From the NCBI GenBank assembly GCA_963799575.1, contig CAWCXK010000009.1:93890-157889 (forward strand): a DNA stretch of 64,000 bases, written 5' to 3'. Both the position numbers and the translations under genes were made by a program. Origin of the DNA: an uncultured Thermoleophilia bacterium (GTDB lineage: Bacteria > Actinomycetota > Thermoleophilia > Gaiellales > Gaiellaceae). Numbering within the stretch: position 1 is the stretch's first letter; the number at the start of each line of letters is the position of its first letter. Positions 1 through 64,000 of the stretch are shown here, one piece after another. The notes under the pieces are model-generated. The model had not been told where the DNA came from and made no database searches. It saw only the letters and a list, made by a program, of their open reading frames with translations.

Positions 1-107
1 TCGAGTCCGTTCCAACGGACGCCGGGATCACGTGCGGATCTCGAACCTGCGAGAGCCTCCCGGGCCACGAGACCCTCCCGCTAGCTCATCGCGCCCGGTG
101 GCCGGAG

Positions 108-130
108 CTTTGTGTTGATTCAACGCAAAG
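108..130. repeat. AT-rich palindrome, copy 1 (CTTTGTGTTGA-T-TCAACGCAAAG)
   Basis: 11-bp inverted arms with one mismatch; near-identical to copies at 167-189 and 52766-52792. Confidence 0.9.
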
Positions 131-166
131 TGCTCTCCAGCAACGCCGCGCGCCCGGCCCCACGAG

Positions 167-189
167 CATTGTGTTGATTCAACACAAAG
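167..189. repeat. AT-rich palindrome, copy 2 (CATTGTGTTGA-T-TCAACACAAAG)
   Basis: Same motif 59 bp after copy 1, upstream of the FAD oxidoreductase gene. Confidence 0.9.
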
Positions 190-236
190 TCGCTCGCACC
201 CCGCGACGGCCGTGCCGCGGGGCCTAGGATCCCGAC

Positions 237-1616
237 ATGCGGCACACGCGCTACGGGTACTGGCTCGAGCAGGCGGGACCGGTCGAGCCGGCCGAGCCGC
301 TCGAGGGCGACACGACGGCGGATGTGGTCGTCGTCGGCGCCGGCTACCTCGGGCTCTGGACCGCGTGGCAGCTGAAGCTGCTCGAGCCCGGGCTCGACGT
401 CGTCGTGCTGGAGGCCGGCCTCGCGGGGCACGGGCCGAGCGGACGGAACGGCGGCTTCGTCTCGACGCTGTGGGACGACCTCCCGATCCTGCGCGACACC
501 TTTGGGGACGCGCGGGCGGTCGCCGTGTGCCGGGCCTCGGAGCGCGCGGTGCACGGCGTCGGCGCGTTCTGCACCGAGCAGGGCGTCGACGCCCACTACC
601 GAGCGGGCGGCACGTTGCAGGTCGCAACGAGCGAGGCGCAGGTCGGTGACTGGGACGAGCTCGTCGAGGCGTGCAAGGCCGTCGGCGCGACCGGCGAGGC
701 TCGGCCGCTGTCGCGCGACGAGGTCGTGGCACGGTGCATCTCGCCGACCTTCCGCGGAGGGCTCCTCCTCCCGACCGCAGCCAACGTGCAGCCGGCGCTG
801 CTCGCACTCGGCCTTCGCGCGAAGGTTATCGAGGCGGGCGTCAGGCTTCACGAGCGAACACCCGTGCAGCGCCTCTCACGGGATGCGACGGCGACCACGC
901 GCACGGGCAACGTGCGGGCCAGATCGGCCGTGCTCGCCGTGAACAGTGCTACCGCCGGGTTCAGCGGCTTCCGCCATGCGCTCTCGGTCGCGTCGAGCCA
1001 CATGGTGATCACCGAGCCGGTGCCGGAGGTGATCGAGGAGATCGGCTGGGCGGGCGGCGAGAACATCCACGACTGCCGCACCCTTCTGCACTACCTGCGG
1101 ACGACGCGAGACGGCCGGATCGCACTCGGCTGGGCCGGCGGCCGGATGGGGTTCGGCGGGCACCACCGCGACCGGCTCGACATCGATCAGCGTGCCGCTG
1201 CCCACGCCGCCGCAGCGCTCCGCTGGCTGTTCCCGCAGCTCAACGGCCGCGCGGTCACGCACGCCTGGGGCGGCCCCATCGACGTCTCGCCCACCCACCT
1301 GCCGATCTTCGGATCGCGCAGCAGCGTTCATCACGGCTTCGGCTTCACGGGCAACGGCGTTGGGCCGACCTATCTCGGCGGTGAGATCCTCGCCCGGCTC
1401 GCGCTCGATCGCCGTGACGAGATCACCGGGCTCCCGATCGTCGATCCCGACCGCAAGCTCTTCCCGCCCGAGCCCCTGCGCTTCCTCGGCGGCACCACGA
1501 TCAGGGCCGCGCTCGTCCGACGCGACGACGCCAACGATCGCGGGGGCACGCCCGATCCCCTCACCGCCTTCGTCTCCTCTCTGCCCCGCCGGCTCGGGCT
1601 GCGGCTACCGCGCTAG
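237..1616 (+). CDS. FAD-dependent oxidoreductase (DadA/PuuB-like amine or amino-acid oxidase family)
   Basis: DVVVVGAGYLG dinucleotide-binding motif, GPSGRNGG, HAWGGPID and GFTGNGVGP motifs. Confidence 0.85.
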   Translation: MRHTRYGYWLEQAGPVEPAEPLEGDTTADVVVVGAGYLGLWTAWQLKLLEPGLDVVVLEAGLAGHGPSGRNGGFVSTLWDDLPILRDTFGDARAVAVCRASERAVHGVGAFCTEQGVDAHYRAGGTLQVATSEAQVGDWDELVEACKAVGATGEARPLSRDEVVARCISPTFRGGLLLPTAANVQPALLALGLRAKVIEAGVRLHERTPVQRLSRDATATTRTGNVRARSAVLAVNSATAGFSGFRHALSVASSHMVITEPVPEVIEEIGWAGGENIHDCRTLLHYLRTTRDGRIALGWAGGRMGFGGHHRDRLDIDQRAAAHAAAALRWLFPQLNGRAVTHAWGGPIDVSPTHLPIFGSRSSVHHGFGFTGNGVGPTYLGGEILARLALDRRDEITGLPIVDPDRKLFPPEPLRFLGGTTIRAALVRRDDANDRGGTPDPLTAFVSSLPRRLGLRLPR

Positions 1617-2482
1617 GAGCCGACTGGGCCGTCGATCGCGCCGAGCACGTCGGCTAGCGGAGCGCCTGCATCAACGCGCTCCGGCGCCTGGGCGGCTGCC
1701 TCGGTCTCGCTCAGCTGCAGGAAGACGGTAGCGAGCGCGTTGAAGAGATCCGGCGTCAGGCCGGCGCTCTCCTGGTTCATGGCAATCTCCTGCATCTCCG
1801 CGACGTACCGGCCCGACTTGGCGGCGATGCTCTGAAGCATGCGCGGTGCGTCGTCGACGAGCCCGGGGTAGTTGCGGCGCAGGTCGTCGAGCACGAGGTC
1901 GAGCACTCCGTTCACGCGGGCCGAGCGGAGTGCCTGGGCGAGAAGCGCGGTCTGGCCCTTGTAGAACGACGCCGTCGACATCTTGATCGCCGATGCCATC
2001 CCGAGTCGCTCGCCCACGACGCGGAGCTCGAGCCCCGGCGCCGCGAGGCCGGCAACCTCGGCTGCACGCGGCCCGGAGAGATAGACGGTCGTCGTCCCGC
2101 CGCGGCGCGGCGGCGGCCCCGAGATCGAGCCGTCGACGGCGCTCAGCCCCGCGCTCGCAAGACGGGCGGCGACGGCCTCCATCGTCGCCGGGGCGATGGC
2201 GTTCAGATCGGCGACCGTTGGTTGCGCGCCGGTCCGCTGCGCCGCGTCGGCCAGGGCGGCCGCGACGGGGAGCGCCTCGCCGGGCGGCACGATCGAGAGG
2301 ATGACCCGGGCCGCCTCGACGACGGCATCGAGGTTCGGCAGCAGCTCGAGTCCCTCCGAAAGCGTTGCGGTGCGGGCGCTCCTGCGCTCGAGCGTCGCCA
2401 CGACCCTCGCCCCACCGGCGGCGAGCACCCGCCCGACAGCCGAGCCCATTGCACCGGGACTGACGATGCCGACCGTGGTCAC
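1613..2482 (-). CDS. NAD(P)-dependent oxidoreductase, 6PGDH/3-hydroxyisobutyrate dehydrogenase-like (DUF1932 type)
   Basis: VGIVSPGAMG Rossmann motif, VDGSISGPPP, ASAIKM. Confidence 0.8.
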   Translation of the reverse strand: MTTVGIVSPGAMGSAVGRVLAAGGARVVATLERRSARTATLSEGLELLPNLDAVVEAARVILSIVPPGEALPVAAALADAAQRTGAQPTVADLNAIAPATMEAVAARLASAGLSAVDGSISGPPPRRGGTTTVYLSGPRAAEVAGLAAPGLELRVVGERLGMASAIKMSTASFYKGQTALLAQALRSARVNGVLDLVLDDLRRNYPGLVDDAPRMLQSIAAKSGRYVAEMQEIAMNQESAGLTPDLFNALATVFLQLSETEAAAQAPERVDAGAPLADVLGAIDGPVGS

Positions 2483-2563
2483 CCGGCAAGCCTACTGCGC
2501 CGTATGAGCGTCGCTCCCTCCGGCTCCGCCATCCTTCCGCGCGGCCGATTACCCTACGGTGAC

Positions 2564-2636
2564 GCGCCCGTAGCTCAGGGGACAGAGCAGCGGACTTCTA
2601 ATCCGCGGGTCGGAGGTTCGAATCCTCCCGGGCGCA
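2564..2636 (+). tRNA. tRNA-Arg(TCT)
   Basis: GCGCCCG acceptor stem pairs with CGGGCGC; TAGCTCAG D-arm; anticodon arm GCGGA-CTTCTAA-TCCGC; T-loop GGTTCGAATCC. Confidence 0.97.
2588..2636 (+). repeat. attL core: 49-bp direct repeat (tRNA-Arg 3' part)
   Basis: CAGCGGACTTCTAATCCGCGGGTCGGAGGTTCGAATCCTCCCGGGCGCA, identical at 30520-30568. Confidence 0.95.
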
Positions 2637-2819
2637 TGAAAATCCCTGCAAATCGCGATATTTCGGGCGTGCTCCGAGCCTGCATCAAAACAACGAACCG
2701 ACACGGACACAATTTGTTATCTGGAATCAGGTCTGGAAAGACGTCTGCGGCAGTGGTTTCCTAAGCCTTTGGGCATGTTCGATTCGTGCCAAGGCATCCT
2801 GCTGTCAAGCCGTGCGATG

Positions 2820-3196
2820 ACGACCTCGAGCGCGACCGCTAAGCACTGGACGCGGATCGCTCAGGCGATGCGTGCGATCTATTCCGCGCCGACGGTCGAG
2901 GCGGCCGAAACGCGGTCGCGGAGTTCGCCGGCGAGTGGGAGCAGCTCTTCCCTGCGATGATCCAGGTCGCGCCGTCCGTCATCTGGGCCACTTCCCCAAC
3001 GACCAAGCCGCCCTCAAAGTGTTGTACTTCGTGGCAACACAGAAGCGGAAGAACCGCCCCGACCTGACCGGCAGGACGAACGGCTGGAAAGTCATCTTGA
3101 ACGCCCTGACCGTCCCTACGGCGACCGGATCGCAGCGAGCACGATCAACTGAAATCAATGACAGCCACAACTACTTACACAAGAATCTAATAGTCC
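2820..3196 (+). pseudogene. IS256-family transposase C-terminal remnant with probable right terminal repeat
   Basis: KHWTRIAQAMRAIYSAPTVEAAE and RHLGHFPNDQAALKVLY in different frames; TTACAC...TAGTCC end typical of IS256. Confidence 0.75.
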
Positions 3197-3235
3197 GAAC
3201 CTGGCAATGAAGCCTCCGGCGAAACGCGGGATGGC

Positions 3236-5026
3236 TCAGATGGTTTCGATTTGGGAGTGGCGTGTTTCTCGGATGGGCTGCTTGGGTGGTGTTCCGGATG
3301 TGGGGCTGGAGGGTTGGGCGTAGCGCGGTTGGGCGAGTGCGGCGGTGAACGCTTCGACGACGGCGGGGTCGAATTGGGTTCCGGCACTGTGGTGGAGCTC
3401 GGCGGCGGCGTCGTCGGCCGACATCGCTGTTTGGTATGGGCGGTCGTTGGTCATGGCGTCGTATGCGTCGACGACGGCGATGATGCGGGAGCAGATTGGG
3501 ATCTGTTTGTCGGTGAGACCGTCGGGGTAGCCGCCGCCGTCCATCCGTTCGTGGGTCGATCGGATGATCGGTGCGATGTCCTGGAGCGCCGGTGCGGCGG
3601 CGACGATTCTCTCGCCGATCTCGCTGTGGCGTTGCATGTAGCGGCGTTCTCGGGGGTCGAGGGGGCCTGGTTTGTTGAGGATCGAGTTGGGGATCGCTGC
3701 CTTGCCGACGTCGTGGAGTTCGGCTGCGAGTCGGGCGCGTTCGACTTCCTCAGTTGGCAGTCCGAGCTGTGTTGCGGTGCTCCAGACGAGGTCGGCGACG
3801 TGCCCGACATGGGTGACGAGCTCACCGTTCTGTTCGGCGAGGAGTTGGAGAAGGACGTCTTTGACCTCGGTGCGGGCGTCGCTGCGTTGGGAGCGCTTGT
3901 TGGCGTAGAGGTGTTGGTCTGCGACGTGGAGAGCTTGCTCCAGGCTGATCCCGGCGACGAGCCGTGTGGAGCCAACCGAGCAGCCGATCCTGAACCCTTC
4001 GCCGTGCTCGCTGAGGGCTGCCTGGGCGGCCTTCAGCAATCGCGCCGAGGACGGTGAGGAGGTCGTGATCACGAACTCGTCGCCGCCGATCCGGTACGCG
4101 CTCCCGTTCTCGCCGATCGCGCCAGCAAGTCGATGGCCGAGCCGGGTCAGGAGAGCGTCACCGGCCGGGTGGCCGAACGCGTCGTTGTATGCCTTGAAGC
4201 CGTCGAGATCGAAGATCCCGACGGTGACGATCTGTTCACGGGTGAGGTTGCTGATCGTCCGCCCCATGTCGGCGAACAGCTTGCGGCGGTTGCCGAGATC
4301 TGTGAGCGCGTCGGTCATGGCCTCCTCATCGCTGCGCCTTCGTGCCTTTACCGAGCGCTGAAGAGCGATCGAGAAAGCGATCAAGAGAAACACGATCGCC
4401 ACTAGCGACCCGAAGGTCGCCACCTTCCGCGACCGGGAAGCGTCCTGTCCATAGTGGCGATCGGCGACATTCAGCTCTGCGTCCAGCTGCGCTTGGACGC
4501 CACCCGGCCGCTGGCTCTTGCCGAACTCCAACGCCGCCGAAGTCGAGTCGCCGCTCGCAACCATCACCAAGAGCCGATCGGCCAAGACGTAAAACCGCTT
4601 TGCCAAAAACGTGAGTTTCGGCAGTGAGTCGCTATGTCCGATCTCACCGAGAGTCACGATCGAGGCGTCAAGCGTCGCCTCTGCCCCGCCAAGACTAGCC
4701 CTCGTCTGCGCGGGCGTCGGACTCTCGGCCGCGATGCCGGTGGCCGCGCCGAACGCTGCCGCCATCACCGCTCCTTCCTGGTTGCGCATCTCTGCAATCA
4801 CGACCTGCGCGCGACGAGTCTCGTCAACCGTCCGCTCGAACTGGAACACCGCACCGAACGCGACGAGACCGAGCAGCCAGATCACCAAGAGCAACACCGA
4901 TACCCGCCCAGACCCGAACACGCCCCGCCAAAGAGAAGCGACACGTCCCGAAAGTCGACGGTCGTCGCGCGCCCCAGCGGCAGCTTCCGCCGCGCGAGAG
5001 GGACTGCGAAAGCGCAAACGGTCCAT
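3236..5026 (-). CDS. Membrane-bound diguanylate cyclase / HD-GYP phosphodiesterase (GGDEF + HD-GYP)
   Basis: Two TM segments; TDALTDLGNRR, DLDGFKAYND, RIGGDEF; LHDVGK, HERMDGGGYP, DAYDAMT. Start uncertain. Confidence 0.92.
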   Translation of the reverse strand: MDRLRFRSPSRAAEAAAGARDDRRLSGRVASLWRGVFGSGRVSVLLLVIWLLGLVAFGAVFQFERTVDETRRAQVVIAEMRNQEGAVMAAAFGAATGIAAESPTPAQTRASLGGAEATLDASIVTLGEIGHSDSLPKLTFLAKRFYVLADRLLVMVASGDSTSAALEFGKSQRPGGVQAQLDAELNVADRHYGQDASRSRKVATFGSLVAIVFLLIAFSIALQRSVKARRRSDEEAMTDALTDLGNRRKLFADMGRTISNLTREQIVTVGIFDLDGFKAYNDAFGHPAGDALLTRLGHRLAGAIGENGSAYRIGGDEFVITTSSPSSARLLKAAQAALSEHGEGFRIGCSVGSTRLVAGISLEQALHVADQHLYANKRSQRSDARTEVKDVLLQLLAEQNGELVTHVGHVADLVWSTATQLGLPTEEVERARLAAELHDVGKAAIPNSILNKPGPLDPRERRYMQRHSEIGERIVAAAPALQDIAPIIRSTHERMDGGGYPDGLTDKQIPICSRIIAVVDAYDAMTNDRPYQTAMSADDAAAELHHSAGTQFDPAVVEAFTAALAQPRYAQPSSPTSGTPPKQPIRETRHSQIETI

Positions 5027-5653
5027 ACGAGGCCCTTCTAAGCCGATCATCAGGGCCTCCGAACGGACGATACCGCCGGCACTTGGAGACACAACCACCC
5101 ACCCAGGCAGGACAGCCGCGCAGCCCACTCAGGGATGCCATCGACAACCACATCCACGCCCGTGTCCCCCAGCCGGGGAACAGCCAGCGTTCGTCTCGGG
5201 TGTTACCACAGTGCAACACGTACCCAGGTCAATGGAGAGCCGGACAAGCTCCGTGAAGGCCTCACGCGAGCATCTCGGAGACGCGTCAGGTGCCAAATCG
5301 ATGGAGGACTTGAACTCGGCCGAGTCCAAGTCACCGTTGGCTTGCCGAGCGCGGAGCGTGGGAAGCTCCAGCGTGACCGTGAACGAATCCCGCGAATCTC
5401 TAGCCGCTCTCCGAGCTTGGCCGTGTGCTCGACGCAGAACTCCCACCCTCTGGGCATCACGCTCTCGCAGTTGGCGCCACTCGGATGGACGTCAGAGCAA
5501 CGAGCACGCCAAGGCTCGCGTTTCTGCTGGATCTGGGATTCTCAGGGCAGACACAGGGACCGTAGGAATAATTCCGCGGGATGATTGCTTCCGACGCGTT
5601 GCGGATCACAGTTGGTTGCTTCTCGCTACTCCCTGACTTCCTGGTTGGGTGAG

Positions 5654-6679
5654 ATGAGGTCGCGTCGGCAGCTCGCATGCCTAGTGACGGGAGTCTTGCT
5701 TGCGCTTGTGGCCGGCATGGAGCAGGTTCCCCTGGGAGCAGGCTCTGCAGACGCCGCGTCCTTTGCCATCGCGGCGCAGTCGACCGGTGTGGTCGTGATC
5801 AACACGAACCTCAGCTACGCGAACACCTCGGCGGCGGGCACGGGAATGGTGATCTCGAGCTCTGGCGAGGTGCTGACCAACAACCACGTGATCCGGGGCG
5901 CGACGTCGATCACCGTGACCGTGCCCGCAACAGGCAAGAAGTACAAGGCGCAGGTGCTCGGCTATGCGATCGGGGCCGACGTGGCGGCGCTGAAACTCGC
6001 CAACGCATCAGGGCTGGCAACGGTCTCCCTTGGAAGCTCAGCGAGCGTCGCTCGCGGCGCCACCGTCACCGCGGTCGGGAACGCCGGCGGCACCGGAAAC
6101 CTCGTCTCGTCCATCGGCACCGTCACGGCGCTCGGCCGTTCGATCACGGTCAGTGACGACTCCGGCGACACGGCCCGGCTCACGGGTCTCATTCAGACGA
6201 ATGCCGCACTGGAACCGGGCGACTCGGGTGGCGCACTACTCGACGCCGCCGGACGCGTCGTCGGCATGAACACCGCAGCCTCGACCGGATTTGCAACCCG
6301 CTCCGGCAGCGAGGGCTACGCGGTGCCGATCAACAAGGCGCTCGCGATCACGAGGAAGATCGAGGCCCGACAGGGCTCGGCCACGATCCATGTCGGTCAG
6401 ACGGCGTTCCTCGGCATCCTCGCCACACCCGCCCGCTACAACGATGCCGTCGGCGCGCTCGTCCAGCAGGTCGTCGCCAACGGCCCCGCAGCCAAAGCCG
6501 GTATCTCCCCAGGCGACGTCATTACTCGCATCGGAAGTCGCGCTGTCGCGACCACCAAGACAATCGTCAGCGCCCTCCAGGCCAAGCACCCCGGCGACTC
6601 GATCGCCATCACCTGGACGGATCAGTACGGCAACCGCACGACGGCGACGGCGAAGCTCGCCAGCGGACCACCGCAATAG
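5654..6679 (+). CDS. S1C (HtrA-like) serine protease with PDZ domain, secreted
   Basis: Signal-like N-terminus; LTNNHVI, DVA and PGDSGG catalytic triad motifs; C-terminal PDZ (GPAAKAGISPGDVI). Confidence 0.9.
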   Translation: MRSRRQLACLVTGVLLALVAGMEQVPLGAGSADAASFAIAAQSTGVVVINTNLSYANTSAAGTGMVISSSGEVLTNNHVIRGATSITVTVPATGKKYKAQVLGYAIGADVAALKLANASGLATVSLGSSASVARGATVTAVGNAGGTGNLVSSIGTVTALGRSITVSDDSGDTARLTGLIQTNAALEPGDSGGALLDAAGRVVGMNTAASTGFATRSGSEGYAVPINKALAITRKIEARQGSATIHVGQTAFLGILATPARYNDAVGALVQQVVANGPAAKAGISPGDVITRIGSRAVATTKTIVSALQAKHPGDSIAITWTDQYGNRTTATAKLASGPPQ

Positions 6680-6858
6680 AAACCACGGGAGAGGAAGGGA
6701 CGGTCAACACAGCGGACGCGAACGATGCCGACAGCGGCAGGCTGACCGCTCGCGGTTCTTGATGAGCGTTTGGACCGGCGAGCCGTGCCCGCCCGATAAT
6801 CGATAGGCTGCCTAATGAATTGGACGCTGGCCTAAACAATCGGATCTGCAACTCGCCT

Positions 6859-7240
6859 GCCAGTCGGGCTCGTTCGACTTGGTCGGCCGGCAGCTCGAGC
6901 TTCGTTGCGGTGCTCGAGGCGAGGTCCGCGACGTGCGAGACGTGGGTGGCTAGCTCCCCGTCCCGTTCTGCGAGGACCTGAAGGAGAACATCTGTGACCT
7001 CGGTGCGGGCATCGCTGCGCTGGGTCCGCTTGTTTGCGTAGAGGGCCTGGTCGGCGACGTGGAGCGCTTGCTCGAGGGTCACTCCGGCGGCTATGCGGGT
7101 AGAGCCCATCGAGCAGCCGATCCTGAATCCTTTCCCGTGCTCGCTGAGCGCTGCCTGGGCGGCCTTCAGCAGTCGTGCCGCGGACGGTGACGACGTCGTG
7201 ATCACGAACTCGTCGCCGCCGATCCGGTACGCGTTCCCGT
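6859..7240 (-). pseudogene. Internal fragment of a GGDEF/HD-GYP gene paralogous to 3236-5026
   Basis: AYRIGGDEFVITTSSPS...QVERARLA closely matches 3726-4108; no start and no HD motif. Confidence 0.88.
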
Positions 7241-7280
7241 GCGCGGCCGCTGGCCGGCCTCGGCGTCTATCCTCGCGGCG

Positions 7281-8462
7281 ATGGCCACGGGCTTCCCCCT
7301 GGGTGCGACGATCACGCTCGAGGAGCTGGAGCGCGATCCGCACCCGGCGCTCGCGCGGCTTCGCGCGCGGGAGCCGGTCTCGTGGCTGCCGGCGCTCGGC
7401 GCCTGGGTCGTGACGCGGCGCGACCTCGTCGTCCATGCGATGCGCGACGCGGAGACGTTCACCGTCGACGACCCTCGCTTCTCGACTGCGCAGGTCGTCG
7501 GCCCGAGCATGCTATCGCTCGACGGCGCACGTCATCGGCGGCAGCGCAATCCCTTCGCTGGCCCTTTCCGCCTTGACGCTGTCCGCTCGCGCTTCACCGA
7601 GATCGTCGACGATGAGGTCGAACGCCTGCTCGACCTCATCGCACCGGTCGGCGCGGCCGACCTCCGCCTCGAGCTCGCTGGCCCGCTCTCCGTCGTGACG
7701 ATGGTGCACGCGCTCGGCCTCGAGGAGATCGACACTCAGGCGGCGCTCGGTTGGTACGCAGACATCGTTGCCGAGGTGACGACGATCACGTCCGGTCGCA
7801 TGCCTGACGGCACCGGCCGGGCGGCATTCGCGCGGCTCCGGGCAGCCGTCGAGCCCGCGCTCGATCGCGACCCCGCGACATCGCTGGTCGCCGCGGCAGC
7901 CGGGGAAGCGAGTGGTCTGGGACGCGAGGAGGTCGCGTCTAACGCCGCGATTCTCCTCTTCGGCGGCATCGAAACGACGGAGGCGATGATCGCCAACGTC
8001 TTCCTCCACCTTCTCGCCGACGACGACCAGAGAGCGCTCGTGGTAGAAGAACCGCGGCTCGTTGCAAACGCGGTCGAGGAGTCATTGCGACTCGAGCCGG
8101 CCGCCGCCGTGGTCGACCGCTACGCGACGCGCGACATCGAATTCGGAGGTGCGAACGTGCGGCAGGGTGACCTCGTCACGCTCTCCCTTGCCGGCGCGAA
8201 CCGCGACCCCGCCGTCTTCTCCGACCCGAACCGCTTCGATCTCCAGCGCGAGAACAGCCGCCTCCAGGTCGCATTCGCGCATGGGCCTCATGTCTGCCTC
8301 GGCATGCATCTCGCGCGACTCGAGACGTGCGCCGCCCTCGCCGGCGCGCTCGAGCGTCTCGCCGGGCTTCGGCTCGACCCTGCGCGGCCGGCCGCTGTGC
8401 GCGGGCTTGTGTTCCGCAAGCCCGATGCGGTGAATGTCCTCTGGGATCGCGGGCCGTCGTGA
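7281..8462 (+). CDS. Cytochrome P450
   Basis: GGIETT I-helix, EESLR (ExxR), ANRDP, FAHGPHVCLG heme motif. Confidence 0.93.
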   Translation: MATGFPLGATITLEELERDPHPALARLRAREPVSWLPALGAWVVTRRDLVVHAMRDAETFTVDDPRFSTAQVVGPSMLSLDGARHRRQRNPFAGPFRLDAVRSRFTEIVDDEVERLLDLIAPVGAADLRLELAGPLSVVTMVHALGLEEIDTQAALGWYADIVAEVTTITSGRMPDGTGRAAFARLRAAVEPALDRDPATSLVAAAAGEASGLGREEVASNAAILLFGGIETTEAMIANVFLHLLADDDQRALVVEEPRLVANAVEESLRLEPAAAVVDRYATRDIEFGGANVRQGDLVTLSLAGANRDPAVFSDPNRFDLQRENSRLQVAFAHGPHVCLGMHLARLETCAALAGALERLAGLRLDPARPAAVRGLVFRKPDAVNVLWDRGPS

Positions 8463-9396
8463 CCGCGGAGACGCTGCGGGTCTAGGGCGTCAGCGCTCCG
8501 ACTGTAGATACGCCAATATCGGATTTGTTGCCTTTTCTTCGTCGGCCCCGGCACCGGCTCCTATGACAGCCGCTAGACCGAGCGCGATGAGGTTCGTCTG
8601 GACGCAGGTGCGACGGGCCAAAATGCAAGATGCCCGGGTCACGCCTCACCCCAGGAGCACCGGGCCGGAGCTCCACACCCGGTGACACTCGAACGCATCC
8701 GGCCGGCGACCCGAACCGCCGCGAATACATGCAGGCGATGTCGGCGGGTACCCCGATCGATCCTTGACTAGCGTCTAGTTGTGCTTAGTCGGCGCCTGCG
8801 TAGTGTGAGACGCAGAGGGCCGGGTAGAGCTGGCGGCGGCTCCCCGGCCTTCAACAGGTGCTTGTCGATTCGCGGCCTTTCGACCATCTTGTTTTTCCAA
8901 CCGTTCTGCTTAAGCTGCGATTGAGGGCCGGGGGAGCCCTGCGAAGTAACGCTCCGAGAGGCGGATTGTCGGGGCCTGAACCGTAACTCCGGCCCTCCAT
9001 CGCGTTCCCGCCTCAGAGTGACTTTCCGAGCTCTTGCGGTTTCGCGCTCGTGTCCGCGCGGTGTTTGCACGACCAGGCAAACAGTTGCGCCAGCGATCCA
9101 TTGGTGGCCTGAATGGGAGGCGCCGCACGGCATGACACCTGGGCGCTCCGTCCTGAACCCAACGGCTGAGGGGCGGAGTGCTTGGGTGCCGCCGAGCCTC
9201 CGCCCTCGACGATCTCGATCACGTCGTCGCCGCCCTCCTGTCGGGTACAGGCCCGCCGCCCCGAGCGCACCGACGAGTAGCGGCGCGAGGTCGGGGGAGG
9301 GAGCTGAGGAATGCCTGCCAGCGCAGCATGTCCTCGAGCGTCGAGCTCATTCCCCTCCGACGTCAGCCGCCGTCGTTGTGTATGTAGGGTCGGTCC

Positions 9397-11742
9397 GTGG
9401 GCAAACCGACGCCGGATTGCGAACCCTTGACGTTGCCGGTGCAGGATGTGCTGCCGTTTCCCCCGACACCTTCGGCGAGCGTTGCTGGGCGGACAATGCA
9501 GGAGTCCACCTATGAGCGGCGTGTCGAACCTCGTCGGCTGCCTGAGGATGCGCCGAACATCCTGATCGTGTTGATTGATGATGCTGGCCCTGGGTTGCCG
9601 AGCACGTTCGGTGGTGAGGTGACGACGCGGAATCTGGATCGCGTGGTGGGTGAGGGGATCGCGTTCAACCGTTTTCACACGACGGCGATGTGCTCTCCGA
9701 CGCGGGCGTCGCTGCTGACCGGCCGCAATCATCATCGGGTCGGGTACGGGCAGATCGCTGAGTTGGCGAATGACTGGGACGGCTATTCGGGGCATATCCC
9801 GAAGAGCAGCGCGTTGGCGGCGGAGGTGTTGAAGGACTACGGGTATTGCACGGCGGCGTTCGGAAAGTGGCATAACACTCCGGCTGAGGAGACGACGGCC
9901 GCGGGGCCGTTCGAGAACTGGCCGTCCGAGTGTGGCTTCGAGTACTTCTACGGATTCCTGGCCGGGGAGGCGTCGCAGTGGGAGCCGAACCTGGTACGGA
10001 ACACGACGTCGGTGCTGCCGCCGAAGTCGCCGGCGGAGGGCTATCATCTGAGTGAGGATCTCGCCGACGACGCGATCGGCTGGCTACGCAACCACAAGGC
10101 GTTCCGGCCCGACAAGCCCTTTTATATGTACTGGGCGAGCGGCTGTTTGCACGGCCCGCATCACGTCCTGAACGAGTGGTCGGATAGGTACGCCGGGAAG
10201 TTCGACGATGGTTGGGATGCCTATCGGGAACGCGTGTATGAGCGGGCGAAGGAGAAGGGCTGGATTCCTGAGAACGCGCAGTTGACGCCACGCGACGCCG
10301 CGATGGCGGCCTGGGAAAGCATCCCCGAGGACGAAAAGCCGTTCCAGCGGCGTCTGATGGAAGTGGCCGCCGGCTATGCCGAGCATGTGGACGTTCAGGT
10401 CGGCCGTCTCCTCGACGAGGTCGAGTCGCTCGGCTACGGCGACAACACGCTTGTCTTTTACATCTGGGGCGATAACGGCTCTTCCGGGGAGGGTCAGAAC
10501 GGCACGATCAGCGAACTGCTGGCCCAGAACGGCATTCCCTCGACGGTGCGTCAGCACATTGACGCACTCGAGGAACTCGGCGGACTCGAAGCGCTTGGCT
10601 CGCCGAAGACCGACAACCAGTACCACGCCGGCTGGGCCTGGGCCGGCAGCACGCCCTATAAGGGAATGAAGCTGCTCGCCTCGCACCTCGGCGGCACCCG
10701 GAACCCGATGGCTGTCCGCTGGCCCGCCAAGATCAAGCCCGACGCGATACATCGGTCGCAGTTCCATCACTGCAACGATCTCGTCCCGACGATCTACGAG
10801 GTCGTCGGGATAACCCCGCCGCGTGTCGTCAATGGCATCCAGCAAGACCCCCTTGACGGCGTCAGCTTCGCCTACACCTTCGACGACGCCGAGGCCGTCG
10901 GCAGACTTCGAACGCAGTATTTCGAGATCATGGGCAGCCGTTCGATCTACCACGACGGCTGGATGGCCTCAGCGTTCGGGCCCCGGACACCGTGGTTGCA
11001 GGGCCTCCCGCCCGGCATCCAGGAGTGGACACCCGACGACGACACCTGGGAGCTCTACAACCTCGACGAGGACTGGACGCAGGCGAACGACCTGGCCGCG
11101 GAGATGCCCGACAAGCTCGCGCAACTCCAGGACGCCTTCCTCGTCGAAGCGACCAAGAACAAGGCGCTTCCGATCGGCGGCGGACTCTGGGTGATCGCCA
11201 TTCACCCGGAACAGCGGATCACGACGCCATACAACGAGTGGACGTTCGCCGGCAACACAGTCCGGATGCCAGAGTTCTGCGCCCCGGCGCTCGGCAACAA
11301 GCCGAACCTGGTCACCATCGAGGCCGCGATCCCGGCCGACGCGAACGGTGTTCTTTACAAGCTCGGAGCCAACTCGGGCGGCCTCACCCTCTTCGTCGAA
11401 GACGGAATCCTCTGCTACGAGTACAACCTCTTCATTATCCAACGCACCAAGATCCGCGCCAAGGACAAGCTTCCGACAGGCAAGAGCACCATCGAGGTGG
11501 AGACCACCTACGTTGAGCCTCGACCTGGTGGCCCGTTGAAGATCACTCTGAGGGTGAACGGTGAGACGGTGGCGGAGGGAACCGTTCCGATTAGTGCGCC
11601 GCTTCTTTTCACCGCCAACGACTGCCTCGACATCGGCATCGCCCACGGCTCACCCGTCTCACTCGACTACCACGACAAGGCACCCTTCCCGTTCACCGGA
11701 ACGATTGAGCGAGTACGTGTCCAGTACTTGAACACCCACTGA
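9397..11742 (+). CDS. Arylsulfatase (Cys-type formylglycine-dependent sulfatase)
   Basis: PNILIVLIDD, CSPTRASLLTG (CxPxR), FGKWH, GDNG motifs; 781 aa. Confidence 0.93.
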   Translation: MGKPTPDCEPLTLPVQDVLPFPPTPSASVAGRTMQESTYERRVEPRRLPEDAPNILIVLIDDAGPGLPSTFGGEVTTRNLDRVVGEGIAFNRFHTTAMCSPTRASLLTGRNHHRVGYGQIAELANDWDGYSGHIPKSSALAAEVLKDYGYCTAAFGKWHNTPAEETTAAGPFENWPSECGFEYFYGFLAGEASQWEPNLVRNTTSVLPPKSPAEGYHLSEDLADDAIGWLRNHKAFRPDKPFYMYWASGCLHGPHHVLNEWSDRYAGKFDDGWDAYRERVYERAKEKGWIPENAQLTPRDAAMAAWESIPEDEKPFQRRLMEVAAGYAEHVDVQVGRLLDEVESLGYGDNTLVFYIWGDNGSSGEGQNGTISELLAQNGIPSTVRQHIDALEELGGLEALGSPKTDNQYHAGWAWAGSTPYKGMKLLASHLGGTRNPMAVRWPAKIKPDAIHRSQFHHCNDLVPTIYEVVGITPPRVVNGIQQDPLDGVSFAYTFDDAEAVGRLRTQYFEIMGSRSIYHDGWMASAFGPRTPWLQGLPPGIQEWTPDDDTWELYNLDEDWTQANDLAAEMPDKLAQLQDAFLVEATKNKALPIGGGLWVIAIHPEQRITTPYNEWTFAGNTVRMPEFCAPALGNKPNLVTIEAAIPADANGVLYKLGANSGGLTLFVEDGILCYEYNLFIIQRTKIRAKDKLPTGKSTIEVETTYVEPRPGGPLKITLRVNGETVAEGTVPISAPLLFTANDCLDIGIAHGSPVSLDYHDKAPFPFTGTIERVRVQYLNTH

Positions 11743-11881
11743 ATCGTCCCGGTCGAGCGGAACGATTCTGGAACGGTGCGGTGGGCAATGACGGGGAATC
11801 ACTGAGGTTCTGAACGGGCGCGAAAGCAGCAGGCGGGCACCGGACGGAAGAGATGGGGAGCTATGGGGAGTCCCGCGCTCG

Positions 11882-11924
11882 CATGGTAAGGAGGGGGTCA
11901 ACGGTTCGAGCCCGTTAGAGGGCT
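11882..11924 (+). mobile_element. tRNA-Thr(GGT) 3' fragment (att-site core)
   Basis: CATGGTAA anticodon loop, GTCAACGG-TTCGAGC-CCGTT T-arm, AGAGGGCT acceptor 3' strand; no D-arm or 5' half upstream. Confidence 0.75.
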
Positions 11925-11925
11925 T

Positions 11926-11960
11926 ACAAGAAAGACCCGCTCAGGCGGGTTTCTTGTTGT
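11926..11960. terminator. Hairpin, possibly a bidirectional intrinsic terminator
   Basis: ACAAGAAA-G-ACCCGC-TCAG-GCGGGT-TTCTTGT inverted repeat with A/T-rich flanks. Confidence 0.55.
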
Positions 11961-12019
11961 CAGCGAAGTGTTCTCAACTGAAATCTCTGTTGGTGCGTAC
12001 ATTGCGTACACGGGTTCCA

Positions 12020-12230
12020 GTCGGAACACTTCCTCGCAGCACCTTCCGGATCTCAGCTTCGGCCTTGATGGGTTTCTCCTCACGCCACTCATCAATGACG
12101 TGCCATACGTTCCGAGGAGGGTCTGGAGGTTATGCCCCAGTTGCGCCGCCACTTCGGCAGCGTTGATCTGCTCGTGCAGGAGGAGCGAAGCGAACGAGTG
12201 CCGAAGGTCGTACGGGAGGGCCCGTGCGCG
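12020..12230 (-). pseudogene. Tyrosine recombinase/integrase C-terminal remnant
   Basis: YDLRHSFASLL...VAAQLGH...TY catalytic boxes; frameshift after TY; N-terminal part absent. Confidence 0.85.
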
Positions 12231-12378
12231 CACGGGTTGTCGTAAGAACATGTGTTCGTATAAACGAACACCGATCTCGCTCTGCAGGACAGGAAGCTCG
12301 AGAGGGCGTTTCCGCGATCAAGCACAGTGAAAGGCCGCCACAGGCGGCACTTCACGTTCCCGGGTCAGAACTCGCTCG

Positions 12379-12770
12379 CTAGTGGAATGCGATGCGCGTT
12401 CCCGCACGACGGGACGCAAGGAGCACGATCCCACCGACGAGGAGGAGGGCCAGGCCGGCTCCTCCGAATGCTCCGACACCGGCGTCGCCCCAGTCGAATC
12501 CGCTCGAGCGCGATGGAACGAAGACAGCGTTCGCTTCGGCAGCGGCCGGCGCCGAGATCGCACCAACGCCCTGGAGTCACCTCGATCATCACGTCGGGTC
12601 GGGGACGACGAGATCGTGCTCACAGCCTTCTCAGCGGCAATCGCCCCTGCTCCGTGAACAGCTCGATCGTCAGGCCTCGGCGACCCCTGCGCCGCAGCAA
12701 CGGCCGGGAGCAGGGCTACGAGCGCGGTGACGGCGGCCAACGCGGTGAACATGATGCGTATGCGCTTCAT
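12379..12770 (-). CDS. Small exported, membrane-anchored protein, split by a frameshift
   Basis: Signal peptide MKRIRIMFTALAAV; C-terminal FDWGDAGVG plus TM in another frame; span 392 bp is one base short of a whole codon count. Confidence 0.55.
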
Positions 12771-12854
12771 CTCGACTCCTTTTCCTCCCGACCACTCGCT
12801 TGTCGTTCTGAGGGAGCGGATTGCACTGTGGCTGGGCGAACGCAACGGCGTCGG

Positions 12855-13230
12855 AGGGTAGGGGTCGTTCGCCCACTCCTTGTACTGCGTGACGTGTGCG
12901 AGCTTGTCAACGACGGCCGTGAGCACGACATCGTCGAGATTCTCGAGAAGCCTGAGCGCGGCGTCGACGGCCGTCGTTACACCCAGGTCGCGCAGCACAT
13001 CGAATGGCGGCCGCTGGTTGCCGAGCTCCTTGCGGCGAAGGCAGACGGGATCGTCAGGATGGGAGCCGAAGTATCGTTCCTTTCGTTGCTCTAGCGCGGG
13101 CAGCAACGTGTCGCGAGCGTAGTCCAGCTCGACGATTACGCCCGTGAGGCTCAGATAGCGATCGTTGGCGTTCGAGAGAGATGCTTTAGGTCGGAGTCGC
13201 CACCCCATCTACGTCCATGCGGTACTTCAT
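12855..13230 (-). pseudogene. DUF3800-family protein remnant
   Basis: MKYRMDVDGV...SDLK...RYLSLTG...LRRKEL resembles the DUF3800 N-terminal YxDE motif; frameshifted and truncated. Confidence 0.55.
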
Positions 13231-13442
13231 GGCTCCGCGACTCTAGACAGCCCCGCGGCCACCGTGTGCGGCTGGGGACCAACGGCATCGTCGACGGCAC
13301 CCTCATCCCGACGGACGACACAGGCAGCCAGGACTTGGGCAAGAGTACGGCTACCCGTAGATCTGGACTCGCTCCCCGCGCGTTGACCTAGATACAGACG
13401 ACCGCATGAAACCCAACAGCGGCCCGCGGCAGGGAGAACGAG

Positions 13443-13661
13443 ATGACCGAGAACTACCACTTCCAGATCATGCTTCACCAGATCGAACAGGAGCAACGGC
13501 AGAGCCCGGCTGAAGCGCGAAGACGCGCAGATCTCAGCCAAGAACGACGGGAGCGGGGAGTGCCGCGCACGAGTAGCCTGCGAAACCTGATCAGCCGCAC
13601 GACGGGTCGCCCGCGCCCGGGGTCGCTGCCACCGTGCCCGGACGCCAGCGCTCCCTGCTGA
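13443..13661 (+). CDS. Small hypothetical protein
   Basis: ATG preceded by GGGAGA; 72 aa. Confidence 0.4.
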   Translation: MTENYHFQIMLHQIEQEQRQSPAEARRRADLSQERRERGVPRTSSLRNLISRTTGRPRPGSLPPCPDASAPC

Positions 13662-13804
13662 CGCGGGCTTGGCCGCCGCCGTCATCCCACCCCGCCAGCG
13701 GCTCAATGGCGGAGGGACTCCTCATCGCGAAGCCGGAACGGCACTACGGCCTGGTCTGGGTAACGTCGAGCCCGCGTGCGCACCCGCGTGTTTTGCCCGT
13801 GTGG

Positions 13805-14830
13805 TCAACGCCAGCCGAGCGCGGGGGCGACGTGCGTCAGGATGCTGTCGATGACGTGCGCGTTGTACTCGACGCCGAGCTGGTTCGGTACCGTAAGTAG
13901 GAGCGTGTCCGCGGCTGCGATCGCTTCGTCCTGGGCAAGCTGCGCGACGAGCACGTCGGGCTCTGCCGCGTAGGTGCGGCCGAAGACGGCCCGCGTGTTC
14001 GCTTCGATGAAACCGACCTGATCGCCGCTGTTGTCGCCACGGCCGAAGTACGTACGATCGAGGTCGCTCACGAGGGCAAAGATGCTCCGGCTGACCGACA
14101 CGCGTGGCTCGCGCTCGTGCCCGGCCTCTCGCCAAGCGTCGCGGAACGCTTCGATGTGCCGCGCCTGGATGACGTGGAAGGGGTCGCCGCTTGCATCGTC
14201 GAAGACGAGTGTCGAGCTCATCAGATTCATGCCCACCACCGCCGCCCACCTCGCGGTTTCCGCCGACGCGGCGCCCCACCAGATCCGCTCGCGCAGTCCG
14301 GGCGAATAGGGCTCGAGGCGGAGCAGGCCCGGCGGGTTGGGGAACATCGGCCGCGGATTCGGCTCCGCAAAGCCCTCCCCGTCAAGGAGACCGAGGAACA
14401 CCTCGGTATGGCGTCGTGCCATGTCGGCGTCCGTCTCGCCCTCGGCCGGCTGGTAGCCGAAATGACGCCAACCGTCGATGACCTGCTCAGGCGATCCACG
14501 ACTGATCCCGAGCTGCAGCCGGCCGCCGGCGAGAAGGTCCGCGGCTCCCGCGTCCTCAGCCATGTACATCGGGTTCTCGTACCGCATGTCGATCACAGCG
14601 GTACCGATCTCGATCCTCGAGGTCCGGGCGCCGACAGCGGCCAGCAGCGGGAACGGAGAACCCAACTGACTCGCGAAATGGTGGACACGGAAGTACGCAC
14701 CATCCGCGCCGACCTCTTCCGCAGCAACCGCCAGCTCAAGCGACTGGATCAACGCATCCGACGCCGACCGCACCTGCGACGACGCAGACTCCGACCAGTG
14801 CCCGAACGACAGAAAACCGATCCTCTTCAC
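13805..14830 (-). CDS. LLM-class (luciferase-like) flavin-dependent oxidoreductase
   Basis: GFLSFGHW, YFRVHHFA, IEIGTAVIDMRYENP, RLQLGISRG. Confidence 0.9.
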   Translation of the reverse strand: MKRIGFLSFGHWSESASSQVRSASDALIQSLELAVAAEEVGADGAYFRVHHFASQLGSPFPLLAAVGARTSRIEIGTAVIDMRYENPMYMAEDAGAADLLAGGRLQLGISRGSPEQVIDGWRHFGYQPAEGETDADMARRHTEVFLGLLDGEGFAEPNPRPMFPNPPGLLRLEPYSPGLRERIWWGAASAETARWAAVVGMNLMSSTLVFDDASGDPFHVIQARHIEAFRDAWREAGHEREPRVSVSRSIFALVSDLDRTYFGRGDNSGDQVGFIEANTRAVFGRTYAAEPDVLVAQLAQDEAIAAADTLLLTVPNQLGVEYNAHVIDSILTHVAPALGWR

Positions 14831-15348
14831 ACCATCAACCCGCCCGCCGCGACATCATCCGCCGACGCTACACGCAAAATCGTCGACCGAATGCGCCGAC
14901 CAAGCAGCGCGACCTGACTTCGACCTGACCAGGCGCCGCTAGCCTGTTTATACAGGCCGCTTTGAGGTCGACCTCCGACTCGGCGAGCCGGAGCCTTGTC
15001 CTTGAAACGAAGCCGTCCCGACTCATAGGTCACCATTAGGAGTGGTGCGTCGCGACACCTTTCTCAGCACGCCCACCATCTGCCAACCTGCCAGGCCACC
15101 CGCGAAGACGACGCTCAAGCTGCTGATCTAGAGCTCGAGGCCCTGGAGACCAAGATCGTGGTGCGCTTCTGGATCGTCGGCGCATCTTCTGCACCACCGA
15201 GTTCGTGCTGTTCTACCGCTACTACCTCCGCTTCAAGCTCTAGGTGACTGAAGCATCGCCGTCGCGGAACACTGTCATGGGCCAGTGAGTTCGGAATGTT
15301 GGATGAGCGATGGGGCACTCCCGCTTGATCGAAATCGGACCTTGCGAA

Positions 15349-15786
15349 CTACGTAGCCCTCGTCCAAACGCCGGTGAATAAGCCGACCTCCGCGGCGCAG
15401 GTGTCCTTGACCTTCGTGAGTGTCAGTTTCCGGTTGGCGACCTTCCACCGGTAGAGACCCTTCTTTGGGTAGCAGACAGGGACGCCACTCATCGTCAGGC
15501 GCCCGCCTGCAAGCGGCGACAACGTCGCGGTGAAGTCGATGATCCTGACCTTTCCGTTCGGCTTCACCGTCATCGTGTACGGCCCCACGAAGCTCGTAAC
15601 GAAACCTGTCGCGCCCGCCCGCTTCCAATCCGCCGCGGTCACGGTGCGTGCCCATCGCCCTACGAGGCTGGCCGGGACGGCATTCGTTTCCTTATCCGAC
15701 GCGCTTGCGACAGGAACGACGACAGCGGCACCGGCAAGAACGACCGCCCAGCACCGCCAAGCTGCTGTACGCCAACGCGTGCCCAT
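15349..15786 (-). CDS. Hypothetical secreted protein
   Basis: Signal peptide ending in ASA, two Cys in the mature part, AAGGAG RBS. Confidence 0.6.
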   Translation of the reverse strand: MGTRWRTAAWRCWAVVLAGAAVVVPVASASDKETNAVPASLVGRWARTVTAADWKRAGATGFVTSFVGPYTMTVKPNGKVRIIDFTATLSPLAGGRLTMSGVPVCYPKKGLYRWKVANRKLTLTKVKDTCAAEVGLFTGVWTRAT

Positions 15787-15909
15787 GGCGAATGCTCCTT
15801 TCGGTACCGACTGGAGAAACGAGCTTAAACCTGCTCCGCGCGTCGTACAACGAGCTGTCCAATTTCACCTCAAGCGCCAGGCACTCCAGCGGCGTCAATG
15901 TTGCGGATG

Positions 15910-16648
15910 ACACCGCTCGACCGTGATGCCCTGGTCGGTGTACCTGCCGCAGGCGCGGCGGAAGAACGCGACGCAGTCGGCGGGGCTCTCGCTGGGAAGC
16001 AGCTCGGCGTAGGCAAGGCGTGAGTGGTCGTCGATCGCGAGGTGGAGGTACTGCCAGCCGGCGCGGCGGCTCCGGGTCAGGCCGTCCCCGTGGATCCGCT
16101 TGCCGACGGTCCAGAAGCGGCCCAGCTTCTTGATATCGACGTGCACCGGCTCGCCGGGCCGTTTGCGCTCATAGCGGCGCACAGGCTCGCGCGCAGGCTG
16201 CCGCAGCCGCGAGGCGCCGTGACGGCGCAGCACCTTCCACACCGTTAAGGCGGGTAAGCCCAACAGGCCGGCGACGATCACGGGGCCGGCCTGCGCGTAC
16301 TCGCGGGCCGCCAGGATCCGCAGCTCGAGTTCGGGCGGCGACCGTCGCGGCTGACGCTTTGGCACCGGCGGCCATCCGCCAACGCCGCCCAACCGCCCTC
16401 CCGGTAACGGCGCCACAGCCGATAGGTCGCCCGGCTCGCGCCACAAGCAGCAGCAGCCTCCGACGGCGTCTCACCCGCAACAACCCGCACGACCAAACGG
16501 CAGCGCGACTCAAACGAAAAGCGCATCCGCCTCGGCGGGCAAACTCGATCATGCATCTGGGCCTCCTGCGCGAGCTGGGTCTTGGTCGACCACAAGGCTC
16601 GCCGGAGGCCCGGACGCAATCAACCGTCTCGCAGGTGTGTAGGCAACA
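15910..16648 (-). mobile_element. IS481-family element, truncated and frameshifted
   Basis: RYERKRPGEPVHVDIKKLGRF and YLHLAIDDHSRLAYAE; N-terminal HTH in other frames; TGTTG terminus at 16648 on the minus strand. Confidence 0.85.
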
Positions 16649-16770
16649 GACCTGGTCGGCTCTAGCGTTCCAGGTCCGGTGTGGGACATCCCACCCCTGC
16701 GCAGCGGCAGCGGCGTTGCTATTTGGGTGCTGCGTGGCTTGGCGGTGCTGCTTGGGGGTACAAGGGGTGC

Positions 16771-18778
16771 ATGCTGTTTCGGTCGCGGCGCGTCGGCTGG
16801 TTACCGGTTGCGGTGATTGTCGTGGTGTCGACGCTTGCGCGTTTTTGGTCGGCTCGTGGTGTCGAGGCGCCGTGGATCTTCCCCGACGAGATGACGTATG
16901 CGCTTCTCGGCCGATCGTTTTGGGATTCGGGCTCGCTTTCGCTGTTGGGCGGCGTCACCGGCGGCTATTCCCTCGTGTACCCGGCCCTGGTGGGTGTGCC
17001 TCTGTCGCTGCTGGGGCCCTCGTCGGGGCTGGCCGTGGCACAGTTCGGGCAGGCGTTGGCGATGTCGTCGGTCGCGTTGTTCGTGTTCGCCTGGGGGCGG
17101 CGAGTAGTCGCCGAGACATGGGCGCTCGTCGCGGCGGCGCTTGTCTGTCTGCGTTCCCGGGCTCGCGTATTCCGGGTCGTTGATGACCGAGACGCTGTTC
17201 TATCCGGTTGTCACGCTCGCGCTCTGGGCGCTGTGGCGTCTGCTCGTCCAACCGTCGATCGCGCGCCAAGCGGTCTTCGCGGGGTCACGGTTGTTGCGGT
17301 GCTCACCAGGGTGCAGGCGCTGGCGCTGCTGCCTGCGGCTCTACTCGCCCTCGCCATCTACTGCGTGTTCGAGCGTGACGTCATAATCCTTCGTCGGTCG
17401 GCTCCCCTGCTGGGGTTGGTCGTCGCGGCGGGGCTTGCCGCTCTGGGCCTAGCGGTCGCGCTGGGATAGACGTATTTGGTGCCTACTCGGCCGCCACCGG
17501 CGGCTACGAGTTCGGAGCCGCGGCAAGGGACGTCTTCTGGCATACCGGAGGCCTGTTCGTGATCGTTGTCGGCGTCCCACTGATCGCACTCGGGGTCCTC
17601 GTCGTCGAGATGCGTTCGGGGCCGCGAGTCGGACACTGCTGCAGCGCTTGTCGCGACGGCGTTTGCCTGGACTCTGATCTCTGTGCTCGAGGTCGGGACG
17701 TTCGCGTCGAGATGGGTCGACCACATCGCCGAGCGCGATCTGCTGACCGTCGCGCCACCATTGTTTCTCGTCTTCGTGCTCTGGCTTGCGCGAGGACTGC
17801 CTCGTCCGCAGCCCGTCACGTCGCTCGTCGCGTTGGCGGTGGCGGTCCCTGCAGTCCTCTTGCCTGTCTCACGAGTTTGCAAGCCCGCAGGCGGCGCTCG
17901 ACGCGTTCTCGTTCATCCCGCTCTGGCGGCTCGAGGAAGCGACGTCCTCGGATGCGCTACGGGTCGTGTTCGCACTCGTGGTGGGTCTTGTCGTGACGGT
18001 CGCCGTTGTTGTTCCCCGTCGCGCCTCGGTGATCCTCGTCGTTCTCGTCGCCTCTACGCTCATCCTGTTCTCGTTCGTCTCGGCGCGCGAGATCCAGCGG
18101 CTGGCACACGCTGACCGCACCTGGGTGTTCTCCACCGAGCAACCCCGCTGGATCGACCAAGTCGCCACTGGCCCCGTGACCTACATCCACTCCGACACCG
18201 CGTTCCCGAAGGCACTGTGGAAAACGCTCTACTGGAACGAGCGGATCGAACAGGTACTGCAGACCCACACGGCACCATCAGCAGCCCCGGTTCCCACGCA
18301 GCCGGTCGAATACTCCACCAGCGGGCTCGTACTCGGCACAAACGGAAGACGACTCAAGGGCGGCTACGTCGTAGCACCATCAAACATCGCGCTGGCAGGG
18401 AAGGAGCTCGCCTCCTACGGCCCCGCCACCGACATGCCGGGATTGATCCTCTGGCAAGCCGACTCACCACTCCGCATCGCGTGGGTAACCACAGGCATCC
18501 AGGCGAACGGCGACATCATCGGCACGGCGCGAATCACCGTGCCCCAGTGCAACCACGGCCACCTGAGCCTGACACTCATCGGCAAGTCCGGCACACCGGT
18601 CCGGATCTCCGTCGACGGACGCACCTCGCGCACCACCACCCCCGCCCCCGGCACAGTCTGGACAGGTGACATCCCCCCACCCGCAAACGCCGGCGGCACC
18701 GGCATCTGCGTCTACAGGATAGACAGCCAAGGACTAATCGGCACAACAACAATCGAATTCGTAGGCGACACCTCATGA
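16771..18778 (+). pseudogene. Multi-TM GT-C-fold glycosyltransferase-like membrane protein, several frameshifts
   Basis: PWIFPDEMTY, YSLVYP, LMTETLFYP and ERDLL motifs spread across frames; soluble C-terminal domain. Confidence 0.6.
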
Positions 18779-19369
18779 CTCCCGTCCGGCGAACACTCCC
18801 GAGCGCTGACACAAGCGAGGGCCGTTGTGGTCTCGTCGGTCGGCCGGGGTTGGTAGCTTCGTTCGCCGTGCGGGAGATGCGGTTCGACTATTTCCATCAT
18901 CTCGTTGCGGTGCAGGTGCGATTGAATAGGCGCGAACAGCGGTTCGTTTGGACTCGGACTTCTCGTTCTCGTCGAGGGGCGTTGGTCAACCGGAGCAGGA
19001 TTGACCGCGGTGGAGTGCGAGCGCCTCGTCCAACCTCTCTTTGACGAGATCAGCATCAAGCAGCTGCACGAGCCGGCCCGGGGCGGGCCGATCACGGACG
19101 AGCGCTACCTGCTCGTCGGCAGATGCTCTCGTTCCGCGTCCATTGACCCTGCCGCTTGCTCGCCGAGCAGCTTAAGACTCTATCGTTGTCGATGTCGTTC
19201 TTAAGAGTCGAGATCGTAGCCCTGATCAGCGAAGGCCTGATTGGCTTTGGAAGGGTCGAGTAGAGGCCTGATCGCCACAGCAACCCGTCTTTGAAGACAT
19301 AGAGCCGGTGCTGGTCGTGGTCGGCGAGTCCATTCACACACGCCACCACCAGGTCCTGACGCGAACCGT

Positions 19370-19450
19370 GCTCCGGACTTGATCTGGTCCTTCGTCCGGT
19401 TCACCCAGACCTTCTCTTCGGTCTCGTCGACCCTCTGCACGGCGCCGCCG
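19370..19450 (-). pseudogene. PRC-barrel protein C-terminal fragment
   Basis: AVQRVDETEEKVWVNRTKDQIK peptide. Confidence 0.45.
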
Positions 19451-19650
19451 GAAGCATGACCTTCTTGCCGAAGATCCACGGCCCGGTGTCGCGGGGTGGC
19501 GGCGACATACCGCAATCTGTCGCCGCCGCCTTCCGCGTCGGCCGACCAGAAGTCGGCCCACGACGCCAGCCGCCGACGCGTCAATCTGACACGTGGCTGC
19601 GCGCGACGGCACCCCGCGTCTACCGGTGCGCACCTGGGAACAATGGAGGA

Positions 19651-19845
19651 ATGGAAGACGAACGCTCAAAGGATGCGACAGCTATCAAGACCGATCGAGC
19701 GACGGCGGAGCGCGTGCGAGTCCACAAGAAGTTCGAAGAGACGATGGCCGAAAAAGGCCTTCTCGAGGACGATCACTCCTTGCGTCTGGAGCCCGAAGAT
19801 ATCGAGCACGAAGAACCGCCAGGCACCGAGCAGTCGGCCGGGTAG
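19651..19845 (+). CDS. Small acidic hypothetical protein
   Basis: GGAGGA immediately before ATG; 64 aa. Confidence 0.45.
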   Translation: MEDERSKDATAIKTDRATAERVRVHKKFEETMAEKGLLEDDHSLRLEPEDIEHEEPPGTEQSAG

Positions 19846-20122
19846 CCCGGCTTAGGGATCTCTCTTGCTCAAGCGTCGGAGTCGGTTCGGCTCCCGTACT
19901 CTTCTATTTCTTCTTTGCTGTTAGAGCCGTTCTAAGGCCCTGAAACGGGTCGATAAGGCCGGGTGAGGCTGGGAGTAGGGCCAACAGCTAACTGACACGC
20001 TGAGGCCATTGTTCATGCGGGATGGCGCGGCCGGAAATCGAGGTCTCGGACTTGCTGGCTAATCGCGCCCGCGCGACCGGGGCGAGAGGACGCTGGCGCA
20101 CGACGACGCCAGGTGTGTGTGA

Positions 20123-20761
20123 TCAGGCCATGGTCGGTTCGGTTTGTGCGGCCTGTCCGCGGAGCGTGAGGGTGACGCTTAGCGTTACGACCCAGATGAC
20201 GGTGAGTGCAACAGCGATCAGGCCGACGCCGAAGGGAACGTAGATTCCGACGCCGAGGACGAGGGCCGTCCAGCCGAGCCACCGGTAGATGCCGTCACGA
20301 TGTGTGAGCACCCCGGCCGCGCCGAGCAGCAGGATTCCGAGGCCGCCCGTGAAGATGACCTGGGCATCCTGATCCAGACCCGATAGTCCTTGCAGCGTCT
20401 CCGCCGAGTAACCGTGCTTAGCCCCTTCCGAAACGGCGAAATGGAGCGCGCTGGCCGCCAGAAACCCCGCCCCCGAGATCGCCGCCCCGCCAATAACCAC
20501 AATCGGGAACACCGGGATACCCGCACCCGATGGCCGCCAAAAACTCGTTCCGACCACGATCCCAAACAAGACGACGAAGGGTGCAGCCCACGCGAGCACA
20601 TACGATGCCGCGATCCCGTTCGAATAGTTGTCCGCATAGAACGCAGCCACCTTCTCCGCACTTGCGTCCGATCGCGGCGTATCTCCCGCGATCATGAACC
20701 CCACGATCGCGAGCACGAGGAACACAACACCGCTCAAAGGCAACAGCCGCTGAAAATTCAT
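20123..20761 (-). CDS. Multi-pass membrane protein (DUF4386-like)
   Basis: About 6 hydrophobic helices; GGAG RBS upstream of MNFQRLL. Confidence 0.65.
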   Translation of the reverse strand: MNFQRLLPLSGVVFLVLAIVGFMIAGDTPRSDASAEKVAAFYADNYSNGIAASYVLAWAAPFVVLFGIVVGTSFWRPSGAGIPVFPIVVIGGAAISGAGFLAASALHFAVSEGAKHGYSAETLQGLSGLDQDAQVIFTGGLGILLLGAAGVLTHRDGIYRWLGWTALVLGVGIYVPFGVGLIAVALTVIWVVTLSVTLTLRGQAAQTEPTMA

Positions 20762-20922
20762 CTCTTCGTTCTCTCCGATACCTAGTGGTGGACGTGGCGG
20801 GACACAGCCTCGCAAAGGCAACGGACATCCCGCCGTGCTCAAGCATCAGTCCCGAGCACTGGCGCGAACGAGAGAGCGCCTGCGGCTCGCCAGTGTGAAT
20901 TCCCAACACCGGCGCGGACGAC

Positions 20923-21363
20923 CTAAGCGGCGGCTGGGATAGCGCCCCGAAGGATTCGCTTCGTTCGCCGGTCGCTGATGTTCAGAGCATCCGCGATGGC
21001 CGTCGCCACCATTCCATGCGCGGCGAGATCGGCTACCTGGTCGGCCAGAGAGTTCGTGGTTCGTCGATGCCTCTTCGCGGGTCTTCCGTCTTCGGTTGCG
21101 ACTACCGCGGTTCGGTGCTTCGAGTCGGCCGGAGGCTTCGCCAGCTTGCTGTTAGCGTCGAACACGATCGGCCACGACCGTGGGGCGGCCGGGTTGACGA
21201 CGCTCTCCGACCCAGTGCCGGGTTGGCCGTTGCCATAGATGCGTCCGTGCCAGGTTGGCCGGATATCCCACCGCTCGCGATGACCTGGATTGCTCACGCG
21301 TATCCGCCGTCCTTCGATCTCGAGTCTCGTCGTCGGATTGAAGAGGTCTCTTTGCCCGACCAT
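20923..21363 (-). CDS. Hypothetical protein with C-terminal HTH
   Basis: LAAHGMVATAIADALNISDRRTKRIL resembles a helix-turn-helix. Confidence 0.4.
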   Translation of the reverse strand: MVGQRDLFNPTTRLEIEGRRIRVSNPGHRERWDIRPTWHGRIYGNGQPGTGSESVVNPAAPRSWPIVFDANSKLAKPPADSKHRTAVVATEDGRPAKRHRRTTNSLADQVADLAAHGMVATAIADALNISDRRTKRILRGAIPAAA

Positions 21364-21486
21364 GTCGGGAACGCAGTACGTGCATTGGTTCCTTTCGTTT
21401 TGCCGCGGTCGCCCGCTCCGGTAGTGAGGCGGCGTTCGGGGTTTTTTCTCGAGCAGAGGCGTTTCGATTCACCTGGGCTGGAGAAC

Positions 21487-22224
21487 ATGAGACTTGTGCT
21501 GAGGGTTATTCGTCATCTGTTCGATCCCGGTTATTGGCGCTGGTTGTGGACCGCGAGGATCGACAGTGGTACGCGGAGATTTGCGGTTTTTCTGCTGGCG
21601 GTCGGTATGGGCGTCGGCGGGTATGTGCTCGCGGTGCGGCTCACGGAGGCCGAGCGGGCAAGTGAGAGGACCGCGCTGCTGGCGCACACCTCGCCCGCTG
21701 TCACGGTCATTCGCCGGCAGGCCGTTCCGGGAAAACCAACGCGCGTCCTAGTGACGACCGTCGTCGAGCGCTCTGTCACGAGCCCTGCCGAAACCTCAGG
21801 AGCCGTGACCGTATACCGCGTCCATACCGAGACGGAAAGGAGCACGGTCCTCGTGCCGACCACCGTGCAAAGCCCTGGCCGCACCGTCGTCGTAACTCAA
21901 CCCCAGAGGCAGACGGCGCCACGCACCATAGTGCGATCGGTCACGGTCGATGGACCGACGCAGACGGTTACTTCCGCTGCGCCCGATCCCGTAACGGTCA
22001 CCGGCCCGACCCGCATCGTCACGACAACAAGTCCTGCAAAAACGGTGACGACTAAGAGCCCAGCAAAGACCGTCACCACAACAAGCCCAACCCGAACTGT
22101 CACTACTACGACCCCGACGACCGTCACTACCACTGTCTCGACGACCAAAACGGTCACCGCACCCGCTGTCACGATCACGACGCCACCCGTCACCATCACC
22201 GTTGGCCCACCTCCAAAGAAGTAG
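21487..22224 (+). CDS. Membrane-anchored Thr/Val/Pro-rich surface protein
   Basis: One TM, then low-complexity SPAKTVTT-type repeats; GGAG RBS. Confidence 0.6.
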   Translation: MRLVLRVIRHLFDPGYWRWLWTARIDSGTRRFAVFLLAVGMGVGGYVLAVRLTEAERASERTALLAHTSPAVTVIRRQAVPGKPTRVLVTTVVERSVTSPAETSGAVTVYRVHTETERSTVLVPTTVQSPGRTVVVTQPQRQTAPRTIVRSVTVDGPTQTVTSAAPDPVTVTGPTRIVTTTSPAKTVTTKSPAKTVTTTSPTRTVTTTTPTTVTTTVSTTKTVTAPAVTITTPPVTITVGPPPKK

Positions 22225-22766
22225 ATAGACGACCTCTTCGGATCGGCGGGGAGCGGACGAGCGCGCACCGGATGAGTGGACGGTGCGCGCTCTCCCTGCT
22301 CACGTCGGGCACTCCTCCGAGTAGGAGAGTCTCTCGGAGTGGAGAAGCGCCCGAAGCTAGTGGCGCTCGGTGAGAGCGCCTAGAACGGAATACCGAGGTC
22401 GGTCAGATGCTGGAGGTGTCTCTGACCGTCGGGTATGGCGAACCGCTCCGCCCGGCCCGCCCTGATATCGGCCCGTACTCCGTCGATCAGGGCGTGAGCA
22501 GCGGCGCGGCAGGCATCATCCTCGGCCTTCATACGCTTGGCCTCTCCCGGAGTCTCTTACGCTCCGCCCCGAGGCTCCCTGTACCGGGCCTCGTAGTCGA
22601 ACTTCGGCGCCGCCATCTACGCGGCCGGGAGGAGGTTGCCGAACCCGGGCTAAGCGCGTCCTCTGCGCAGCGCATCCCCCGTTCGGAGCGCCTGTGAGCT
22701 GTTCCAGGCTGTCCGCGCAGTAGCTCTCCTCTCGGCGGTTCCGCACATCCGTGTGAACGATCAGCT

Positions 22767-22795
22767 GTCCCGGAAACAGCAACGATTCTTGTCGG
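22767..22795 (+). promoter_or_regulatory. Putative operator, copy 1, upstream of the TrxB-like gene
   Basis: 25/29 identical to 24866-24894. Confidence 0.6.
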
Positions 22796-22823
22796 TGACG
22801 GCGTTGACGGGCAACCTCGTCTC

Positions 22824-23765
22824 ATGACTGATTTCGATGTTGTTGTCGTGGGCGGTGGAGCAGCCGGCTTGTCGGCAGGGTTGGTGTTGTCGCGTGCCCG
22901 CCGCCGTGTTCTCGTGGTTGACAGTGGGATGCCGAGGAACGCGCCGGCATCGCAGATGCACGGCTTCCTTTCGCGTGATGGCTTTTCCCCGAGCGAGCTT
23001 CTTGAGCTCGGCCGGGAAGAGGTGGCTGGCTATGGCGGCCAAATCGTTGATGCTTCCGTCGCCGGGGTCAAGAGCCTCACCACGGGGTTTCGCGTCGCTC
23101 TTGACAGTGGACTCTCGGTTTCCGCACGACGGCTGCTTGTCGCCACCGGCCTTCGGGATGAGCTGCCTGAGATCCCGGGGTTGCAAGACCGTTGGGCGCG
23201 AGATGTGCTCCATTGCCCGTACTGTCACGGCTTCGAGGTTCGCGACCAGGCTCTCGGCGTTCTCGGCTGGGCGCCCGGAGCGGCCGGTTATGCGCAGATC
23301 GTTCGTCAGTGGTCAAAAGATGTCGTCTTCCTGGCCTCGGACGGAACCCTGACCGAGGCGGAGCGCGAAGGACTGACGGCTCGTTCGATCGCCGTTGTTG
23401 ACGGGGCGGTCGAGCGGGTTCTCGCTCCTGATGATCGGCTGCTTGGCGTCGAGTTGAAAGACGGTCGGATCGTCGAGCTCGACGCTCTGTTCGTGCCGCC
23501 ACGCTTTGTTCCGAACGATGCGCTGCTCGTCGAGCTTGGCTGCGACCTGGACGACAACGGCTGGGCTGTCATAGACAGCACCGGCCGGACGAGCGTCGCG
23601 GGCGTGTGGGTCGCCGGCAACGTCGCGAACGCACGTGCGCAGGTGATCACCGCGGCCGGCGAAGGGTCGGCGGCAGCGATCGCGCTCAACGCGGATCTCG
23701 TCGCCGACGACGTCGCGCGCGCCCTCGCCGCCCCTGACTCTACTGCCCGAATCAAGACGTACTGA
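22824..23765 (+). CDS. NAD(P)/FAD-dependent oxidoreductase, thioredoxin-reductase-like
   Basis: VVGGGAAG, LVATG, HCPYCHG redox motif, TSVAGVWVAGN. Confidence 0.9.
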   Translation: MTDFDVVVVGGGAAGLSAGLVLSRARRRVLVVDSGMPRNAPASQMHGFLSRDGFSPSELLELGREEVAGYGGQIVDASVAGVKSLTTGFRVALDSGLSVSARRLLVATGLRDELPEIPGLQDRWARDVLHCPYCHGFEVRDQALGVLGWAPGAAGYAQIVRQWSKDVVFLASDGTLTEAEREGLTARSIAVVDGAVERVLAPDDRLLGVELKDGRIVELDALFVPPRFVPNDALLVELGCDLDDNGWAVIDSTGRTSVAGVWVAGNVANARAQVITAAGEGSAAAIALNADLVADDVARALAAPDSTARIKTY

Positions 23766-23790
23766 AATTCAACTGACCGGAGGAAATCTG

Positions 23791-24042
23791 ATGACGACCA
23801 CTGAGAACGTTCAACCGAAGATCGCCGGACCCCCGAGCCGACATCAGCTTGCGCTGATGATCTGGCTCTGCGTCTTTCCGACGCTGACCGTGCTCAACCT
23901 GCTGATCGGCAGCTGGTTGGGAACACTCTCACCTGTTGTGCGCACGTTCGTGCTCGCGACGATCGCAGTGCCGATCGTGATCTACGGGCAGATGCCTCAC
24001 GTGCAGCGGCTCCGCCAGCGCTTGATCGCCTGCCGGCGCTAA
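23791..24042 (+). CDS. Small two-TM membrane protein
   Basis: GGAGG RBS; two hydrophobic helices. Confidence 0.7.
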   Translation: MTTTENVQPKIAGPPSRHQLALMIWLCVFPTLTVLNLLIGSWLGTLSPVVRTFVLATIAVPIVIYGQMPHVQRLRQRLIACRR

Positions 24043-24049
24043 CACGCGA

Positions 24050-24655
24050 TCACGAACCGTGGCTGTGGCCGCCACCCCCGCGCGGTTTGGCGCGAACGTG
24101 GGGTTGGTGGCCGTCGCGGTTGTGGAGACTGAGAACCTCGACCGGCTGATCGTCGGCCGGGCCGAACCAGTGAGGAAGCTTCGTGTCGAACTCGGCAACC
24201 TCGCCGGCGCCCATCGTGATGTCGTGCTCACCGAGGATCAGCCGCATCCGCCCGCTCAAGACATAGAGCCATTCGTAGCCGCCGTGGATGCGGAGCTCGG
24301 GCTCTCCCTTCTCGGGAGGGATCAGAACCTTCCAGGCATTGACGCCGGTGGTGCTCTCGCTGAGCGGGATGACAATACGACCGTTGCGCTTCCGGGCTTT
24401 CGGCCTGATCCGCGGATCTCCTATCTCAGTGGCGCCGACGAGCTCGTCGAGCGGCACCCGATGCGCTTTCGCGATCGGTAACAGCAGCTCGAGGCTCGGT
24501 TTGCGCTGGCCGGTCTCGAGTCGCGAGAGCGTGCTCTTCGAAATGCCTGTGATCGCGGCGAGATCAGTGAGTGTCACTCCACGATGGGTTCGTAGCCTTT
24601 TCAGCCGCGGCCCGACCTCTGCAAGGACGGCTGTTATGTCCGCTGATGGCTCCAT
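24050..24655 (-). CDS. XRE-family transcriptional regulator with cupin sensor domain
   Basis: TLTDLAAITGISKSTLSRLETG HTH; HGGYEWLYVLSG...PHWF cupin. Confidence 0.9.
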   Translation of the reverse strand: MEPSADITAVLAEVGPRLKRLRTHRGVTLTDLAAITGISKSTLSRLETGQRKPSLELLLPIAKAHRVPLDELVGATEIGDPRIRPKARKRNGRIVIPLSESTTGVNAWKVLIPPEKGEPELRIHGGYEWLYVLSGRMRLILGEHDITMGAGEVAEFDTKLPHWFGPADDQPVEVLSLHNRDGHQPHVRAKPRGGGGHSHGS

Positions 24656-24865
24656 TACCCCGGTAGTCAACCACCGCGCTACGTCGGACGCGTGGGCTCC
24701 TCGCGTGGTTGTCGAGGCCACTGTCTTCCCGGGGAGCTCCTCAGGGTCGCCTCAGGGTCATTCCGGATGGTGCCGGCCGGCCCGGCGCGACACCCTGCAG
24801 GCATGAACACAACAACCACAGACATCCCAGAGATCTGGCGGCTGCAGCGCAGCTGCGACCAGCGC

Positions 24866-24894
24866 GTCCCGGAAATGGCAACAAATCTTGTCGG
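24866..24894 (+). promoter_or_regulatory. Putative operator, copy 2, between the XRE gene and the MMPL gene
   Basis: 25/29 identical to 22767-22795. Confidence 0.6.
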
Positions 24895-24954
24895 CTGGAA
24901 CAGGGTGCCCCAGGGTGGTTCGTACACCGTGCGACCAACCGAAGGGAGCTGATC

Positions 24955-27102
24955 ATGAACCGTCTCGCCGACCTGATTCTCAGCCACAAGCGACTCGTCG
25001 TTGCCTTCTGGGCCGTTGTGACGGTCGCCGCGTTCGCGGCGATTGGCCCGGCCGGGAAGTCGCTCTCGCAGCAGTTCAACATCCCGGGCCGCGAGGGCTA
25101 CGAGACCAACAAGGACATCGCGCAGATCTACGGCAACGGCGGAGACATCGCACCGCTCGTTCCAGTCGTCACCCTTGCAAAAGGCACCACCGTGGACTCA
25201 CCAGGCGTCACCGCCGAACTCACCTCGGCGCTTGCCCAGGTGAAAAAGGCGATGCCGGACGTCCGGATCGCCTCCTACGCCTCCACCCACGACCGCGCCT
25301 TCGTCTCCAAGGACGGACGGACCACGTTCGCGCTCGTCTATCACCCCGCCGTCGGCGGCGTGGACCCCGGACAAGCCGAAGCGAAAAGGGCGCAGGCAGC
25401 ACTCGAGGGCGTCACGGTCGCCGGCTCTCCCGTCGATCTCACCGGGATGAACGCGCTTCGTGCCGCTCCGGCCGAGAGCGACTCGGGCGGCACCGGGATG
25501 CTCGTCGAGACACTGCTCGGCGCACTCGGCGCCCTACTCGTCCTCATCTTCGTCTTCCGCTCGTTCATGGCGATCGTGCCCCTGCTGATGGCGGCCGTCG
25601 CCATCCCGACCACGTTCCTGCTCATCTGGCCGATCGCGAACGTCACCGACGTCTCCGTGATCGTCCAGTTCCTCGTCGCGCTCATCGGGCTCGGGATCGC
25701 GATCGACTATGCCCTCCTGGTCGTCGTCCGCTGGCGCGAGGAACGGCGAGGCGGAGAGATCGCTAACGAGACAGCAGTCCAGAATGCGATGCAGCACGCC
25801 GGCTCCGCTGTCGTGTTCAGTGGCACGACCGTTGCGATCTCATTGCTGTCGCTTCTCGCCCTGCCGATGCCCGCGCTTCGCAGCATCGGGATCGCCGGCC
25901 TCCTGATCGCGCTCGTCAGCGTCGCGGTTGCCAACACCCTCCTTCCCGTCGTCCTCGCAACCGTTGGCCCCTGGCTCGACCGGCCGCGTTCCAACCGGGA
26001 TCAGAGCGCCAGCCGCGGCTGGTCTGCCTGGGCACGGATCGTCGTCCGACACCGCTGGCTCGCCGCGACCGCCTCCACAGCCGTCCTTGCCGCGCTCGTC
26101 GCAGCGGCTTCGCAGATCCAGCTCGGTGATCCACAGGCTGACTCGCTCGCGCAGAAAGGCGGAGCCCGGGTCGGTCTCGAGCAGCTGAAGGACTCCGGCA
26201 TCGGCACCGGCCCGCTTTCACCGTTCGAGGCTCTCGTCCGCTCCGGCAACCCGGCGAGCGTCGCAGCCTCGATCGCCAACGTCGAGGGCGTTCAGACGAC
26301 TGTTGCCCCGGCTGACTGGCGGCGCGACGGCACCGCGATCGTCACGATCATCCCAACTGCAGATGCCAACTCGGCGGCTGGGCGTGCGACCCTCGACCGG
26401 ATTCGCGCCACCGAGATCGCCGGCGTGACCGTGGGCGGCGAAGCGGCCCAGAGCGCCGACTTCCTCCACGCCGTCTACGGGAACTTCCCACTGATGATCC
26501 TCGCGATCAGCGTCCTCACCTTCATCCTCCTCGCCCGCGCCTTCCGCTCACTCGTCCTCCCGCTCAAAGCCGTCCTCCTCAACCTCCTCTCGGTCGCGGC
26601 CGCTTGGGGGCTGACGGTGCTCGTCTGGCAGGACGGCTACGGCTCGACCGCGATCTGGAACATCCCCGCGACACAGGCGATCAACGTCGAAATGCCGATC
26701 GTGATCTTCGCCTTCCTATTTGGGATCTCGATGGACTACCAGGTCTTCATCATCAGCCGGATGCGCGAGGCCTACGACCGCACCGGCTCCACCGAGACCG
26801 CCGTCGTCGAAGGCATCGGACGCACCGGCCGGCTCGTTACGAGCGCGGCGCTGATCATGTTCCTCGCCTTCGTCGCCTTCAGCGCCACACCCGGCACCGA
26901 GGCAAAGATGTTCGCGACCGCCCTCGGCGGCGGCATCCTGATCGACGCGACGATCATCCGTGGCGTCCTCGCGCCTGCCGCCGTAGCCCTGCTCGGCCGC
27001 TGGAACTGGTGGCTCCCGACCTGGGCGGCACGCCTGCTCCGCGTCGACCCCTCCGAGATCACACGCGAAGCACCAGTCGAGCCCGCTACCCAGCTCGTCT
27101 AG
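24955..27102 (+). CDS. MMPL-family (RND-related) transporter
   Basis: GIAIDYALL and FGISMDYQVF repeats; GRWNWWLP C-terminus; ~12 TM. Confidence 0.92.
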   Translation: MNRLADLILSHKRLVVAFWAVVTVAAFAAIGPAGKSLSQQFNIPGREGYETNKDIAQIYGNGGDIAPLVPVVTLAKGTTVDSPGVTAELTSALAQVKKAMPDVRIASYASTHDRAFVSKDGRTTFALVYHPAVGGVDPGQAEAKRAQAALEGVTVAGSPVDLTGMNALRAAPAESDSGGTGMLVETLLGALGALLVLIFVFRSFMAIVPLLMAAVAIPTTFLLIWPIANVTDVSVIVQFLVALIGLGIAIDYALLVVVRWREERRGGEIANETAVQNAMQHAGSAVVFSGTTVAISLLSLLALPMPALRSIGIAGLLIALVSVAVANTLLPVVLATVGPWLDRPRSNRDQSASRGWSAWARIVVRHRWLAATASTAVLAALVAAASQIQLGDPQADSLAQKGGARVGLEQLKDSGIGTGPLSPFEALVRSGNPASVAASIANVEGVQTTVAPADWRRDGTAIVTIIPTADANSAAGRATLDRIRATEIAGVTVGGEAAQSADFLHAVYGNFPLMILAISVLTFILLARAFRSLVLPLKAVLLNLLSVAAAWGLTVLVWQDGYGSTAIWNIPATQAINVEMPIVIFAFLFGISMDYQVFIISRMREAYDRTGSTETAVVEGIGRTGRLVTSAALIMFLAFVAFSATPGTEAKMFATALGGGILIDATIIRGVLAPAAVALLGRWNWWLPTWAARLLRVDPSEITREAPVEPATQLV

Positions 27103-27116
27103 TTCGAGAAGAGCGG

Positions 27117-27148
27117 TGGCCGGGGCGAGGATTCCCTCCCCCGGCACT
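27117..27148 (+). terminator. GC-rich hairpin after the MMPL gene
   Basis: GCCGGGG...CCCCGGC stem; no clear U-tract. Confidence 0.4.
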
Positions 27149-27208
27149 GCTCACACTCTTCCGTCTCTCGCAGCTCTGGCAGCCGCGGACACCCCAGGAG
27201 AACAGGCA

Positions 27209-27580
27209 ATGAACAGCCGATCAGAACACCGAAGCTCCCGCAGAAGCACACACGCGGAAAGATCTAAGCCGCACTCGCCAATCCACATCCGACGAAGCCG
27301 GATCACCGACCTTCCTGCGCTCCGGAGAATGGCACGTCTCCAAGAGCAGATGCTTCCCTCCGGAGCCTTCCTGATCGCCGAGATCCGAGGGAACATCGTC
27401 GCGGCCGCGCCCCTCGAGGCTGACGCGCCGGCGCTCGCAACCTCACGTCCATGCAGCGAGCAACTGCAGGATCTGCTGCACCGGCAGGCTCGGTTCGTCA
27501 GAGCGTCCCGCGGTGGCCGCTCGACAGCGGGCTTGCCTCACCGCACCGCGGAACTTGAAAGCGACGCCTTAGGGCGTTAG
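27209..27580 (+). CDS. Hypothetical protein
   Basis: AGGAG RBS; IRR...DLPALRRMARL...LIAEIRGNIVAA looks protein-like. Confidence 0.5.
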   Translation: MNSRSEHRSSRRSTHAERSKPHSPIHIRRSRITDLPALRRMARLQEQMLPSGAFLIAEIRGNIVAAAPLEADAPALATSRPCSEQLQDLLHRQARFVRASRGGRSTAGLPHRTAELESDALGR

Positions 27581-27656
27581 GTTCGCGTTCTTACTCGGTC
27601 ATCGTGGCGGCGTGGGAATCCACCTGCTCGCCGCCACCGGGGAAAGGGGTCGCCGG

Positions 27657-28352
27657 ATGTCCCTGGATCAGAAGAGGGCGCGCTGGTTCGGCGTGCTCTA
27701 CCTCATCACGTTCGTGACGTCGATCCCGGCGCTGTGGTTGTACGAGGATGCGCTCCGTCATCCGTTGGCCTTCATCGCCGGTGCGGGGGACGTCAACAAG
27801 ATCTACCTCGGCGCGCTGTTGGAGCTGCTGCTGATCATCTCGAACATCGGAACTGCAGTCGTGATTTACCCGATCTTGCGGCGGCAGTTCGAAGAGCTAT
27901 CGCTCGGCTACGTGACGGCGAGGATCTTCGAGTGCACGTTCATCCTCGTCGGCATCGTTGCGATGCTCGGGCTCGCCACCTTGCAGCACGAGAATGCGGG
28001 CGCGGCTGAAGCCACCGTCGCGTACACGCTTGCGGCGATCAAAGACTGGACGTTCCTGCTCGGGCCAGGCTGGGTCGTCGGCTGGGGGAACGGCCTGATT
28101 CTCGGCTACATGATGTATCGCACGCGCCTCGTGCCGCGGGCGTGGACTTGGCTCGGGCTGATCGGCGGGCCGCTGCTCATCGCGACCGGGACGGCAATCC
28201 TTTTCACCGGGAACGATCCGAGCAGCACCCTGCGCGGCCTACAAGGCATCGCGACCATCCCGGAGTTCGTGTGGGAACTCTTCCTCGGCGTTTACTGCAC
28301 CATCTGGGGGTTCAAGCGCGACGCCCCGATCCTTTCCAGGAGCACGCAATGA
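27657..28352 (+). CDS. DUF4386-family membrane protein
   Basis: ARWFGVLYLITFVTSIPA, RLVPR...GLIG, WELFLG. Confidence 0.8.
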   Translation: MSLDQKRARWFGVLYLITFVTSIPALWLYEDALRHPLAFIAGAGDVNKIYLGALLELLLIISNIGTAVVIYPILRRQFEELSLGYVTARIFECTFILVGIVAMLGLATLQHENAGAAEATVAYTLAAIKDWTFLLGPGWVVGWGNGLILGYMMYRTRLVPRAWTWLGLIGGPLLIATGTAILFTGNDPSSTLRGLQGIATIPEFVWELFLGVYCTIWGFKRDAPILSRSTQ

Positions 28353-28407
28353 CGGCTCAAACCGAGCCGATTTTGCACAGCCCAGAAGCTGGGATCGACG
28401 CCACGCC

Positions 28408-28617
28408 GTGCGCTGCAAGGAGTGCTTCTCGCTACTGCATTGGACGGGCTACGAAGGCAAGATCCGTATCCCGTACGGGACTCTGATCGACGAACCGACG
28501 CTGAAACCGATGGCGCATGTTTTCGTCGGCTCGAAGGCATCTTGGTACGAGATCCTCGACGACCTGCCACAGTACGGCGAATCTCCGTGGTCAGGATCGC
28601 CCCCGCTGGTCGGTTGA
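28408..28617 (+). pseudogene. GFA-family (CENP-V-like) protein C-terminal fragment
   Basis: RCKECFSLL...GTL...P..HVFVGSKASWYEI.DDLPQY; N-terminal Cys motifs missing. Confidence 0.7.
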
Positions 28618-28816
28618 CTGTGATGAGCTGCTGAAGCGCGATGAAGTCTCTACCGCTCTCGCGGATGAAGCGAAAGGTCCGGCGACTACGCCAGTAGTCG
28701 CTGAAGTCCTTGCCGACGAGGCCAGGCCCGAATGTGCGGGCGGGGTTCATGGATGCCCCTGAGATGCCTAAGGGCTTTCAAGTCAGCCCCAGCCAAGCTA
28801 CGGAGGTGCCCGCCCG

Positions 28817-28845
28817 CTGACCTCGGGAGAAGGCCCACTCATCAC
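28817..28845 (+). repeat. Imperfect direct repeat, copy 1
   Basis: CTGACCTCGGGAGAAGGCCCACTCATCAC; 26/29 identical to 30095-30123. Confidence 0.7.
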
Positions 28846-29084
28846 GTCCGACCAAAACCCGCTCGAACGCGACGAGCCTCAGGGCCATCTCCCGACTCGC
28901 CACAGGATCAGGGAGCGGGCACCACAGCGCCCGGCGAAGACGGCATGCGCACGCACAGGTCGGAATGCACCCGGACGGCCGCGTGGTTCCCGAGGCCGCC
29001 AACTACACACTGCGCGCGGCAGTGCTCTATCACGTGCTGGGAGGCGTCTGGTGCCCAGGGGCAGCACGGGGTCTAGCGCCCAAC

Positions 29085-29483
29085 CTATTCACCGAGCGGA
29101 TAATTGCCGCGGACGCGACCGGATGCCGACGCCCGGGGCTTCAACAGACGGCCGCCCGTTGCGTAGACGGCCGCGTGATACACGATGGACAGGACCGCGA
29201 GGGCGACGGCGAATGCCGGCGTTCCAGCGAGCCACAGCGCGATGACCGCGACTGCAGAGATGACGAGCTCTTCTAGGAGCCGCATCGGCTCGGCGAAACG
29301 TCCCGCCTGGTGGAAGTCGATTCCGCCCCAGAAACCGAAGCCGACCGCAGGCGCAACGATCGCGAGAATGACACTGGTGGTCGTGCCGTGCCCGCGCTGG
29401 TAACCCCAGTACGCAAGCGCAGCGACCATCCCCACTTCCATTGCGACGCGGAGAACGAGGAGTATGAGCTGGGAGCGTGTCAC
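29085..29483 (-). CDS. YrdB-family (DUF2568) membrane protein
   Basis: LRVAMEVGMVAALAYWG...FWG...RLLEEL; GTG start overlaps the upstream stop. Confidence 0.7.
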   Translation of the reverse strand: MTRSQLILLVLRVAMEVGMVAALAYWGYQRGHGTTTSVILAIVAPAVGFGFWGGIDFHQAGRFAEPMRLLEELVISAVAVIALWLAGTPAFAVALAVLSIVYHAAVYATGGRLLKPRASASGRVRGNYPLGE

Positions 29484-29920
29484 CGAGCAGTCAGTTGGAA
29501 CACAGGGTGGTCTGCTGCGATCCTCGTGAACTCCGCGCTGTCGGAGTCGGGGCCCACGCCGTCGAAGAACTGGCCCACTTCCCACTTCCAACGGCTCAGG
29601 TACGCCCGCATCACCGACTCCTTCGCCTCGTCCGGCAGCTCTACAGCAGTGAACATTTCGCGGCGTGATCCGAGCAGCAGGGCACCTTCGCCCGATGCGC
29701 GGAGGTTCCGCACCCATTGGGTGTGGCCGCGCGGAGCGACGAGGTAGCGGTGACCGTCGACGATCAGAGGATTGACGGGGTTGCGACGCGGCGCTCCGCT
29801 CTTCCGTCCGCGCACCTCGAGGATGCGTGAGCCCCAGAAGCTGATGCCGAGTCTCGTAAGCCCGGCGATGAGCGGGTTCATGACCTTACGGTCAAACCAA
29901 CTCGGGGCGCGATAGTGCAT
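29480..29920 (-). CDS. Deazaflavin (F420)-dependent nitroreductase-family oxidoreductase
   Basis: LEVRGRKSGAPR, WVRNLRA, HPVFQL; GGAGG RBS. Confidence 0.85.
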   Translation of the reverse strand: MHYRAPSWFDRKVMNPLIAGLTRLGISFWGSRILEVRGRKSGAPRRNPVNPLIVDGHRYLVAPRGHTQWVRNLRASGEGALLLGSRREMFTAVELPDEAKESVMRAYLSRWKWEVGQFFDGVGPDSDSAEFTRIAADHPVFQLTAR

Positions 29921-30094
29921 TACTCACCTCCCGGTTAGCTGTACCTTGACGATAACGGGCCGCATTAGAAGACGATGTAAATATCCCTCTTCGCGGCGTC
30001 CTGGCCCAATCGGCCAGGCCTGCCGGTAGCGATGTTCGCCGACGCGCTGTCCGGGATCGGGCGCGGCGAACCTAGAGCGGGCGTCGCCCGCCGC

Positions 30095-30123
30095 CTGATC
30101 TCAGGAGAAGGCCTACTCATCAC
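30095..30123 (+). repeat. Imperfect direct repeat, copy 2
   Basis: CTGATCTCAGGAGAAGGCCTACTCATCAC. Confidence 0.7.
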
Positions 30124-30212
30124 AATCATCCAAACCCTCGGCTGACGACTACACACCACCCATCGCCTGCACCACTGTTCGGTTTGGCGCCTGATGCGAG
30201 CGGGGTCGGAGT

Positions 30213-30335
30213 TCAGTACACGCCGGGCACGAGGCGCCGCCGCTGGCTCGCGTACGCGATGTACGGCTCGCCGAGCGCTTGGCGCAGGAGCTTCGCCTCC
30301 CGAGGGATGCGCTGCGCCGTGACGAGTGCCCAACC
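30213..30335 (-). pseudogene. Isoprenylcysteine carboxyl methyltransferase-family C-terminal fragment
   Basis: RIPREAKLLRQALGEPYIAYASQRRRLVPGVY. Confidence 0.55.
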
Positions 30336-30519
30336 CTCGAGGTGATGTTCGTACACGAGGAGCCGGTGGAACTCCGTCACTGGGCCAAATCGTGGCGTCC
30401 TGTCCAGTATGTCTTTCTTGACAACACAGCCGCGATGATGGCCAGGTAACAAATTCCCGCACTATGCAGGTTGGGACGTCTTGAAATAGTTTGTTGAACC
30501 GGCGTTTTCGATAAGAAGT

Positions 30520-30568
30520 CAGCGGACTTCTAATCCGCGGGTCGGAGGTTCGAATCCTCCCGGGCGCA
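30520..30568 (+). repeat. attR core: duplicated 3' part of tRNA-Arg(TCT)
   Basis: Exact 49-bp match to 2588-2636; lacks the tRNA 5' half. Confidence 0.95.
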
Positions 30569-30683
30569 CTTCGAAGAGCCGCCATCCGACTGCGCTGAGT
30601 GGGACTACCCGACGAGCCGGGACGCCGCCTGTGCCACCGACGTCAACCCCCAGCCTGTACGCCATCTCGATGTCTTTTCTGTT

Positions 30684-31577
30684 CTAGCCGGCGATCGGTG
30701 CGAACGTTCCGGCTTTGTAGACCTGACCCTCGAGCTCTCGCCCGAGGCGTGATTCGAGCCAGTTGGCCACGTCGATGAGCGCGCCGAGATCGATCCCCGT
30801 CTCGACGCCTTCGCCGTGGAGGAGGTACACGAGGTCCTCGGTCGCGATGTTCCCCGTCGCGCGAGGAGCGAACGGGCAGCCGCCGATCCCTCCGACCGAG
30901 GCGTCGAACACGGTGGCCCCGGCCTCGAGAGCTGCAACGGCGTTGGCGAATCCCGTGTTGCGCGTGTTGTGCAGGTGAATCCCGACCGGCACGCCGAGCG
31001 TGACCGCGCGGCCGACGAGGTCGTGTACCTGCCGCGGAACACCGACGCCGACCGTGTCGGCGAGCGTGATCTCGTCCACGCCGGTGGCGACGATGCGCGC
31101 CGCGAGCTCGGCAACGCGCCCGGGATCGACGGCGCCCTCGAAGGGGCAGCCGAACGCGACGCCGATCGTCACGGTCGAGCGGATGCCGTCCGCCTTGGCG
31201 CGCTCGACGATCCGCTCGGCGCCCGCGACGCCCTCCTCGACGGATGCGTGCGCGTTGCGCTCGTTGAACTTCTCGGTCGCGGCGAAGGCGTAGTGAACCT
31301 CGTCGAGCCCTGTCTCGCGGAGCCGGTCGTAGCCGCGCTCGTTCACCGCGAGACCGGCGTAGACCACCCCTTCACGCCGCTCGAGGGCCGCGACCACCTC
31401 CTCGGCGCCTGCCATCTGGGGCACGTGCTTTGGGCTGACGAAGCTGACTGCTTCGATGCGCGGCACACCTGCGGCCGCGAGCAGGTCGACGAGCTCGGCA
31501 CGCACGGCCGGCTCGAGCGTGACCGGCTGGTTCTGGAGACCGTCGCGCGGCCCGACGTCGCAGATCGTGACCCTCAT
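30684..31577 (-). CDS. Hydroxymethylglutaryl-CoA lyase family protein
   Basis: DVGPRDGLQN, LADTVG, HLHNT, GGCPFAPRATGNIATED. Confidence 0.92.
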   Translation of the reverse strand: MRVTICDVGPRDGLQNQPVTLEPAVRAELVDLLAAAGVPRIEAVSFVSPKHVPQMAGAEEVVAALERREGVVYAGLAVNERGYDRLRETGLDEVHYAFAATEKFNERNAHASVEEGVAGAERIVERAKADGIRSTVTIGVAFGCPFEGAVDPGRVAELAARIVATGVDEITLADTVGVGVPRQVHDLVGRAVTLGVPVGIHLHNTRNTGFANAVAALEAGATVFDASVGGIGGCPFAPRATGNIATEDLVYLLHGEGVETGIDLGALIDVANWLESRLGRELEGQVYKAGTFAPIAG

Positions 31578-32794
31578 ACCACCCCATCCTCTCGTAGCTC
31601 GCCGAGCTCTGAATCCGTCAGGCCGAGCAAGCCACAGTAGATCTCTTCGTTATGGCTGCCGTCCTCCCAGGTGCCCGACCACCGAACCTCGCCCGGCGTG
31701 TCCGAGAACTTCGGGACGATCCCAGGCCCGAGGTACGGCCCGAACTCCGGGTCGACGTGCTCTACGAGCATGTCACGCGCCCTGTACTGCGGGTCCTCGA
31801 AGATCTCGGCCATCGTGTAGATCGGCCCGCAGACGACGCCGGCCTCACCAAGGATGCGGTCGATGTCGCGGGCGTCGTGCCGCACCGCCCACTCCGCGAC
31901 GATGCCCTCGATCTCGGCCTGATTCTCGCCGCGCGCGACATGGGTCGCAAAGCGCGGATCGTCGGCGAGCTCGGGGCGCGCCATCGCATCGCACAGCCGG
32001 CGGAAGAGGTTGTCGTGGTTCGCGGCGATGACCATCCAGAGGTCGTCACGTGACTTGAAGATGTTCGACGGCGCGATGCCCTTGAGGTTGGTGCCGGCCG
32101 GCTGCCGGACGATGCCGAGCCGGTCGTACTCGGGAACGGCGCTCTCGAGCAGCGCAAACGACGCCTCCATCAGCGAGACGTCGACGACCTGGCCCCGACC
32201 GTCGCCGAGAACGTCGCGGTGGTACAGCGCCGCGAGAATGCCCTGCGTCGCGAACATCGCGGCGAGCGAGTCGCCGAGCGAGATCCCCGTGCGTGGGGGC
32301 GCCTCGCCGGGGAAGCCGTTGATGTAGCGGAGGCCTCCCATCGCCTCCGCGACGGAGGCGAAGCCTGCCCGCTCGGCATAGGGGCCGGTCTGTCCGTAGC
32401 CAGAGATGCGGGCGAGGACGAGGCCGGGGTTCGTGGCCGAGAGCCGGTCGTAGCCGAGGTTCCACCGCTCGAGGGTGCCGGGGCGGAAGTTCTCGGTGAG
32501 GACGTCCGCGACGCGGACGAGCTCGAGCAAGAGCTCCTGCCCTCGCGGCTCGCGGAGGTTGAGCGTGATGCACTTCTTGTTCCGCGCCTGCACCGGCCAG
32601 AAGAGGGTGCGCCCCTCGTAGCGCGCCTGGCCCCATTCCCGCAAGGGGTCCGGCTTGCCGGGGGGCTCGACCTTGATGATCTCGGCGCCCATGTCGCCCA
32701 GCAGCCGTCCGGCGAAGGGTCCAGCCAGCAGCGTCCCGAGCTCGATCAGCCGCATGCCCGCGAGCGGGCCGGGGCCGGAGGTGTCGCGTGTCAT
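31574..32794 (-). CDS. CaiB/BaiF family III CoA-transferase
   Basis: GDMGAEIIKVEP, RNKK, ENFRPG, SGYGQTGPY. Confidence 0.93.
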   Translation of the reverse strand: MTRDTSGPGPLAGMRLIELGTLLAGPFAGRLLGDMGAEIIKVEPPGKPDPLREWGQARYEGRTLFWPVQARNKKCITLNLREPRGQELLLELVRVADVLTENFRPGTLERWNLGYDRLSATNPGLVLARISGYGQTGPYAERAGFASVAEAMGGLRYINGFPGEAPPRTGISLGDSLAAMFATQGILAALYHRDVLGDGRGQVVDVSLMEASFALLESAVPEYDRLGIVRQPAGTNLKGIAPSNIFKSRDDLWMVIAANHDNLFRRLCDAMARPELADDPRFATHVARGENQAEIEGIVAEWAVRHDARDIDRILGEAGVVCGPIYTMAEIFEDPQYRARDMLVEHVDPEFGPYLGPGIVPKFSDTPGEVRWSGTWEDGSHNEEIYCGLLGLTDSELGELREDGVV

Positions 32795-32947
32795 CGGATC
32801 ATCGTCTCCAACCATCCTACGTACCACGCGGTCCAGCCCCGGTCGGCTTCGAGGCCGAGCTGGCGATGCTGAGGCATGAACTGGCCCTGCAGAGAAGCAA
32901 CCGATCGGGCCTCGATGCGACCCGGCCACTCAGCGGCGAATTGCCTA

Positions 32948-33718
32948 TTAGCGGGCGGTCGTCGCTCCGTCGACGGTGAGCGCCGACCCGGTCACGAACG
33001 ACGACTCGTCAGATGCGAGAAACAGCACGCAATTCGCGACCTCGCGCGCCGTGCCCATCCGGAGGAGCGGTGAGGCGGCCTCATACTCGCGACGGAGCGC
33101 AACGGGGTCATCGGCGGCATCGAGAAAGAGGTCCGTCAGCGGAGTGTCGATGACGCCGGGGCAGACGGCGTTCACGCGAATCGCGCGCGGCGCGAGCTCG
33201 AGGGCGAGCGCGCGGGAGAGCTGGAGGACGGCGCCCTTCGACGCCGTGTAGGCCGCGTTGTTGTCGCCCGCGATGAAGGAGTTGATCGAGGCCATGTTGA
33301 CGATCGAGCTGCCGGAGGGCATGTACGGCACCGCGGCCCGGCAGGCGTAGAAGATGCCCGTCACATTCACTCTCAGGATCCGCTCCCACTCCTCGTTCGT
33401 CGTGTCGACGACCGAGGGGCCGTGCACGAGCTCGATCCCGGCGTTGTTCGAGAGGATGTCGATGCGGCCGAATCGCTCGACGATGGCGGCGGTGGCCCGA
33501 TCAATCGCGTCGCCATCCGCAATGTCGAGAGTCAGCCCAACCACGCGGCGACCGGATGCCTCGGCGGCGAGACGACGCGTCTCTTCCACATTGACCGCAG
33601 TCTGCGACGTGACGACGACGTCGGCGCCCTCCTCCGCGAGGCGGATCGCGGTCGCGCGCCCGATACCCGTGCCGGCGCCGGTGACAACGGCCACCCTGCC
33701 TGCGACCCGGCCGGTCAC
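32948..33718 (-). CDS. SDR-family oxidoreductase
   Basis: TGAGTGIG, NNAG, YTASK. Confidence 0.92.
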   Translation of the reverse strand: MTGRVAGRVAVVTGAGTGIGRATAIRLAEEGADVVVTSQTAVNVEETRRLAAEASGRRVVGLTLDIADGDAIDRATAAIVERFGRIDILSNNAGIELVHGPSVVDTTNEEWERILRVNVTGIFYACRAAVPYMPSGSSIVNMASINSFIAGDNNAAYTASKGAVLQLSRALALELAPRAIRVNAVCPGVIDTPLTDLFLDAADDPVALRREYEAASPLLRMGTAREVANCVLFLASDESSFVTGSALTVDGATTAR

Positions 33719-33814
33719 GTGGTGCCTCCGACATTGCTCATGGCGTGCCTCCTCCGGTCACGGTGAAGGTCGCTGCCGTCACCCCGCGATCGAAACACTA
33801 CCCGTAGTTGTCAT

Positions 33815-33850
33815 ATTGGTTCTAATAGTGGTTAGATTGGTATCACCAGC
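33815..33850. promoter_or_regulatory. Putative HutC/DasR-type GntR operator(s)
   Basis: ATTGGTTCTAATAGT and ATTGGTATCACCAGC in an AT-rich divergent promoter. Confidence 0.5.
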
Positions 33851-33878
33851 GTTCGGACGGCGAGGGAGGGAGCGGAGC

Positions 33879-34985
33879 GTGCCACTACGGATCGGAGTTC
33901 TCGGGCTCGGGAGCGTGTTCTGGACCCCGTATCGCAGCATCATCAACAAGCTCGGCTACGAGGGACGTGTCGAGCTCGTGGCAGCCTTTGATCCCGATCC
34001 TGCCAAACGGGAAGCGATCCGACAGGTTGCCGACGTCGACACCGAATTCGCCGACGCCGACGCGCTGATCGCGCGGGAGGACATCGACATCGTCCTCGTC
34101 CTCACGAACATGAACGAGCACGGCCCTCTCTCACTGGCTGCGCTTGCGGCGGGAAAGCACGTCCTCGTGGAAAAACCGATGGCGACGAGCCTCGCCGAGG
34201 CGCGCGCCCTCGTCGAGGCCAGCAGGACATCCGAGACGCTGCTCGTCTGCGCCCCCCACATCGTCCTCTCTCCCACATATCGCGCCATGCACCGACGGGT
34301 CCGGGACGGCGTGATCGGGGACCTCGTTCTCGCCCGCTCTCGCTACGGCTGGTCTGGCCCCTGGTGGGGCAAGTGGTTCTACGAGCGCGGGGGCGGTGCG
34401 CTCTTCGACCTCGGTGTCTACAACCTGACGAGCCTCTGCGGATTCTTTGGCTCCGTCCGTCGCGTGACCGCGCTCGTCGGCACCGCGATCCCCGAGCGGA
34501 TCGTCGAGGGTGAGACGATCCAGGTGCAGAGCGAGGACAACGCACACGTCCTGCTCGACTTCGGCGACAGCCGGTTTGGCTCGGTAACGACCGGGTTCAC
34601 GATGCAGAAGTACCGGTCACCGGCCGTCGAGCTCTACGGCACCGAGGGCGTACTTCAGCTGATGGGAGACGACTGGGCCCCGCAGGGGTTCGAGCAGTAC
34701 CGCAACTCCGCCGGCGTGTGGGAGGTCTTCCCCGAGATGGATCCGACCTGGCCCTGGACTGATGGGCTCCGGCACCTGGTCGATTGCATCGAGTCGGGTG
34801 CAGCGACGGTGACGCGGCCCGAACACGCTTACCATGCGCTCGAAGTGATGCTTGCCGCGACCCAGTCGACCCAGCAGGGACGATTCATCGAGATCGAGAG
34901 CGCGTTCCCCGATCTGGACTACAGCACCCTCCCCGCGCTCGCCGAGGACGACAGGCGAATCCACGACCCTCGGACGCTCGTATGA
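33879..34985 (+). CDS. Gfo/Idh/MocA-family oxidoreductase
   Basis: RIGVLGLG, GKHVLVEKP, GGALFDLGVY; GTG start after GGAGG. Confidence 0.9.
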   Translation: MPLRIGVLGLGSVFWTPYRSIINKLGYEGRVELVAAFDPDPAKREAIRQVADVDTEFADADALIAREDIDIVLVLTNMNEHGPLSLAALAAGKHVLVEKPMATSLAEARALVEASRTSETLLVCAPHIVLSPTYRAMHRRVRDGVIGDLVLARSRYGWSGPWWGKWFYERGGGALFDLGVYNLTSLCGFFGSVRRVTALVGTAIPERIVEGETIQVQSEDNAHVLLDFGDSRFGSVTTGFTMQKYRSPAVELYGTEGVLQLMGDDWAPQGFEQYRNSAGVWEVFPEMDPTWPWTDGLRHLVDCIESGAATVTRPEHAYHALEVMLAATQSTQQGRFIEIESAFPDLDYSTLPALAEDDRRIHDPRTLV

Positions 34986-35902
34986 GCATCAAGGAGAACG
35001 CGCCAACCGGGATCGAGGAGGCCAAAGCCACCGCCGCTCCGGCGGCGCCGACGTACAGCCCATCACCGCGGCCGACCTTCGACGGGCCAGCGGCGATCAG
35101 CTATGCGGATGTGACGAGACACATCTGGGGCGACGCGGAGGCAGGCGAGGTCTTCGACTGGATCTACGCGTCGACCGACAACATCCACACACTCGTCTTC
35201 GGGCTCGCCCCGGGGGGAGCGTTCCGCCATTCACGCGAGTTCCGAACGGTGTTCGGCGCTGATGAAGTCCTGCACGTGCTCTCGGGAACGATGATCCTGG
35301 CAAATCCCGAAACGGGCGAGGTGCTCCGGGTGCCGGCCGGCGAGAGCGCATTCTTCCGGGCCGACACCTGGCACCACGTCTTCGCGCACGGCGATGAGCC
35401 GCTGCGTGTTCTCGAGTTCCTCTCACCGCCTCCCTCGGCAGGAACGACCGGCGCCTATGCGCGCTCGAAGGCGTACCTGGCCGAATCGCGCTATTGCGAC
35501 GACTCACTCCTCGGACGGATTCCCGGGGCGGTCGCGGCGCGCAGGACGCTCACATGGGTTCGCCCCGAAGACGCCGTCTACCGACTCGAGGGCGGCGCGC
35601 TCGTGGGGGTGCTCGGGAGTACGGAGCACATCACCGTCGCGTCGCTCTCCCTGCCGAGCTCGAAGTCCGCGCCCGTCCACTCGCACGGCGGTGACGAGAT
35701 CGTCTTCGTTCGAGATGGCGTGTTGAGCGTTCGGGTCTGGCACAACGACCGCACGTCGGTCTTCGAGCTCAACCCGAACGATGCTGCATACATCCCGCAA
35801 GGGGCGCTTCACGAGTACCGGAACTATGGCGCGCAGACGGTCGAGGCCGTGTTCGGGGTGGCACCGTCCTACCTGCCGGAAGCGCCCGACCTGCACTCAT
35901 GA
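34982..35902 (+). CDS. Bicupin-domain protein
   Basis: Two cupin motifs (HS...DEVLHVLSG...WHH and HSHGGDE...LHEY). Confidence 0.75.
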   Translation: MSIKENAPTGIEEAKATAAPAAPTYSPSPRPTFDGPAAISYADVTRHIWGDAEAGEVFDWIYASTDNIHTLVFGLAPGGAFRHSREFRTVFGADEVLHVLSGTMILANPETGEVLRVPAGESAFFRADTWHHVFAHGDEPLRVLEFLSPPPSAGTTGAYARSKAYLAESRYCDDSLLGRIPGAVAARRTLTWVRPEDAVYRLEGGALVGVLGSTEHITVASLSLPSSKSAPVHSHGGDEIVFVRDGVLSVRVWHNDRTSVFELNPNDAAYIPQGALHEYRNYGAQTVEAVFGVAPSYLPEAPDLHS

Positions 35903-36729
35903 CGCTTGTGGCCGGCGTCGACGTCGGAGGGACGAAGATCGATGCCTGCATCGCGGATCCATTCACGGGGGACGTCGTTGCGCGCGAGAGGATCCCGACG
36001 CTCCCCGGAAGGCCGGGCCGGGAAGCGGTTGACGATTGCGTGGCTCTCGTCGCCAAGCTCGCCACGAACCGCTCGCTCTCGTCGATCGGCATCGGGCTCT
36101 GCGAGCTCGTCGACCGCGCGGGAGAGATCACGAGTGCGTTCACGGTCGACTGGCTCGGGGTCGACATCGCGTCCTCCTTCGCCGCTCTCGCACCCGTGAT
36201 AGTGGACTCGGACGTGAGAGCAGCCGCCCTCGCCGAGGCTCGATTCGGTGCGGGGCGCGATGTCGCGGATCCGTGGATCTACGTCACGGTCGGCACGGGC
36301 ATCTCGTACTCGCTCGTTCTCGAGGGCCGCCCGTTCGAAGGCGCGCGTGGGAACGCGATCGTCGTCGGCGCACCGCCTACGGAGCGGCTTGCAAGCGGAC
36401 TCGGTCTAGCGCGTGCGGCCGGTCGTACGCGGGCCGAGGATGTTCTGGACGACCCGGCATGTGCCGGCATCGTCGAGACGGGAGCCACCTCCCTCGGAAC
36501 GGCGCTGGCGATGCTCGCGAATGCGCTCGACCCGGCACTGATCGTCGTCGGCGGCGGGCTCGGCCTCGAGCGGCGGTACAGGGAGGCGGCAGTGGTGACG
36601 ATGCGCGACCTGATCGAGGCAGTCGCGACACGCGACGTCCCCGTCGTGCCCGCCGGGCTCGGAGATCTCGCCGGCCCGCTCGGCGCGGCGATCGCCGGCT
36701 TCGACCGGTCAGCGACGGAGGTTGGGTGA
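35899..36729 (+). CDS. ROK-family sugar kinase
   Basis: GVDVGGTKI, DSDVRAAALAE, VTVGTGI; no N-terminal HTH. Confidence 0.88.
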   Translation: MTLVAGVDVGGTKIDACIADPFTGDVVARERIPTLPGRPGREAVDDCVALVAKLATNRSLSSIGIGLCELVDRAGEITSAFTVDWLGVDIASSFAALAPVIVDSDVRAAALAEARFGAGRDVADPWIYVTVGTGISYSLVLEGRPFEGARGNAIVVGAPPTERLASGLGLARAAGRTRAEDVLDDPACAGIVETGATSLGTALAMLANALDPALIVVGGGLGLERRYREAAVVTMRDLIEAVATRDVPVVPAGLGDLAGPLGAAIAGFDRSATEVG

Positions 36730-37568
36730 ACGGCCTCGCGGATCGCGATCCCGTTCTCGTCACCGGCAGTCGCGGGTATCTCGGCACCTGGGTCGTCTCG
36801 AATCTCGAGGCGGGCGGCTTTGCCGTCCGCGAATTCGACCTCTCGCTCGGAGACGACGTGGGGGACCTTCCGGACGTCCTCCGCGCCGCCGCGGGCTGCT
36901 CGGCGATCGTCCACCTCGCAGCGATCCCGCACGACGACGTCGGCGCACCCGAAGCCATCATGGCCACGAACGTGCTCGGCACCTGGCACGTCCTCCTCGC
37001 CGCCGGAGCCGTAGGGGCTCGGCGAGTGATTCACCTCTCGAGCGCCATGGCCCTCGGCGTCTTCCAGTCGAGGACATTGCCGACCCGGTTGCCGATCGAC
37101 GACGGCTACGAGCCAGCTCCGATCAGCCCGTACTCGCTGTCGAAGCGGCTGGGGGAGATCCTCTGTGCAGCGAGATCGGCCGACGATGGTCCGCTCACCG
37201 TCTGCTTCCGGTCGACGAGAATCGTCGGCCCAGACGAGCGCGGTGGCGTCGGTGCCGAGGTCGAGGAACAGGTTGCCGCCCACGATCCGATCTGCGATTT
37301 TGCCGCCTGGATCGACGTGAGGGACGTTGCGGATGCAGTGCGGCTCGCCCTCACGGCACCGCTCGCCGGCCACGTCACCTGCATTCTCGCCGCGGACGAC
37401 ACGGTCGCGGGCATTCCGCCCCGACGACTACTGACCGACATCTACCGAGGCGTCCCCTGGAGCGGCGGCGACGACGCGGAGACGCTCGTGCGAAGCACGG
37501 TCGCACGAGCGGAGCTCGGATGGGTGCCGCGGTACCGCTGGGCGTCCGAGGGGGATTTCGCCGAATGA
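36726..37568 (+). CDS. NAD-dependent epimerase/dehydratase (uronate-dehydrogenase-like extended SDR)
   Basis: VTGSRGYLG, HLAA, YSLSK. Confidence 0.85.
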   Translation: MNGLADRDPVLVTGSRGYLGTWVVSNLEAGGFAVREFDLSLGDDVGDLPDVLRAAAGCSAIVHLAAIPHDDVGAPEAIMATNVLGTWHVLLAAGAVGARRVIHLSSAMALGVFQSRTLPTRLPIDDGYEPAPISPYSLSKRLGEILCAARSADDGPLTVCFRSTRIVGPDERGGVGAEVEEQVAAHDPICDFAAWIDVRDVADAVRLALTAPLAGHVTCILAADDTVAGIPPRRLLTDIYRGVPWSGGDDAETLVRSTVARAELGWVPRYRWASEGDFAE

Positions 37569-38794
37569 AGATCAGGAACATCAAGGTCATCGTCACGTGC
37601 CCGGGGCGAAACTACGTCGTCGTCAAGGTCGAGACAGACGAGCCGGGCGTCTACGGCGTCGGCGACGCGACGTTGAACGGTCGAGAGCTGGCCGTCGCGG
37701 CTGCGCTCCGCGATCACGTCGCGCCGCTTCTGATCGGCCGTGACCCCGACCAGATCGAGGACATCTGGCAGTACCTCGCGCGCGGCGGATACTGGCGGGG
37801 AGGGCCGGTGCAGATGACTGCGATCGCCGGCATCGACCTCGCACTCTGGGACATCAAAGGGAAAGTGGCCGGACTGCCGGTCTACTCGCTGCTCGGCGGC
37901 CGCACACGGAAAGGGGCTCTCGCCTACGGACATGCGAGTGGCGAGACGCACCGCGAATTGCTCGAGGACATCCAGCGGCGGATCGAGGAGGGGTTTCGTG
38001 TCGTTCGCGTTCAGGCCGCGATTCCGGGCCAGCCGGCCTCCTACGGGATCGACGCGGCCTACGGCGAGCTCGCGCCCGAGGCCGGTACGGGCGACGGTGG
38101 CCCGCTGCCGCTGCTCGAGAGGGACTGGGACCCACGGGCCTACCTCCGCAGCGTCCCGAAGATGCTCGAGTTCGTCCGCTCGGAGCTTGGCGACAGCGTC
38201 GAGCTCTGCCACGACGTTCACGGCCGGCTGACGCCCGGGGAGGCGGCCCGACTCGCGAGCGACGTCGAGCCGTTCAAGCTCCTGTTCCTCGAGGATCCCG
38301 TGCGCCCGGAACATCGGGAGAGCCTTCGGCTCGTGCGACGCGCATCCACGACACCGCTAGCCATGGGAGAGCTCTACACGACGAAGTATGACGCGCTCAC
38401 TCCCATCACAGAGCAGCTGATCGACTATGTCCGCTGCGACCTCGCCCACATCGGCGGGCTGACGGAGGCAAGGAAGATCGCAGCAATCGCAGAGCCTTTC
38501 GGCGTTCGGACAGCGTGGCATGGCCCTGATGACATCGGCCCTGCGGCGCACGCGGCGAACGTCCACCTCGACTGTGCCGTCTCCAACTTCGGGATCCAGG
38601 AGTACCCCGGTCTCGCCGGCACCGTGCTCGAGGTGCTTCCCGGCGCCCCCGAGCTCGTCGACGGCTACCTCCTGCCCTCGGAAGCCCCGGGCCTCGGCGT
38701 CGACGTCGACGAGAAGCTCGCGGCGCAATTCCCGTACGAACGCGCTTACCTCCCGACGGTCCGCTTGACCGACGGGAGCGTCCACGACTGGTAG
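37565..38794 (+). CDS. D-mannonate dehydratase-like enolase-superfamily protein (ManD/RspA)
   Basis: TCPGRNYV, GDATLNGRELAV, YWRGGPV, HDVHGRL, C-terminal DGSVHDW. Confidence 0.88.
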   Translation: MKIRNIKVIVTCPGRNYVVVKVETDEPGVYGVGDATLNGRELAVAAALRDHVAPLLIGRDPDQIEDIWQYLARGGYWRGGPVQMTAIAGIDLALWDIKGKVAGLPVYSLLGGRTRKGALAYGHASGETHRELLEDIQRRIEEGFRVVRVQAAIPGQPASYGIDAAYGELAPEAGTGDGGPLPLLERDWDPRAYLRSVPKMLEFVRSELGDSVELCHDVHGRLTPGEAARLASDVEPFKLLFLEDPVRPEHRESLRLVRRASTTPLAMGELYTTKYDALTPITEQLIDYVRCDLAHIGGLTEARKIAAIAEPFGVRTAWHGPDDIGPAAHAANVHLDCAVSNFGIQEYPGLAGTVLEVLPGAPELVDGYLLPSEAPGLGVDVDEKLAAQFPYERAYLPTVRLTDGSVHDW

Positions 38795-38797
38795 TGC

Positions 38798-39637
38798 CTA
38801 CGTCTTGACCGCGCCGGCCGAGATGCCGCGCAGGAAGTGCCGCTGGAGGAGCACGTAGACGACGAGGATCGGAGCCGCGACCAGAATCGCCGCTGCCGCG
38901 ACTTCGGTTCTGTCGGTCGCGTGCGCCGCGCCCGCGAAGTACGAGAGGCCGAGTGGTGCGGTCTGCTTCTCGGGATCCTGGATCAGAACGAGGGCGAGGA
39001 GGAACTCGTTCCAGGTCCAGAGGAAGATCAACACGCACATCGTCAGGATCGCGGGCCGCGCCTGCGGCAGGAGGACACGGAAGAGGACACCGAACGTCGA
39101 GGCGCCGTCGATCCGGGCAGACTCGATCAGCGACCGCGGCGCCGCCCGGAAGAACGCTCGCATCCAGACCGCCCCGAAGGAGACCGACGTGCCGATCTGC
39201 GGCAGGATCAGCGCCCAGTACGTATCGGAGAGGTTGATTCCGAAGGGATGAATCGACTGGAAACCGTAGTAGAGCGGGATCACGGTCGCCTCGTACGGGA
39301 AGACGATCCCGAGCACCATCAGCCCGAACACGAGCCTGTCGCCGGTGAACCGCATCGTCCCGAGCGCATACCCCGCGAGGACGGAGCACACTGCAGCGGC
39401 AATCGTTACGGAGACGGCGACAATTGCGCTCGACCGATATCCGTTCGCGAAGCCTCCCTCCGTAAAGGCCGTCCTGAACGAGGTGAAGTCGATCTTGTCG
39501 GGCCACACGAAGCCGCTTACGAGGTCGCTCTGCTGGTGCAGTGCGAGAAACAAGATGGACAGCAGCGGGTAGACGGCAGCGGCGGAGAAGAGGAGGATCA
39601 TCGCGTACGTCGTGACCCGCTCGCCCCTGCTCGTCAT
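38798..39637 (-). CDS. Carbohydrate ABC transporter permease
   Basis: LIESARIDGA EAA motif; WNEF. Confidence 0.92.
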   Translation of the reverse strand: MTSRGERVTTYAMILLFSAAAVYPLLSILFLALHQQSDLVSGFVWPDKIDFTSFRTAFTEGGFANGYRSSAIVAVSVTIAAAVCSVLAGYALGTMRFTGDRLVFGLMVLGIVFPYEATVIPLYYGFQSIHPFGINLSDTYWALILPQIGTSVSFGAVWMRAFFRAAPRSLIESARIDGASTFGVLFRVLLPQARPAILTMCVLIFLWTWNEFLLALVLIQDPEKQTAPLGLSYFAGAAHATDRTEVAAAAILVAAPILVVYVLLQRHFLRGISAGAVKT

Positions 39638-40602
39638 CGCCGGTCTCCCCGCTCCGAGAAGAAGTGGATCACACCGATGACGCACAGGATCGAGACGGCG
39701 AGCATGACGGCGATCGTCGCCGCGTAGCCGACGCGGTTGTAGGTGAACGCGTTGAGGTACATCAACACGGAGGGAACGGTCGTTGTCCCTCCAGGCCCGC
39801 CCTGCGTCGTGTTCCACACGATGTCGAAGGAGCGAAGCGCGTTGATTGTTGTCAGCATCAATGCGACAGCGATCTCACCGCGGAGCCCTGGGAGCGTTAC
39901 GGCCAAGAACTCGCGAAGGGCGCCGGCACCGTCCACGCGCGCTGCCTCGTACAGGCTCGGAGAGATTCGTTGTGCCCCCGCGATGAAGAGCACCATGCAG
40001 AGGCCGTAGCTGACCCAGGTGCCGACGAGCCCAACCGCCGGAAGCGCCCAGGTGAAGCTGCCGAGCCAAGCCTGCGCGACCGACCCGAGACCTACAGCCC
40101 GCAGCCCCGCGTTGAGCGGGCCGTCCTTGTCGTAGATCCAGATCCACGCCTGGGCAACCACCACACCGGCGATCGTTGCCGGCAGGAACAGCACTGTGCG
40201 AAAGAAGGTCAGGCCACGGATCGGGGTCCGGGTCAGCAGAGCTGTCAGCAGCAGCCCGAACGCGATTGGAAACACGGTGTAGAACGCGAACAACTCGACG
40301 ACGTGGAGGAAGGTAGCCCTGATCGCCGGGTCGGCAAACGCCTCCCGGTAGTTCGCAAGGCCGACGAACCGCTTCGGGCTGAGGCCGTCCCAGTCGTAGA
40401 ACGAGAGCCCCATCGCGTACACGAGCGGTGCCATGGTGAAGACGGCGAAGATCGCGATCCCCGGCAGCACGAACAGCCAGGCAACGGGCGAGCCAGGCTC
40501 ACCGGGCGCCCGCTCTCGCTGGCGTCGGCGACCGAGACGGCTGATGCCGGTGCGCCCGAGAGGCGCACCGGCATCGCTCGCGGTGGAATCGTGCGAGGTC
40601 AA
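39634..40602 (-). CDS. Carbohydrate ABC transporter permease
   Basis: LYEAARVDGA; FVGLANY; GGPG. Confidence 0.92.
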   Translation of the reverse strand: MTSHDSTASDAGAPLGRTGISRLGRRRQRERAPGEPGSPVAWLFVLPGIAIFAVFTMAPLVYAMGLSFYDWDGLSPKRFVGLANYREAFADPAIRATFLHVVELFAFYTVFPIAFGLLLTALLTRTPIRGLTFFRTVLFLPATIAGVVVAQAWIWIYDKDGPLNAGLRAVGLGSVAQAWLGSFTWALPAVGLVGTWVSYGLCMVLFIAGAQRISPSLYEAARVDGAGALREFLAVTLPGLRGEIAVALMLTTINALRSFDIVWNTTQGGPGGTTTVPSVLMYLNAFTYNRVGYAATIAVMLAVSILCVIGVIHFFSERGDRR

Positions 40603-40623
40603 CGATTCAGCATTGCAGAGAGA

Positions 40624-41976
40624 TCAGTGAAGCGTCTTGTGGAACTTTTCCCAGTCCTTCTGCAGTGCGGCCGCCGCTGCCTTCGGTGTCGTCTTTCCCG
40701 CGATCAGCTGCTGCATCTGCGAGGAGACCGTCTGCAGCATCGTCGGCGACGCCCAGTCCTCGAACAATGTCAGGCCGTTGGCCTTGTTCAGCTGCTTCCA
40801 GGATGTGACGAGCGCCGAGAGGAACGCATCTCCCTTCGGTGCGGGAGCATTGAGCACGGCGGGAATCTGCTGCTGGCTTTGCATGAGCTTGACCGCCGCA
40901 GGTGAGCCGATCACGTAGTTGAGCCACTCGGCGGCGAGGTCCGGGTTCTTGCTCTTGGCCGAGATGTGCCACGAGCCCGAAGTAGATCCGATTGCGGATG
41001 GACTGCCGCCCTTGACTGCGGGCGGCATCGGAGCCACTCCGGCCGCCGACTTGAGGCCAGCCTTGATGGTTCCGGCATTCCAGACGCCGTCGACGAAGAA
41101 GACGCCGCTGCCCTTGGCGAAGTTCGCCGCAGCATCGGCATTTGCGAGCGCGTTGACGTCCGAGGGGAAATAGCCCTTCTTCTGCCAGGACTGCAGCATC
41201 CCGAAGCCGGTGGTCGCAGGCGCCCGGTCGATCGTCGCTCCGTCCTTCTGAAAGACCCAGTCACGCAGCAACGAAGGCTTCGAGATCGCCCCGATGACAC
41301 TCCAGATGAGCCAGGCCGCCTCGTAGCCGTTCTTGTTCCCGAGCATGAGGACCGGCTCATCGGATGGAAGCTTCGTGCGTGCTGTGGCGAGAGCCTTCTG
41401 GAAGCCCCCGAGGCTCGAGAGAGCCGTCGTCGGATTGATCCCCAACTGCTTCAGCTTCGCCTTGTTGTAGAAGAGCGCAACATGCTGCCCGGTCATCCCG
41501 ACGCCGTACTGCGAGCCGACGCCGAACTTCTTCCCGTCAGCAGACCAGCGGAACTGCGTCGTCGTACCCGGCCCGTACCAGCGATCCCAGCGGTACTTCT
41601 TGGCGTACTTGTCGAGCGGGATGATCAGCTTCGCCTTGACGAGTGCACCGTCGGTCTGAAAACCCTGGTTCCCCTGGGTCAGATCAGGGCCGGCGTTGGA
41701 CTGCAAGGCCCGTCCGACAGTGGCAAGGATGGCGTTGAAGTCCTTGAAGAGGAGATTGATCTTGACTCCGGGATGCGACTTCTCGAAGTTCTTCGAGAGC
41801 TGCTCGAACACAGGCTTCAGGCCCGGGTCCTGGTTGTCGTACGTCCAGATCGTCAAGGTCCGGTCGGCAGTGCGTCCCGCTGAGGCGGTGCCCGCAATGG
41901 CGACGACGCCGACTGCGACTGCCGCAACGACCCCGATCACGATCGTCTTGCCTTTGGACATTCGTCGTACGTTCAT
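40624..41976 (-). CDS. Sugar ABC transporter substrate-binding protein
   Basis: N-terminal signal; FEKSHPGVKI, LFYNK; leads the permease operon. Confidence 0.9.
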   Translation of the reverse strand: MNVRRMSKGKTIVIGVVAAVAVGVVAIAGTASAGRTADRTLTIWTYDNQDPGLKPVFEQLSKNFEKSHPGVKINLLFKDFNAILATVGRALQSNAGPDLTQGNQGFQTDGALVKAKLIIPLDKYAKKYRWDRWYGPGTTTQFRWSADGKKFGVGSQYGVGMTGQHVALFYNKAKLKQLGINPTTALSSLGGFQKALATARTKLPSDEPVLMLGNKNGYEAAWLIWSVIGAISKPSLLRDWVFQKDGATIDRAPATTGFGMLQSWQKKGYFPSDVNALANADAAANFAKGSGVFFVDGVWNAGTIKAGLKSAAGVAPMPPAVKGGSPSAIGSTSGSWHISAKSKNPDLAAEWLNYVIGSPAAVKLMQSQQQIPAVLNAPAPKGDAFLSALVTSWKQLNKANGLTLFEDWASPTMLQTVSSQMQQLIAGKTTPKAAAAALQKDWEKFHKTLH

Positions 41977-42114
41977 GTGCCCTCCGACCCTCGCTTGGTA
42001 GCGGATAGTGCGATCGCCGGTGAACGTAACACGGAACCAATAAGAAAACAACCTAGACCAATATTGCCGAATACGCCATGAGGTCTGGTGTCTGTGCGAT
42101 GATATGAGCCGACC

Positions 42115-42882
42115 ATGGAGACCCCGCCTACGAGCCTACGCCGTCCGCTCTATATCCGCGTCTACGAGGAGATCGCGGACCGAATCGCCTCGGGAAGCCT
42201 GCAGCGCGGCGGTCAACTCCCGCCGGAGCGGGAGTTCTGCCAGGAGATGGGCGTAAGCCGGGCGACCGTCCGTCGGGCGATCGCCGCGCTCGAGGACGAA
42301 GGTCTGATCCAGGCGATCCAGGGCCGGGGCACGTTCGTCACAGCGCCACGACTCGTCGAGCCGCCGAACACCCTGATGAGCTTCACCCGACTTGCCGAGG
42401 ATCGCGGCACCGTTGCCGGCGCCCGCGTGCTCCGCGCCGAGGTCCGGCCGTCGACTCTCGCCGAAGCAGACCGGTTCCGCATCGCACCCGGTAGCGCGGT
42501 CTACGATCTCGAGCGGCTCCGTACGATGGACTCGATGCCGATCGCGATCGATCACAGCATCGTTCTGCTCGCCGCAGCGCCGACGCTTCCCGACGCAGAC
42601 TGGACGCGGGCCTCGCTCTACGATCTGCTGGCCGCCGGCGGCAATGCACCTGCGCGCGCCGACTACGATGTAGAGGCCCGGGCCGCCGACGCAAACTGGG
42701 CCAGGGAGCTCGACGTACCCGTTGGCGCCCCGCTTCTGATCGCAGACACGAGCAGCTACGACCGCGACGAGCGGCTGATCGAGATCGGCCGCATCATCTA
42801 CCGCGGCGATCGGTACAGGTTCCGAAGCACGCTCGTGGCGCAACGATCGCTTCCGTCAGCACGGCCTCTGCCGGCCAGGTAG
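42115..42882 (+). CDS. GntR-family regulator, HutC/UTRA subfamily
   Basis: LPPERE...VSRATVRRA...GRGTFV; C-terminal YRGDRYRF. Confidence 0.92.
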   Translation: METPPTSLRRPLYIRVYEEIADRIASGSLQRGGQLPPEREFCQEMGVSRATVRRAIAALEDEGLIQAIQGRGTFVTAPRLVEPPNTLMSFTRLAEDRGTVAGARVLRAEVRPSTLAEADRFRIAPGSAVYDLERLRTMDSMPIAIDHSIVLLAAAPTLPDADWTRASLYDLLAAGGNAPARADYDVEARAADANWARELDVPVGAPLLIADTSSYDRDERLIEIGRIIYRGDRYRFRSTLVAQRSLPSARPLPAR

Positions 42883-42923
42883 ACGCTCTCGAGCGGCGGG
42901 CGCCGCGCAACGCGAGCGGCCTG

Positions 42924-44030
42924 TCAATCAGATGCCGCCGATGAGGACGCGGGCCAGGAGATGGCCGCGCCCGTCGTCGCGTCGAACACATACACCTCCC
43001 GCTCGTCGATCCCGAACAGGAGCCGCTCACCGAGCCGAACTCTCGCAAGCCCCTCGAGCCCCACGGTGATCTCACCGCCGCCTTCGAGGGTGACCATCGC
43101 AAACGTCTCCCGACCGAGCTCCTCGAGGCCCTGGACGACGCCTTCGAACGGGCCGGCCAGCGTGCCCTCCTCGTGCCAGCCGCGCACGTTCTCCGATCGT
43201 ACGCCAACGACGACGCTGCCTTCCCCCGAAAGGCCGTCCGGTCTCAGAACGAGGCCCCGATGCTCGAGAGCCCGCACGCCGTCTCGCTCCACCCAGGTGC
43301 AGTCGACGAAGCTCATCGGTGGCGTACCGACGAAGCCGGCAACGAAGCGGTTGACCGGACGCTGGTAGATCTCCTGCGGCGATCCCACCTGCTCGAGAAC
43401 CCCGGAGCTCAGCACGGCGACGCGTGTACCCAACGTCATTGCCTCCGTCTGGTCGTGGGTGACGAAGAGCGTCGTCGTTCCCGTCGACTGCTGCAGGCTC
43501 TTGATCTCGCTGCGCATCCGGAGACGGAGCGCCGCATCGAGGTTCGAGAGCGGCTCGTCCATGAGGAAGACCTCCGGATCACGGACGAGCGCCCTACCGA
43601 GGGCAACCCTTTGCCGCTGACCTCCCGAGAGTTGAGCCGGCCGACGATCCAAGAGCTCGGAGAGCCCCAGGGTCTCCGCGGCACGAGTGACGCGCTGCTT
43701 GATCTCGGCGCGCTTCACCTTCCGCATTCGGAGCCCGAAGCCCATGTTCTTCTCCACCGTCATCTGTGGGTAGAGCGCGTAGTCCTGAAAGACCATCGCG
43801 ACATCTCTCTGCGCCGGCGGGACGCGACTCACGTCACGCTCGCCAATCCGGATCGCGCCGTCACTCAGCGCCTCAAAGCCCGCGGCGATGCGGAGCGCCG
43901 TCGTCTTGCCCGAACCCGAAGGACCGAGCAGAACCATGAACTCGCCCTGGGCGATCTCGAGCTCGAGGGCCGAGAGTGCAACGACGTCGCCGAAGCGCTT
44001 CGTCGTCTTCTCGTACGCGACGGCGGCCAC
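42924..44030 (-). CDS. Sugar ABC transporter ATP-binding protein (MsiK/MalK-like)
   Basis: GPSGSGKT, LSGGQRQR, DEPLSNLD. Confidence 0.93.
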   Translation of the reverse strand: MAAVAYEKTTKRFGDVVALSALELEIAQGEFMVLLGPSGSGKTTALRIAAGFEALSDGAIRIGERDVSRVPPAQRDVAMVFQDYALYPQMTVEKNMGFGLRMRKVKRAEIKQRVTRAAETLGLSELLDRRPAQLSGGQRQRVALGRALVRDPEVFLMDEPLSNLDAALRLRMRSEIKSLQQSTGTTTLFVTHDQTEAMTLGTRVAVLSSGVLEQVGSPQEIYQRPVNRFVAGFVGTPPMSFVDCTWVERDGVRALEHRGLVLRPDGLSGEGSVVVGVRSENVRGWHEEGTLAGPFEGVVQGLEELGRETFAMVTLEGGGEITVGLEGLARVRLGERLLFGIDEREVYVFDATTGAAISWPASSSAASD

Positions 44031-44070
44031 TTACCGCGCCGCCAGGGCAGGGGCAGTGACACGACCGGAC

Positions 44071-44105
44071 TGATACCAGATAGGCACCAGTCGGTTCATA
44101 CCAGT
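44071..44105. promoter_or_regulatory. Putative HutC/DasR-type operator(s)
   Basis: TGATACCA and GTCGGTTCATACCAGT in the divergent promoter. Confidence 0.5.
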
Positions 44106-44123
44106 AAAGTTGTCGGGGTGTCA

Positions 44124-44900
44124 ATGACTGCACGCCGCTCGCAAGAGCGCTCGGGCACGGCCGACGAGCCGCATCTGTACGAGCGCGTCGTAGCGCTCGT
44201 TTCCGACGACATAGCTACCGGTCGACTCCAGCCGGGCGAGCGCCTCACGTCGGAGCGTGCGCTCGGCGAGCGGCTCGGGGTGAGTCGCGTCACGATCCGC
44301 CGGGCGCTCGCGACGCTCGTCGAGCGTGGCCTCCTGATTCCCGCCGCGCGGCGCGGTTGGTTCGTCGCTCCGCCCTCGTCCACGAGCTCGTATCCGCCGC
44401 TCCAGAGCTTCACCGAGTGGGCTCGTGCGCAAGGTCGTGAGGCGGGCACCGTCGTCCTGGACGCCCGGGTGCGTCGCGCAGTGAAGGACGAGTCGCGTCT
44501 CCTCCGAGTCACGAGCCGCGCTCCGCTGTTCGAGCTCAAGCGGCTCCGCCTGATGGACGCGGTGCCGATCTCGGTGGAAAGCTCGTGCGTGCCACTCGCC
44601 GTCGCGCCCGCCCTGCCCGCAGTCGACTTCTCGGACGCGTCTCTCTTTGCCGTCCTTCGCACGCAAGCGGGAGTAGAGCCAACCCGGGCCGAGTCGAGCG
44701 TCGGCCTCGAGCCGGCTGACGGCCGCACCGCCGGCTTGCTCGAGATTCCCGAGGGAACGAGCGTCCTGCGCTTCCGCGAGACCGTCTACGACCAGAACGA
44801 TCGCCCGTTCGAGCTTCATACCGCGGCGAACCGCGGTGACGGCTACCAGTGGACGTCCGTCTTTGGATCGACCTCGGACAGCCTGGGCGTCAGCCGCTAG
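44124..44900 (+). CDS. GntR-family regulator, HutC/UTRA subfamily
   Basis: SERALGERLGVSRVTIRRAL; NRGDGY. Confidence 0.9.
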   Translation: MTARRSQERSGTADEPHLYERVVALVSDDIATGRLQPGERLTSERALGERLGVSRVTIRRALATLVERGLLIPAARRGWFVAPPSSTSSYPPLQSFTEWARAQGREAGTVVLDARVRRAVKDESRLLRVTSRAPLFELKRLRLMDAVPISVESSCVPLAVAPALPAVDFSDASLFAVLRTQAGVEPTRAESSVGLEPADGRTAGLLEIPEGTSVLRFRETVYDQNDRPFELHTAANRGDGYQWTSVFGSTSDSLGVSR

Positions 44901-45858
44901 CGGAGAGCCCCGTGGCCGCGAGGCTGGCCGCGATCTCGTCAGGGTGCAGATCGATCCGCAGGAGATCGAACGCGAGCGACAGGGCGCCGACTGCCGGCTC
45001 GAACGACGTCCGCACGACGCGCGACGCGCCGGCGGCTTCTGCGATCGCCTGTTCGAGCACACGCGCAGGATGACGGAGGGCGCCACCGCCGAGCACGAGG
45101 AGGCTGCCCGCTCCGTCGAGCCCGACGCGCTTCGCAGAAAACCTGGCCGCCGCGCCCATGAGACCCGCCTGGACGAGAACGATACGTCGAGCGACCGCGT
45201 CGCCTTCGTCTGCTTCGTCGAGGGCGATCGGGGTCAGGCGCGGCCCCAGCCTACCGTGTGGTTCTCCAACGCGATTGAGGATGTAGAGCAACTCGTCGGG
45301 GGAGTCCACGTCGAAGGCTTCGCAGACTCTTGCGGTCAGGGTGGTGGGCGGCCCCAGACCGAGGTCTGCGCGATAGACGGCGCTGAGCGCTGCCTGGGCG
45401 ATCGGCTCTCCGCCCATCGAGTCGGGCCACCACCCGCGGTGGAATACCTCTCCCTGATCGTTCCGGCTGCCGATAGCCGCCCAGGTCCCGACTGCGACGG
45501 CTACTCCGGTCCAGGTCGGCGAGCCACACCGGAGGATGCCGATTGCATCGTTGACGACGACGAGCGCGGGGATCGGGAACCGCTGCCCGAGGCGATGGCG
45601 GAGAAGCTCGAAGTCCTCCGGCCAGTCTGCCCCGGCAAGACTGAACCCTGCGCCGACCACCGTCGGGTTGCCACCCGGCACGGACCGCAGAGCATCGTCG
45701 ACCGCGGCGCCGATCTCGCCCACAGCGGCCTCGGGGCTCTCGGCTCCGTGGATGTCGGCACAGCCGGCACGCCCGATACCGACGACCGTTCCGTCGGTTC
45801 GGGCGGCCAGGGCCAATGTCTTCGTGTTGCCACCGTCGACTCCAAGAACGACGTCCAT
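44890..45858 (-). CDS. BadF/BadG/BcrA/BcrD-type (GlcNAc/GlcN-like) sugar kinase
   Basis: LGVDGGNTKT, LAGADW, VVNDA. Confidence 0.85.
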   Translation of the reverse strand: MDVVLGVDGGNTKTLALAARTDGTVVGIGRAGCADIHGAESPEAAVGEIGAAVDDALRSVPGGNPTVVGAGFSLAGADWPEDFELLRHRLGQRFPIPALVVVNDAIGILRCGSPTWTGVAVAVGTWAAIGSRNDQGEVFHRGWWPDSMGGEPIAQAALSAVYRADLGLGPPTTLTARVCEAFDVDSPDELLYILNRVGEPHGRLGPRLTPIALDEADEGDAVARRIVLVQAGLMGAAARFSAKRVGLDGAGSLLVLGGGALRHPARVLEQAIAEAAGASRVVRTSFEPAVGALSLAFDLLRIDLHPDEIAASLAATGLSASG

Positions 45859-47162
45859 CAGCCGAGTAGCCGCTCCGGGAGGTACGCACGATGGGCGACA
45901 GAAAGCTCGGCATATACCGCCTCCGCCTTGTCGACCGACTGGACGAGCGGGTTTGCCGCGAGGGCCTTGATCGCATCTGCCCGGGTTCCCGACCAGGCAA
46001 CAGCGGCAGCGAGCAGCTGATACTCGGCAAGCATCTCGACGAGCCCCCGTAGGTGCGGTGGAAGCTCTCGCTGGGGAAGCGGCTCGATCCATGCCGCCGA
46101 GCAGCGACCCGTGACCTCGACGACGAGGTCGTCCGGGAATCCGGGCAGCGAGCCCCGGTTCGGCACGTTCACCGGCAGCACGTCGCCCGTGTCGTTGAAG
46201 ACGGCGTGCATCGCGTCGATTGCGAGCTCGAGCTCGTTGATCCCGCCGCGCGAGCGATTCGGGTCGAGCACCGGATCGTCCGTCTCCGCCTGAGCTGCGT
46301 AGTGCTCCCAGTACCCAGGCACCCACGAGAGGATGTCCTCGGCCCGAGTCGTCGGCTTGGCCCGTTGCTCGGCGAGCACCTCGTCGCGCCAGTAGTAGTA
46401 CTGGAAGTAGTCCGCCGGGATCGCTTCCATGGCCACGGCCAGCCGCAAGATCCGTTGCTCGTGCAGTGTGAGAGAGGTACCGGGACCGAGGCGCTCGGCG
46501 GCCGCAGCGCGAAGGTACGGGATAAGATTCTCGCCATCGTAGGTGTGCTCGACGCTCCAGCATGCGTGGTTGAGGCCCACCATTGTCGAAGAGATGCGCG
46601 CTGGATCCAACCCGGCCGCCGCCGCGATCTCCTCGGTGAAGATGATCGGGCCCTCACAGAGTGAGACGAGCGGGATGTCCGTGTTGGTCGTCCACGCCTG
46701 GGCGACGATGTTGACCGGGTTCGTGTAGTTGAAGACTTTCGCCGACGGGCACACGGCTTCGATGTCGGCCGCGACACCCTTCATCACCTCGATCGCGCGC
46801 AGGGCCATGAAGAAGCCACCGACACCCTGCGTTTCCTGCCCGATCAGACCGTGGTTGTTCGCCGTCCGCTCGTCGAGGGCTCGCGCCTCGAACCCGCCGG
46901 GGCGAAAGCTCGAGAGCACCGCGTCGCACGAGTCGAGACCAGCGCGCCGGTCGGTCGTCGAGGTGATGCCGATAGCGATGCCACGAGCGCGAGCCATCTT
47001 CTGCGCAAGACGCTCCACCAGCGCGAGCCGGTCCGGGTCGAGGTCGATCAGCACGACTTCGGAGCCATCGAACTCGGCTCCCCGATGGTGGATGAACGAG
47101 GCCATCGTCCCCGCTCCACGCGTCGACCCGCCGCCGATGTACGCCATCTTGATCCGTGCCAT
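45858..47162 (-). CDS. Glycoside hydrolase family 4 (NAD+-dependent, 6-phospho-beta-glucosidase-like)
   Basis: YIGGGST, GQETQGVGG, NYTNP, LCEGP, GLNH. Confidence 0.92.
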   Translation of the reverse strand: MARIKMAYIGGGSTRGAGTMASFIHHRGAEFDGSEVVLIDLDPDRLALVERLAQKMARARGIAIGITSTTDRRAGLDSCDAVLSSFRPGGFEARALDERTANNHGLIGQETQGVGGFFMALRAIEVMKGVAADIEAVCPSAKVFNYTNPVNIVAQAWTTNTDIPLVSLCEGPIIFTEEIAAAAGLDPARISSTMVGLNHACWSVEHTYDGENLIPYLRAAAAERLGPGTSLTLHEQRILRLAVAMEAIPADYFQYYYWRDEVLAEQRAKPTTRAEDILSWVPGYWEHYAAQAETDDPVLDPNRSRGGINELELAIDAMHAVFNDTGDVLPVNVPNRGSLPGFPDDLVVEVTGRCSAAWIEPLPQRELPPHLRGLVEMLAEYQLLAAAVAWSGTRADAIKALAANPLVQSVDKAEAVYAELSVAHRAYLPERLLG

Positions 47163-47216
47163 ACCGCCTCCGAACTGTCGGGCGGTCGCGACGCGCCGCC
47201 GTTCGATAGCTACCAG

Positions 47217-47999
47217 CTAGGTGCCCCGCTCGTGACGAGAACCGATCATGTCCGGCGTCAGCCCGACCGCAGCATCGTCGTCGGCGACGATGATCAGTCG
47301 AGGGACGCGCCGCAGGTATGACGCCGGCACCTCCGGGGATTCAGAGCCGGCAACCGAACGGCGAAGGATGTCCCGCTTGTGCGCGCCGGCGACGAGCAGC
47401 ACGACGACCTGCGCCGAGAGCAAGAGGCCGAGCCCAGCCGTGATGCCCTCCGCCGGCACCTCCGCCCCATCCCAGTAGCGCGCATTGCTGACCATCGACT
47501 CCGGCGAAAGCGGCACGACACGTGTGCCGGCGGCCGGGCCGGAAGGAGGCTCGTTGAATCCGACATGACCATTCGGGCCGAGGCCGAGAACGGCAAGATG
47601 GAGCCCACCGGCTGCGACAACGGCAGCCTCGAAGCGGCTGCATTCCTGCAGGCTGTCGCCCGTTGTGCCTCGGAGACGGATCACGTTCGAAGCATCGACC
47701 CCGAGCGGGGTCAGGAACTCACGGTCGAGCCACGAGTACAGTGACCGTGGATCGGAGTCCTCTACTCCCAGATACTCGTCGAGCTGAACGATCGGACACG
47801 GCGGGGTGCCGAGCTCCCCTCGCGTGTGCCGGATAGCAAGCTCACGGAAGACGGGGATCGGAGTCCAGCCGGTGGCGAGGATCGTCGCGCCCTCGGGGCA
47901 GCCGTCCCAGACAGCCCCGATGACGTCTGCCCCGAGCTTCGCAAATGCCGCGTCAGATGGGGCAACGAGCAGTTCCGCTCCGCCGTTCTTCGAGATCAT
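47217..47999 (-). CDS. nagB: Glucosamine-6-phosphate deaminase
   Basis: LATGWTP, QLDEY, LGLGPNGHVGFNEP, VPAS. Confidence 0.82.
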   Translation of the reverse strand: MISKNGGAELLVAPSDAAFAKLGADVIGAVWDGCPEGATILATGWTPIPVFRELAIRHTRGELGTPPCPIVQLDEYLGVEDSDPRSLYSWLDREFLTPLGVDASNVIRLRGTTGDSLQECSRFEAAVVAAGGLHLAVLGLGPNGHVGFNEPPSGPAAGTRVVPLSPESMVSNARYWDGAEVPAEGITAGLGLLLSAQVVVLLVAGAHKRDILRRSVAGSESPEVPASYLRRVPRLIIVADDDAAVGLTPDMIGSRHERGT

Positions 48000-48074
48000 G
48001 CGAATCTGTGGTATTTCTCTGGTATCACGGAGACAGATCGTACTGGTTCGGCGCGCGCGCGTGCGAGGAGACGG

Positions 48075-48969
48075 ATGAGCAGACCTTTCCTCTCTCCCGA
48101 CGTTCTCGGGCCGCGGGCATTTCAGCTCGGCGAGAGCCCGGTCTGGCTGGATCGCTCGTCCGAGCTCGTCTGGGTCGACCTTGAGCAGGGCTCCGTTCAC
48201 GAATACTCCGAGGCACGGGGCATGCGTCAACTCGGCCGGCTGGACACCCCGGTTGGAGCGGTGGCACCAGTCAGGGGAGGCGGCTTCGTGCTGGCCACAC
48301 GCGACGGGTTCGCTTCAGCCGACGAATCGTTCGATCACGTGGAGCTGCTCGCGCCCGTGTCTCGCGCACGACCCGACGATCCTGATGAACGACGGGAAGA
48401 GCGACCCTCGCGGGAGGTTCTGGGCGGGGACGATGGACAGCGACGGTCGGTTGGATCGGGGCTCGCTCTATCGACTCGAGCCGTCGGGTAAGGCAGTGGT
48501 CGCGATCGAGGGCGTCTCGCTCTCGAACGGCGTCGGCTGGAACGACGACGGTACCCTCATGTACTACGTCGACTCGCCGACGAGGAGAGTCGACGTGTTC
48601 GACTTCGATCTCGACTCGGGGGAGCCACTCAACCGACGACCGTTCGTCGTCTGCGACGAGGGATGGGGACTTCCGGACGGGCTCGCGGTCGACACCGACG
48701 GCTGTGTGTGGGTCGCCTTCTGGGGCGGCAGCGCCGTCCGTCGGTTCAGGCCCGACGGGGCCGTGGTGGGCGGCGTCGATCTCCCTGCCAGCCAGGTCAC
48801 GAGCTGTGCGTTCGGCGGCACCGACCGACAGACGCTGTTCATCACGACCGCAGGGGGCTACCTCTCCGACGAGCAGCGCGCCGTGGAACCTCATGCCGGA
48901 GCGTTGTTCGCGGTCGAAACAGGGGTCAGCGGGGTCCGAATACCAGAGGTCCTGCTCGAGCGGCCCTGA
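48075..48969 (+). CDS. SMP-30/gluconolactonase/LRE-family protein (one +1 frameshift near 48360)
   Basis: LGESPVW in one frame; NDGKSDPRGRFWAG, SNG and PDG in the next; span 895 bp = 3n+1. Confidence 0.85.
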
Positions 48970-49064
48970 ACCGTCGCCGACAACCATGCCCTCCGTTGCA
49001 GTGCCGCCCGTCGCTGCGGCTTTCCCCCGATGCCGACGAATCCGGGAGCGGACACACTCACCGG

Positions 49065-49664
49065 ATGAAGCGTCGCACGGCAGCCATCGGACTCGCTGCG
49101 TCGCTCGCGGTTCTCTCGTCGACCGGGGCCCGCAGGCGGATCCTCACGTGGGGCGCGACCACTGCTGAGGCCGCGGAGCAGCTCCCCGGCGACGAGCTGC
49201 TCGAGGCCGCGGACGGAATCTCAACGCGCGCGGTCACGATCGCTGCACCCACCCGAGCGGTCTGGCCCTGGCTTGCGCAGATGGGCCCGTCCCCTCGCGG
49301 CGGCGCCTACACCTACGACTGGATCGAGAACCTCCTCGGCCTCGACATGCACAGCGCCGACCACCTCCTGCCCGAGTTCCAGCACCCTGCGCTCGGGGAC
49401 ACGATCGCGTTCGGCAAGAATCGGATGCGCCTCGAACGGGTCGAGCCCGAGAGCGTGCTCGCCTGGCGTTCCGAGGACGGGAACTGGGTCTGGACGTTCG
49501 TCCTTCGCGAGGAGGGCCGGCAGACACGGCTGATCAGCCGCAACCGCTTCCGACTCCCGACCCTCGTTGCCCGCATCGGGATGCTGCCGATGGAGCCGGC
49601 GTCGCTCCTGATGGAACGGAAGATGCTGCTCGGGATCAAGAAGCGCGCAGAGGATCTCGCCTGA
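49065..49664 (+). CDS. SRPBCC-like conserved protein
   Basis: TWGAT..E...LPGD, VWPWLAQMG, YDWIEN, MERKMLLGIK.RAE. Confidence 0.75.
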   Translation: MKRRTAAIGLAASLAVLSSTGARRRILTWGATTAEAAEQLPGDELLEAADGISTRAVTIAAPTRAVWPWLAQMGPSPRGGAYTYDWIENLLGLDMHSADHLLPEFQHPALGDTIAFGKNRMRLERVEPESVLAWRSEDGNWVWTFVLREEGRQTRLISRNRFRLPTLVARIGMLPMEPASLLMERKMLLGIKKRAEDLA

Positions 49665-49715
49665 CGTCGCAGCGACGCCGTCCCGGCCGAACGTGCGCCG
49701 TGCTACACAAGAGGC

Positions 49716-50033
49716 ATGCCAACGGAGCTCGTCGCTGCCGGTCGAGTGATCGACGCGATCCGCGAACGGGGCGGCGCGCTCTACGTCTGGCCGCGAAAGG
49801 CGCGCTGCTGTGGGGGAGCGATCACGCTCGAGGCGGCAACGGCCCCTCCGGACAAGGTGTTCCGGCGGATCGACGTCGACCAGATCGAGCTGTTCGTCCC
49901 GATCGGCATGGCAGCGCCCAGCTCGCTGCACGTCGAGATCAGTCGCCGCGGTCGCATTCGTGCGTTCTGGAACGGGCTGGCATGGGTGGACGCATCCCAC
50001 GCGACGGGCGACCGGCACGTTGCTGCGCCGTGA
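49716..50033 (+). CDS. Small hypothetical protein with vicinal CC motif
   Basis: GAGG RBS; YVW...RCCGG; stop overlaps the next start. Confidence 0.6.
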   Translation: MPTELVAAGRVIDAIRERGGALYVWPRKARCCGGAITLEAATAPPDKVFRRIDVDQIELFVPIGMAAPSSLHVEISRRGRIRAFWNGLAWVDASHATGDRHVAAP

Positions 50034-50713
50034 GCGAGCCCGACTACATCGCCACTCCGCTCGAGTACGACCGCCCGTCGGCCGACGAGTGCGTTTCGGC
50101 GTCGCGCGCGTTCCTCGAGCTGATGCGCCGCCGACGATCGGTGCGCACGTTCTCGTCCGACCCGGTGCCCTTCGAGGTGGTCAGCAACGCGATCGAGACC
50201 GCAGGGACGGCGCCGTCGGGAGCGCACCAGCAACCCTGGACCTTCGTAGTCGTCTCAGACCCCGAGCTGAAACGGGCGATCCGAACCGCGGCCGAGGAGG
50301 AGGAGCGGCGTAGCTACGAGGGCAGGATGAGCCCCGAGTGGATTGCCGCCCTGCGGAAGCTCGGCACCGACTGGCGCAAGCCGCACATCGAGGAAGCTCC
50401 GCACCTGATCGTCGTGTTCGAGCAGGCCTACGGGCTCGCCGACGGCGGAGAGAAGCAGAAGCACTACTACGTGCGCGAGTCCGTCGGAATCGCAGTCGGG
50501 TTCCTGCTCGCGGCTCTCCACGCGGCGGGGTTAGCGACGCTGACCCACACACCGTCGCCGATGGGCTTCCTCCAGCAGCTCCTCGGCCGGCCGGCGAACG
50601 AGCGCGCCTTCGTCCTGATCCCCGTCGGCTACCCGGCGGAAGGGTGCACGGTGCCCCGGCTCGTGCGCAAGCCGCTGGACGAGATCCTGATCCACGACGC
50701 CGCGCAGCCCTGA
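50030..50713 (+). CDS. Nitroreductase-family protein, iodotyrosine-deiodinase-like
   Basis: RRSVR, TAPSGAHQQPW, AAEEEERRSY, LGTDWRKP, YYVRESVGIA, LTHTP. Confidence 0.85.
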   Translation: MSEPDYIATPLEYDRPSADECVSASRAFLELMRRRRSVRTFSSDPVPFEVVSNAIETAGTAPSGAHQQPWTFVVVSDPELKRAIRTAAEEEERRSYEGRMSPEWIAALRKLGTDWRKPHIEEAPHLIVVFEQAYGLADGGEKQKHYYVRESVGIAVGFLLAALHAAGLATLTHTPSPMGFLQQLLGRPANERAFVLIPVGYPAEGCTVPRLVRKPLDEILIHDAAQP

Positions 50714-50746
50714 CGCGAGCCGAGCGCTCTCTTCGCGCGTAGCCGA

Positions 50747-51511
50747 ATGCGTTACGGTCAACCCGTGGAGCGAGGGGTCGTGCTGGTCACAGGTGGGAGT
50801 CGCGGGATCGGTGCCGCCGTGGCGCGCGCTGCCGCGGCCAGGGGCTGGGCCGTCTGCCTCACCTACAACGACGACGCAGCGGCGGGAGCGGCCGTCGTCG
50901 CCGAGATCGAAGGGGCGGGCGGTACGGCAAGCGCTGTGCGGGCCGACATCTCGGTCGAGGCGGACGTGCTCGCCGCCTTCGCCGCGGCGGAGGCGATGGG
51001 GCCGCTGACCGCCCTCGTTGCGAACGCGGGCATCGCCGGCGAGAAGGCGCGCGTCGATGAGCTCACCGTGGAGCGGATCGAGCGGATGCTGGCCGTGAAC
51101 GTGCTCGGGACGCTCGTCTGCTGCCGGGAGGCCGTGCGGCGGCTCTCGACCCGGCACGGAGGGACGGGTGGCTCGATCGTTCTGCTGTCATCGGCAGCTT
51201 CCCGGCTGGGCGCTCCCAACGAGTACGTCGACTACGCCGCCACCAAGGGCGCGGTCGACTCGCTGGGCGTTGGCCTCGCGAAGGAGGTCGCAGGCGAGGG
51301 GGTGCGCGTCAACGTCGTCCGACCGGGAGTGATCGACACCGAGATCCACGCCCGCGGCGGGCAGCCGGACCGGATCGAGCGGATGCTGCCGCTGCTCCCG
51401 ATGGGCCGCGCAGGAGAGGCGGCGGAGATAGCCGACGCAGTCGTGTGGCTGCTCGGCGACGAGGCGTCGTATTGCACCGGCAGCATCCTCGACGTCACCG
51501 GCGGGCGCTGA
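50747..51511 (+). CDS. SDR-family oxidoreductase
   Basis: [16 protein letters not shown]. Confidence 0.9.
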
Positions 51512-51516
51512 CCGCG

Positions 51517-52767
51517 ATGCCGGGGGATGTCCTCGAGGGCGAAGCGCTGGACGCGTTCCTCGTCTCGCCCTCCTTCCTCGCCGAGCCCTACGAGACCCTG
51601 CGCCAGCTGCGCGAGGACGACCCCGTGCACTGGAGCGACTCCGTCGGCGGCTGGATCGTGACCCGCTACGACGACGTGCTGCGGACGTACCTCGAGGTCG
51701 ACACGTATTCCAACGAGGGCCGCCTGGCCCGGACGATGGATCACCTCCCGGACGTCCAGCGGGCCGAGCTCGGCGTCTTCGCCGACTTCTATCTAGCGAA
51801 GGGCCTCGTCCATGCCGACCCGCCCGACCACACGCGCATTCGCAGGCTGATCCTCAAGTGGGGCTTCACGACGGCCCAGGTCGAGGCGCTTCGCCCGAAC
51901 GTACGGCGCATCGTCGACGACCTGCTCGACCGGGTCGAGGCAGACCGGCGGATGGACGTGATCGAAGACCTCGCCTTCGTCCTACCCGTCACAGTCCTCT
52001 GCGACCTGCTCGGCGTCCCCCACTCCGACGGCCGCTTCTTCCGAGGTCTCGCCGACCGGCTGCTCGGCTTCCAGGGCCGCAACCGGCCCGACTTCGCGTC
52101 GCTCCTCGCAGCGCAGGACGCGATCCTCGAGCTTCGCGACTACCTCGCGGGCCAGGAAGAGCGCCTCCGCGATGGGGCGCTGACCGAGGACGGGCTCCTC
52201 GGCCGGATGATCGCGGCTCGGACGACGGGTGACGCGCTCACCGAGGACGAGCTCGTCAACACGATCGGCACGCTCCTGATCGCCGGCCACGAGACGACGA
52301 CGTCGCTCGTCGGCAACGGCCTGATGACACTCCTGAGCCACCCGGAGCAGTGGCAGGCCATGCGCGGGAACCCGACGCTGATCCCCGCTGCGATCGAGGA
52401 GATGCTGCGCTACGAAAGCCCGCTCACCCGCCAGCCGCGGCTCCTCAAGCGCGATGCGGAGCTCGGCGGCAAGGAGCTCCGTGCGGGGGAGACCGTGTTC
52501 CACATGATCAACGCCGCAAACCGCGATCCGGCCCAGTTCGACGACCCGGAGCGGTTCGACATCGAGCGGCCGAGCCGCCGCCACCTCGCGTTCGGGCAGG
52601 GCATCCACTTCTGCATCGGCGCCCCGCTCGCGCGGCTCGAGGCGCAGGTCGTGTTCGAGGCGATCATCGAGCGTCTGCCGGCGATTCGCCTCGTCGACGA
52701 GCATCCGCACTGGGCGGTCGGCAAGCCCACCGTCCGCATCCTGACGCAGCTGCCGGTCACGTTCTAA
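51517..52767 (+). CDS. Cytochrome P450
   Basis: [21 protein letters not shown]. Confidence 0.94.
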
Positions 52768-52792
52768 CTTTGTGTTGATTCAACACAAAGTT
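52766..52792. repeat. AT-rich palindrome, copy 3 (perfect): AACTTTGTGTTGA-T-TCAACACAAAGTT
   Basis: 13-bp perfect arms between convergent P450 and SDR stops. Confidence 0.92.
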
Positions 52793-52800
52793 CGTCCGCG

Positions 52801-53625
52801 TTAGTTGTCTCGCGTCTCGTTGCCCGCGAGGAACGACGCCCCGCCCTGCCCCGATACGAAGCTCTTCTCTGCGAGGAAGCCGCCGTCCACGGGCAGAGCG
52901 ACGCCGCTCAGGTAGCCAGACTGGTCGCTCGCGAGGAACAGCGCCGCCTGCGCGACGTCGGCGGCGTTGCCGTAGCGCGCGAGCGGTACCGAGACGGCGA
53001 TCTCCTGTTCGAAGGTGTCGTCCGAGAAGTACTGCTCGGTCATCGGCGTCCGGATCACGCCGGGGCAGAGCGCGTTGACGCGAATCCCGTCCGGGCCGAG
53101 GTCCCGCGCGAGGCTCTTCGTGAGGCCGACGATCGCGTGCTTCGACGCCGTGTAGGCGGGCCGGTGGGAGAGCCCGATCAGGCCGCCCACGGACGAGAGG
53201 TTGACGATGCTGCCGCCACCTCCGTCGCGCATCCGGCGAGCGACCGACTGGCAGCAGTAGAACGTGCCGCTGAGGTTGATCGCGATCACGTTCTCCCACT
53301 CCTCCGAAGGCATCGTGTAGACGTCGCCGATCTCGCGCACCCCGGCGCAGTTGACGAGGATGTCGATGCGGCCGGTCAGGTCGACGACGCTCTGCACGGC
53401 GGCCTCGACGGCGGCCGGATCGCGAACATCGCCCTCGACGAAGAGATGCGATCCGCACCCCGACCGCTCCGCCCGAGGGCGCCGAGGAGCTCGTCGGCCG
53501 TCGCCCGCGCGCGAGCGGTCGAACGCCGCGATCCGTGCCCCCTCACGGGCGAATAGCTGCGCGATCTCCCGCCCGATGCCGCTTCCGGCACCCGTCACGA
53601 ACGCGACCCGGTCCTCGAGCAGCAT
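52801..53625 (-). CDS. SDR-family oxidoreductase
   Basis: TGAGSGIG, NCAG, YTASK; segment ~53450-53520 reads better in another frame (possible compensating indels). Confidence 0.88.
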   Translation of the reverse strand: MLLEDRVAFVTGAGSGIGREIAQLFAREGARIAAFDRSRAGDGRRAPRRPRAERSGCGSHLFVEGDVRDPAAVEAAVQSVVDLTGRIDILVNCAGVREIGDVYTMPSEEWENVIAINLSGTFYCCQSVARRMRDGGGGSIVNLSSVGGLIGLSHRPAYTASKHAIVGLTKSLARDLGPDGIRVNALCPGVIRTPMTEQYFSDDTFEQEIAVSVPLARYGNAADVAQAALFLASDQSGYLSGVALPVDGGFLAEKSFVSGQGGASFLAGNETRDN

Positions 53626-53679
53626 GCACTCCTCCTGTTCTCTCTCGACGGCGGTGGCTCCCCGAGTAGCATCGCGCAT

Positions 53680-54174
53680 ATGGACGAAGCCGTCTCGACG
53701 AATGCGCCGTGGGAGATCGAGGGCGCGCGGCACGGAGGCATCACCGTCTCCGACCTCGACCGCTCGCTCGAGTTCTACGTCGACCTCGTGGGCCTCGAGC
53801 TCGTGTGGCGCCGGGTGTACGAGAGCGACGCAATCCGCGAGATCACCGGCGTCACCGATGCGACCTCGGTCGACATCGCGATGCTGAACATCCCGGGCGG
53901 CGGCGCCCAGGTCGAGCTCCTCGAGTACCGGGGCTGCGAGCGGACGTCGGGGAGCACGCCGCCGAGCGACTACGGCACGGGCCACTTCTGCGTGTTCGTG
54001 CGTGACATCGAGGCCTGCCACGCCGAGCTCGCCGCGCACGGCGTTCGCTTCCGCTCGAACGGTCCGGTCGAGATGCGGGAGGGACCGAACACCGGTGGTA
54101 AGAGCCTGTACGGCATCGACCCGGACGGCTACATCTTCGAGTTCCACGAGCGCCCGCCGCATGTCGCTGCCTGA
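53680..54174 (+). CDS. VOC/glyoxalase-family protein
   Basis: HGGITVSDLDRSLEFY, VELLEY, HFC, DPDGYIFE. Confidence 0.85.
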   Translation: MDEAVSTNAPWEIEGARHGGITVSDLDRSLEFYVDLVGLELVWRRVYESDAIREITGVTDATSVDIAMLNIPGGGAQVELLEYRGCERTSGSTPPSDYGTGHFCVFVRDIEACHAELAAHGVRFRSNGPVEMREGPNTGGKSLYGIDPDGYIFEFHERPPHVAA

Positions 54175-56173
54175 GGTCGCGGGCGCGTCCGCCGCACGGC
54201 CGGCCGACCGGCCACCGCTGATCGACCAGTTTCGCCTGATGCTCCTGATCCGCTCCTTCGAGGAGCGCGCGGCGGCGCTGTTCGAGCAGGGAGTGATCTT
54301 CGGCACGGCGCACAGCTGCGTCGGACAGGAGGCGATCGCCGTCGGCGCAGCGGGGGTGATGCGCGAGACCGACACTCTCGTCGGCCATCACCGCTCGCAC
54401 GGCCACCTGATCGCAGCCGGCGCCGACCTGCATCGGATGATGGCCGAGATGTTCGGCAAGCGCACGGGCTACTGCAAGGGGCTCGGCGGCTCGATGCACA
54501 TCGCCGACCTGTCGCTCGACATCCTCGGCTGCAACGGCATCGTCGGGGCCGGGCTCCCTCATGCCTGCGGCGCCGCGCTGACGGCCACCCTTCGCGGAAC
54601 CGACCAGGCGACGCTCGCCTTCTTCGGCGACGGGGCGGCCGGACAGGGCGCCACGCACGAGAGCATGAACCTCGCCGCGACCTGGAGGCTGCCGGTCGTG
54701 TTCATCTGCGAGAACAACCAGTTCGCGCTGTCCGCCGACTGGCGCACGCAACGTGCGGTCGAGGATCTCGCCGACCGCGCCGCCGGCTACGGCATGCCCG
54801 GCGAGGTCGTCGACGGCAACGACGTGCTCGCGGTCGAGGACGCGGTTGGCCGGGCGCTCGATCTCGCCCGCAGCGGCGGCGGCCCGACCTTCCTCGAGAT
54901 GAAGACGTTCAGGCGGATGCAGCACTCGATGCGCGCGAACCTGCCCGACGTCCGCGACCGCGCGGTGATCGACGAGTGGGAGCCGAAGGACCCGGTGCCG
55001 CGATTCGAGGCGCTCCTCCGCGAGGCAGGAGAGCTCGACGACGACCGAGCGGCTGCGATCCGCGCCGAGGTCGACGCCCAGGTCGAGGCCGCCGTGACTG
55101 CCGGCCTCGCCGACGAGGATGCAACGGTCGACGACCTGCTGCCCGCCGTCTTTGCCCCCCATCGAAGCTATCCGGTCGCACCCGCTGCAGGTGACCGCGA
55201 GCTCTCGTTCATGGGAGCGATCCGCGAGGCTCTCGATCTCGAGCTCGCCGGCGACCCCGACGTGATCGTGATGGGCGAGGACGTGGGTCGCATCGGCGGG
55301 CTGTTCCGGGCGACGGAGGACCTGTACGAGCGTTACGGCGCCGAGCGCATCCGGGACACGCCGTTGACCGAGAGCGGCTTCGTCGGCTGCGGCATCGGCG
55401 CCGCGCTGACCGGGCTCCGACCCGTCGTCGAGCTTCAGTTCTCCGACTTCGCGGGGGTCGCGTTCGACCAGATCCTCAACCAGGCGGCGAAGCTGCGGTT
55501 CATGATGGGCGGAACGCCGAGCATGCCGCTCGTGCTCCGCATGGCCTCGGGTGGCGGCGTGCGCCTCGGCGCCCAGCACTCACAGAGCCTCGAGGCGCTG
55601 TTCTCTCACATTCCCGGGCTCGTCGTCGTGATGCCGTCGAACCCGTTCGATGCCAAGGGTCTCCTTGCCGCGGCGATCCAGGACGACAACCCGGTGATCT
55701 TCCTCGAGCAGAAGCTCCTCTTCTTCGGCGACGCCGTGCCCGTGCCGGAGGAGCGCTACGCGATCGAGCTCGGCACGGCGAGCGTCGTGCGCGAGGGCAG
55801 CGACGTCACGATCGTGGCGCTCGGGGCGATGGTCCCGCACGCCCTCCGCGTCGCGCGGGAGCTCGAGGCGGAGGCGATCGCCGTCGAGGTGATCGATCCC
55901 CGCACGCTCGTGCCGCTCGACACCGAGACGATCGCGGCTTCGATCGCGAAGACGAACCGGGCGGTCGTCGTCCACGAGGCGGTGCAGTTCTGCGGCTACG
56001 GAGCGGAGGTCGCTGCCCACATCTCGGAGCACTGCTTCTGGGATCTCGACGCACCCGTCACACGGATCGGTGCCCCGTCGCACCCGATGCCGTACCAGAA
56101 GGATCTGGAGCTCGCGACGCTGCCTGGCCCGGCCCAGATCGCCACGGCCGTCCGCTCGCTCGTCCGGCCGTAG
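54161..56173 (+). CDS. TPP-dependent 2-oxoacid/acetoin dehydrogenase E1, fused alpha-beta
   Basis: GGSMH, GDGAAGQG...ENN TPP motif; GEDVG, DTPLTE, AQHSQ in the beta part. Confidence 0.9.
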   Translation: MSLPEVAGASAARPADRPPLIDQFRLMLLIRSFEERAAALFEQGVIFGTAHSCVGQEAIAVGAAGVMRETDTLVGHHRSHGHLIAAGADLHRMMAEMFGKRTGYCKGLGGSMHIADLSLDILGCNGIVGAGLPHACGAALTATLRGTDQATLAFFGDGAAGQGATHESMNLAATWRLPVVFICENNQFALSADWRTQRAVEDLADRAAGYGMPGEVVDGNDVLAVEDAVGRALDLARSGGGPTFLEMKTFRRMQHSMRANLPDVRDRAVIDEWEPKDPVPRFEALLREAGELDDDRAAAIRAEVDAQVEAAVTAGLADEDATVDDLLPAVFAPHRSYPVAPAAGDRELSFMGAIREALDLELAGDPDVIVMGEDVGRIGGLFRATEDLYERYGAERIRDTPLTESGFVGCGIGAALTGLRPVVELQFSDFAGVAFDQILNQAAKLRFMMGGTPSMPLVLRMASGGGVRLGAQHSQSLEALFSHIPGLVVVMPSNPFDAKGLLAAAIQDDNPVIFLEQKLLFFGDAVPVPEERYAIELGTASVVREGSDVTIVALGAMVPHALRVARELEAEAIAVEVIDPRTLVPLDTETIAASIAKTNRAVVVHEAVQFCGYGAEVAAHISEHCFWDLDAPVTRIGAPSHPMPYQKDLELATLPGPAQIATAVRSLVRP

Positions 56174-56190
56174 CGTCTGGCGCGGCGCGT

Positions 56191-57363
56191 CTACCAGTCG
56201 CCGACGCTGCCGTCCGCGTAGAAGACCCGCTGTGGCAGCTCCGGCTGGAACGGATGCTTCGCGACGACGTCCAGGTCGATCTCGATCCCGAGCCCGGGCC
56301 GGTCGGTCGCCCGGGCGAGCATGCCCTTGCGATCGATCGGGTGCGACTCGCTCGCGACCTCGTCGCGCCACGGGACGTCGGAGGTGACCGCCTCGCAGAT
56401 GATGTACGACGGCGTCGCGAGACCGAGCTCGATCGAGGCAGCCGTTGAGACCGGCCCTTGCGGGTTGTGCGGCGCGAGCGCGACCCGGTGGATCTCGGCG
56501 AGAGCGGCGATTCGCCGAACCTCTGTGAGCCCGCCGCAGTGCGTGATGTCGGGCTGGATCACGCTGCAGGCGCCTTTCGTCAGGAGCTCGTTGAACGGCG
56601 CCGCTCCGACGAGGCGCTCGCCGGTTGCGATCGGCGTCCGCACGGCCCGCTGGATCGCGGCGATGTCATCGACGCGCTCCGGCCAGCACGGCTCCTCGAA
56701 CCAGAAGAGGTCGAACTGCTCGAGTGCGGCGGCGAACAGGTGCCCCATGCGCGGGCTCGGCCGGGCGTGGCAGTCGACCATGATGTCGATCTCGTCACCG
56801 ACGGCATCCCGCATCGCCGCGACGCACCGCTCGGCATGACGCACCGGGGCGAGCCCCTCGAGCGGCATCGTCGGCGGCACGGCCATCGACTTGAACGCGG
56901 TGAAGCCGTTCTCGACCATGCCGGCCGCGAGCTCGCCGAACCGCTGCGGCTCGCTGCTCTCGTAGAAGTCCTCCATCTTGCCCTCGCCGAGGTGGCCGTA
57001 GAGGCGGACGTGATCGCGCACCGGCCCACCCCAGAGCTTGTGACACGGGACGCCGTGCACCTTGCCGAGGAGATCCCAGAGCGCGATGTCGATGCCGCTC
57101 ATCGCCGTGCCGCGAACGATGTCGTTGCCGTGCCAGAAATGCTGGCGGAACATCATCTGCCAGAGGTGCTCGATCCTCGTCGGATCCTCGCCGACGATCA
57201 GCTCGGCCAGATCCTCGACGGCACCGACGATCGCCCTGGTGTGCCACTCGAGCGTCGCCTCGCCCCAGCCGTAGAGGCCGTCCTCGTCGGTGACGACCCG
57301 CACGAACACCCAGTTGCGCATGCGCGCATTGCAGACGTGCGCCTCGACGGCTGTGATCTTCAC
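56191..57363 (-). CDS. dgoD: Galactonate-dehydratase-like enolase-superfamily protein
   Basis: [37 protein letters not shown]; substrate inferred. Confidence 0.75.
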
Positions 57364-58740
57364 GCCGCGCCCCTGAGGCCGTCGAGCAGCTCGACGCTCG
57401 CATCGATCAGGTGTTCCATCTCGCTCCCGTCGACGTTCGTGTTGGTGATGCCATAGGCCCAGCGATAGGCGTCCTGGTCGAGGATGTCGTCCAGCGAGAC
57501 GTCGGCGACGAGGTCAATGTCCTCCGGCGGAGCGAAGTAGCCGGCGTAGTCGTTCGTGTAGCCGAGCGTCAGTGTCTGGGCGAATGGGCTCCGCGAGCGG
57601 ATCGTCGCGCCCGGCGTGTTGAAGAGCTCGAACGGGTTCGAGACGATCGCCGCGTCGCCGATCGCGAGCGCCTGCACCTCGGCCTCGACCGGAACGTCGG
57701 CCCGCTCGATCATGTCCTTGTAGAAGGCGAGCGCGGTTCGCTCGTACAGCGGCGGGTACTGCTGCGCCGAGGTCGCCGTGTGGACGGACTCGTCCCAGGC
57801 CTCGGGAAAGTCGGGCGCCGGGAGGGCCTCGAGCGCGGCGAGGCGCGCATCGATGTCCTCGAGCGCGTAGGGGTGCCGCCGGCGCTGCAGCTCGAGGCGC
57901 GTCGAGGCCGCGCCGAGCCGCACGTCCGCGCTCGTCTCGACCGAGCCCAGGGCCTCCACGGTCGCAGCGGCGACCGCCTCCCCGAGCTCGTCGCGCCGCT
58001 CGTAGGAGTGGCGCGATGCCTCCCAGTTGCCGAACCAGTAGTCCCAGCCGGCGACGTCGCCACCGCAGCCCGAGAGGAAGACGCATTCCGCGCCCAGGCG
58101 CTCCCGCTCGACTGCGGCGCGCAGCGGACCGGGAAAGTCTGCGTTCCAGAGCAGCGTGTGCCCACCCATCAGGGTCGGGTGGCACGCGAAGCTCGTCACC
58201 ACCGCGAGCGGCGTTCCGTCCGCCCGGTCGACTGACAGCACGCCGACCGTGGTGTCGACCGGGCGCTCGGGCACGACCCGGTTGACGGTGATTCCCGGCG
58301 CCGACCCCGAAGCCGGCGCCGACCCGGGCCGCCTCGCGCGAGCGCCAGGCGGCATAGACGACGCCCGCGATCGTCTCCGGCAGCAGCTCGACGTAGTGGG
58401 CGAACGCAGGGGCGTCCTTCAAGCCGACGACGCTGCTGCCGCGCGAGAGGCTCGGCGCGCTGTGGTTGTGCGCCGCGTTGACCATTACCGCGTGGGGTGG
58501 GATCCCGGTCAGCTCCTGCACGCGGGCGCGCACCGCGGCGGTGAGGCCCGCGCCGGCGAAGACGAGGTCGATCGCCACGATCGCGATCGTCGTCGTGCCG
58601 TCGTCGAGGACGAGAGCCTGGGCGCGCAGGGGGTCGTGGATCCCCTCCGCGAGACCGGTGCGGGCGGCCCAGCATCCATGGGGCAGGCCGCAGGGCGGCG
58701 TGATGTCGGCGCGTGCCACGCCGGCCTTCAGATCGTTCAC
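57360..58740 (-). CDS. Neutral/alkaline ceramidase-like amidohydrolase (one +1 frameshift at ~58305)
   Basis: [33 protein letters not shown]; span 1381 bp = 3n+1, extra base in a G4 run. Confidence 0.75.
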
Positions 58741-58756
58741 CGTGTCTCACTCCCTC

Positions 58757-59653
58757 TCATACTCGGATGGTCAGCTCGTCGTAGGTCTCGGGTCGGCGTT
58801 TCTTGAGCGCGAACCACGGGTTCTCGCGGGCGCGCTCGAGTCGCTCGGGGTCGAGCTCGACCCCGATCCAGGCGTTCTCCGTCGACGGCTCGGACCGCGC
58901 GAGCATCGACCCGTCGGGGGCGAGGACGTAGGCACCGCCTACGTGGGTGCTGTGCCCGTCGTAACCGACCATGTCGGAGAACACCGCATACACGCCGTTG
59001 TCGCGGGCGAGGAGATCGTGGAGCCGCGGCGGGAACGGCCTGTCCTCGAGCAGCTCCTCCTGGGCCAGCAGTATCTTCTCGTCCCCCTCGTGGGTCGCGC
59101 GCCCGTCGAAGGTGAGCTCGCCGCCCCCAGCAGGCATCGTCCGGTTCGCGTGAGGGAGCAAGATCACGTCGGCGCCCTTGAGCGCGAGGATGCGCCAGCT
59201 CTCGAAGAAGTCGCTGTCGTGGCAGATGGCGGTGCCGACGGTGCAGAAGCCGAGATCGTAGACGTTCCACTCGTACGCCTGGCGGAAGCGGAAGAACTCG
59301 TCGTACGAGGCATGCACCTTGCGCTGGAGCCCGATCAGCCCGTCCGGGCCGACGAGCGCCGACGTGTTGTAGTGCGTGCCGCGGAAGCGCTCGCAGAATC
59401 CGTACGAGACAACGATCGCACACGCCTTTGCCTGTTTCCGGATCGTCTCGAAGATGCGGCCGTCGTGAGCCTCGGCGAATCGGGTCACCTCGACGCTGCC
59501 GTTGTTTCCCGTGGCCGATGTCTCCGGGAAGACGATCAGCCGGCAACCCGCCTCGGCCGCTTCCGCGATGAGCTTCAGGTGGATCTCCAGGTTGTGCTCG
59601 ACATCCGTGTGCCGGACGTCCACCTGAGTGGCGGCAACCTCGAAGCGCTCCAC
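58757..59653 (-). CDS. Carbon-nitrogen hydrolase (nitrilase superfamily)
   Basis: E-K-C triad: FPE, QRKVH, AICHD; RRPETY C-terminus. Confidence 0.9.
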   Translation of the reverse strand: MERFEVAATQVDVRHTDVEHNLEIHLKLIAEAAEAGCRLIVFPETSATGNNGSVEVTRFAEAHDGRIFETIRKQAKACAIVVSYGFCERFRGTHYNTSALVGPDGLIGLQRKVHASYDEFFRFRQAYEWNVYDLGFCTVGTAICHDSDFFESWRILALKGADVILLPHANRTMPAGGGELTFDGRATHEGDEKILLAQEELLEDRPFPPRLHDLLARDNGVYAVFSDMVGYDGHSTHVGGAYVLAPDGSMLARSEPSTENAWIGVELDPERLERARENPWFALKKRRPETYDELTIRV

Positions 59654-59655
59654 GG

Positions 59656-60678
59656 TCAGTCGAGCTCCGAGCGATCCGCCTCGCGCGCGACGACGACGAC
59701 GTTGTCGCCTTGCTCGGTTGTGGCGATCGCACGGACGACGCACACGATCCCGGCGGTCTTGGCCAGGATCACCTCGGGCTCCCGGTCGGGGCGCTCGAGG
59801 AAGTGGATACGGCCGACGGGCTCGCCCGCCTCGACCCGCTGGCCGAGGTCGACGACCGTTTCGAAGAGGCCGGACTCGGGCGCGAGGAGGTAGTTGTCGA
59901 GCTCGGTCGCCATCAGCAGCACCGGGGCGGACCGGCCGAGTGACGCGCGCGTCTGCACCTCGCCCTCGATTACGCCGAAGTGGCGGAGGACGTTCTGGAG
60001 ACCGCTGAGCGCGAGGCGGTGGATCTCGGCCGTGACGTGGCCGCCTCCCCCGAGCTCGGTGCTGACGACGATCTTGCCCTGCCGCTCGGCCTCGCCGACG
60101 AGCAGGCCTGTGCCCGCGATGTCGATGTAGACGCAGCACCAGTCGGTGTTCCAGTGGAGCATCCCGTCCACCATCTGCCGGCGCTGCTCGACGTCGTCGA
60201 CCCAGTGCATCTCCGACCAGGGCAGACAGAGGCCGGTGCGGCCGCCGGAGTGCATGTCGACGACGATGTCCGAGCGCGGAAACAGCTGGGTCGACAGAAA
60301 GTGTGCGAGCTGCTCGTCCGCCGGGCCTGTGGGCGAGCCGGGGAACGAGCGATTCATGTTCGCGCCCGACGGCCACAGGCGGGTGTAGGCGCGCGAGGCG
60401 TCGATCGACACGCACGGGATCACGATCACGCGGCCGTTGACGTGCTCCGGCTGCAGGTCGCGCGCGAGGTTGAGCGCGGCCACCTGACCCTCGGGCTCGT
60501 CGCCGTGGACGCCGCCGAGGACGATCGCCGTCGGGCCGTTGCCGTTTCCGACCGTGACGATCGGGACGTACTGGTTCGACCATCCACTCGCATTCGACGA
60601 CCGCGGAACCTGGAGCTTGCCGACCTGCTTCCCGGGCGCGTCGAGGTCGATCGTGCAGAGGATCGGAGAGTCGCTCAT
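59656..60678 (-). CDS. AstE/AspA-family Zn deacylase (DoeB-like)
   Basis: GGVHGDEPEG, NRSFPG, DMHSGG, TELGGGG. Confidence 0.9.
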   Translation of the reverse strand: MSDSPILCTIDLDAPGKQVGKLQVPRSSNASGWSNQYVPIVTVGNGNGPTAIVLGGVHGDEPEGQVAALNLARDLQPEHVNGRVIVIPCVSIDASRAYTRLWPSGANMNRSFPGSPTGPADEQLAHFLSTQLFPRSDIVVDMHSGGRTGLCLPWSEMHWVDDVEQRRQMVDGMLHWNTDWCCVYIDIAGTGLLVGEAERQGKIVVSTELGGGGHVTAEIHRLALSGLQNVLRHFGVIEGEVQTRASLGRSAPVLLMATELDNYLLAPESGLFETVVDLGQRVEAGEPVGRIHFLERPDREPEVILAKTAGIVCVVRAIATTEQGDNVVVVAREADRSELD

Positions 60679-60700
60679 GGCTGCCGCGCCATCCTAGTGG

Positions 60701-60730
60701 ATTGTTGACAATTTCGCTATAGTCGACAAT
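60701..60730. promoter_or_regulatory. Tandem palindromic operator ATTGTTGACAAT / ATAGTCGACAAT (GntR/FadR-like)
   Basis: Two near-palindromic 12-mers in the divergent promoter; the first contains TTGACA. Confidence 0.65.
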
Positions 60731-60797
60731 CTGGCCGAACCGCCAGTGTGCCGTCCAGACCATCCCGGCAGCCACCCCGTCAGCTCAGGAGACCCGC

Positions 60798-61925
60798 GTG
60801 AAGATCACCGATGTCGAGGCCATCGTCCTACGGCAGGCGGATGTGAACGAGGGGATCGCCGACGGAAGCCAGGACGATCTCGTCGTCCGAATTCACACCG
60901 ACGAGGGCATCACGGGCATCGGTGAGGTCGACTCGTCGCCCGAGCTCGTCCAGGCCCTCGTGCAGGCGCCGAGCTCGCACGCTGTCGCCGTCAGCCTGCG
61001 TGACGTGCTGATCGGCGAAGACCCGATGGACGTCGAGCGGCTCTGGCAGAAGATGTATCGCGGCCTCATCTACTTCGGGCGGCGCGGGATTGCGATCCAC
61101 GCGATCAGCGGCCTCGACATCGCCCTCTGGGACATCAAGGGCAAGGCGCTCGGCAAGCCGGTCTGCGAGCTGCTCGGTACGCCACAGCGCGACCGGGTGC
61201 GCGCGTATGCCTCGATGCTGATGCCCGATACGACGGCAGAGGTGACCGAGGCGGTCACGGCGCTGAAGGAGCAGAACTTCACCGCGGTCAAGCTCGGCTG
61301 GGGGCCGCTCGGAAAGGACTCCAAGCAGGACGTTGCCCTTGCCGCGGCCGCCAAGGAGGCCGCGGGCGACAGCGTCGAGATCATGATCGACGCGGGTCTC
61401 GGCTACGTCGCCGACGCGAAGCGGGCGATCGAGGTCGCGCGCGAGTACGAGCGGATCGGCATCTACTGGCTGGAGGAGCCGTTCGAGCCCGACGAGTACG
61501 AGGCGTACGCCGAGCTCGCCGACGCCGTCGACATCCGCGTCACCGCCGGCGAGCAGGATGCGACCTGGTGGGGCTTCAGGGAGCTGATCGACCGGGCGCA
61601 CGTCGACCTCGTGCAGCCGGACGTGACGCGCTGTGGCGGCATCACCGAGACGCTCAAGATCGCCGAGCTCGCCCACTCTCAGGGCAAGGAGACCGTCCCG
61701 CACGCGTGGAAGAGCGGCATCATCAAGGCTGCCTCGCTCCACTGCAACGCGGTGATGCCCGACGGCATCTGGCAGGAGTACTGCGTCGCCGATACGCCGA
61801 TCGCGAAGACGTTGACCGTCCAGCGCCTGCCGATCGAGGCCGACGGGTACGTCGCGGTCCCGACCACGCCGGGCCTCGGCGTCGATCTCGACGAGGACGT
61901 GCTCGAGAGCCTGAGGGTCGGCTGA
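60798..61925 (+). CDS. Mandelate racemase/muconate lactonizing enzyme family protein
   Basis: SGLDIALWD, AVKLG, IDAG, LEEP, AGE, PH; AGGAG RBS. Confidence 0.9.
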   Translation: MKITDVEAIVLRQADVNEGIADGSQDDLVVRIHTDEGITGIGEVDSSPELVQALVQAPSSHAVAVSLRDVLIGEDPMDVERLWQKMYRGLIYFGRRGIAIHAISGLDIALWDIKGKALGKPVCELLGTPQRDRVRAYASMLMPDTTAEVTEAVTALKEQNFTAVKLGWGPLGKDSKQDVALAAAAKEAAGDSVEIMIDAGLGYVADAKRAIEVAREYERIGIYWLEEPFEPDEYEAYAELADAVDIRVTAGEQDATWWGFRELIDRAHVDLVQPDVTRCGGITETLKIAELAHSQGKETVPHAWKSGIIKAASLHCNAVMPDGIWQEYCVADTPIAKTLTVQRLPIEADGYVAVPTTPGLGVDLDEDVLESLRVG

Positions 61926-63241
61926 TGAGCCTCACCTCGTCCGAAGCCGCAGCCCGCCTCGCCGCCCGCGCCTCGGCCGTGATCCCCGGCGGCGTCAACA
62001 GCGGCCAGCGCCGCGTCCCCGGCCTCGAGGACCTCATCATCACTGCGACGAGCGGATCGACGTTCACCGACGGCGACGGTCGCACCTATACGGACTACCA
62101 CGCCGCCTTCGGCCCGCCGCTCCTCGGCCACAACGATCCCGACGTCGACGCCGCCGCGGCAGCAGCCGGCCGCTCGCTCGGACTGATGGGGATCGGTGTC
62201 ACGCAGGTCGAGATCGAGCTCGCCGAGCGCCTCGTCGCCGCCGTGCCCTCGCTCGAGAAGGTGCTGCTCACGTGCACGGGAAGCGAGGCCACCTTCCACG
62301 CGCTCCGCCTCTCCCGCACCGCCACCGGCCGGCGCCACGTGATCAAGTTCCAGGGCTGCTACCACGGCTGGCACGACTCGGTGGCGATGAACGTGATCTC
62401 GCCGGCCGAGCGCGTCGGCACCAAGGATCCGCTCTCGGGCGGCATGCTGCCCGAGGTCGTCGCCGCCACGATCGTCTGCCCGTTCAACGACGCCGTCGCC
62501 GTGGAGCGTGCGCTCGACGAGCACGACGGCGACGTCGCCGCGATCATCATCGAGCCGATCCCGCACAACATCGGTGCGGTGCTGCCGCAGCCGGGATTCC
62601 TCGAGCGGTTGCGCGAGCTTGCGACGAAGCACGGCACCGTGCTGATCTTCGACGAGGTGATCACCGGGTTCCGCCACGGGATCGGTGGCTACCAGTCCGT
62701 CGCGGGCGTGACCCCCGACCTGACGACGCTCGGCAAGGCGATGGCGAACGGCTGGCCCGTCTCGGCGCTCGGCGGCAAGGCCGAGCTGATGGACCTCTTC
62801 TCCACCACGCCGGGACAGCCCGCGTTCTTCGCCGGCACGTTCAACGGCCATCCCGCGACGACCGCTGCCGCCCTCGCCACGATCGAGAAGCTCGAGAACG
62901 AGCCGGTGCACGAGCACGTCTTCCGGCTCGGCGAGCGCGCCCGCACCGGCCTGACGGAGATCTACGACCGCCTCGGCGTGCCGGCCGTCGTCTCCGGCTT
63001 CGGCTCGGTGTTCGTCACCTACTTCCTCGAAGGGCCGGTCGTGAGCTACGACGACCTCCTCCGCAACGACGTCGACCTGTTCGTCGGCTACCGGCGCGAG
63101 ATGATGAAGGACGGCATCTTCGAGCTGCCGCTGAACCTCAAGCGAAGCCACTTCTCGTACGCCCACGTCGACGAGGACGTCGACCGCCTGCTCGCGGCGA
63201 CCGAGGCCGCCGTGACCCGCCACCTGGAGGCCCGCGCATGA
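61925..63241 (+). CDS. Class III PLP aminotransferase (GSA-aminomutase-like)
   Basis: IPGGVNS, GSEAT, YHG, FDEVITGFR, LGKAMANG, GTFNGHP. Confidence 0.9.
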   Translation: MSLTSSEAAARLAARASAVIPGGVNSGQRRVPGLEDLIITATSGSTFTDGDGRTYTDYHAAFGPPLLGHNDPDVDAAAAAAGRSLGLMGIGVTQVEIELAERLVAAVPSLEKVLLTCTGSEATFHALRLSRTATGRRHVIKFQGCYHGWHDSVAMNVISPAERVGTKDPLSGGMLPEVVAATIVCPFNDAVAVERALDEHDGDVAAIIIEPIPHNIGAVLPQPGFLERLRELATKHGTVLIFDEVITGFRHGIGGYQSVAGVTPDLTTLGKAMANGWPVSALGGKAELMDLFSTTPGQPAFFAGTFNGHPATTAAALATIEKLENEPVHEHVFRLGERARTGLTEIYDRLGVPAVVSGFGSVFVTYFLEGPVVSYDDLLRNDVDLFVGYRREMMKDGIFELPLNLKRSHFSYAHVDEDVDRLLAATEAAVTRHLEARA

Positions 63242-64000
63242 GCGATACACCCGTTTCGTGCTCGATCGACGTCACCGCCCCCGGCAAGCACGTCGGCCAT
63301 CTCGCCTTTCCGAAGATCACCAACACGGCCGGCTGGGCGACCCAGCACGTCCACATCGCCTCGATCGCGAACGGCGAAGGGCCGACCGTGCTCGTGCTCG
63401 GCGGGAACCACGGCGACGAGTACGAGGGGCAAGTTGCTGCGCTGCGCCTCCTGCAGGAACTCGAGCCCGAGCAGGTGACAGGACGCGTGATCGTCATCCC
63501 GGTCCTCTCGCCGGCAGCCTCGAAGGCGAACACCCGCAACTGGCCGTCAGGCGCCAACTTCAACCGCTCGTTCCCCGGCCGCCCCGACGGCCCGGGCAAC
63601 GAGCAGCTCGCCGACTTCCTCACGCGGAAGCTCTTCCCGCTCGCCGATGTGGTCATCGACATGCACTCCGGCGGCCGCACGGCCTGGTTCATCCCGTGCT
63701 CGCACATGCACGTCGTCGCCGACCCGGTGCAGCGCAAGGCGATGCTCGAGGGCATGGAGGCCTGGAACAGCGACTTCCACTTCCTCTACATCGACGTCAA
63801 CGGCACCGGTCTCTTGCCGGTCGAGGCGGAGAATCAGGGCAAGATCGTGATCACGACCGAGCTCGGCGGCGGTGGCCGCGTCCCGGCGCACGTCAATCGG
63901 CTCGCGTGGAGTGGGCTCAACAACGTCTTGCGCCACGTGGGCGTGCTCGAGGGTGAGGTGCAGACGCGCGCGTCACTCGGATTGCCGCCGGCGGTGATCC
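63238..64000 (+). CDS. AstE/AspA-family Zn deacylase (DoeB-like), partial at window end
   Basis: ATGA overlap with upstream gene; GGNHGDEYEG, NRSFPG, DMHSGG, TELGGGG; open to window end. Confidence 0.9.
   Translation, partial: MSDTPVSCSIDVTAPGKHVGHLAFPKITNTAGWATQHVHIASIANGEGPTVLVLGGNHGDEYEGQVAALRLLQELEPEQVTGRVIVIPVLSPAASKANTRNWPSGANFNRSFPGRPDGPGNEQLADFLTRKLFPLADVVIDMHSGGRTAWFIPCSHMHVVADPVQRKAMLEGMEAWNSDFHFLYIDVNGTGLLPVEAENQGKIVITTELGGGGRVPAHVNRLAWSGLNNVLRHVGVLEGEVQTRASLGLPPAVI

Follow-up and report, generated by a model that had tools for sequence, protein, structure and literature searches.

A conserved divergent gene cluster of Gaiellaceae with a tandem operator-like site in common with a downstream family-5 importer: a candidate route for N-acylated acids

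Genes and operator-like sites at the locus

The window analysed here is a stretch of 64,000 nt from an uncultured Thermoleophilia bacterium (Gaiellaceae; assembly GCA_963799575.1, contig CAWCXK010000009.1, here C9, positions 93,890-157,889 of the forward strand). Two tightly coupled operons diverge at about 60.7 kb, with 119 bp between the arms (60679-60797), and neighbouring genes overlap or abut within both of them. The leftward arm (minus strand) encodes AstE1, a predicted M14-type Zn N-acyl-amino-acid deacylase (59656-60678; PF24827), a C-N hydrolase of the nitrilase superfamily (58757-59659; PF00795, with the E-K-C triad motifs), Cer1, a predicted Zn amidase of neutral-ceramidase fold (57360-58740; weak PF04734 match, frameshifted), and DgoD1, a galactonate-dehydratase-like enzyme of the enolase superfamily (56191-57363). 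The rightward arm (plus strand) starts with MR1, a dehydratase-like enzyme of the mandelate-racemase subgroup with K-x-G and His/Asp residues (60798-61925), followed by a class III aminotransferase (61925-63241) and by AstE2, a second AstE/AspA deacylase, which begins at 63238 and runs past 64000 to end at C9:158149, 260 bp beyond the window; an MFS gene and then a second ceramidase-like gene (Cer2) come after it. An SDR oxidoreductase (52801-53625, minus strand; PF13561, E 1.7e-69, GxxxGIG and YxxxK motifs), a VOC/glyoxalase-fold protein (53680-54174, plus strand; PF00903, E 4e-14) and a fused alpha/beta TPP dehydrogenase E1 (54161-56173, plus strand; PF00676, PF02779 and PF02780, GDGA..NN motif) lie to the left. 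Every gene named in an earlier note on this DNA was found at the position and on the strand given there, as were the two diverging operons.

The divergent promoter holds tandem ATTGT-N2-ACAAT palindromes (60701-60730, no strand) starting at 60701 and 60719, 18 bp apart. The sole other such pair in the genome lies 20 kb downstream (C9:174657/174675), where it is flanked by an FCD-GntR gene and by the operon of a family-5 ABC importer; these are the regulator and transporter that the earlier note had proposed to look for past 64000. This tandem operator-like site, common to the catabolic cluster and the downstream importer, is the new observation of the present analysis. The pair is present in 76 of 80 loci, is doubled in five loci before an inserted module of an aminotransferase and a LysA-like gene, and the reversed-pattern controls gave 0 matches in 41 genomes. 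A conserved palindrome, which presumably resembles FadR-type boxes, is found both at the target promoters and at the regulator gene, as in GntR/FadR regulons, and the cluster and the family-5 importer co-occur. Judged from these sites, the cluster and the importer operon likely form one regulon, putatively under the FCD-GntR protein. Scans for sigma-70 promoters and for terminators each returned 0.

Distribution and variable neighbours

Synteny of the five core genes is kept in 65 of 80 GTDB loci; an order conserved this often is not due to chance. The earlier note had named conserved synteny across genera as support for one pathway. Contig ends account for 14 of the 15 other loci, and one belongs to another lineage. 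The gene set occurs in 20/36 genomes of the same genus (Gaiella), and the whole set is contiguous in genome G556. AstE1 has a match in 1/400 other Actinomycetota (E<=1e-50) and in 0/24 genomes from other families of the order (E<=1e-30). Plasmid searches did not find a close copy of the cluster (best matches 29-51% identity). In a second lineage, which is non-actinobacterial (10 genomes read), a single operon unites an orthologous importer with one deacylase, a pair of ceramidase-like genes, an MR gene and a different aminotransferase, of the omega-amine type, in place of the GSA-like enzyme; the operator-like site was not found in this lineage.

Membership differs from gene to gene (MR1 73/80 loci, DgoD1 57/80, C-N hydrolase 38/80). 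DgoD1 is absent from 23/80 loci, contig ends among them, and from most operons of the second lineage. The C-N hydrolase and the twin deacylases are present here, as had been noted, but the former is optional and the latter are not essential, there being one deacylase in the second lineage and three in some Gaiellales. Among the variable neighbours are enzymes of keto-deoxy-acid metabolism (RraA aldolase, DapA-like and FAH proteins, the best model of the last being 2,4-didehydro-3-deoxy-rhamnonate hydrolase, 243 against a cut-off of 500), the inserted LysA-like decarboxylase, which scores above the lysA cut-off, and opine-dehydrogenase-like, sarcosine-oxidase-like, GGT, CocE and threonine-aldolase-like genes; hydantoinase and CoA-transferase/MaoC/CitE-like genes appear sporadically in some loci. 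Since no fewer than eight types of amidohydrolase and four genes of the enolase family vary around the core, the system might be a scavenging regulon for mixed N-acylated anions and not one pathway, but we consider this unlikely, as MR1, an aminotransferase, AstE1, Cer1 and one importer occur together in two distant lineages.

The SDR travels with the VOC and E1 genes, and the unit co-occurs with the core (17/20 against 2/16). The fused E1 has no E2 gene beside it, and the VOC protein shows 34% to the VOC of a Fuscovulum E1-E2-SDR-VOC module. Because the unit has no operator-like site, adjoins the core in only 5/80 loci and is a stand-alone module elsewhere, its membership of the core is not supported and it is a separate accessory unit, and the TPP cleavage previously proposed as a pathway step is unsupported.

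Enzyme families and the proposed substrates

In AstE1, H58, E61, R100, N109, R110, H143 and E208 are invariant, and across 20 deacylase sequences the H-x-x-E...H Zn ligands, the catalytic Glu and the R..N-R motif, which binds the carboxylate in aspartoacylase, are likewise invariant. AstE2 is 57% identical to AstE1 and differs in the likely pocket residues. DoeB is the only NCBIfam match of both deacylases (about 38-40% identity), which would favour breakdown of ectoine or hydroxyectoine, with the ring opened by a non-orthologous hydrolase. This is very improbable, since the two score 252.4 (AstE1) and 268.5, and a third paralogue 209.4, all far below the DoeB cut-off of 402.7, and since a 99/99 branch separates 32 deacylases of the cluster from two DoeB and two alphaproteobacterial AstE sequences in a midpoint-rooted tree with DoeB represented by two rows only. 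The best score to the DoeA model (TIGR02993, cut-off 613) is 72.9 in 5/5 genomes, two of them single-contig, and the best match of R. etli DoeA in genome G000 is just 26.7%. Neither an Ehu/Ueh transporter nor EnuR was seen in the loci read, and ectoine gives two acid-sugar dehydratases nothing to act on. We therefore rejected the ectoine-pathway assignment; database names like 'N-acetyl-DABA deacetylase' on such proteins appear to be over-annotations. The synteny, the operator-like site and the absence of DoeA, which had already been remarked on, all support the view of the earlier note that this is one conserved and undescribed catabolic unit. A description of the gene set was not found in the literature searched, whose coverage leaves out most subscription journals and with them much enolase-superfamily work.

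An extra base near 58310 interrupts the Cer1 gene relative to 3/3 aligned relatives, which is probably an assembly error because many further genes on the contig are also split. The model of an intact ortholog (pLDDT 92.8) matches neutral ceramidases such as P. aeruginosa 2ZWS and human 4WGK in fold (Foldseek TMq 0.72), and H89, H91, N151, R152, H185, E369, Y399 and Y427 are invariant in 57 sequences. Both the fold and the Zn-amidase residues, whose roles are established in neutral ceramidase, are present. Cer1 differs from these enzymes in its length of about 455 aa against 630-670 aa (~200 residues shorter, 15-17% identity), in having no full-length C-terminal domain (TMt 0.50-0.53) and in its location in a small-molecule catabolic operon. 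PF04734 scores near or under its gathering score on such proteins; the ceramidase-like profile matches 29,946 clusters at 50% identity, and the present cluster offers a handle on this large family.

No core enzyme scores above any substrate-specific model cut-off. DgoD1 comes close to the D-galactonate dehydratase model (NF010624, 303.7 bits, cut-off 311) and has D197-x-H199, E223, E249 and H299, including the His pair aligning with 3rr1; no dgoK/dgoA kinase or KDPG-type aldolase was found among the recurring neighbours. MR1 is under all NCBIfam cut-offs, its best PDB match being 3sjn (E 1e-89), and its assignment as L-rhamnonate dehydratase (RhamD) was rejected (NF011968, 179.9 against 393). 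The best models of the four enolase-superfamily genes are acid-sugar dehydratases, MR4 excepted. The E. coli mpaA-ycjG-mppA system combines an M14 amidase, an MLE-type epimerase and a family-5 importer. All three superfamilies are found here together with D-aminoacylase-like, GGT, CocE and LysA-like genes, as would be expected if unusual peptides from peptidoglycan, or cross-linked diamino acids, were recycled. Such a role is improbable, given that MR4 has Tyr at the position of the second Lys of two-base epimerases and scores 113 against 500 to the Ala-Glu epimerase model, that the binding protein has no amine-binding Asp, and that the dehydratases and ceramidase-like enzymes would be left unexplained.

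The aminotransferase is of class III, as had been stated, but is GSA-aminomutase-like and not a GABA-type DoeD; S26, R29 and K271 are invariant, and the S-x-x-R motif, which has a binding role in GSA aminomutase, is kept. It falls below both NF000818 (381 against 398) and TIGR00713 (354.6 against 527.3), and the latter score and a different gating-loop motif exclude HemL. Two further HemL-like loci are present on contig C6, one of them frameshifted and neither above the hemL cut-off.

The chemistry fits the degradation of N-acylated hydroxy or amino acids, in line with the earlier proposal of an N-acylated substrate, although the substrate class is what we infer. We propose, at somewhat below even odds (roughly 45%), that the cluster and its probably co-regulated importer import and degrade N-acylated amino-deoxy sugar acids, the substrates likely being polyhydroxylated amino acids in which one amine or two are acylated. 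The family-5 ABC system would take up an N-blocked anion, in whose absence both promoters would be kept repressed by the FCD-GntR protein. AstE1 and AstE2, paralogues that may serve different side chains, would strip the acyl group off the alpha-amine beside a free carboxylate, Cer1 (and Cer2) would cleave a second amide whose amine is hydroxyl-flanked like that of ceramide, the aminotransferase would convert the freed distal amine (probably at C4) to a ketone, and MR1 and DgoD1 would remove water from the hydroxy acid, giving a 2-keto-3-deoxy acid; the order in which these steps are listed is arbitrary. Lineage-variable aldolases or hydrolases, possibly also the SDR-VOC-E1 unit, would then cut the chain. 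As kinases, glycosidases and a conserved sugar dehydrogenase are all missing from the core, the acid must come ready-made.

This proposal is supported by the synteny, the intact motifs, the common operator-like site and the co-occurrence of the importer; the keto-deoxy-acid enzymes among the variable neighbours and the acid-sugar dehydratases as best models also point towards it, as do the second lineage with the importer inside its operon and an omega-amine transaminase in place of the GSA-like enzyme, the ceramidase fold and Zn site of Cer1, and the invariant Arg residues and Met-for-Asp exchange of the binding protein (see below). OngB, an amino-acid deacylase fold acting on an amino-sugar acid, provides a precedent (PMC12017989). 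Against it, no core enzyme exceeds a substrate-specific cut-off, the D-aminoacylase-like protein is not OngB-like, the LysA-like, opine-dehydrogenase-like, sarcosine-oxidase-like and GGT genes are easier to reconcile with an amino-acid or diamine moiety than with an amine carried on a sugar, and neither DgoD1 nor the operator-like site is universal. Alternatively, the sugar acid may be the acyl part of amides with an amino acid or amino alcohol (such as uronoyl- or aldonoyl-Lys/Orn/Thr/serinol), from surface glycans or Maillard amide adducts. Amidases would free both halves, dehydratases consuming the acid and PLP enzymes the amine, and this would account for several deacylase paralogues with different pockets, for the threonine-aldolase-like, LysA-like, opine-dehydrogenase-like and omega-transaminase genes and for an N-blocked anionic ligand of the binding protein. 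We nevertheless regard it as rather doubtful: uronate isomerase and a conserved uronate dehydrogenase were not seen among the genes scanned, the literature search was without result, and in both lineages MR1 lies next to an aminotransferase gene in the same orientation, as would suit enzymes acting on one skeleton.

The importer binding protein (C9:171806-173386), whose structure prediction is poor (pLDDT 61.5, pTM 0.50), has invariant R178, R283, R426 and R429, and Met in place of the Asp of the HbpA GDNGD motif that binds peptide N-termini. AgaA, which presumably binds agropinic acid, is its first PDB match by single sequence and second by profile. The Arg-rich pocket, this match and the opine-dehydrogenase-like, sarcosine-oxidase-like, hydantoinase and CoA-transferase/MaoC/CitE-like neighbours could point to substrates in which a polycarboxylate is conjugated to a diamine or diamino acid, namely lactam opines or siderophores of the citrate type, with amidases opening lactams or cutting citryl amides and oxidases, opine dehydrogenase, decarboxylase and transaminase processing the amine. 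Such substrates seem unlikely, as AgaA (216 bits) is no closer than peptide binders (218-191 bits), the supporting neighbours are only sporadic, citrate requires no enolase-family dehydratase and iron-uptake genes were not noticed in the loci.

Returning to amino-deoxy sugar acids, it is tempting, if doubtful, to speculate that this is the first pathway for the N-acylated 4-amino and 2,4-diamino deoxy-sugar acids of bacterial surface glycans (perosamine, viosamine and bacillosamine types), in which ceramidase-fold proteins would be small-molecule amino-polyol deacylases and the GSA-like transaminase would give a 2,4-diketo compound or an acyloin, to be cleaved by a hydrolase or in a TPP-dependent step. 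If true, Gaiellales, common soil bacteria whose catabolism is little known, would recycle the nitrogen of necromass glycans, and a first non-lipid function would be assigned in a family of ~30,000 sequence clusters. The regulon occurs in 20/36 sampled species and in a second lineage, which indicates a common soil nitrogen substrate. All the enzyme folds are already known, and uncharacterised catabolic clusters are frequent.

Comparison with known systems

The genes described for ectoine and hydroxyectoine catabolism (eutD-eutE = doeA-doeB, atf and ssd; PMC8739950, PMC13188858) allow a comparison in which both systems have an M14-type deacylase (here with ~39% identity to DoeB, the Zn ligands and catalytic residues being conserved), a hydrolase beside it, an aminotransferase and control by the GntR superfamily. 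In contrast, the cluster has no DoeA, its deacylases form a separate clade next to a ceramidase-fold amidase, and it has a GSA-type aminotransferase, enolase-family dehydratases, a family-5 ABC importer and an FCD-GntR protein instead of EnuR. The oxidative chitin (Ong) pathway of N-acetylglucosaminate breakdown (PMC9537276, PMC12017989) similarly deacylates and deaminates an N-acyl amino-aldonate to a 2-keto-3-deoxy acid using an amino-acid-deacylase fold, but there is no gene-for-gene match and its SSS transporter is not in the loci; fold-type-III OngC and KdgK were not among the genes annotated there. The D-aminoacylase-like protein was rejected as OngB, being nearer to N-acyl-D-Glu deacylase (201 against 164 bits) and having H-P-L where D-aminoacylases have H-P-R, an arginine probably equivalent to OngB Arg379.

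An uncharacterised alphaproteobacterial cluster (GntR-ABC5-SDR-SDR-MR<>AstE-MlrC-MR in Cereibacter and Martelella; AstE structure 3CDX) has the same divergent MR/AstE pair (MR with a K-x-G-W-G-P motif), a family-5 importer and a GntR regulator. Its enzymes, binding protein and regulator are only 29-40% identical, MlrC replaces the ceramidase-like genes and the stretch read has no aminotransferase; its function was not found in the literature searched, with most subscription journals outside coverage. Non-phosphorylative acid-sugar pathways use DgoD, RhamD or the diketo-hydrolase route. The present cluster resembles them in its enolase-family dehydratases and variable keto-deoxy-acid aldolase or hydrolase neighbours, and differs in that its dehydratases are all below cut-off and are set among amidases and aminotransferases.

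Gene organisation within and beyond the window

Every gene named in the earlier note was recovered by ORF listing and HMM scans. Reading leftward are AstE1 (59656-60678), a C-N hydrolase (58757-59659), the ceramidase-like Cer1 (57360-58740) and the galactonate-dehydratase-like DgoD1 (56191-57363), and reading rightward are MR1 (60798-61925), a class III aminotransferase (61925-63241) and AstE2, which starts at 63238 and ends 260 bp beyond the window. Close homologues are labelled Gaiella or Gaiellaceae. A single-base insertion near 58310 sets Cer1 apart from 3/3 relatives; we read it as an assembly error since other genes on the same contig are likewise split. VOC (53680-54174) and the fused E1 (54161-56173) converge on DgoD1, with the SDR (52801-53625, minus strand) divergent from VOC. 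An SDR and a cytochrome P450 at 50747-52767 converge on this unit and accompany it only in loci L023, L024 and L057 (in L057 an SDR and a weak P450). A separate sugar cluster, seen by translation at 40000-48230, holds what we take from motifs to be a carbohydrate ABC system, two GntR/HutC-type regulators, GH4-like and GlcN6P-deaminase-like genes and a BadF-like kinase. A further DgoD/ManD-like gene (about 37565-38791; 41% to DgoD3) has no operator pair.

A transporter and a regulator, which the earlier note proposed to look for past 64000, are present on contig CAWCXK010000009.1 (C9), where the window occupies positions 93890-157889, as a family-5 ABC importer and a GntR-FCD gene. The remainder of the regulon lies 0.3-21 kb past the right end of the window (loci L001:8190-20000 and L002:1-11000). 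It comprises an MFS gene (C9 about 158190-159437, plus strand), a second ceramidase-like gene, Cer2 (159434-160819, plus) and, after three or four unrelated genes, DgoD3 (165039-166190, minus) and an Amidohydro_2 gene (166215-167057, plus). A leftward operon follows, with a frameshifted MR4 (about 173500-174620), the family-5 binding protein (171806-173386), two permeases, a D-aminoacylase-like gene (168249-169841) and a threonine-aldolase-like gene (167069-168208). Divergent from it are the GntR-FCD gene (from about 174707, frameshifted), two ABC ATPases and a CocE/NonD hydrolase.

Conservation and the tandem operator

Conserved synteny, the earlier note's proposed support for a single pathway, was found: in 65 of 80 GTDB loci retrieved with AstE1 (the best 80 of 96), AstE1, AstE2, MR1, the aminotransferase and Cer1 keep the same order, and of the remaining 15 loci 14 reach a contig edge and one (L082) belongs to another lineage. 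Accessory genes are more variable (DgoD1 57, MFS 55, C-N hydrolase 38, Cer2 29), distal genes being undercounted with the 10-kb flank used. In one genome, G556, the genes of the set all lie side by side, with the C-N hydrolase, Cer2, DgoD3 and E1 absent. Metagenome loci found via Cer1 (79 of 209 confirmed) mostly have the same layouts, and about nine have Cer1 without most of the core. AstE1 occurs in 20/36 same-genus genomes, 0/24 other-family genomes of the order and 1/400 genomes sampled from the phylum.

In a second, non-actinobacterial lineage (lineage 2, the class of genome G061) an AstE1 ortholog is found in 12/94 genomes. All 10 genomes read have permeases, AstE1 and Cer1 contiguous and one deacylase match each; the genes usually found ahead of them encode MR1, an omega-type aminotransferase, another ceramidase-like protein and a binding protein that shares 48-49% identity with that of Gaiella. 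In a midpoint-rooted deacylase tree all 32 cluster proteins split from two DoeB and two alphaproteobacterial proteins (99/99), the AstE1 group includes the lineage-2 proteins and one Chloroflexota protein (96/100), and the AstE2 group includes a third paralogue.

The divergent AstE1/MR1 promoter contains two ATTGT-N2-ACAAT palindromes at 60701 and 60719, spaced 18 bp. When up to one mismatch is allowed the genome has 6 single sites versus 8 and 10 in two shuffles, and a lone site is therefore not significant. The tandem pair is found at two places in 3.34 Mb, the second being C9:174657/174675, with the GntR-FCD gene on one side and the importer operon on the other. The pair is present in 76/80 loci, the misses being three truncated loci and one of lineage 2, and in L048, L049, L094, L188 and L229 it is duplicated ahead of an inserted aminotransferase and LysA-like module. 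When 41 genomes were scanned the pattern matched 24, typically at the AstE1/MR1 and GntR/importer promoters; a reversed-pattern control gave 0 matches in these 41. Among the 36 same-genus genomes, which as kin are not independent, the binding protein occurs in 19/20 AstE1-positive vs 0/16 AstE1-negative genomes and the operator in 18/20 vs 1/16. We infer that GntR-FCD binds the site.

The one AstE1-negative genome with the operator, G028, carries a decayed cluster (L259:7800-13300, contig C6) lacking AstE1 and Cer1, with AstE2 truncated beside GntR and both operator pairs retained. L209:4407-5339 and L211:3379-4302 lack the operator pair and have a different GntR, of ~310 aa, inserted between MR1 and AstE1. 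An additional operator-preceded module in G017/G021 (L262:5029-7399, L263, L109), with a remnant in G012, encodes a small unknown protein and shikimate-dehydrogenase-like and TIM-barrel-like proteins. In L186:659-5251 the pair also stands upstream of a carbohydrate ABC importer that has a DgoD-like gene with it, beside AstE1.

The SDR-VOC-E1 unit has no operator pair upstream and adjoins the core in 5/80 GTDB and 4/79 metagenome loci; usually the trio lies elsewhere in the genome among unrelated neighbours. Close E1 orthologs (at least 63%) occur in 17/20 cluster-positive vs 2/16 cluster-negative genomes. Fuscovulum has a fused E1-E2-SDR-VOC module (50/36/34% identity) with its own LysR. We regard the trio as an independent diol/acyloin- or oxo-acid-type unit, which may consume a pathway product.

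Enzyme features and a possible substrate

The Zn ligands of M14 enzymes, the catalytic Glu and the R/N-R motif are retained in AstE1 and AstE2 alike; the likely pocket residues of the two differ (P-W-S-E-M-H vs P-C-S-H-M-H), which suggests that they handle different side chains. Cer1 has a confidently predicted fold (pLDDT 92.8) with neutral ceramidases as the only convincing structural matches (TMq 0.72 for the predicted structure), and its invariant residues are His-x-His, His, Glu, Asn-Arg and two Tyr. The aminotransferase is GSA-aminomutase-like, scoring under the cut-off, with S26 and R29 invariant, and DgoD1 lies narrowly under the galactonate dehydratase cut-off. In enolase-family enzymes one Lys with a His/Asp pair favours dehydratase over racemase; the MR1 alignment has K-x-G, hence a single Lys, and the His/Asp pair, so that MR1 fits a dehydratase better. 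Four invariant Arg and the absence of the Asp of the GDNGD motif in the binding protein, with the role we assume for that Asp, point to an N-blocked anion as ligand.

Four features would be required of a substrate for the core: an alpha-N-acyl acid, a second amide, a distal amine and a beta-hydroxy acid. An N-acylated amino-deoxy aldonate bearing amines at C2 and/or C4 is one skeleton that combines them. It is proposed because DoeB acts on a compound whose amines are at C2 and C4, a C4 amide with a hydroxyl on either side is similar to the ceramide head, and the GSA amine is at C4. We give this reading a probability of roughly 0.45. The variable neighbours RraA, DapA-like, FAH and gluconate-5-dehydrogenase-like SDR, none above a specific cut-off, fit keto-deoxy acid products, and several of these genes may have no part in the pathway. 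LysA-like, opine-dehydrogenase-like, sarcosine-oxidase-like and GGT neighbours favour an amino-acid or diamine half, and on their account we retain beside the aldonate sugar-acid amides, which seem unlikely, opines/siderophores or a mixed scavenging regulon, both less probable still, and muropeptides, which we consider very improbable.

Comparison with known systems

The catabolic regulon is real, conserved and built from known folds, and is apparently undescribed so far: a literature search, with coverage that excludes most subscription journals, found no description of the gene set, and the words 'ectoine', 'galactonate' and 'amino sugar' are absent from the accessible part of the G. occulta genome paper.

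Several partial likenesses were seen. Among the closest plasmid homologues of MR1 (37-44%) are MR genes arranged in tandem alongside a BCCT transporter in Pseudomonas and Psychrobacter (L155:8379-12260, L266:4050-8745), hinting at a hydroxy-acid betaine as substrate there. An aminotransferase homologue (45-47%) lies on Shinella and Agrobacterium plasmids (L123:8110-19909, L124) with a split transketolase, an ABC importer, an SDR, a second aminotransferase and an amidase. Two lineage-2 genomes have, as the divergent neighbour of DgoD1, an EF_0837-type amidohydrolase (L148:3691-4866, passing NF006689); this type is presumably linked to glucosaminate clusters, a link that our literature search did not confirm. 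A possible remote analogue is the Martelella/Cereibacter arrangement GntR-ABC5-SDR-SDR-MR<>AstE-MlrC-MR (L126, L127), and an MlrC (M81) homologue, 58% to that of Martelella, lies elsewhere in the genome of the window at G000:C5:169612-171087. The Cereibacter AstE is near-identical to PDB 3CDX over the aligned stretch, and a search on 3CDX returned no relevant paper.

The D-aminoacylase-like protein apparently lacks the arginine whose strict conservation in OngB and D-aminoacylases is stated in the accessible text of PMC12017989. The oxidative chitin (Ong) route, as far as the available part of PMC9537276 describes it, works alike, but the cluster falls outside it. In ectoine catabolism the adjacency of eutD and eutE defines the clusters, with exceptions mentioned, in the accessible part of PMC8739950, and those in the part of PMC13188858 available are EutD-based only. 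The earlier note saw no DoeA, and none was found in 5/5 genomes; both deacylases score under the DoeB cut-off (252 and 268 vs 403), which together place the cluster outside Doe/Eut. The resemblance to Doe/Eut is one of logic, while with the remote alphaproteobacterial cluster the Gaiella cluster has in common the MR-AstE divergence, the importer and GntR.
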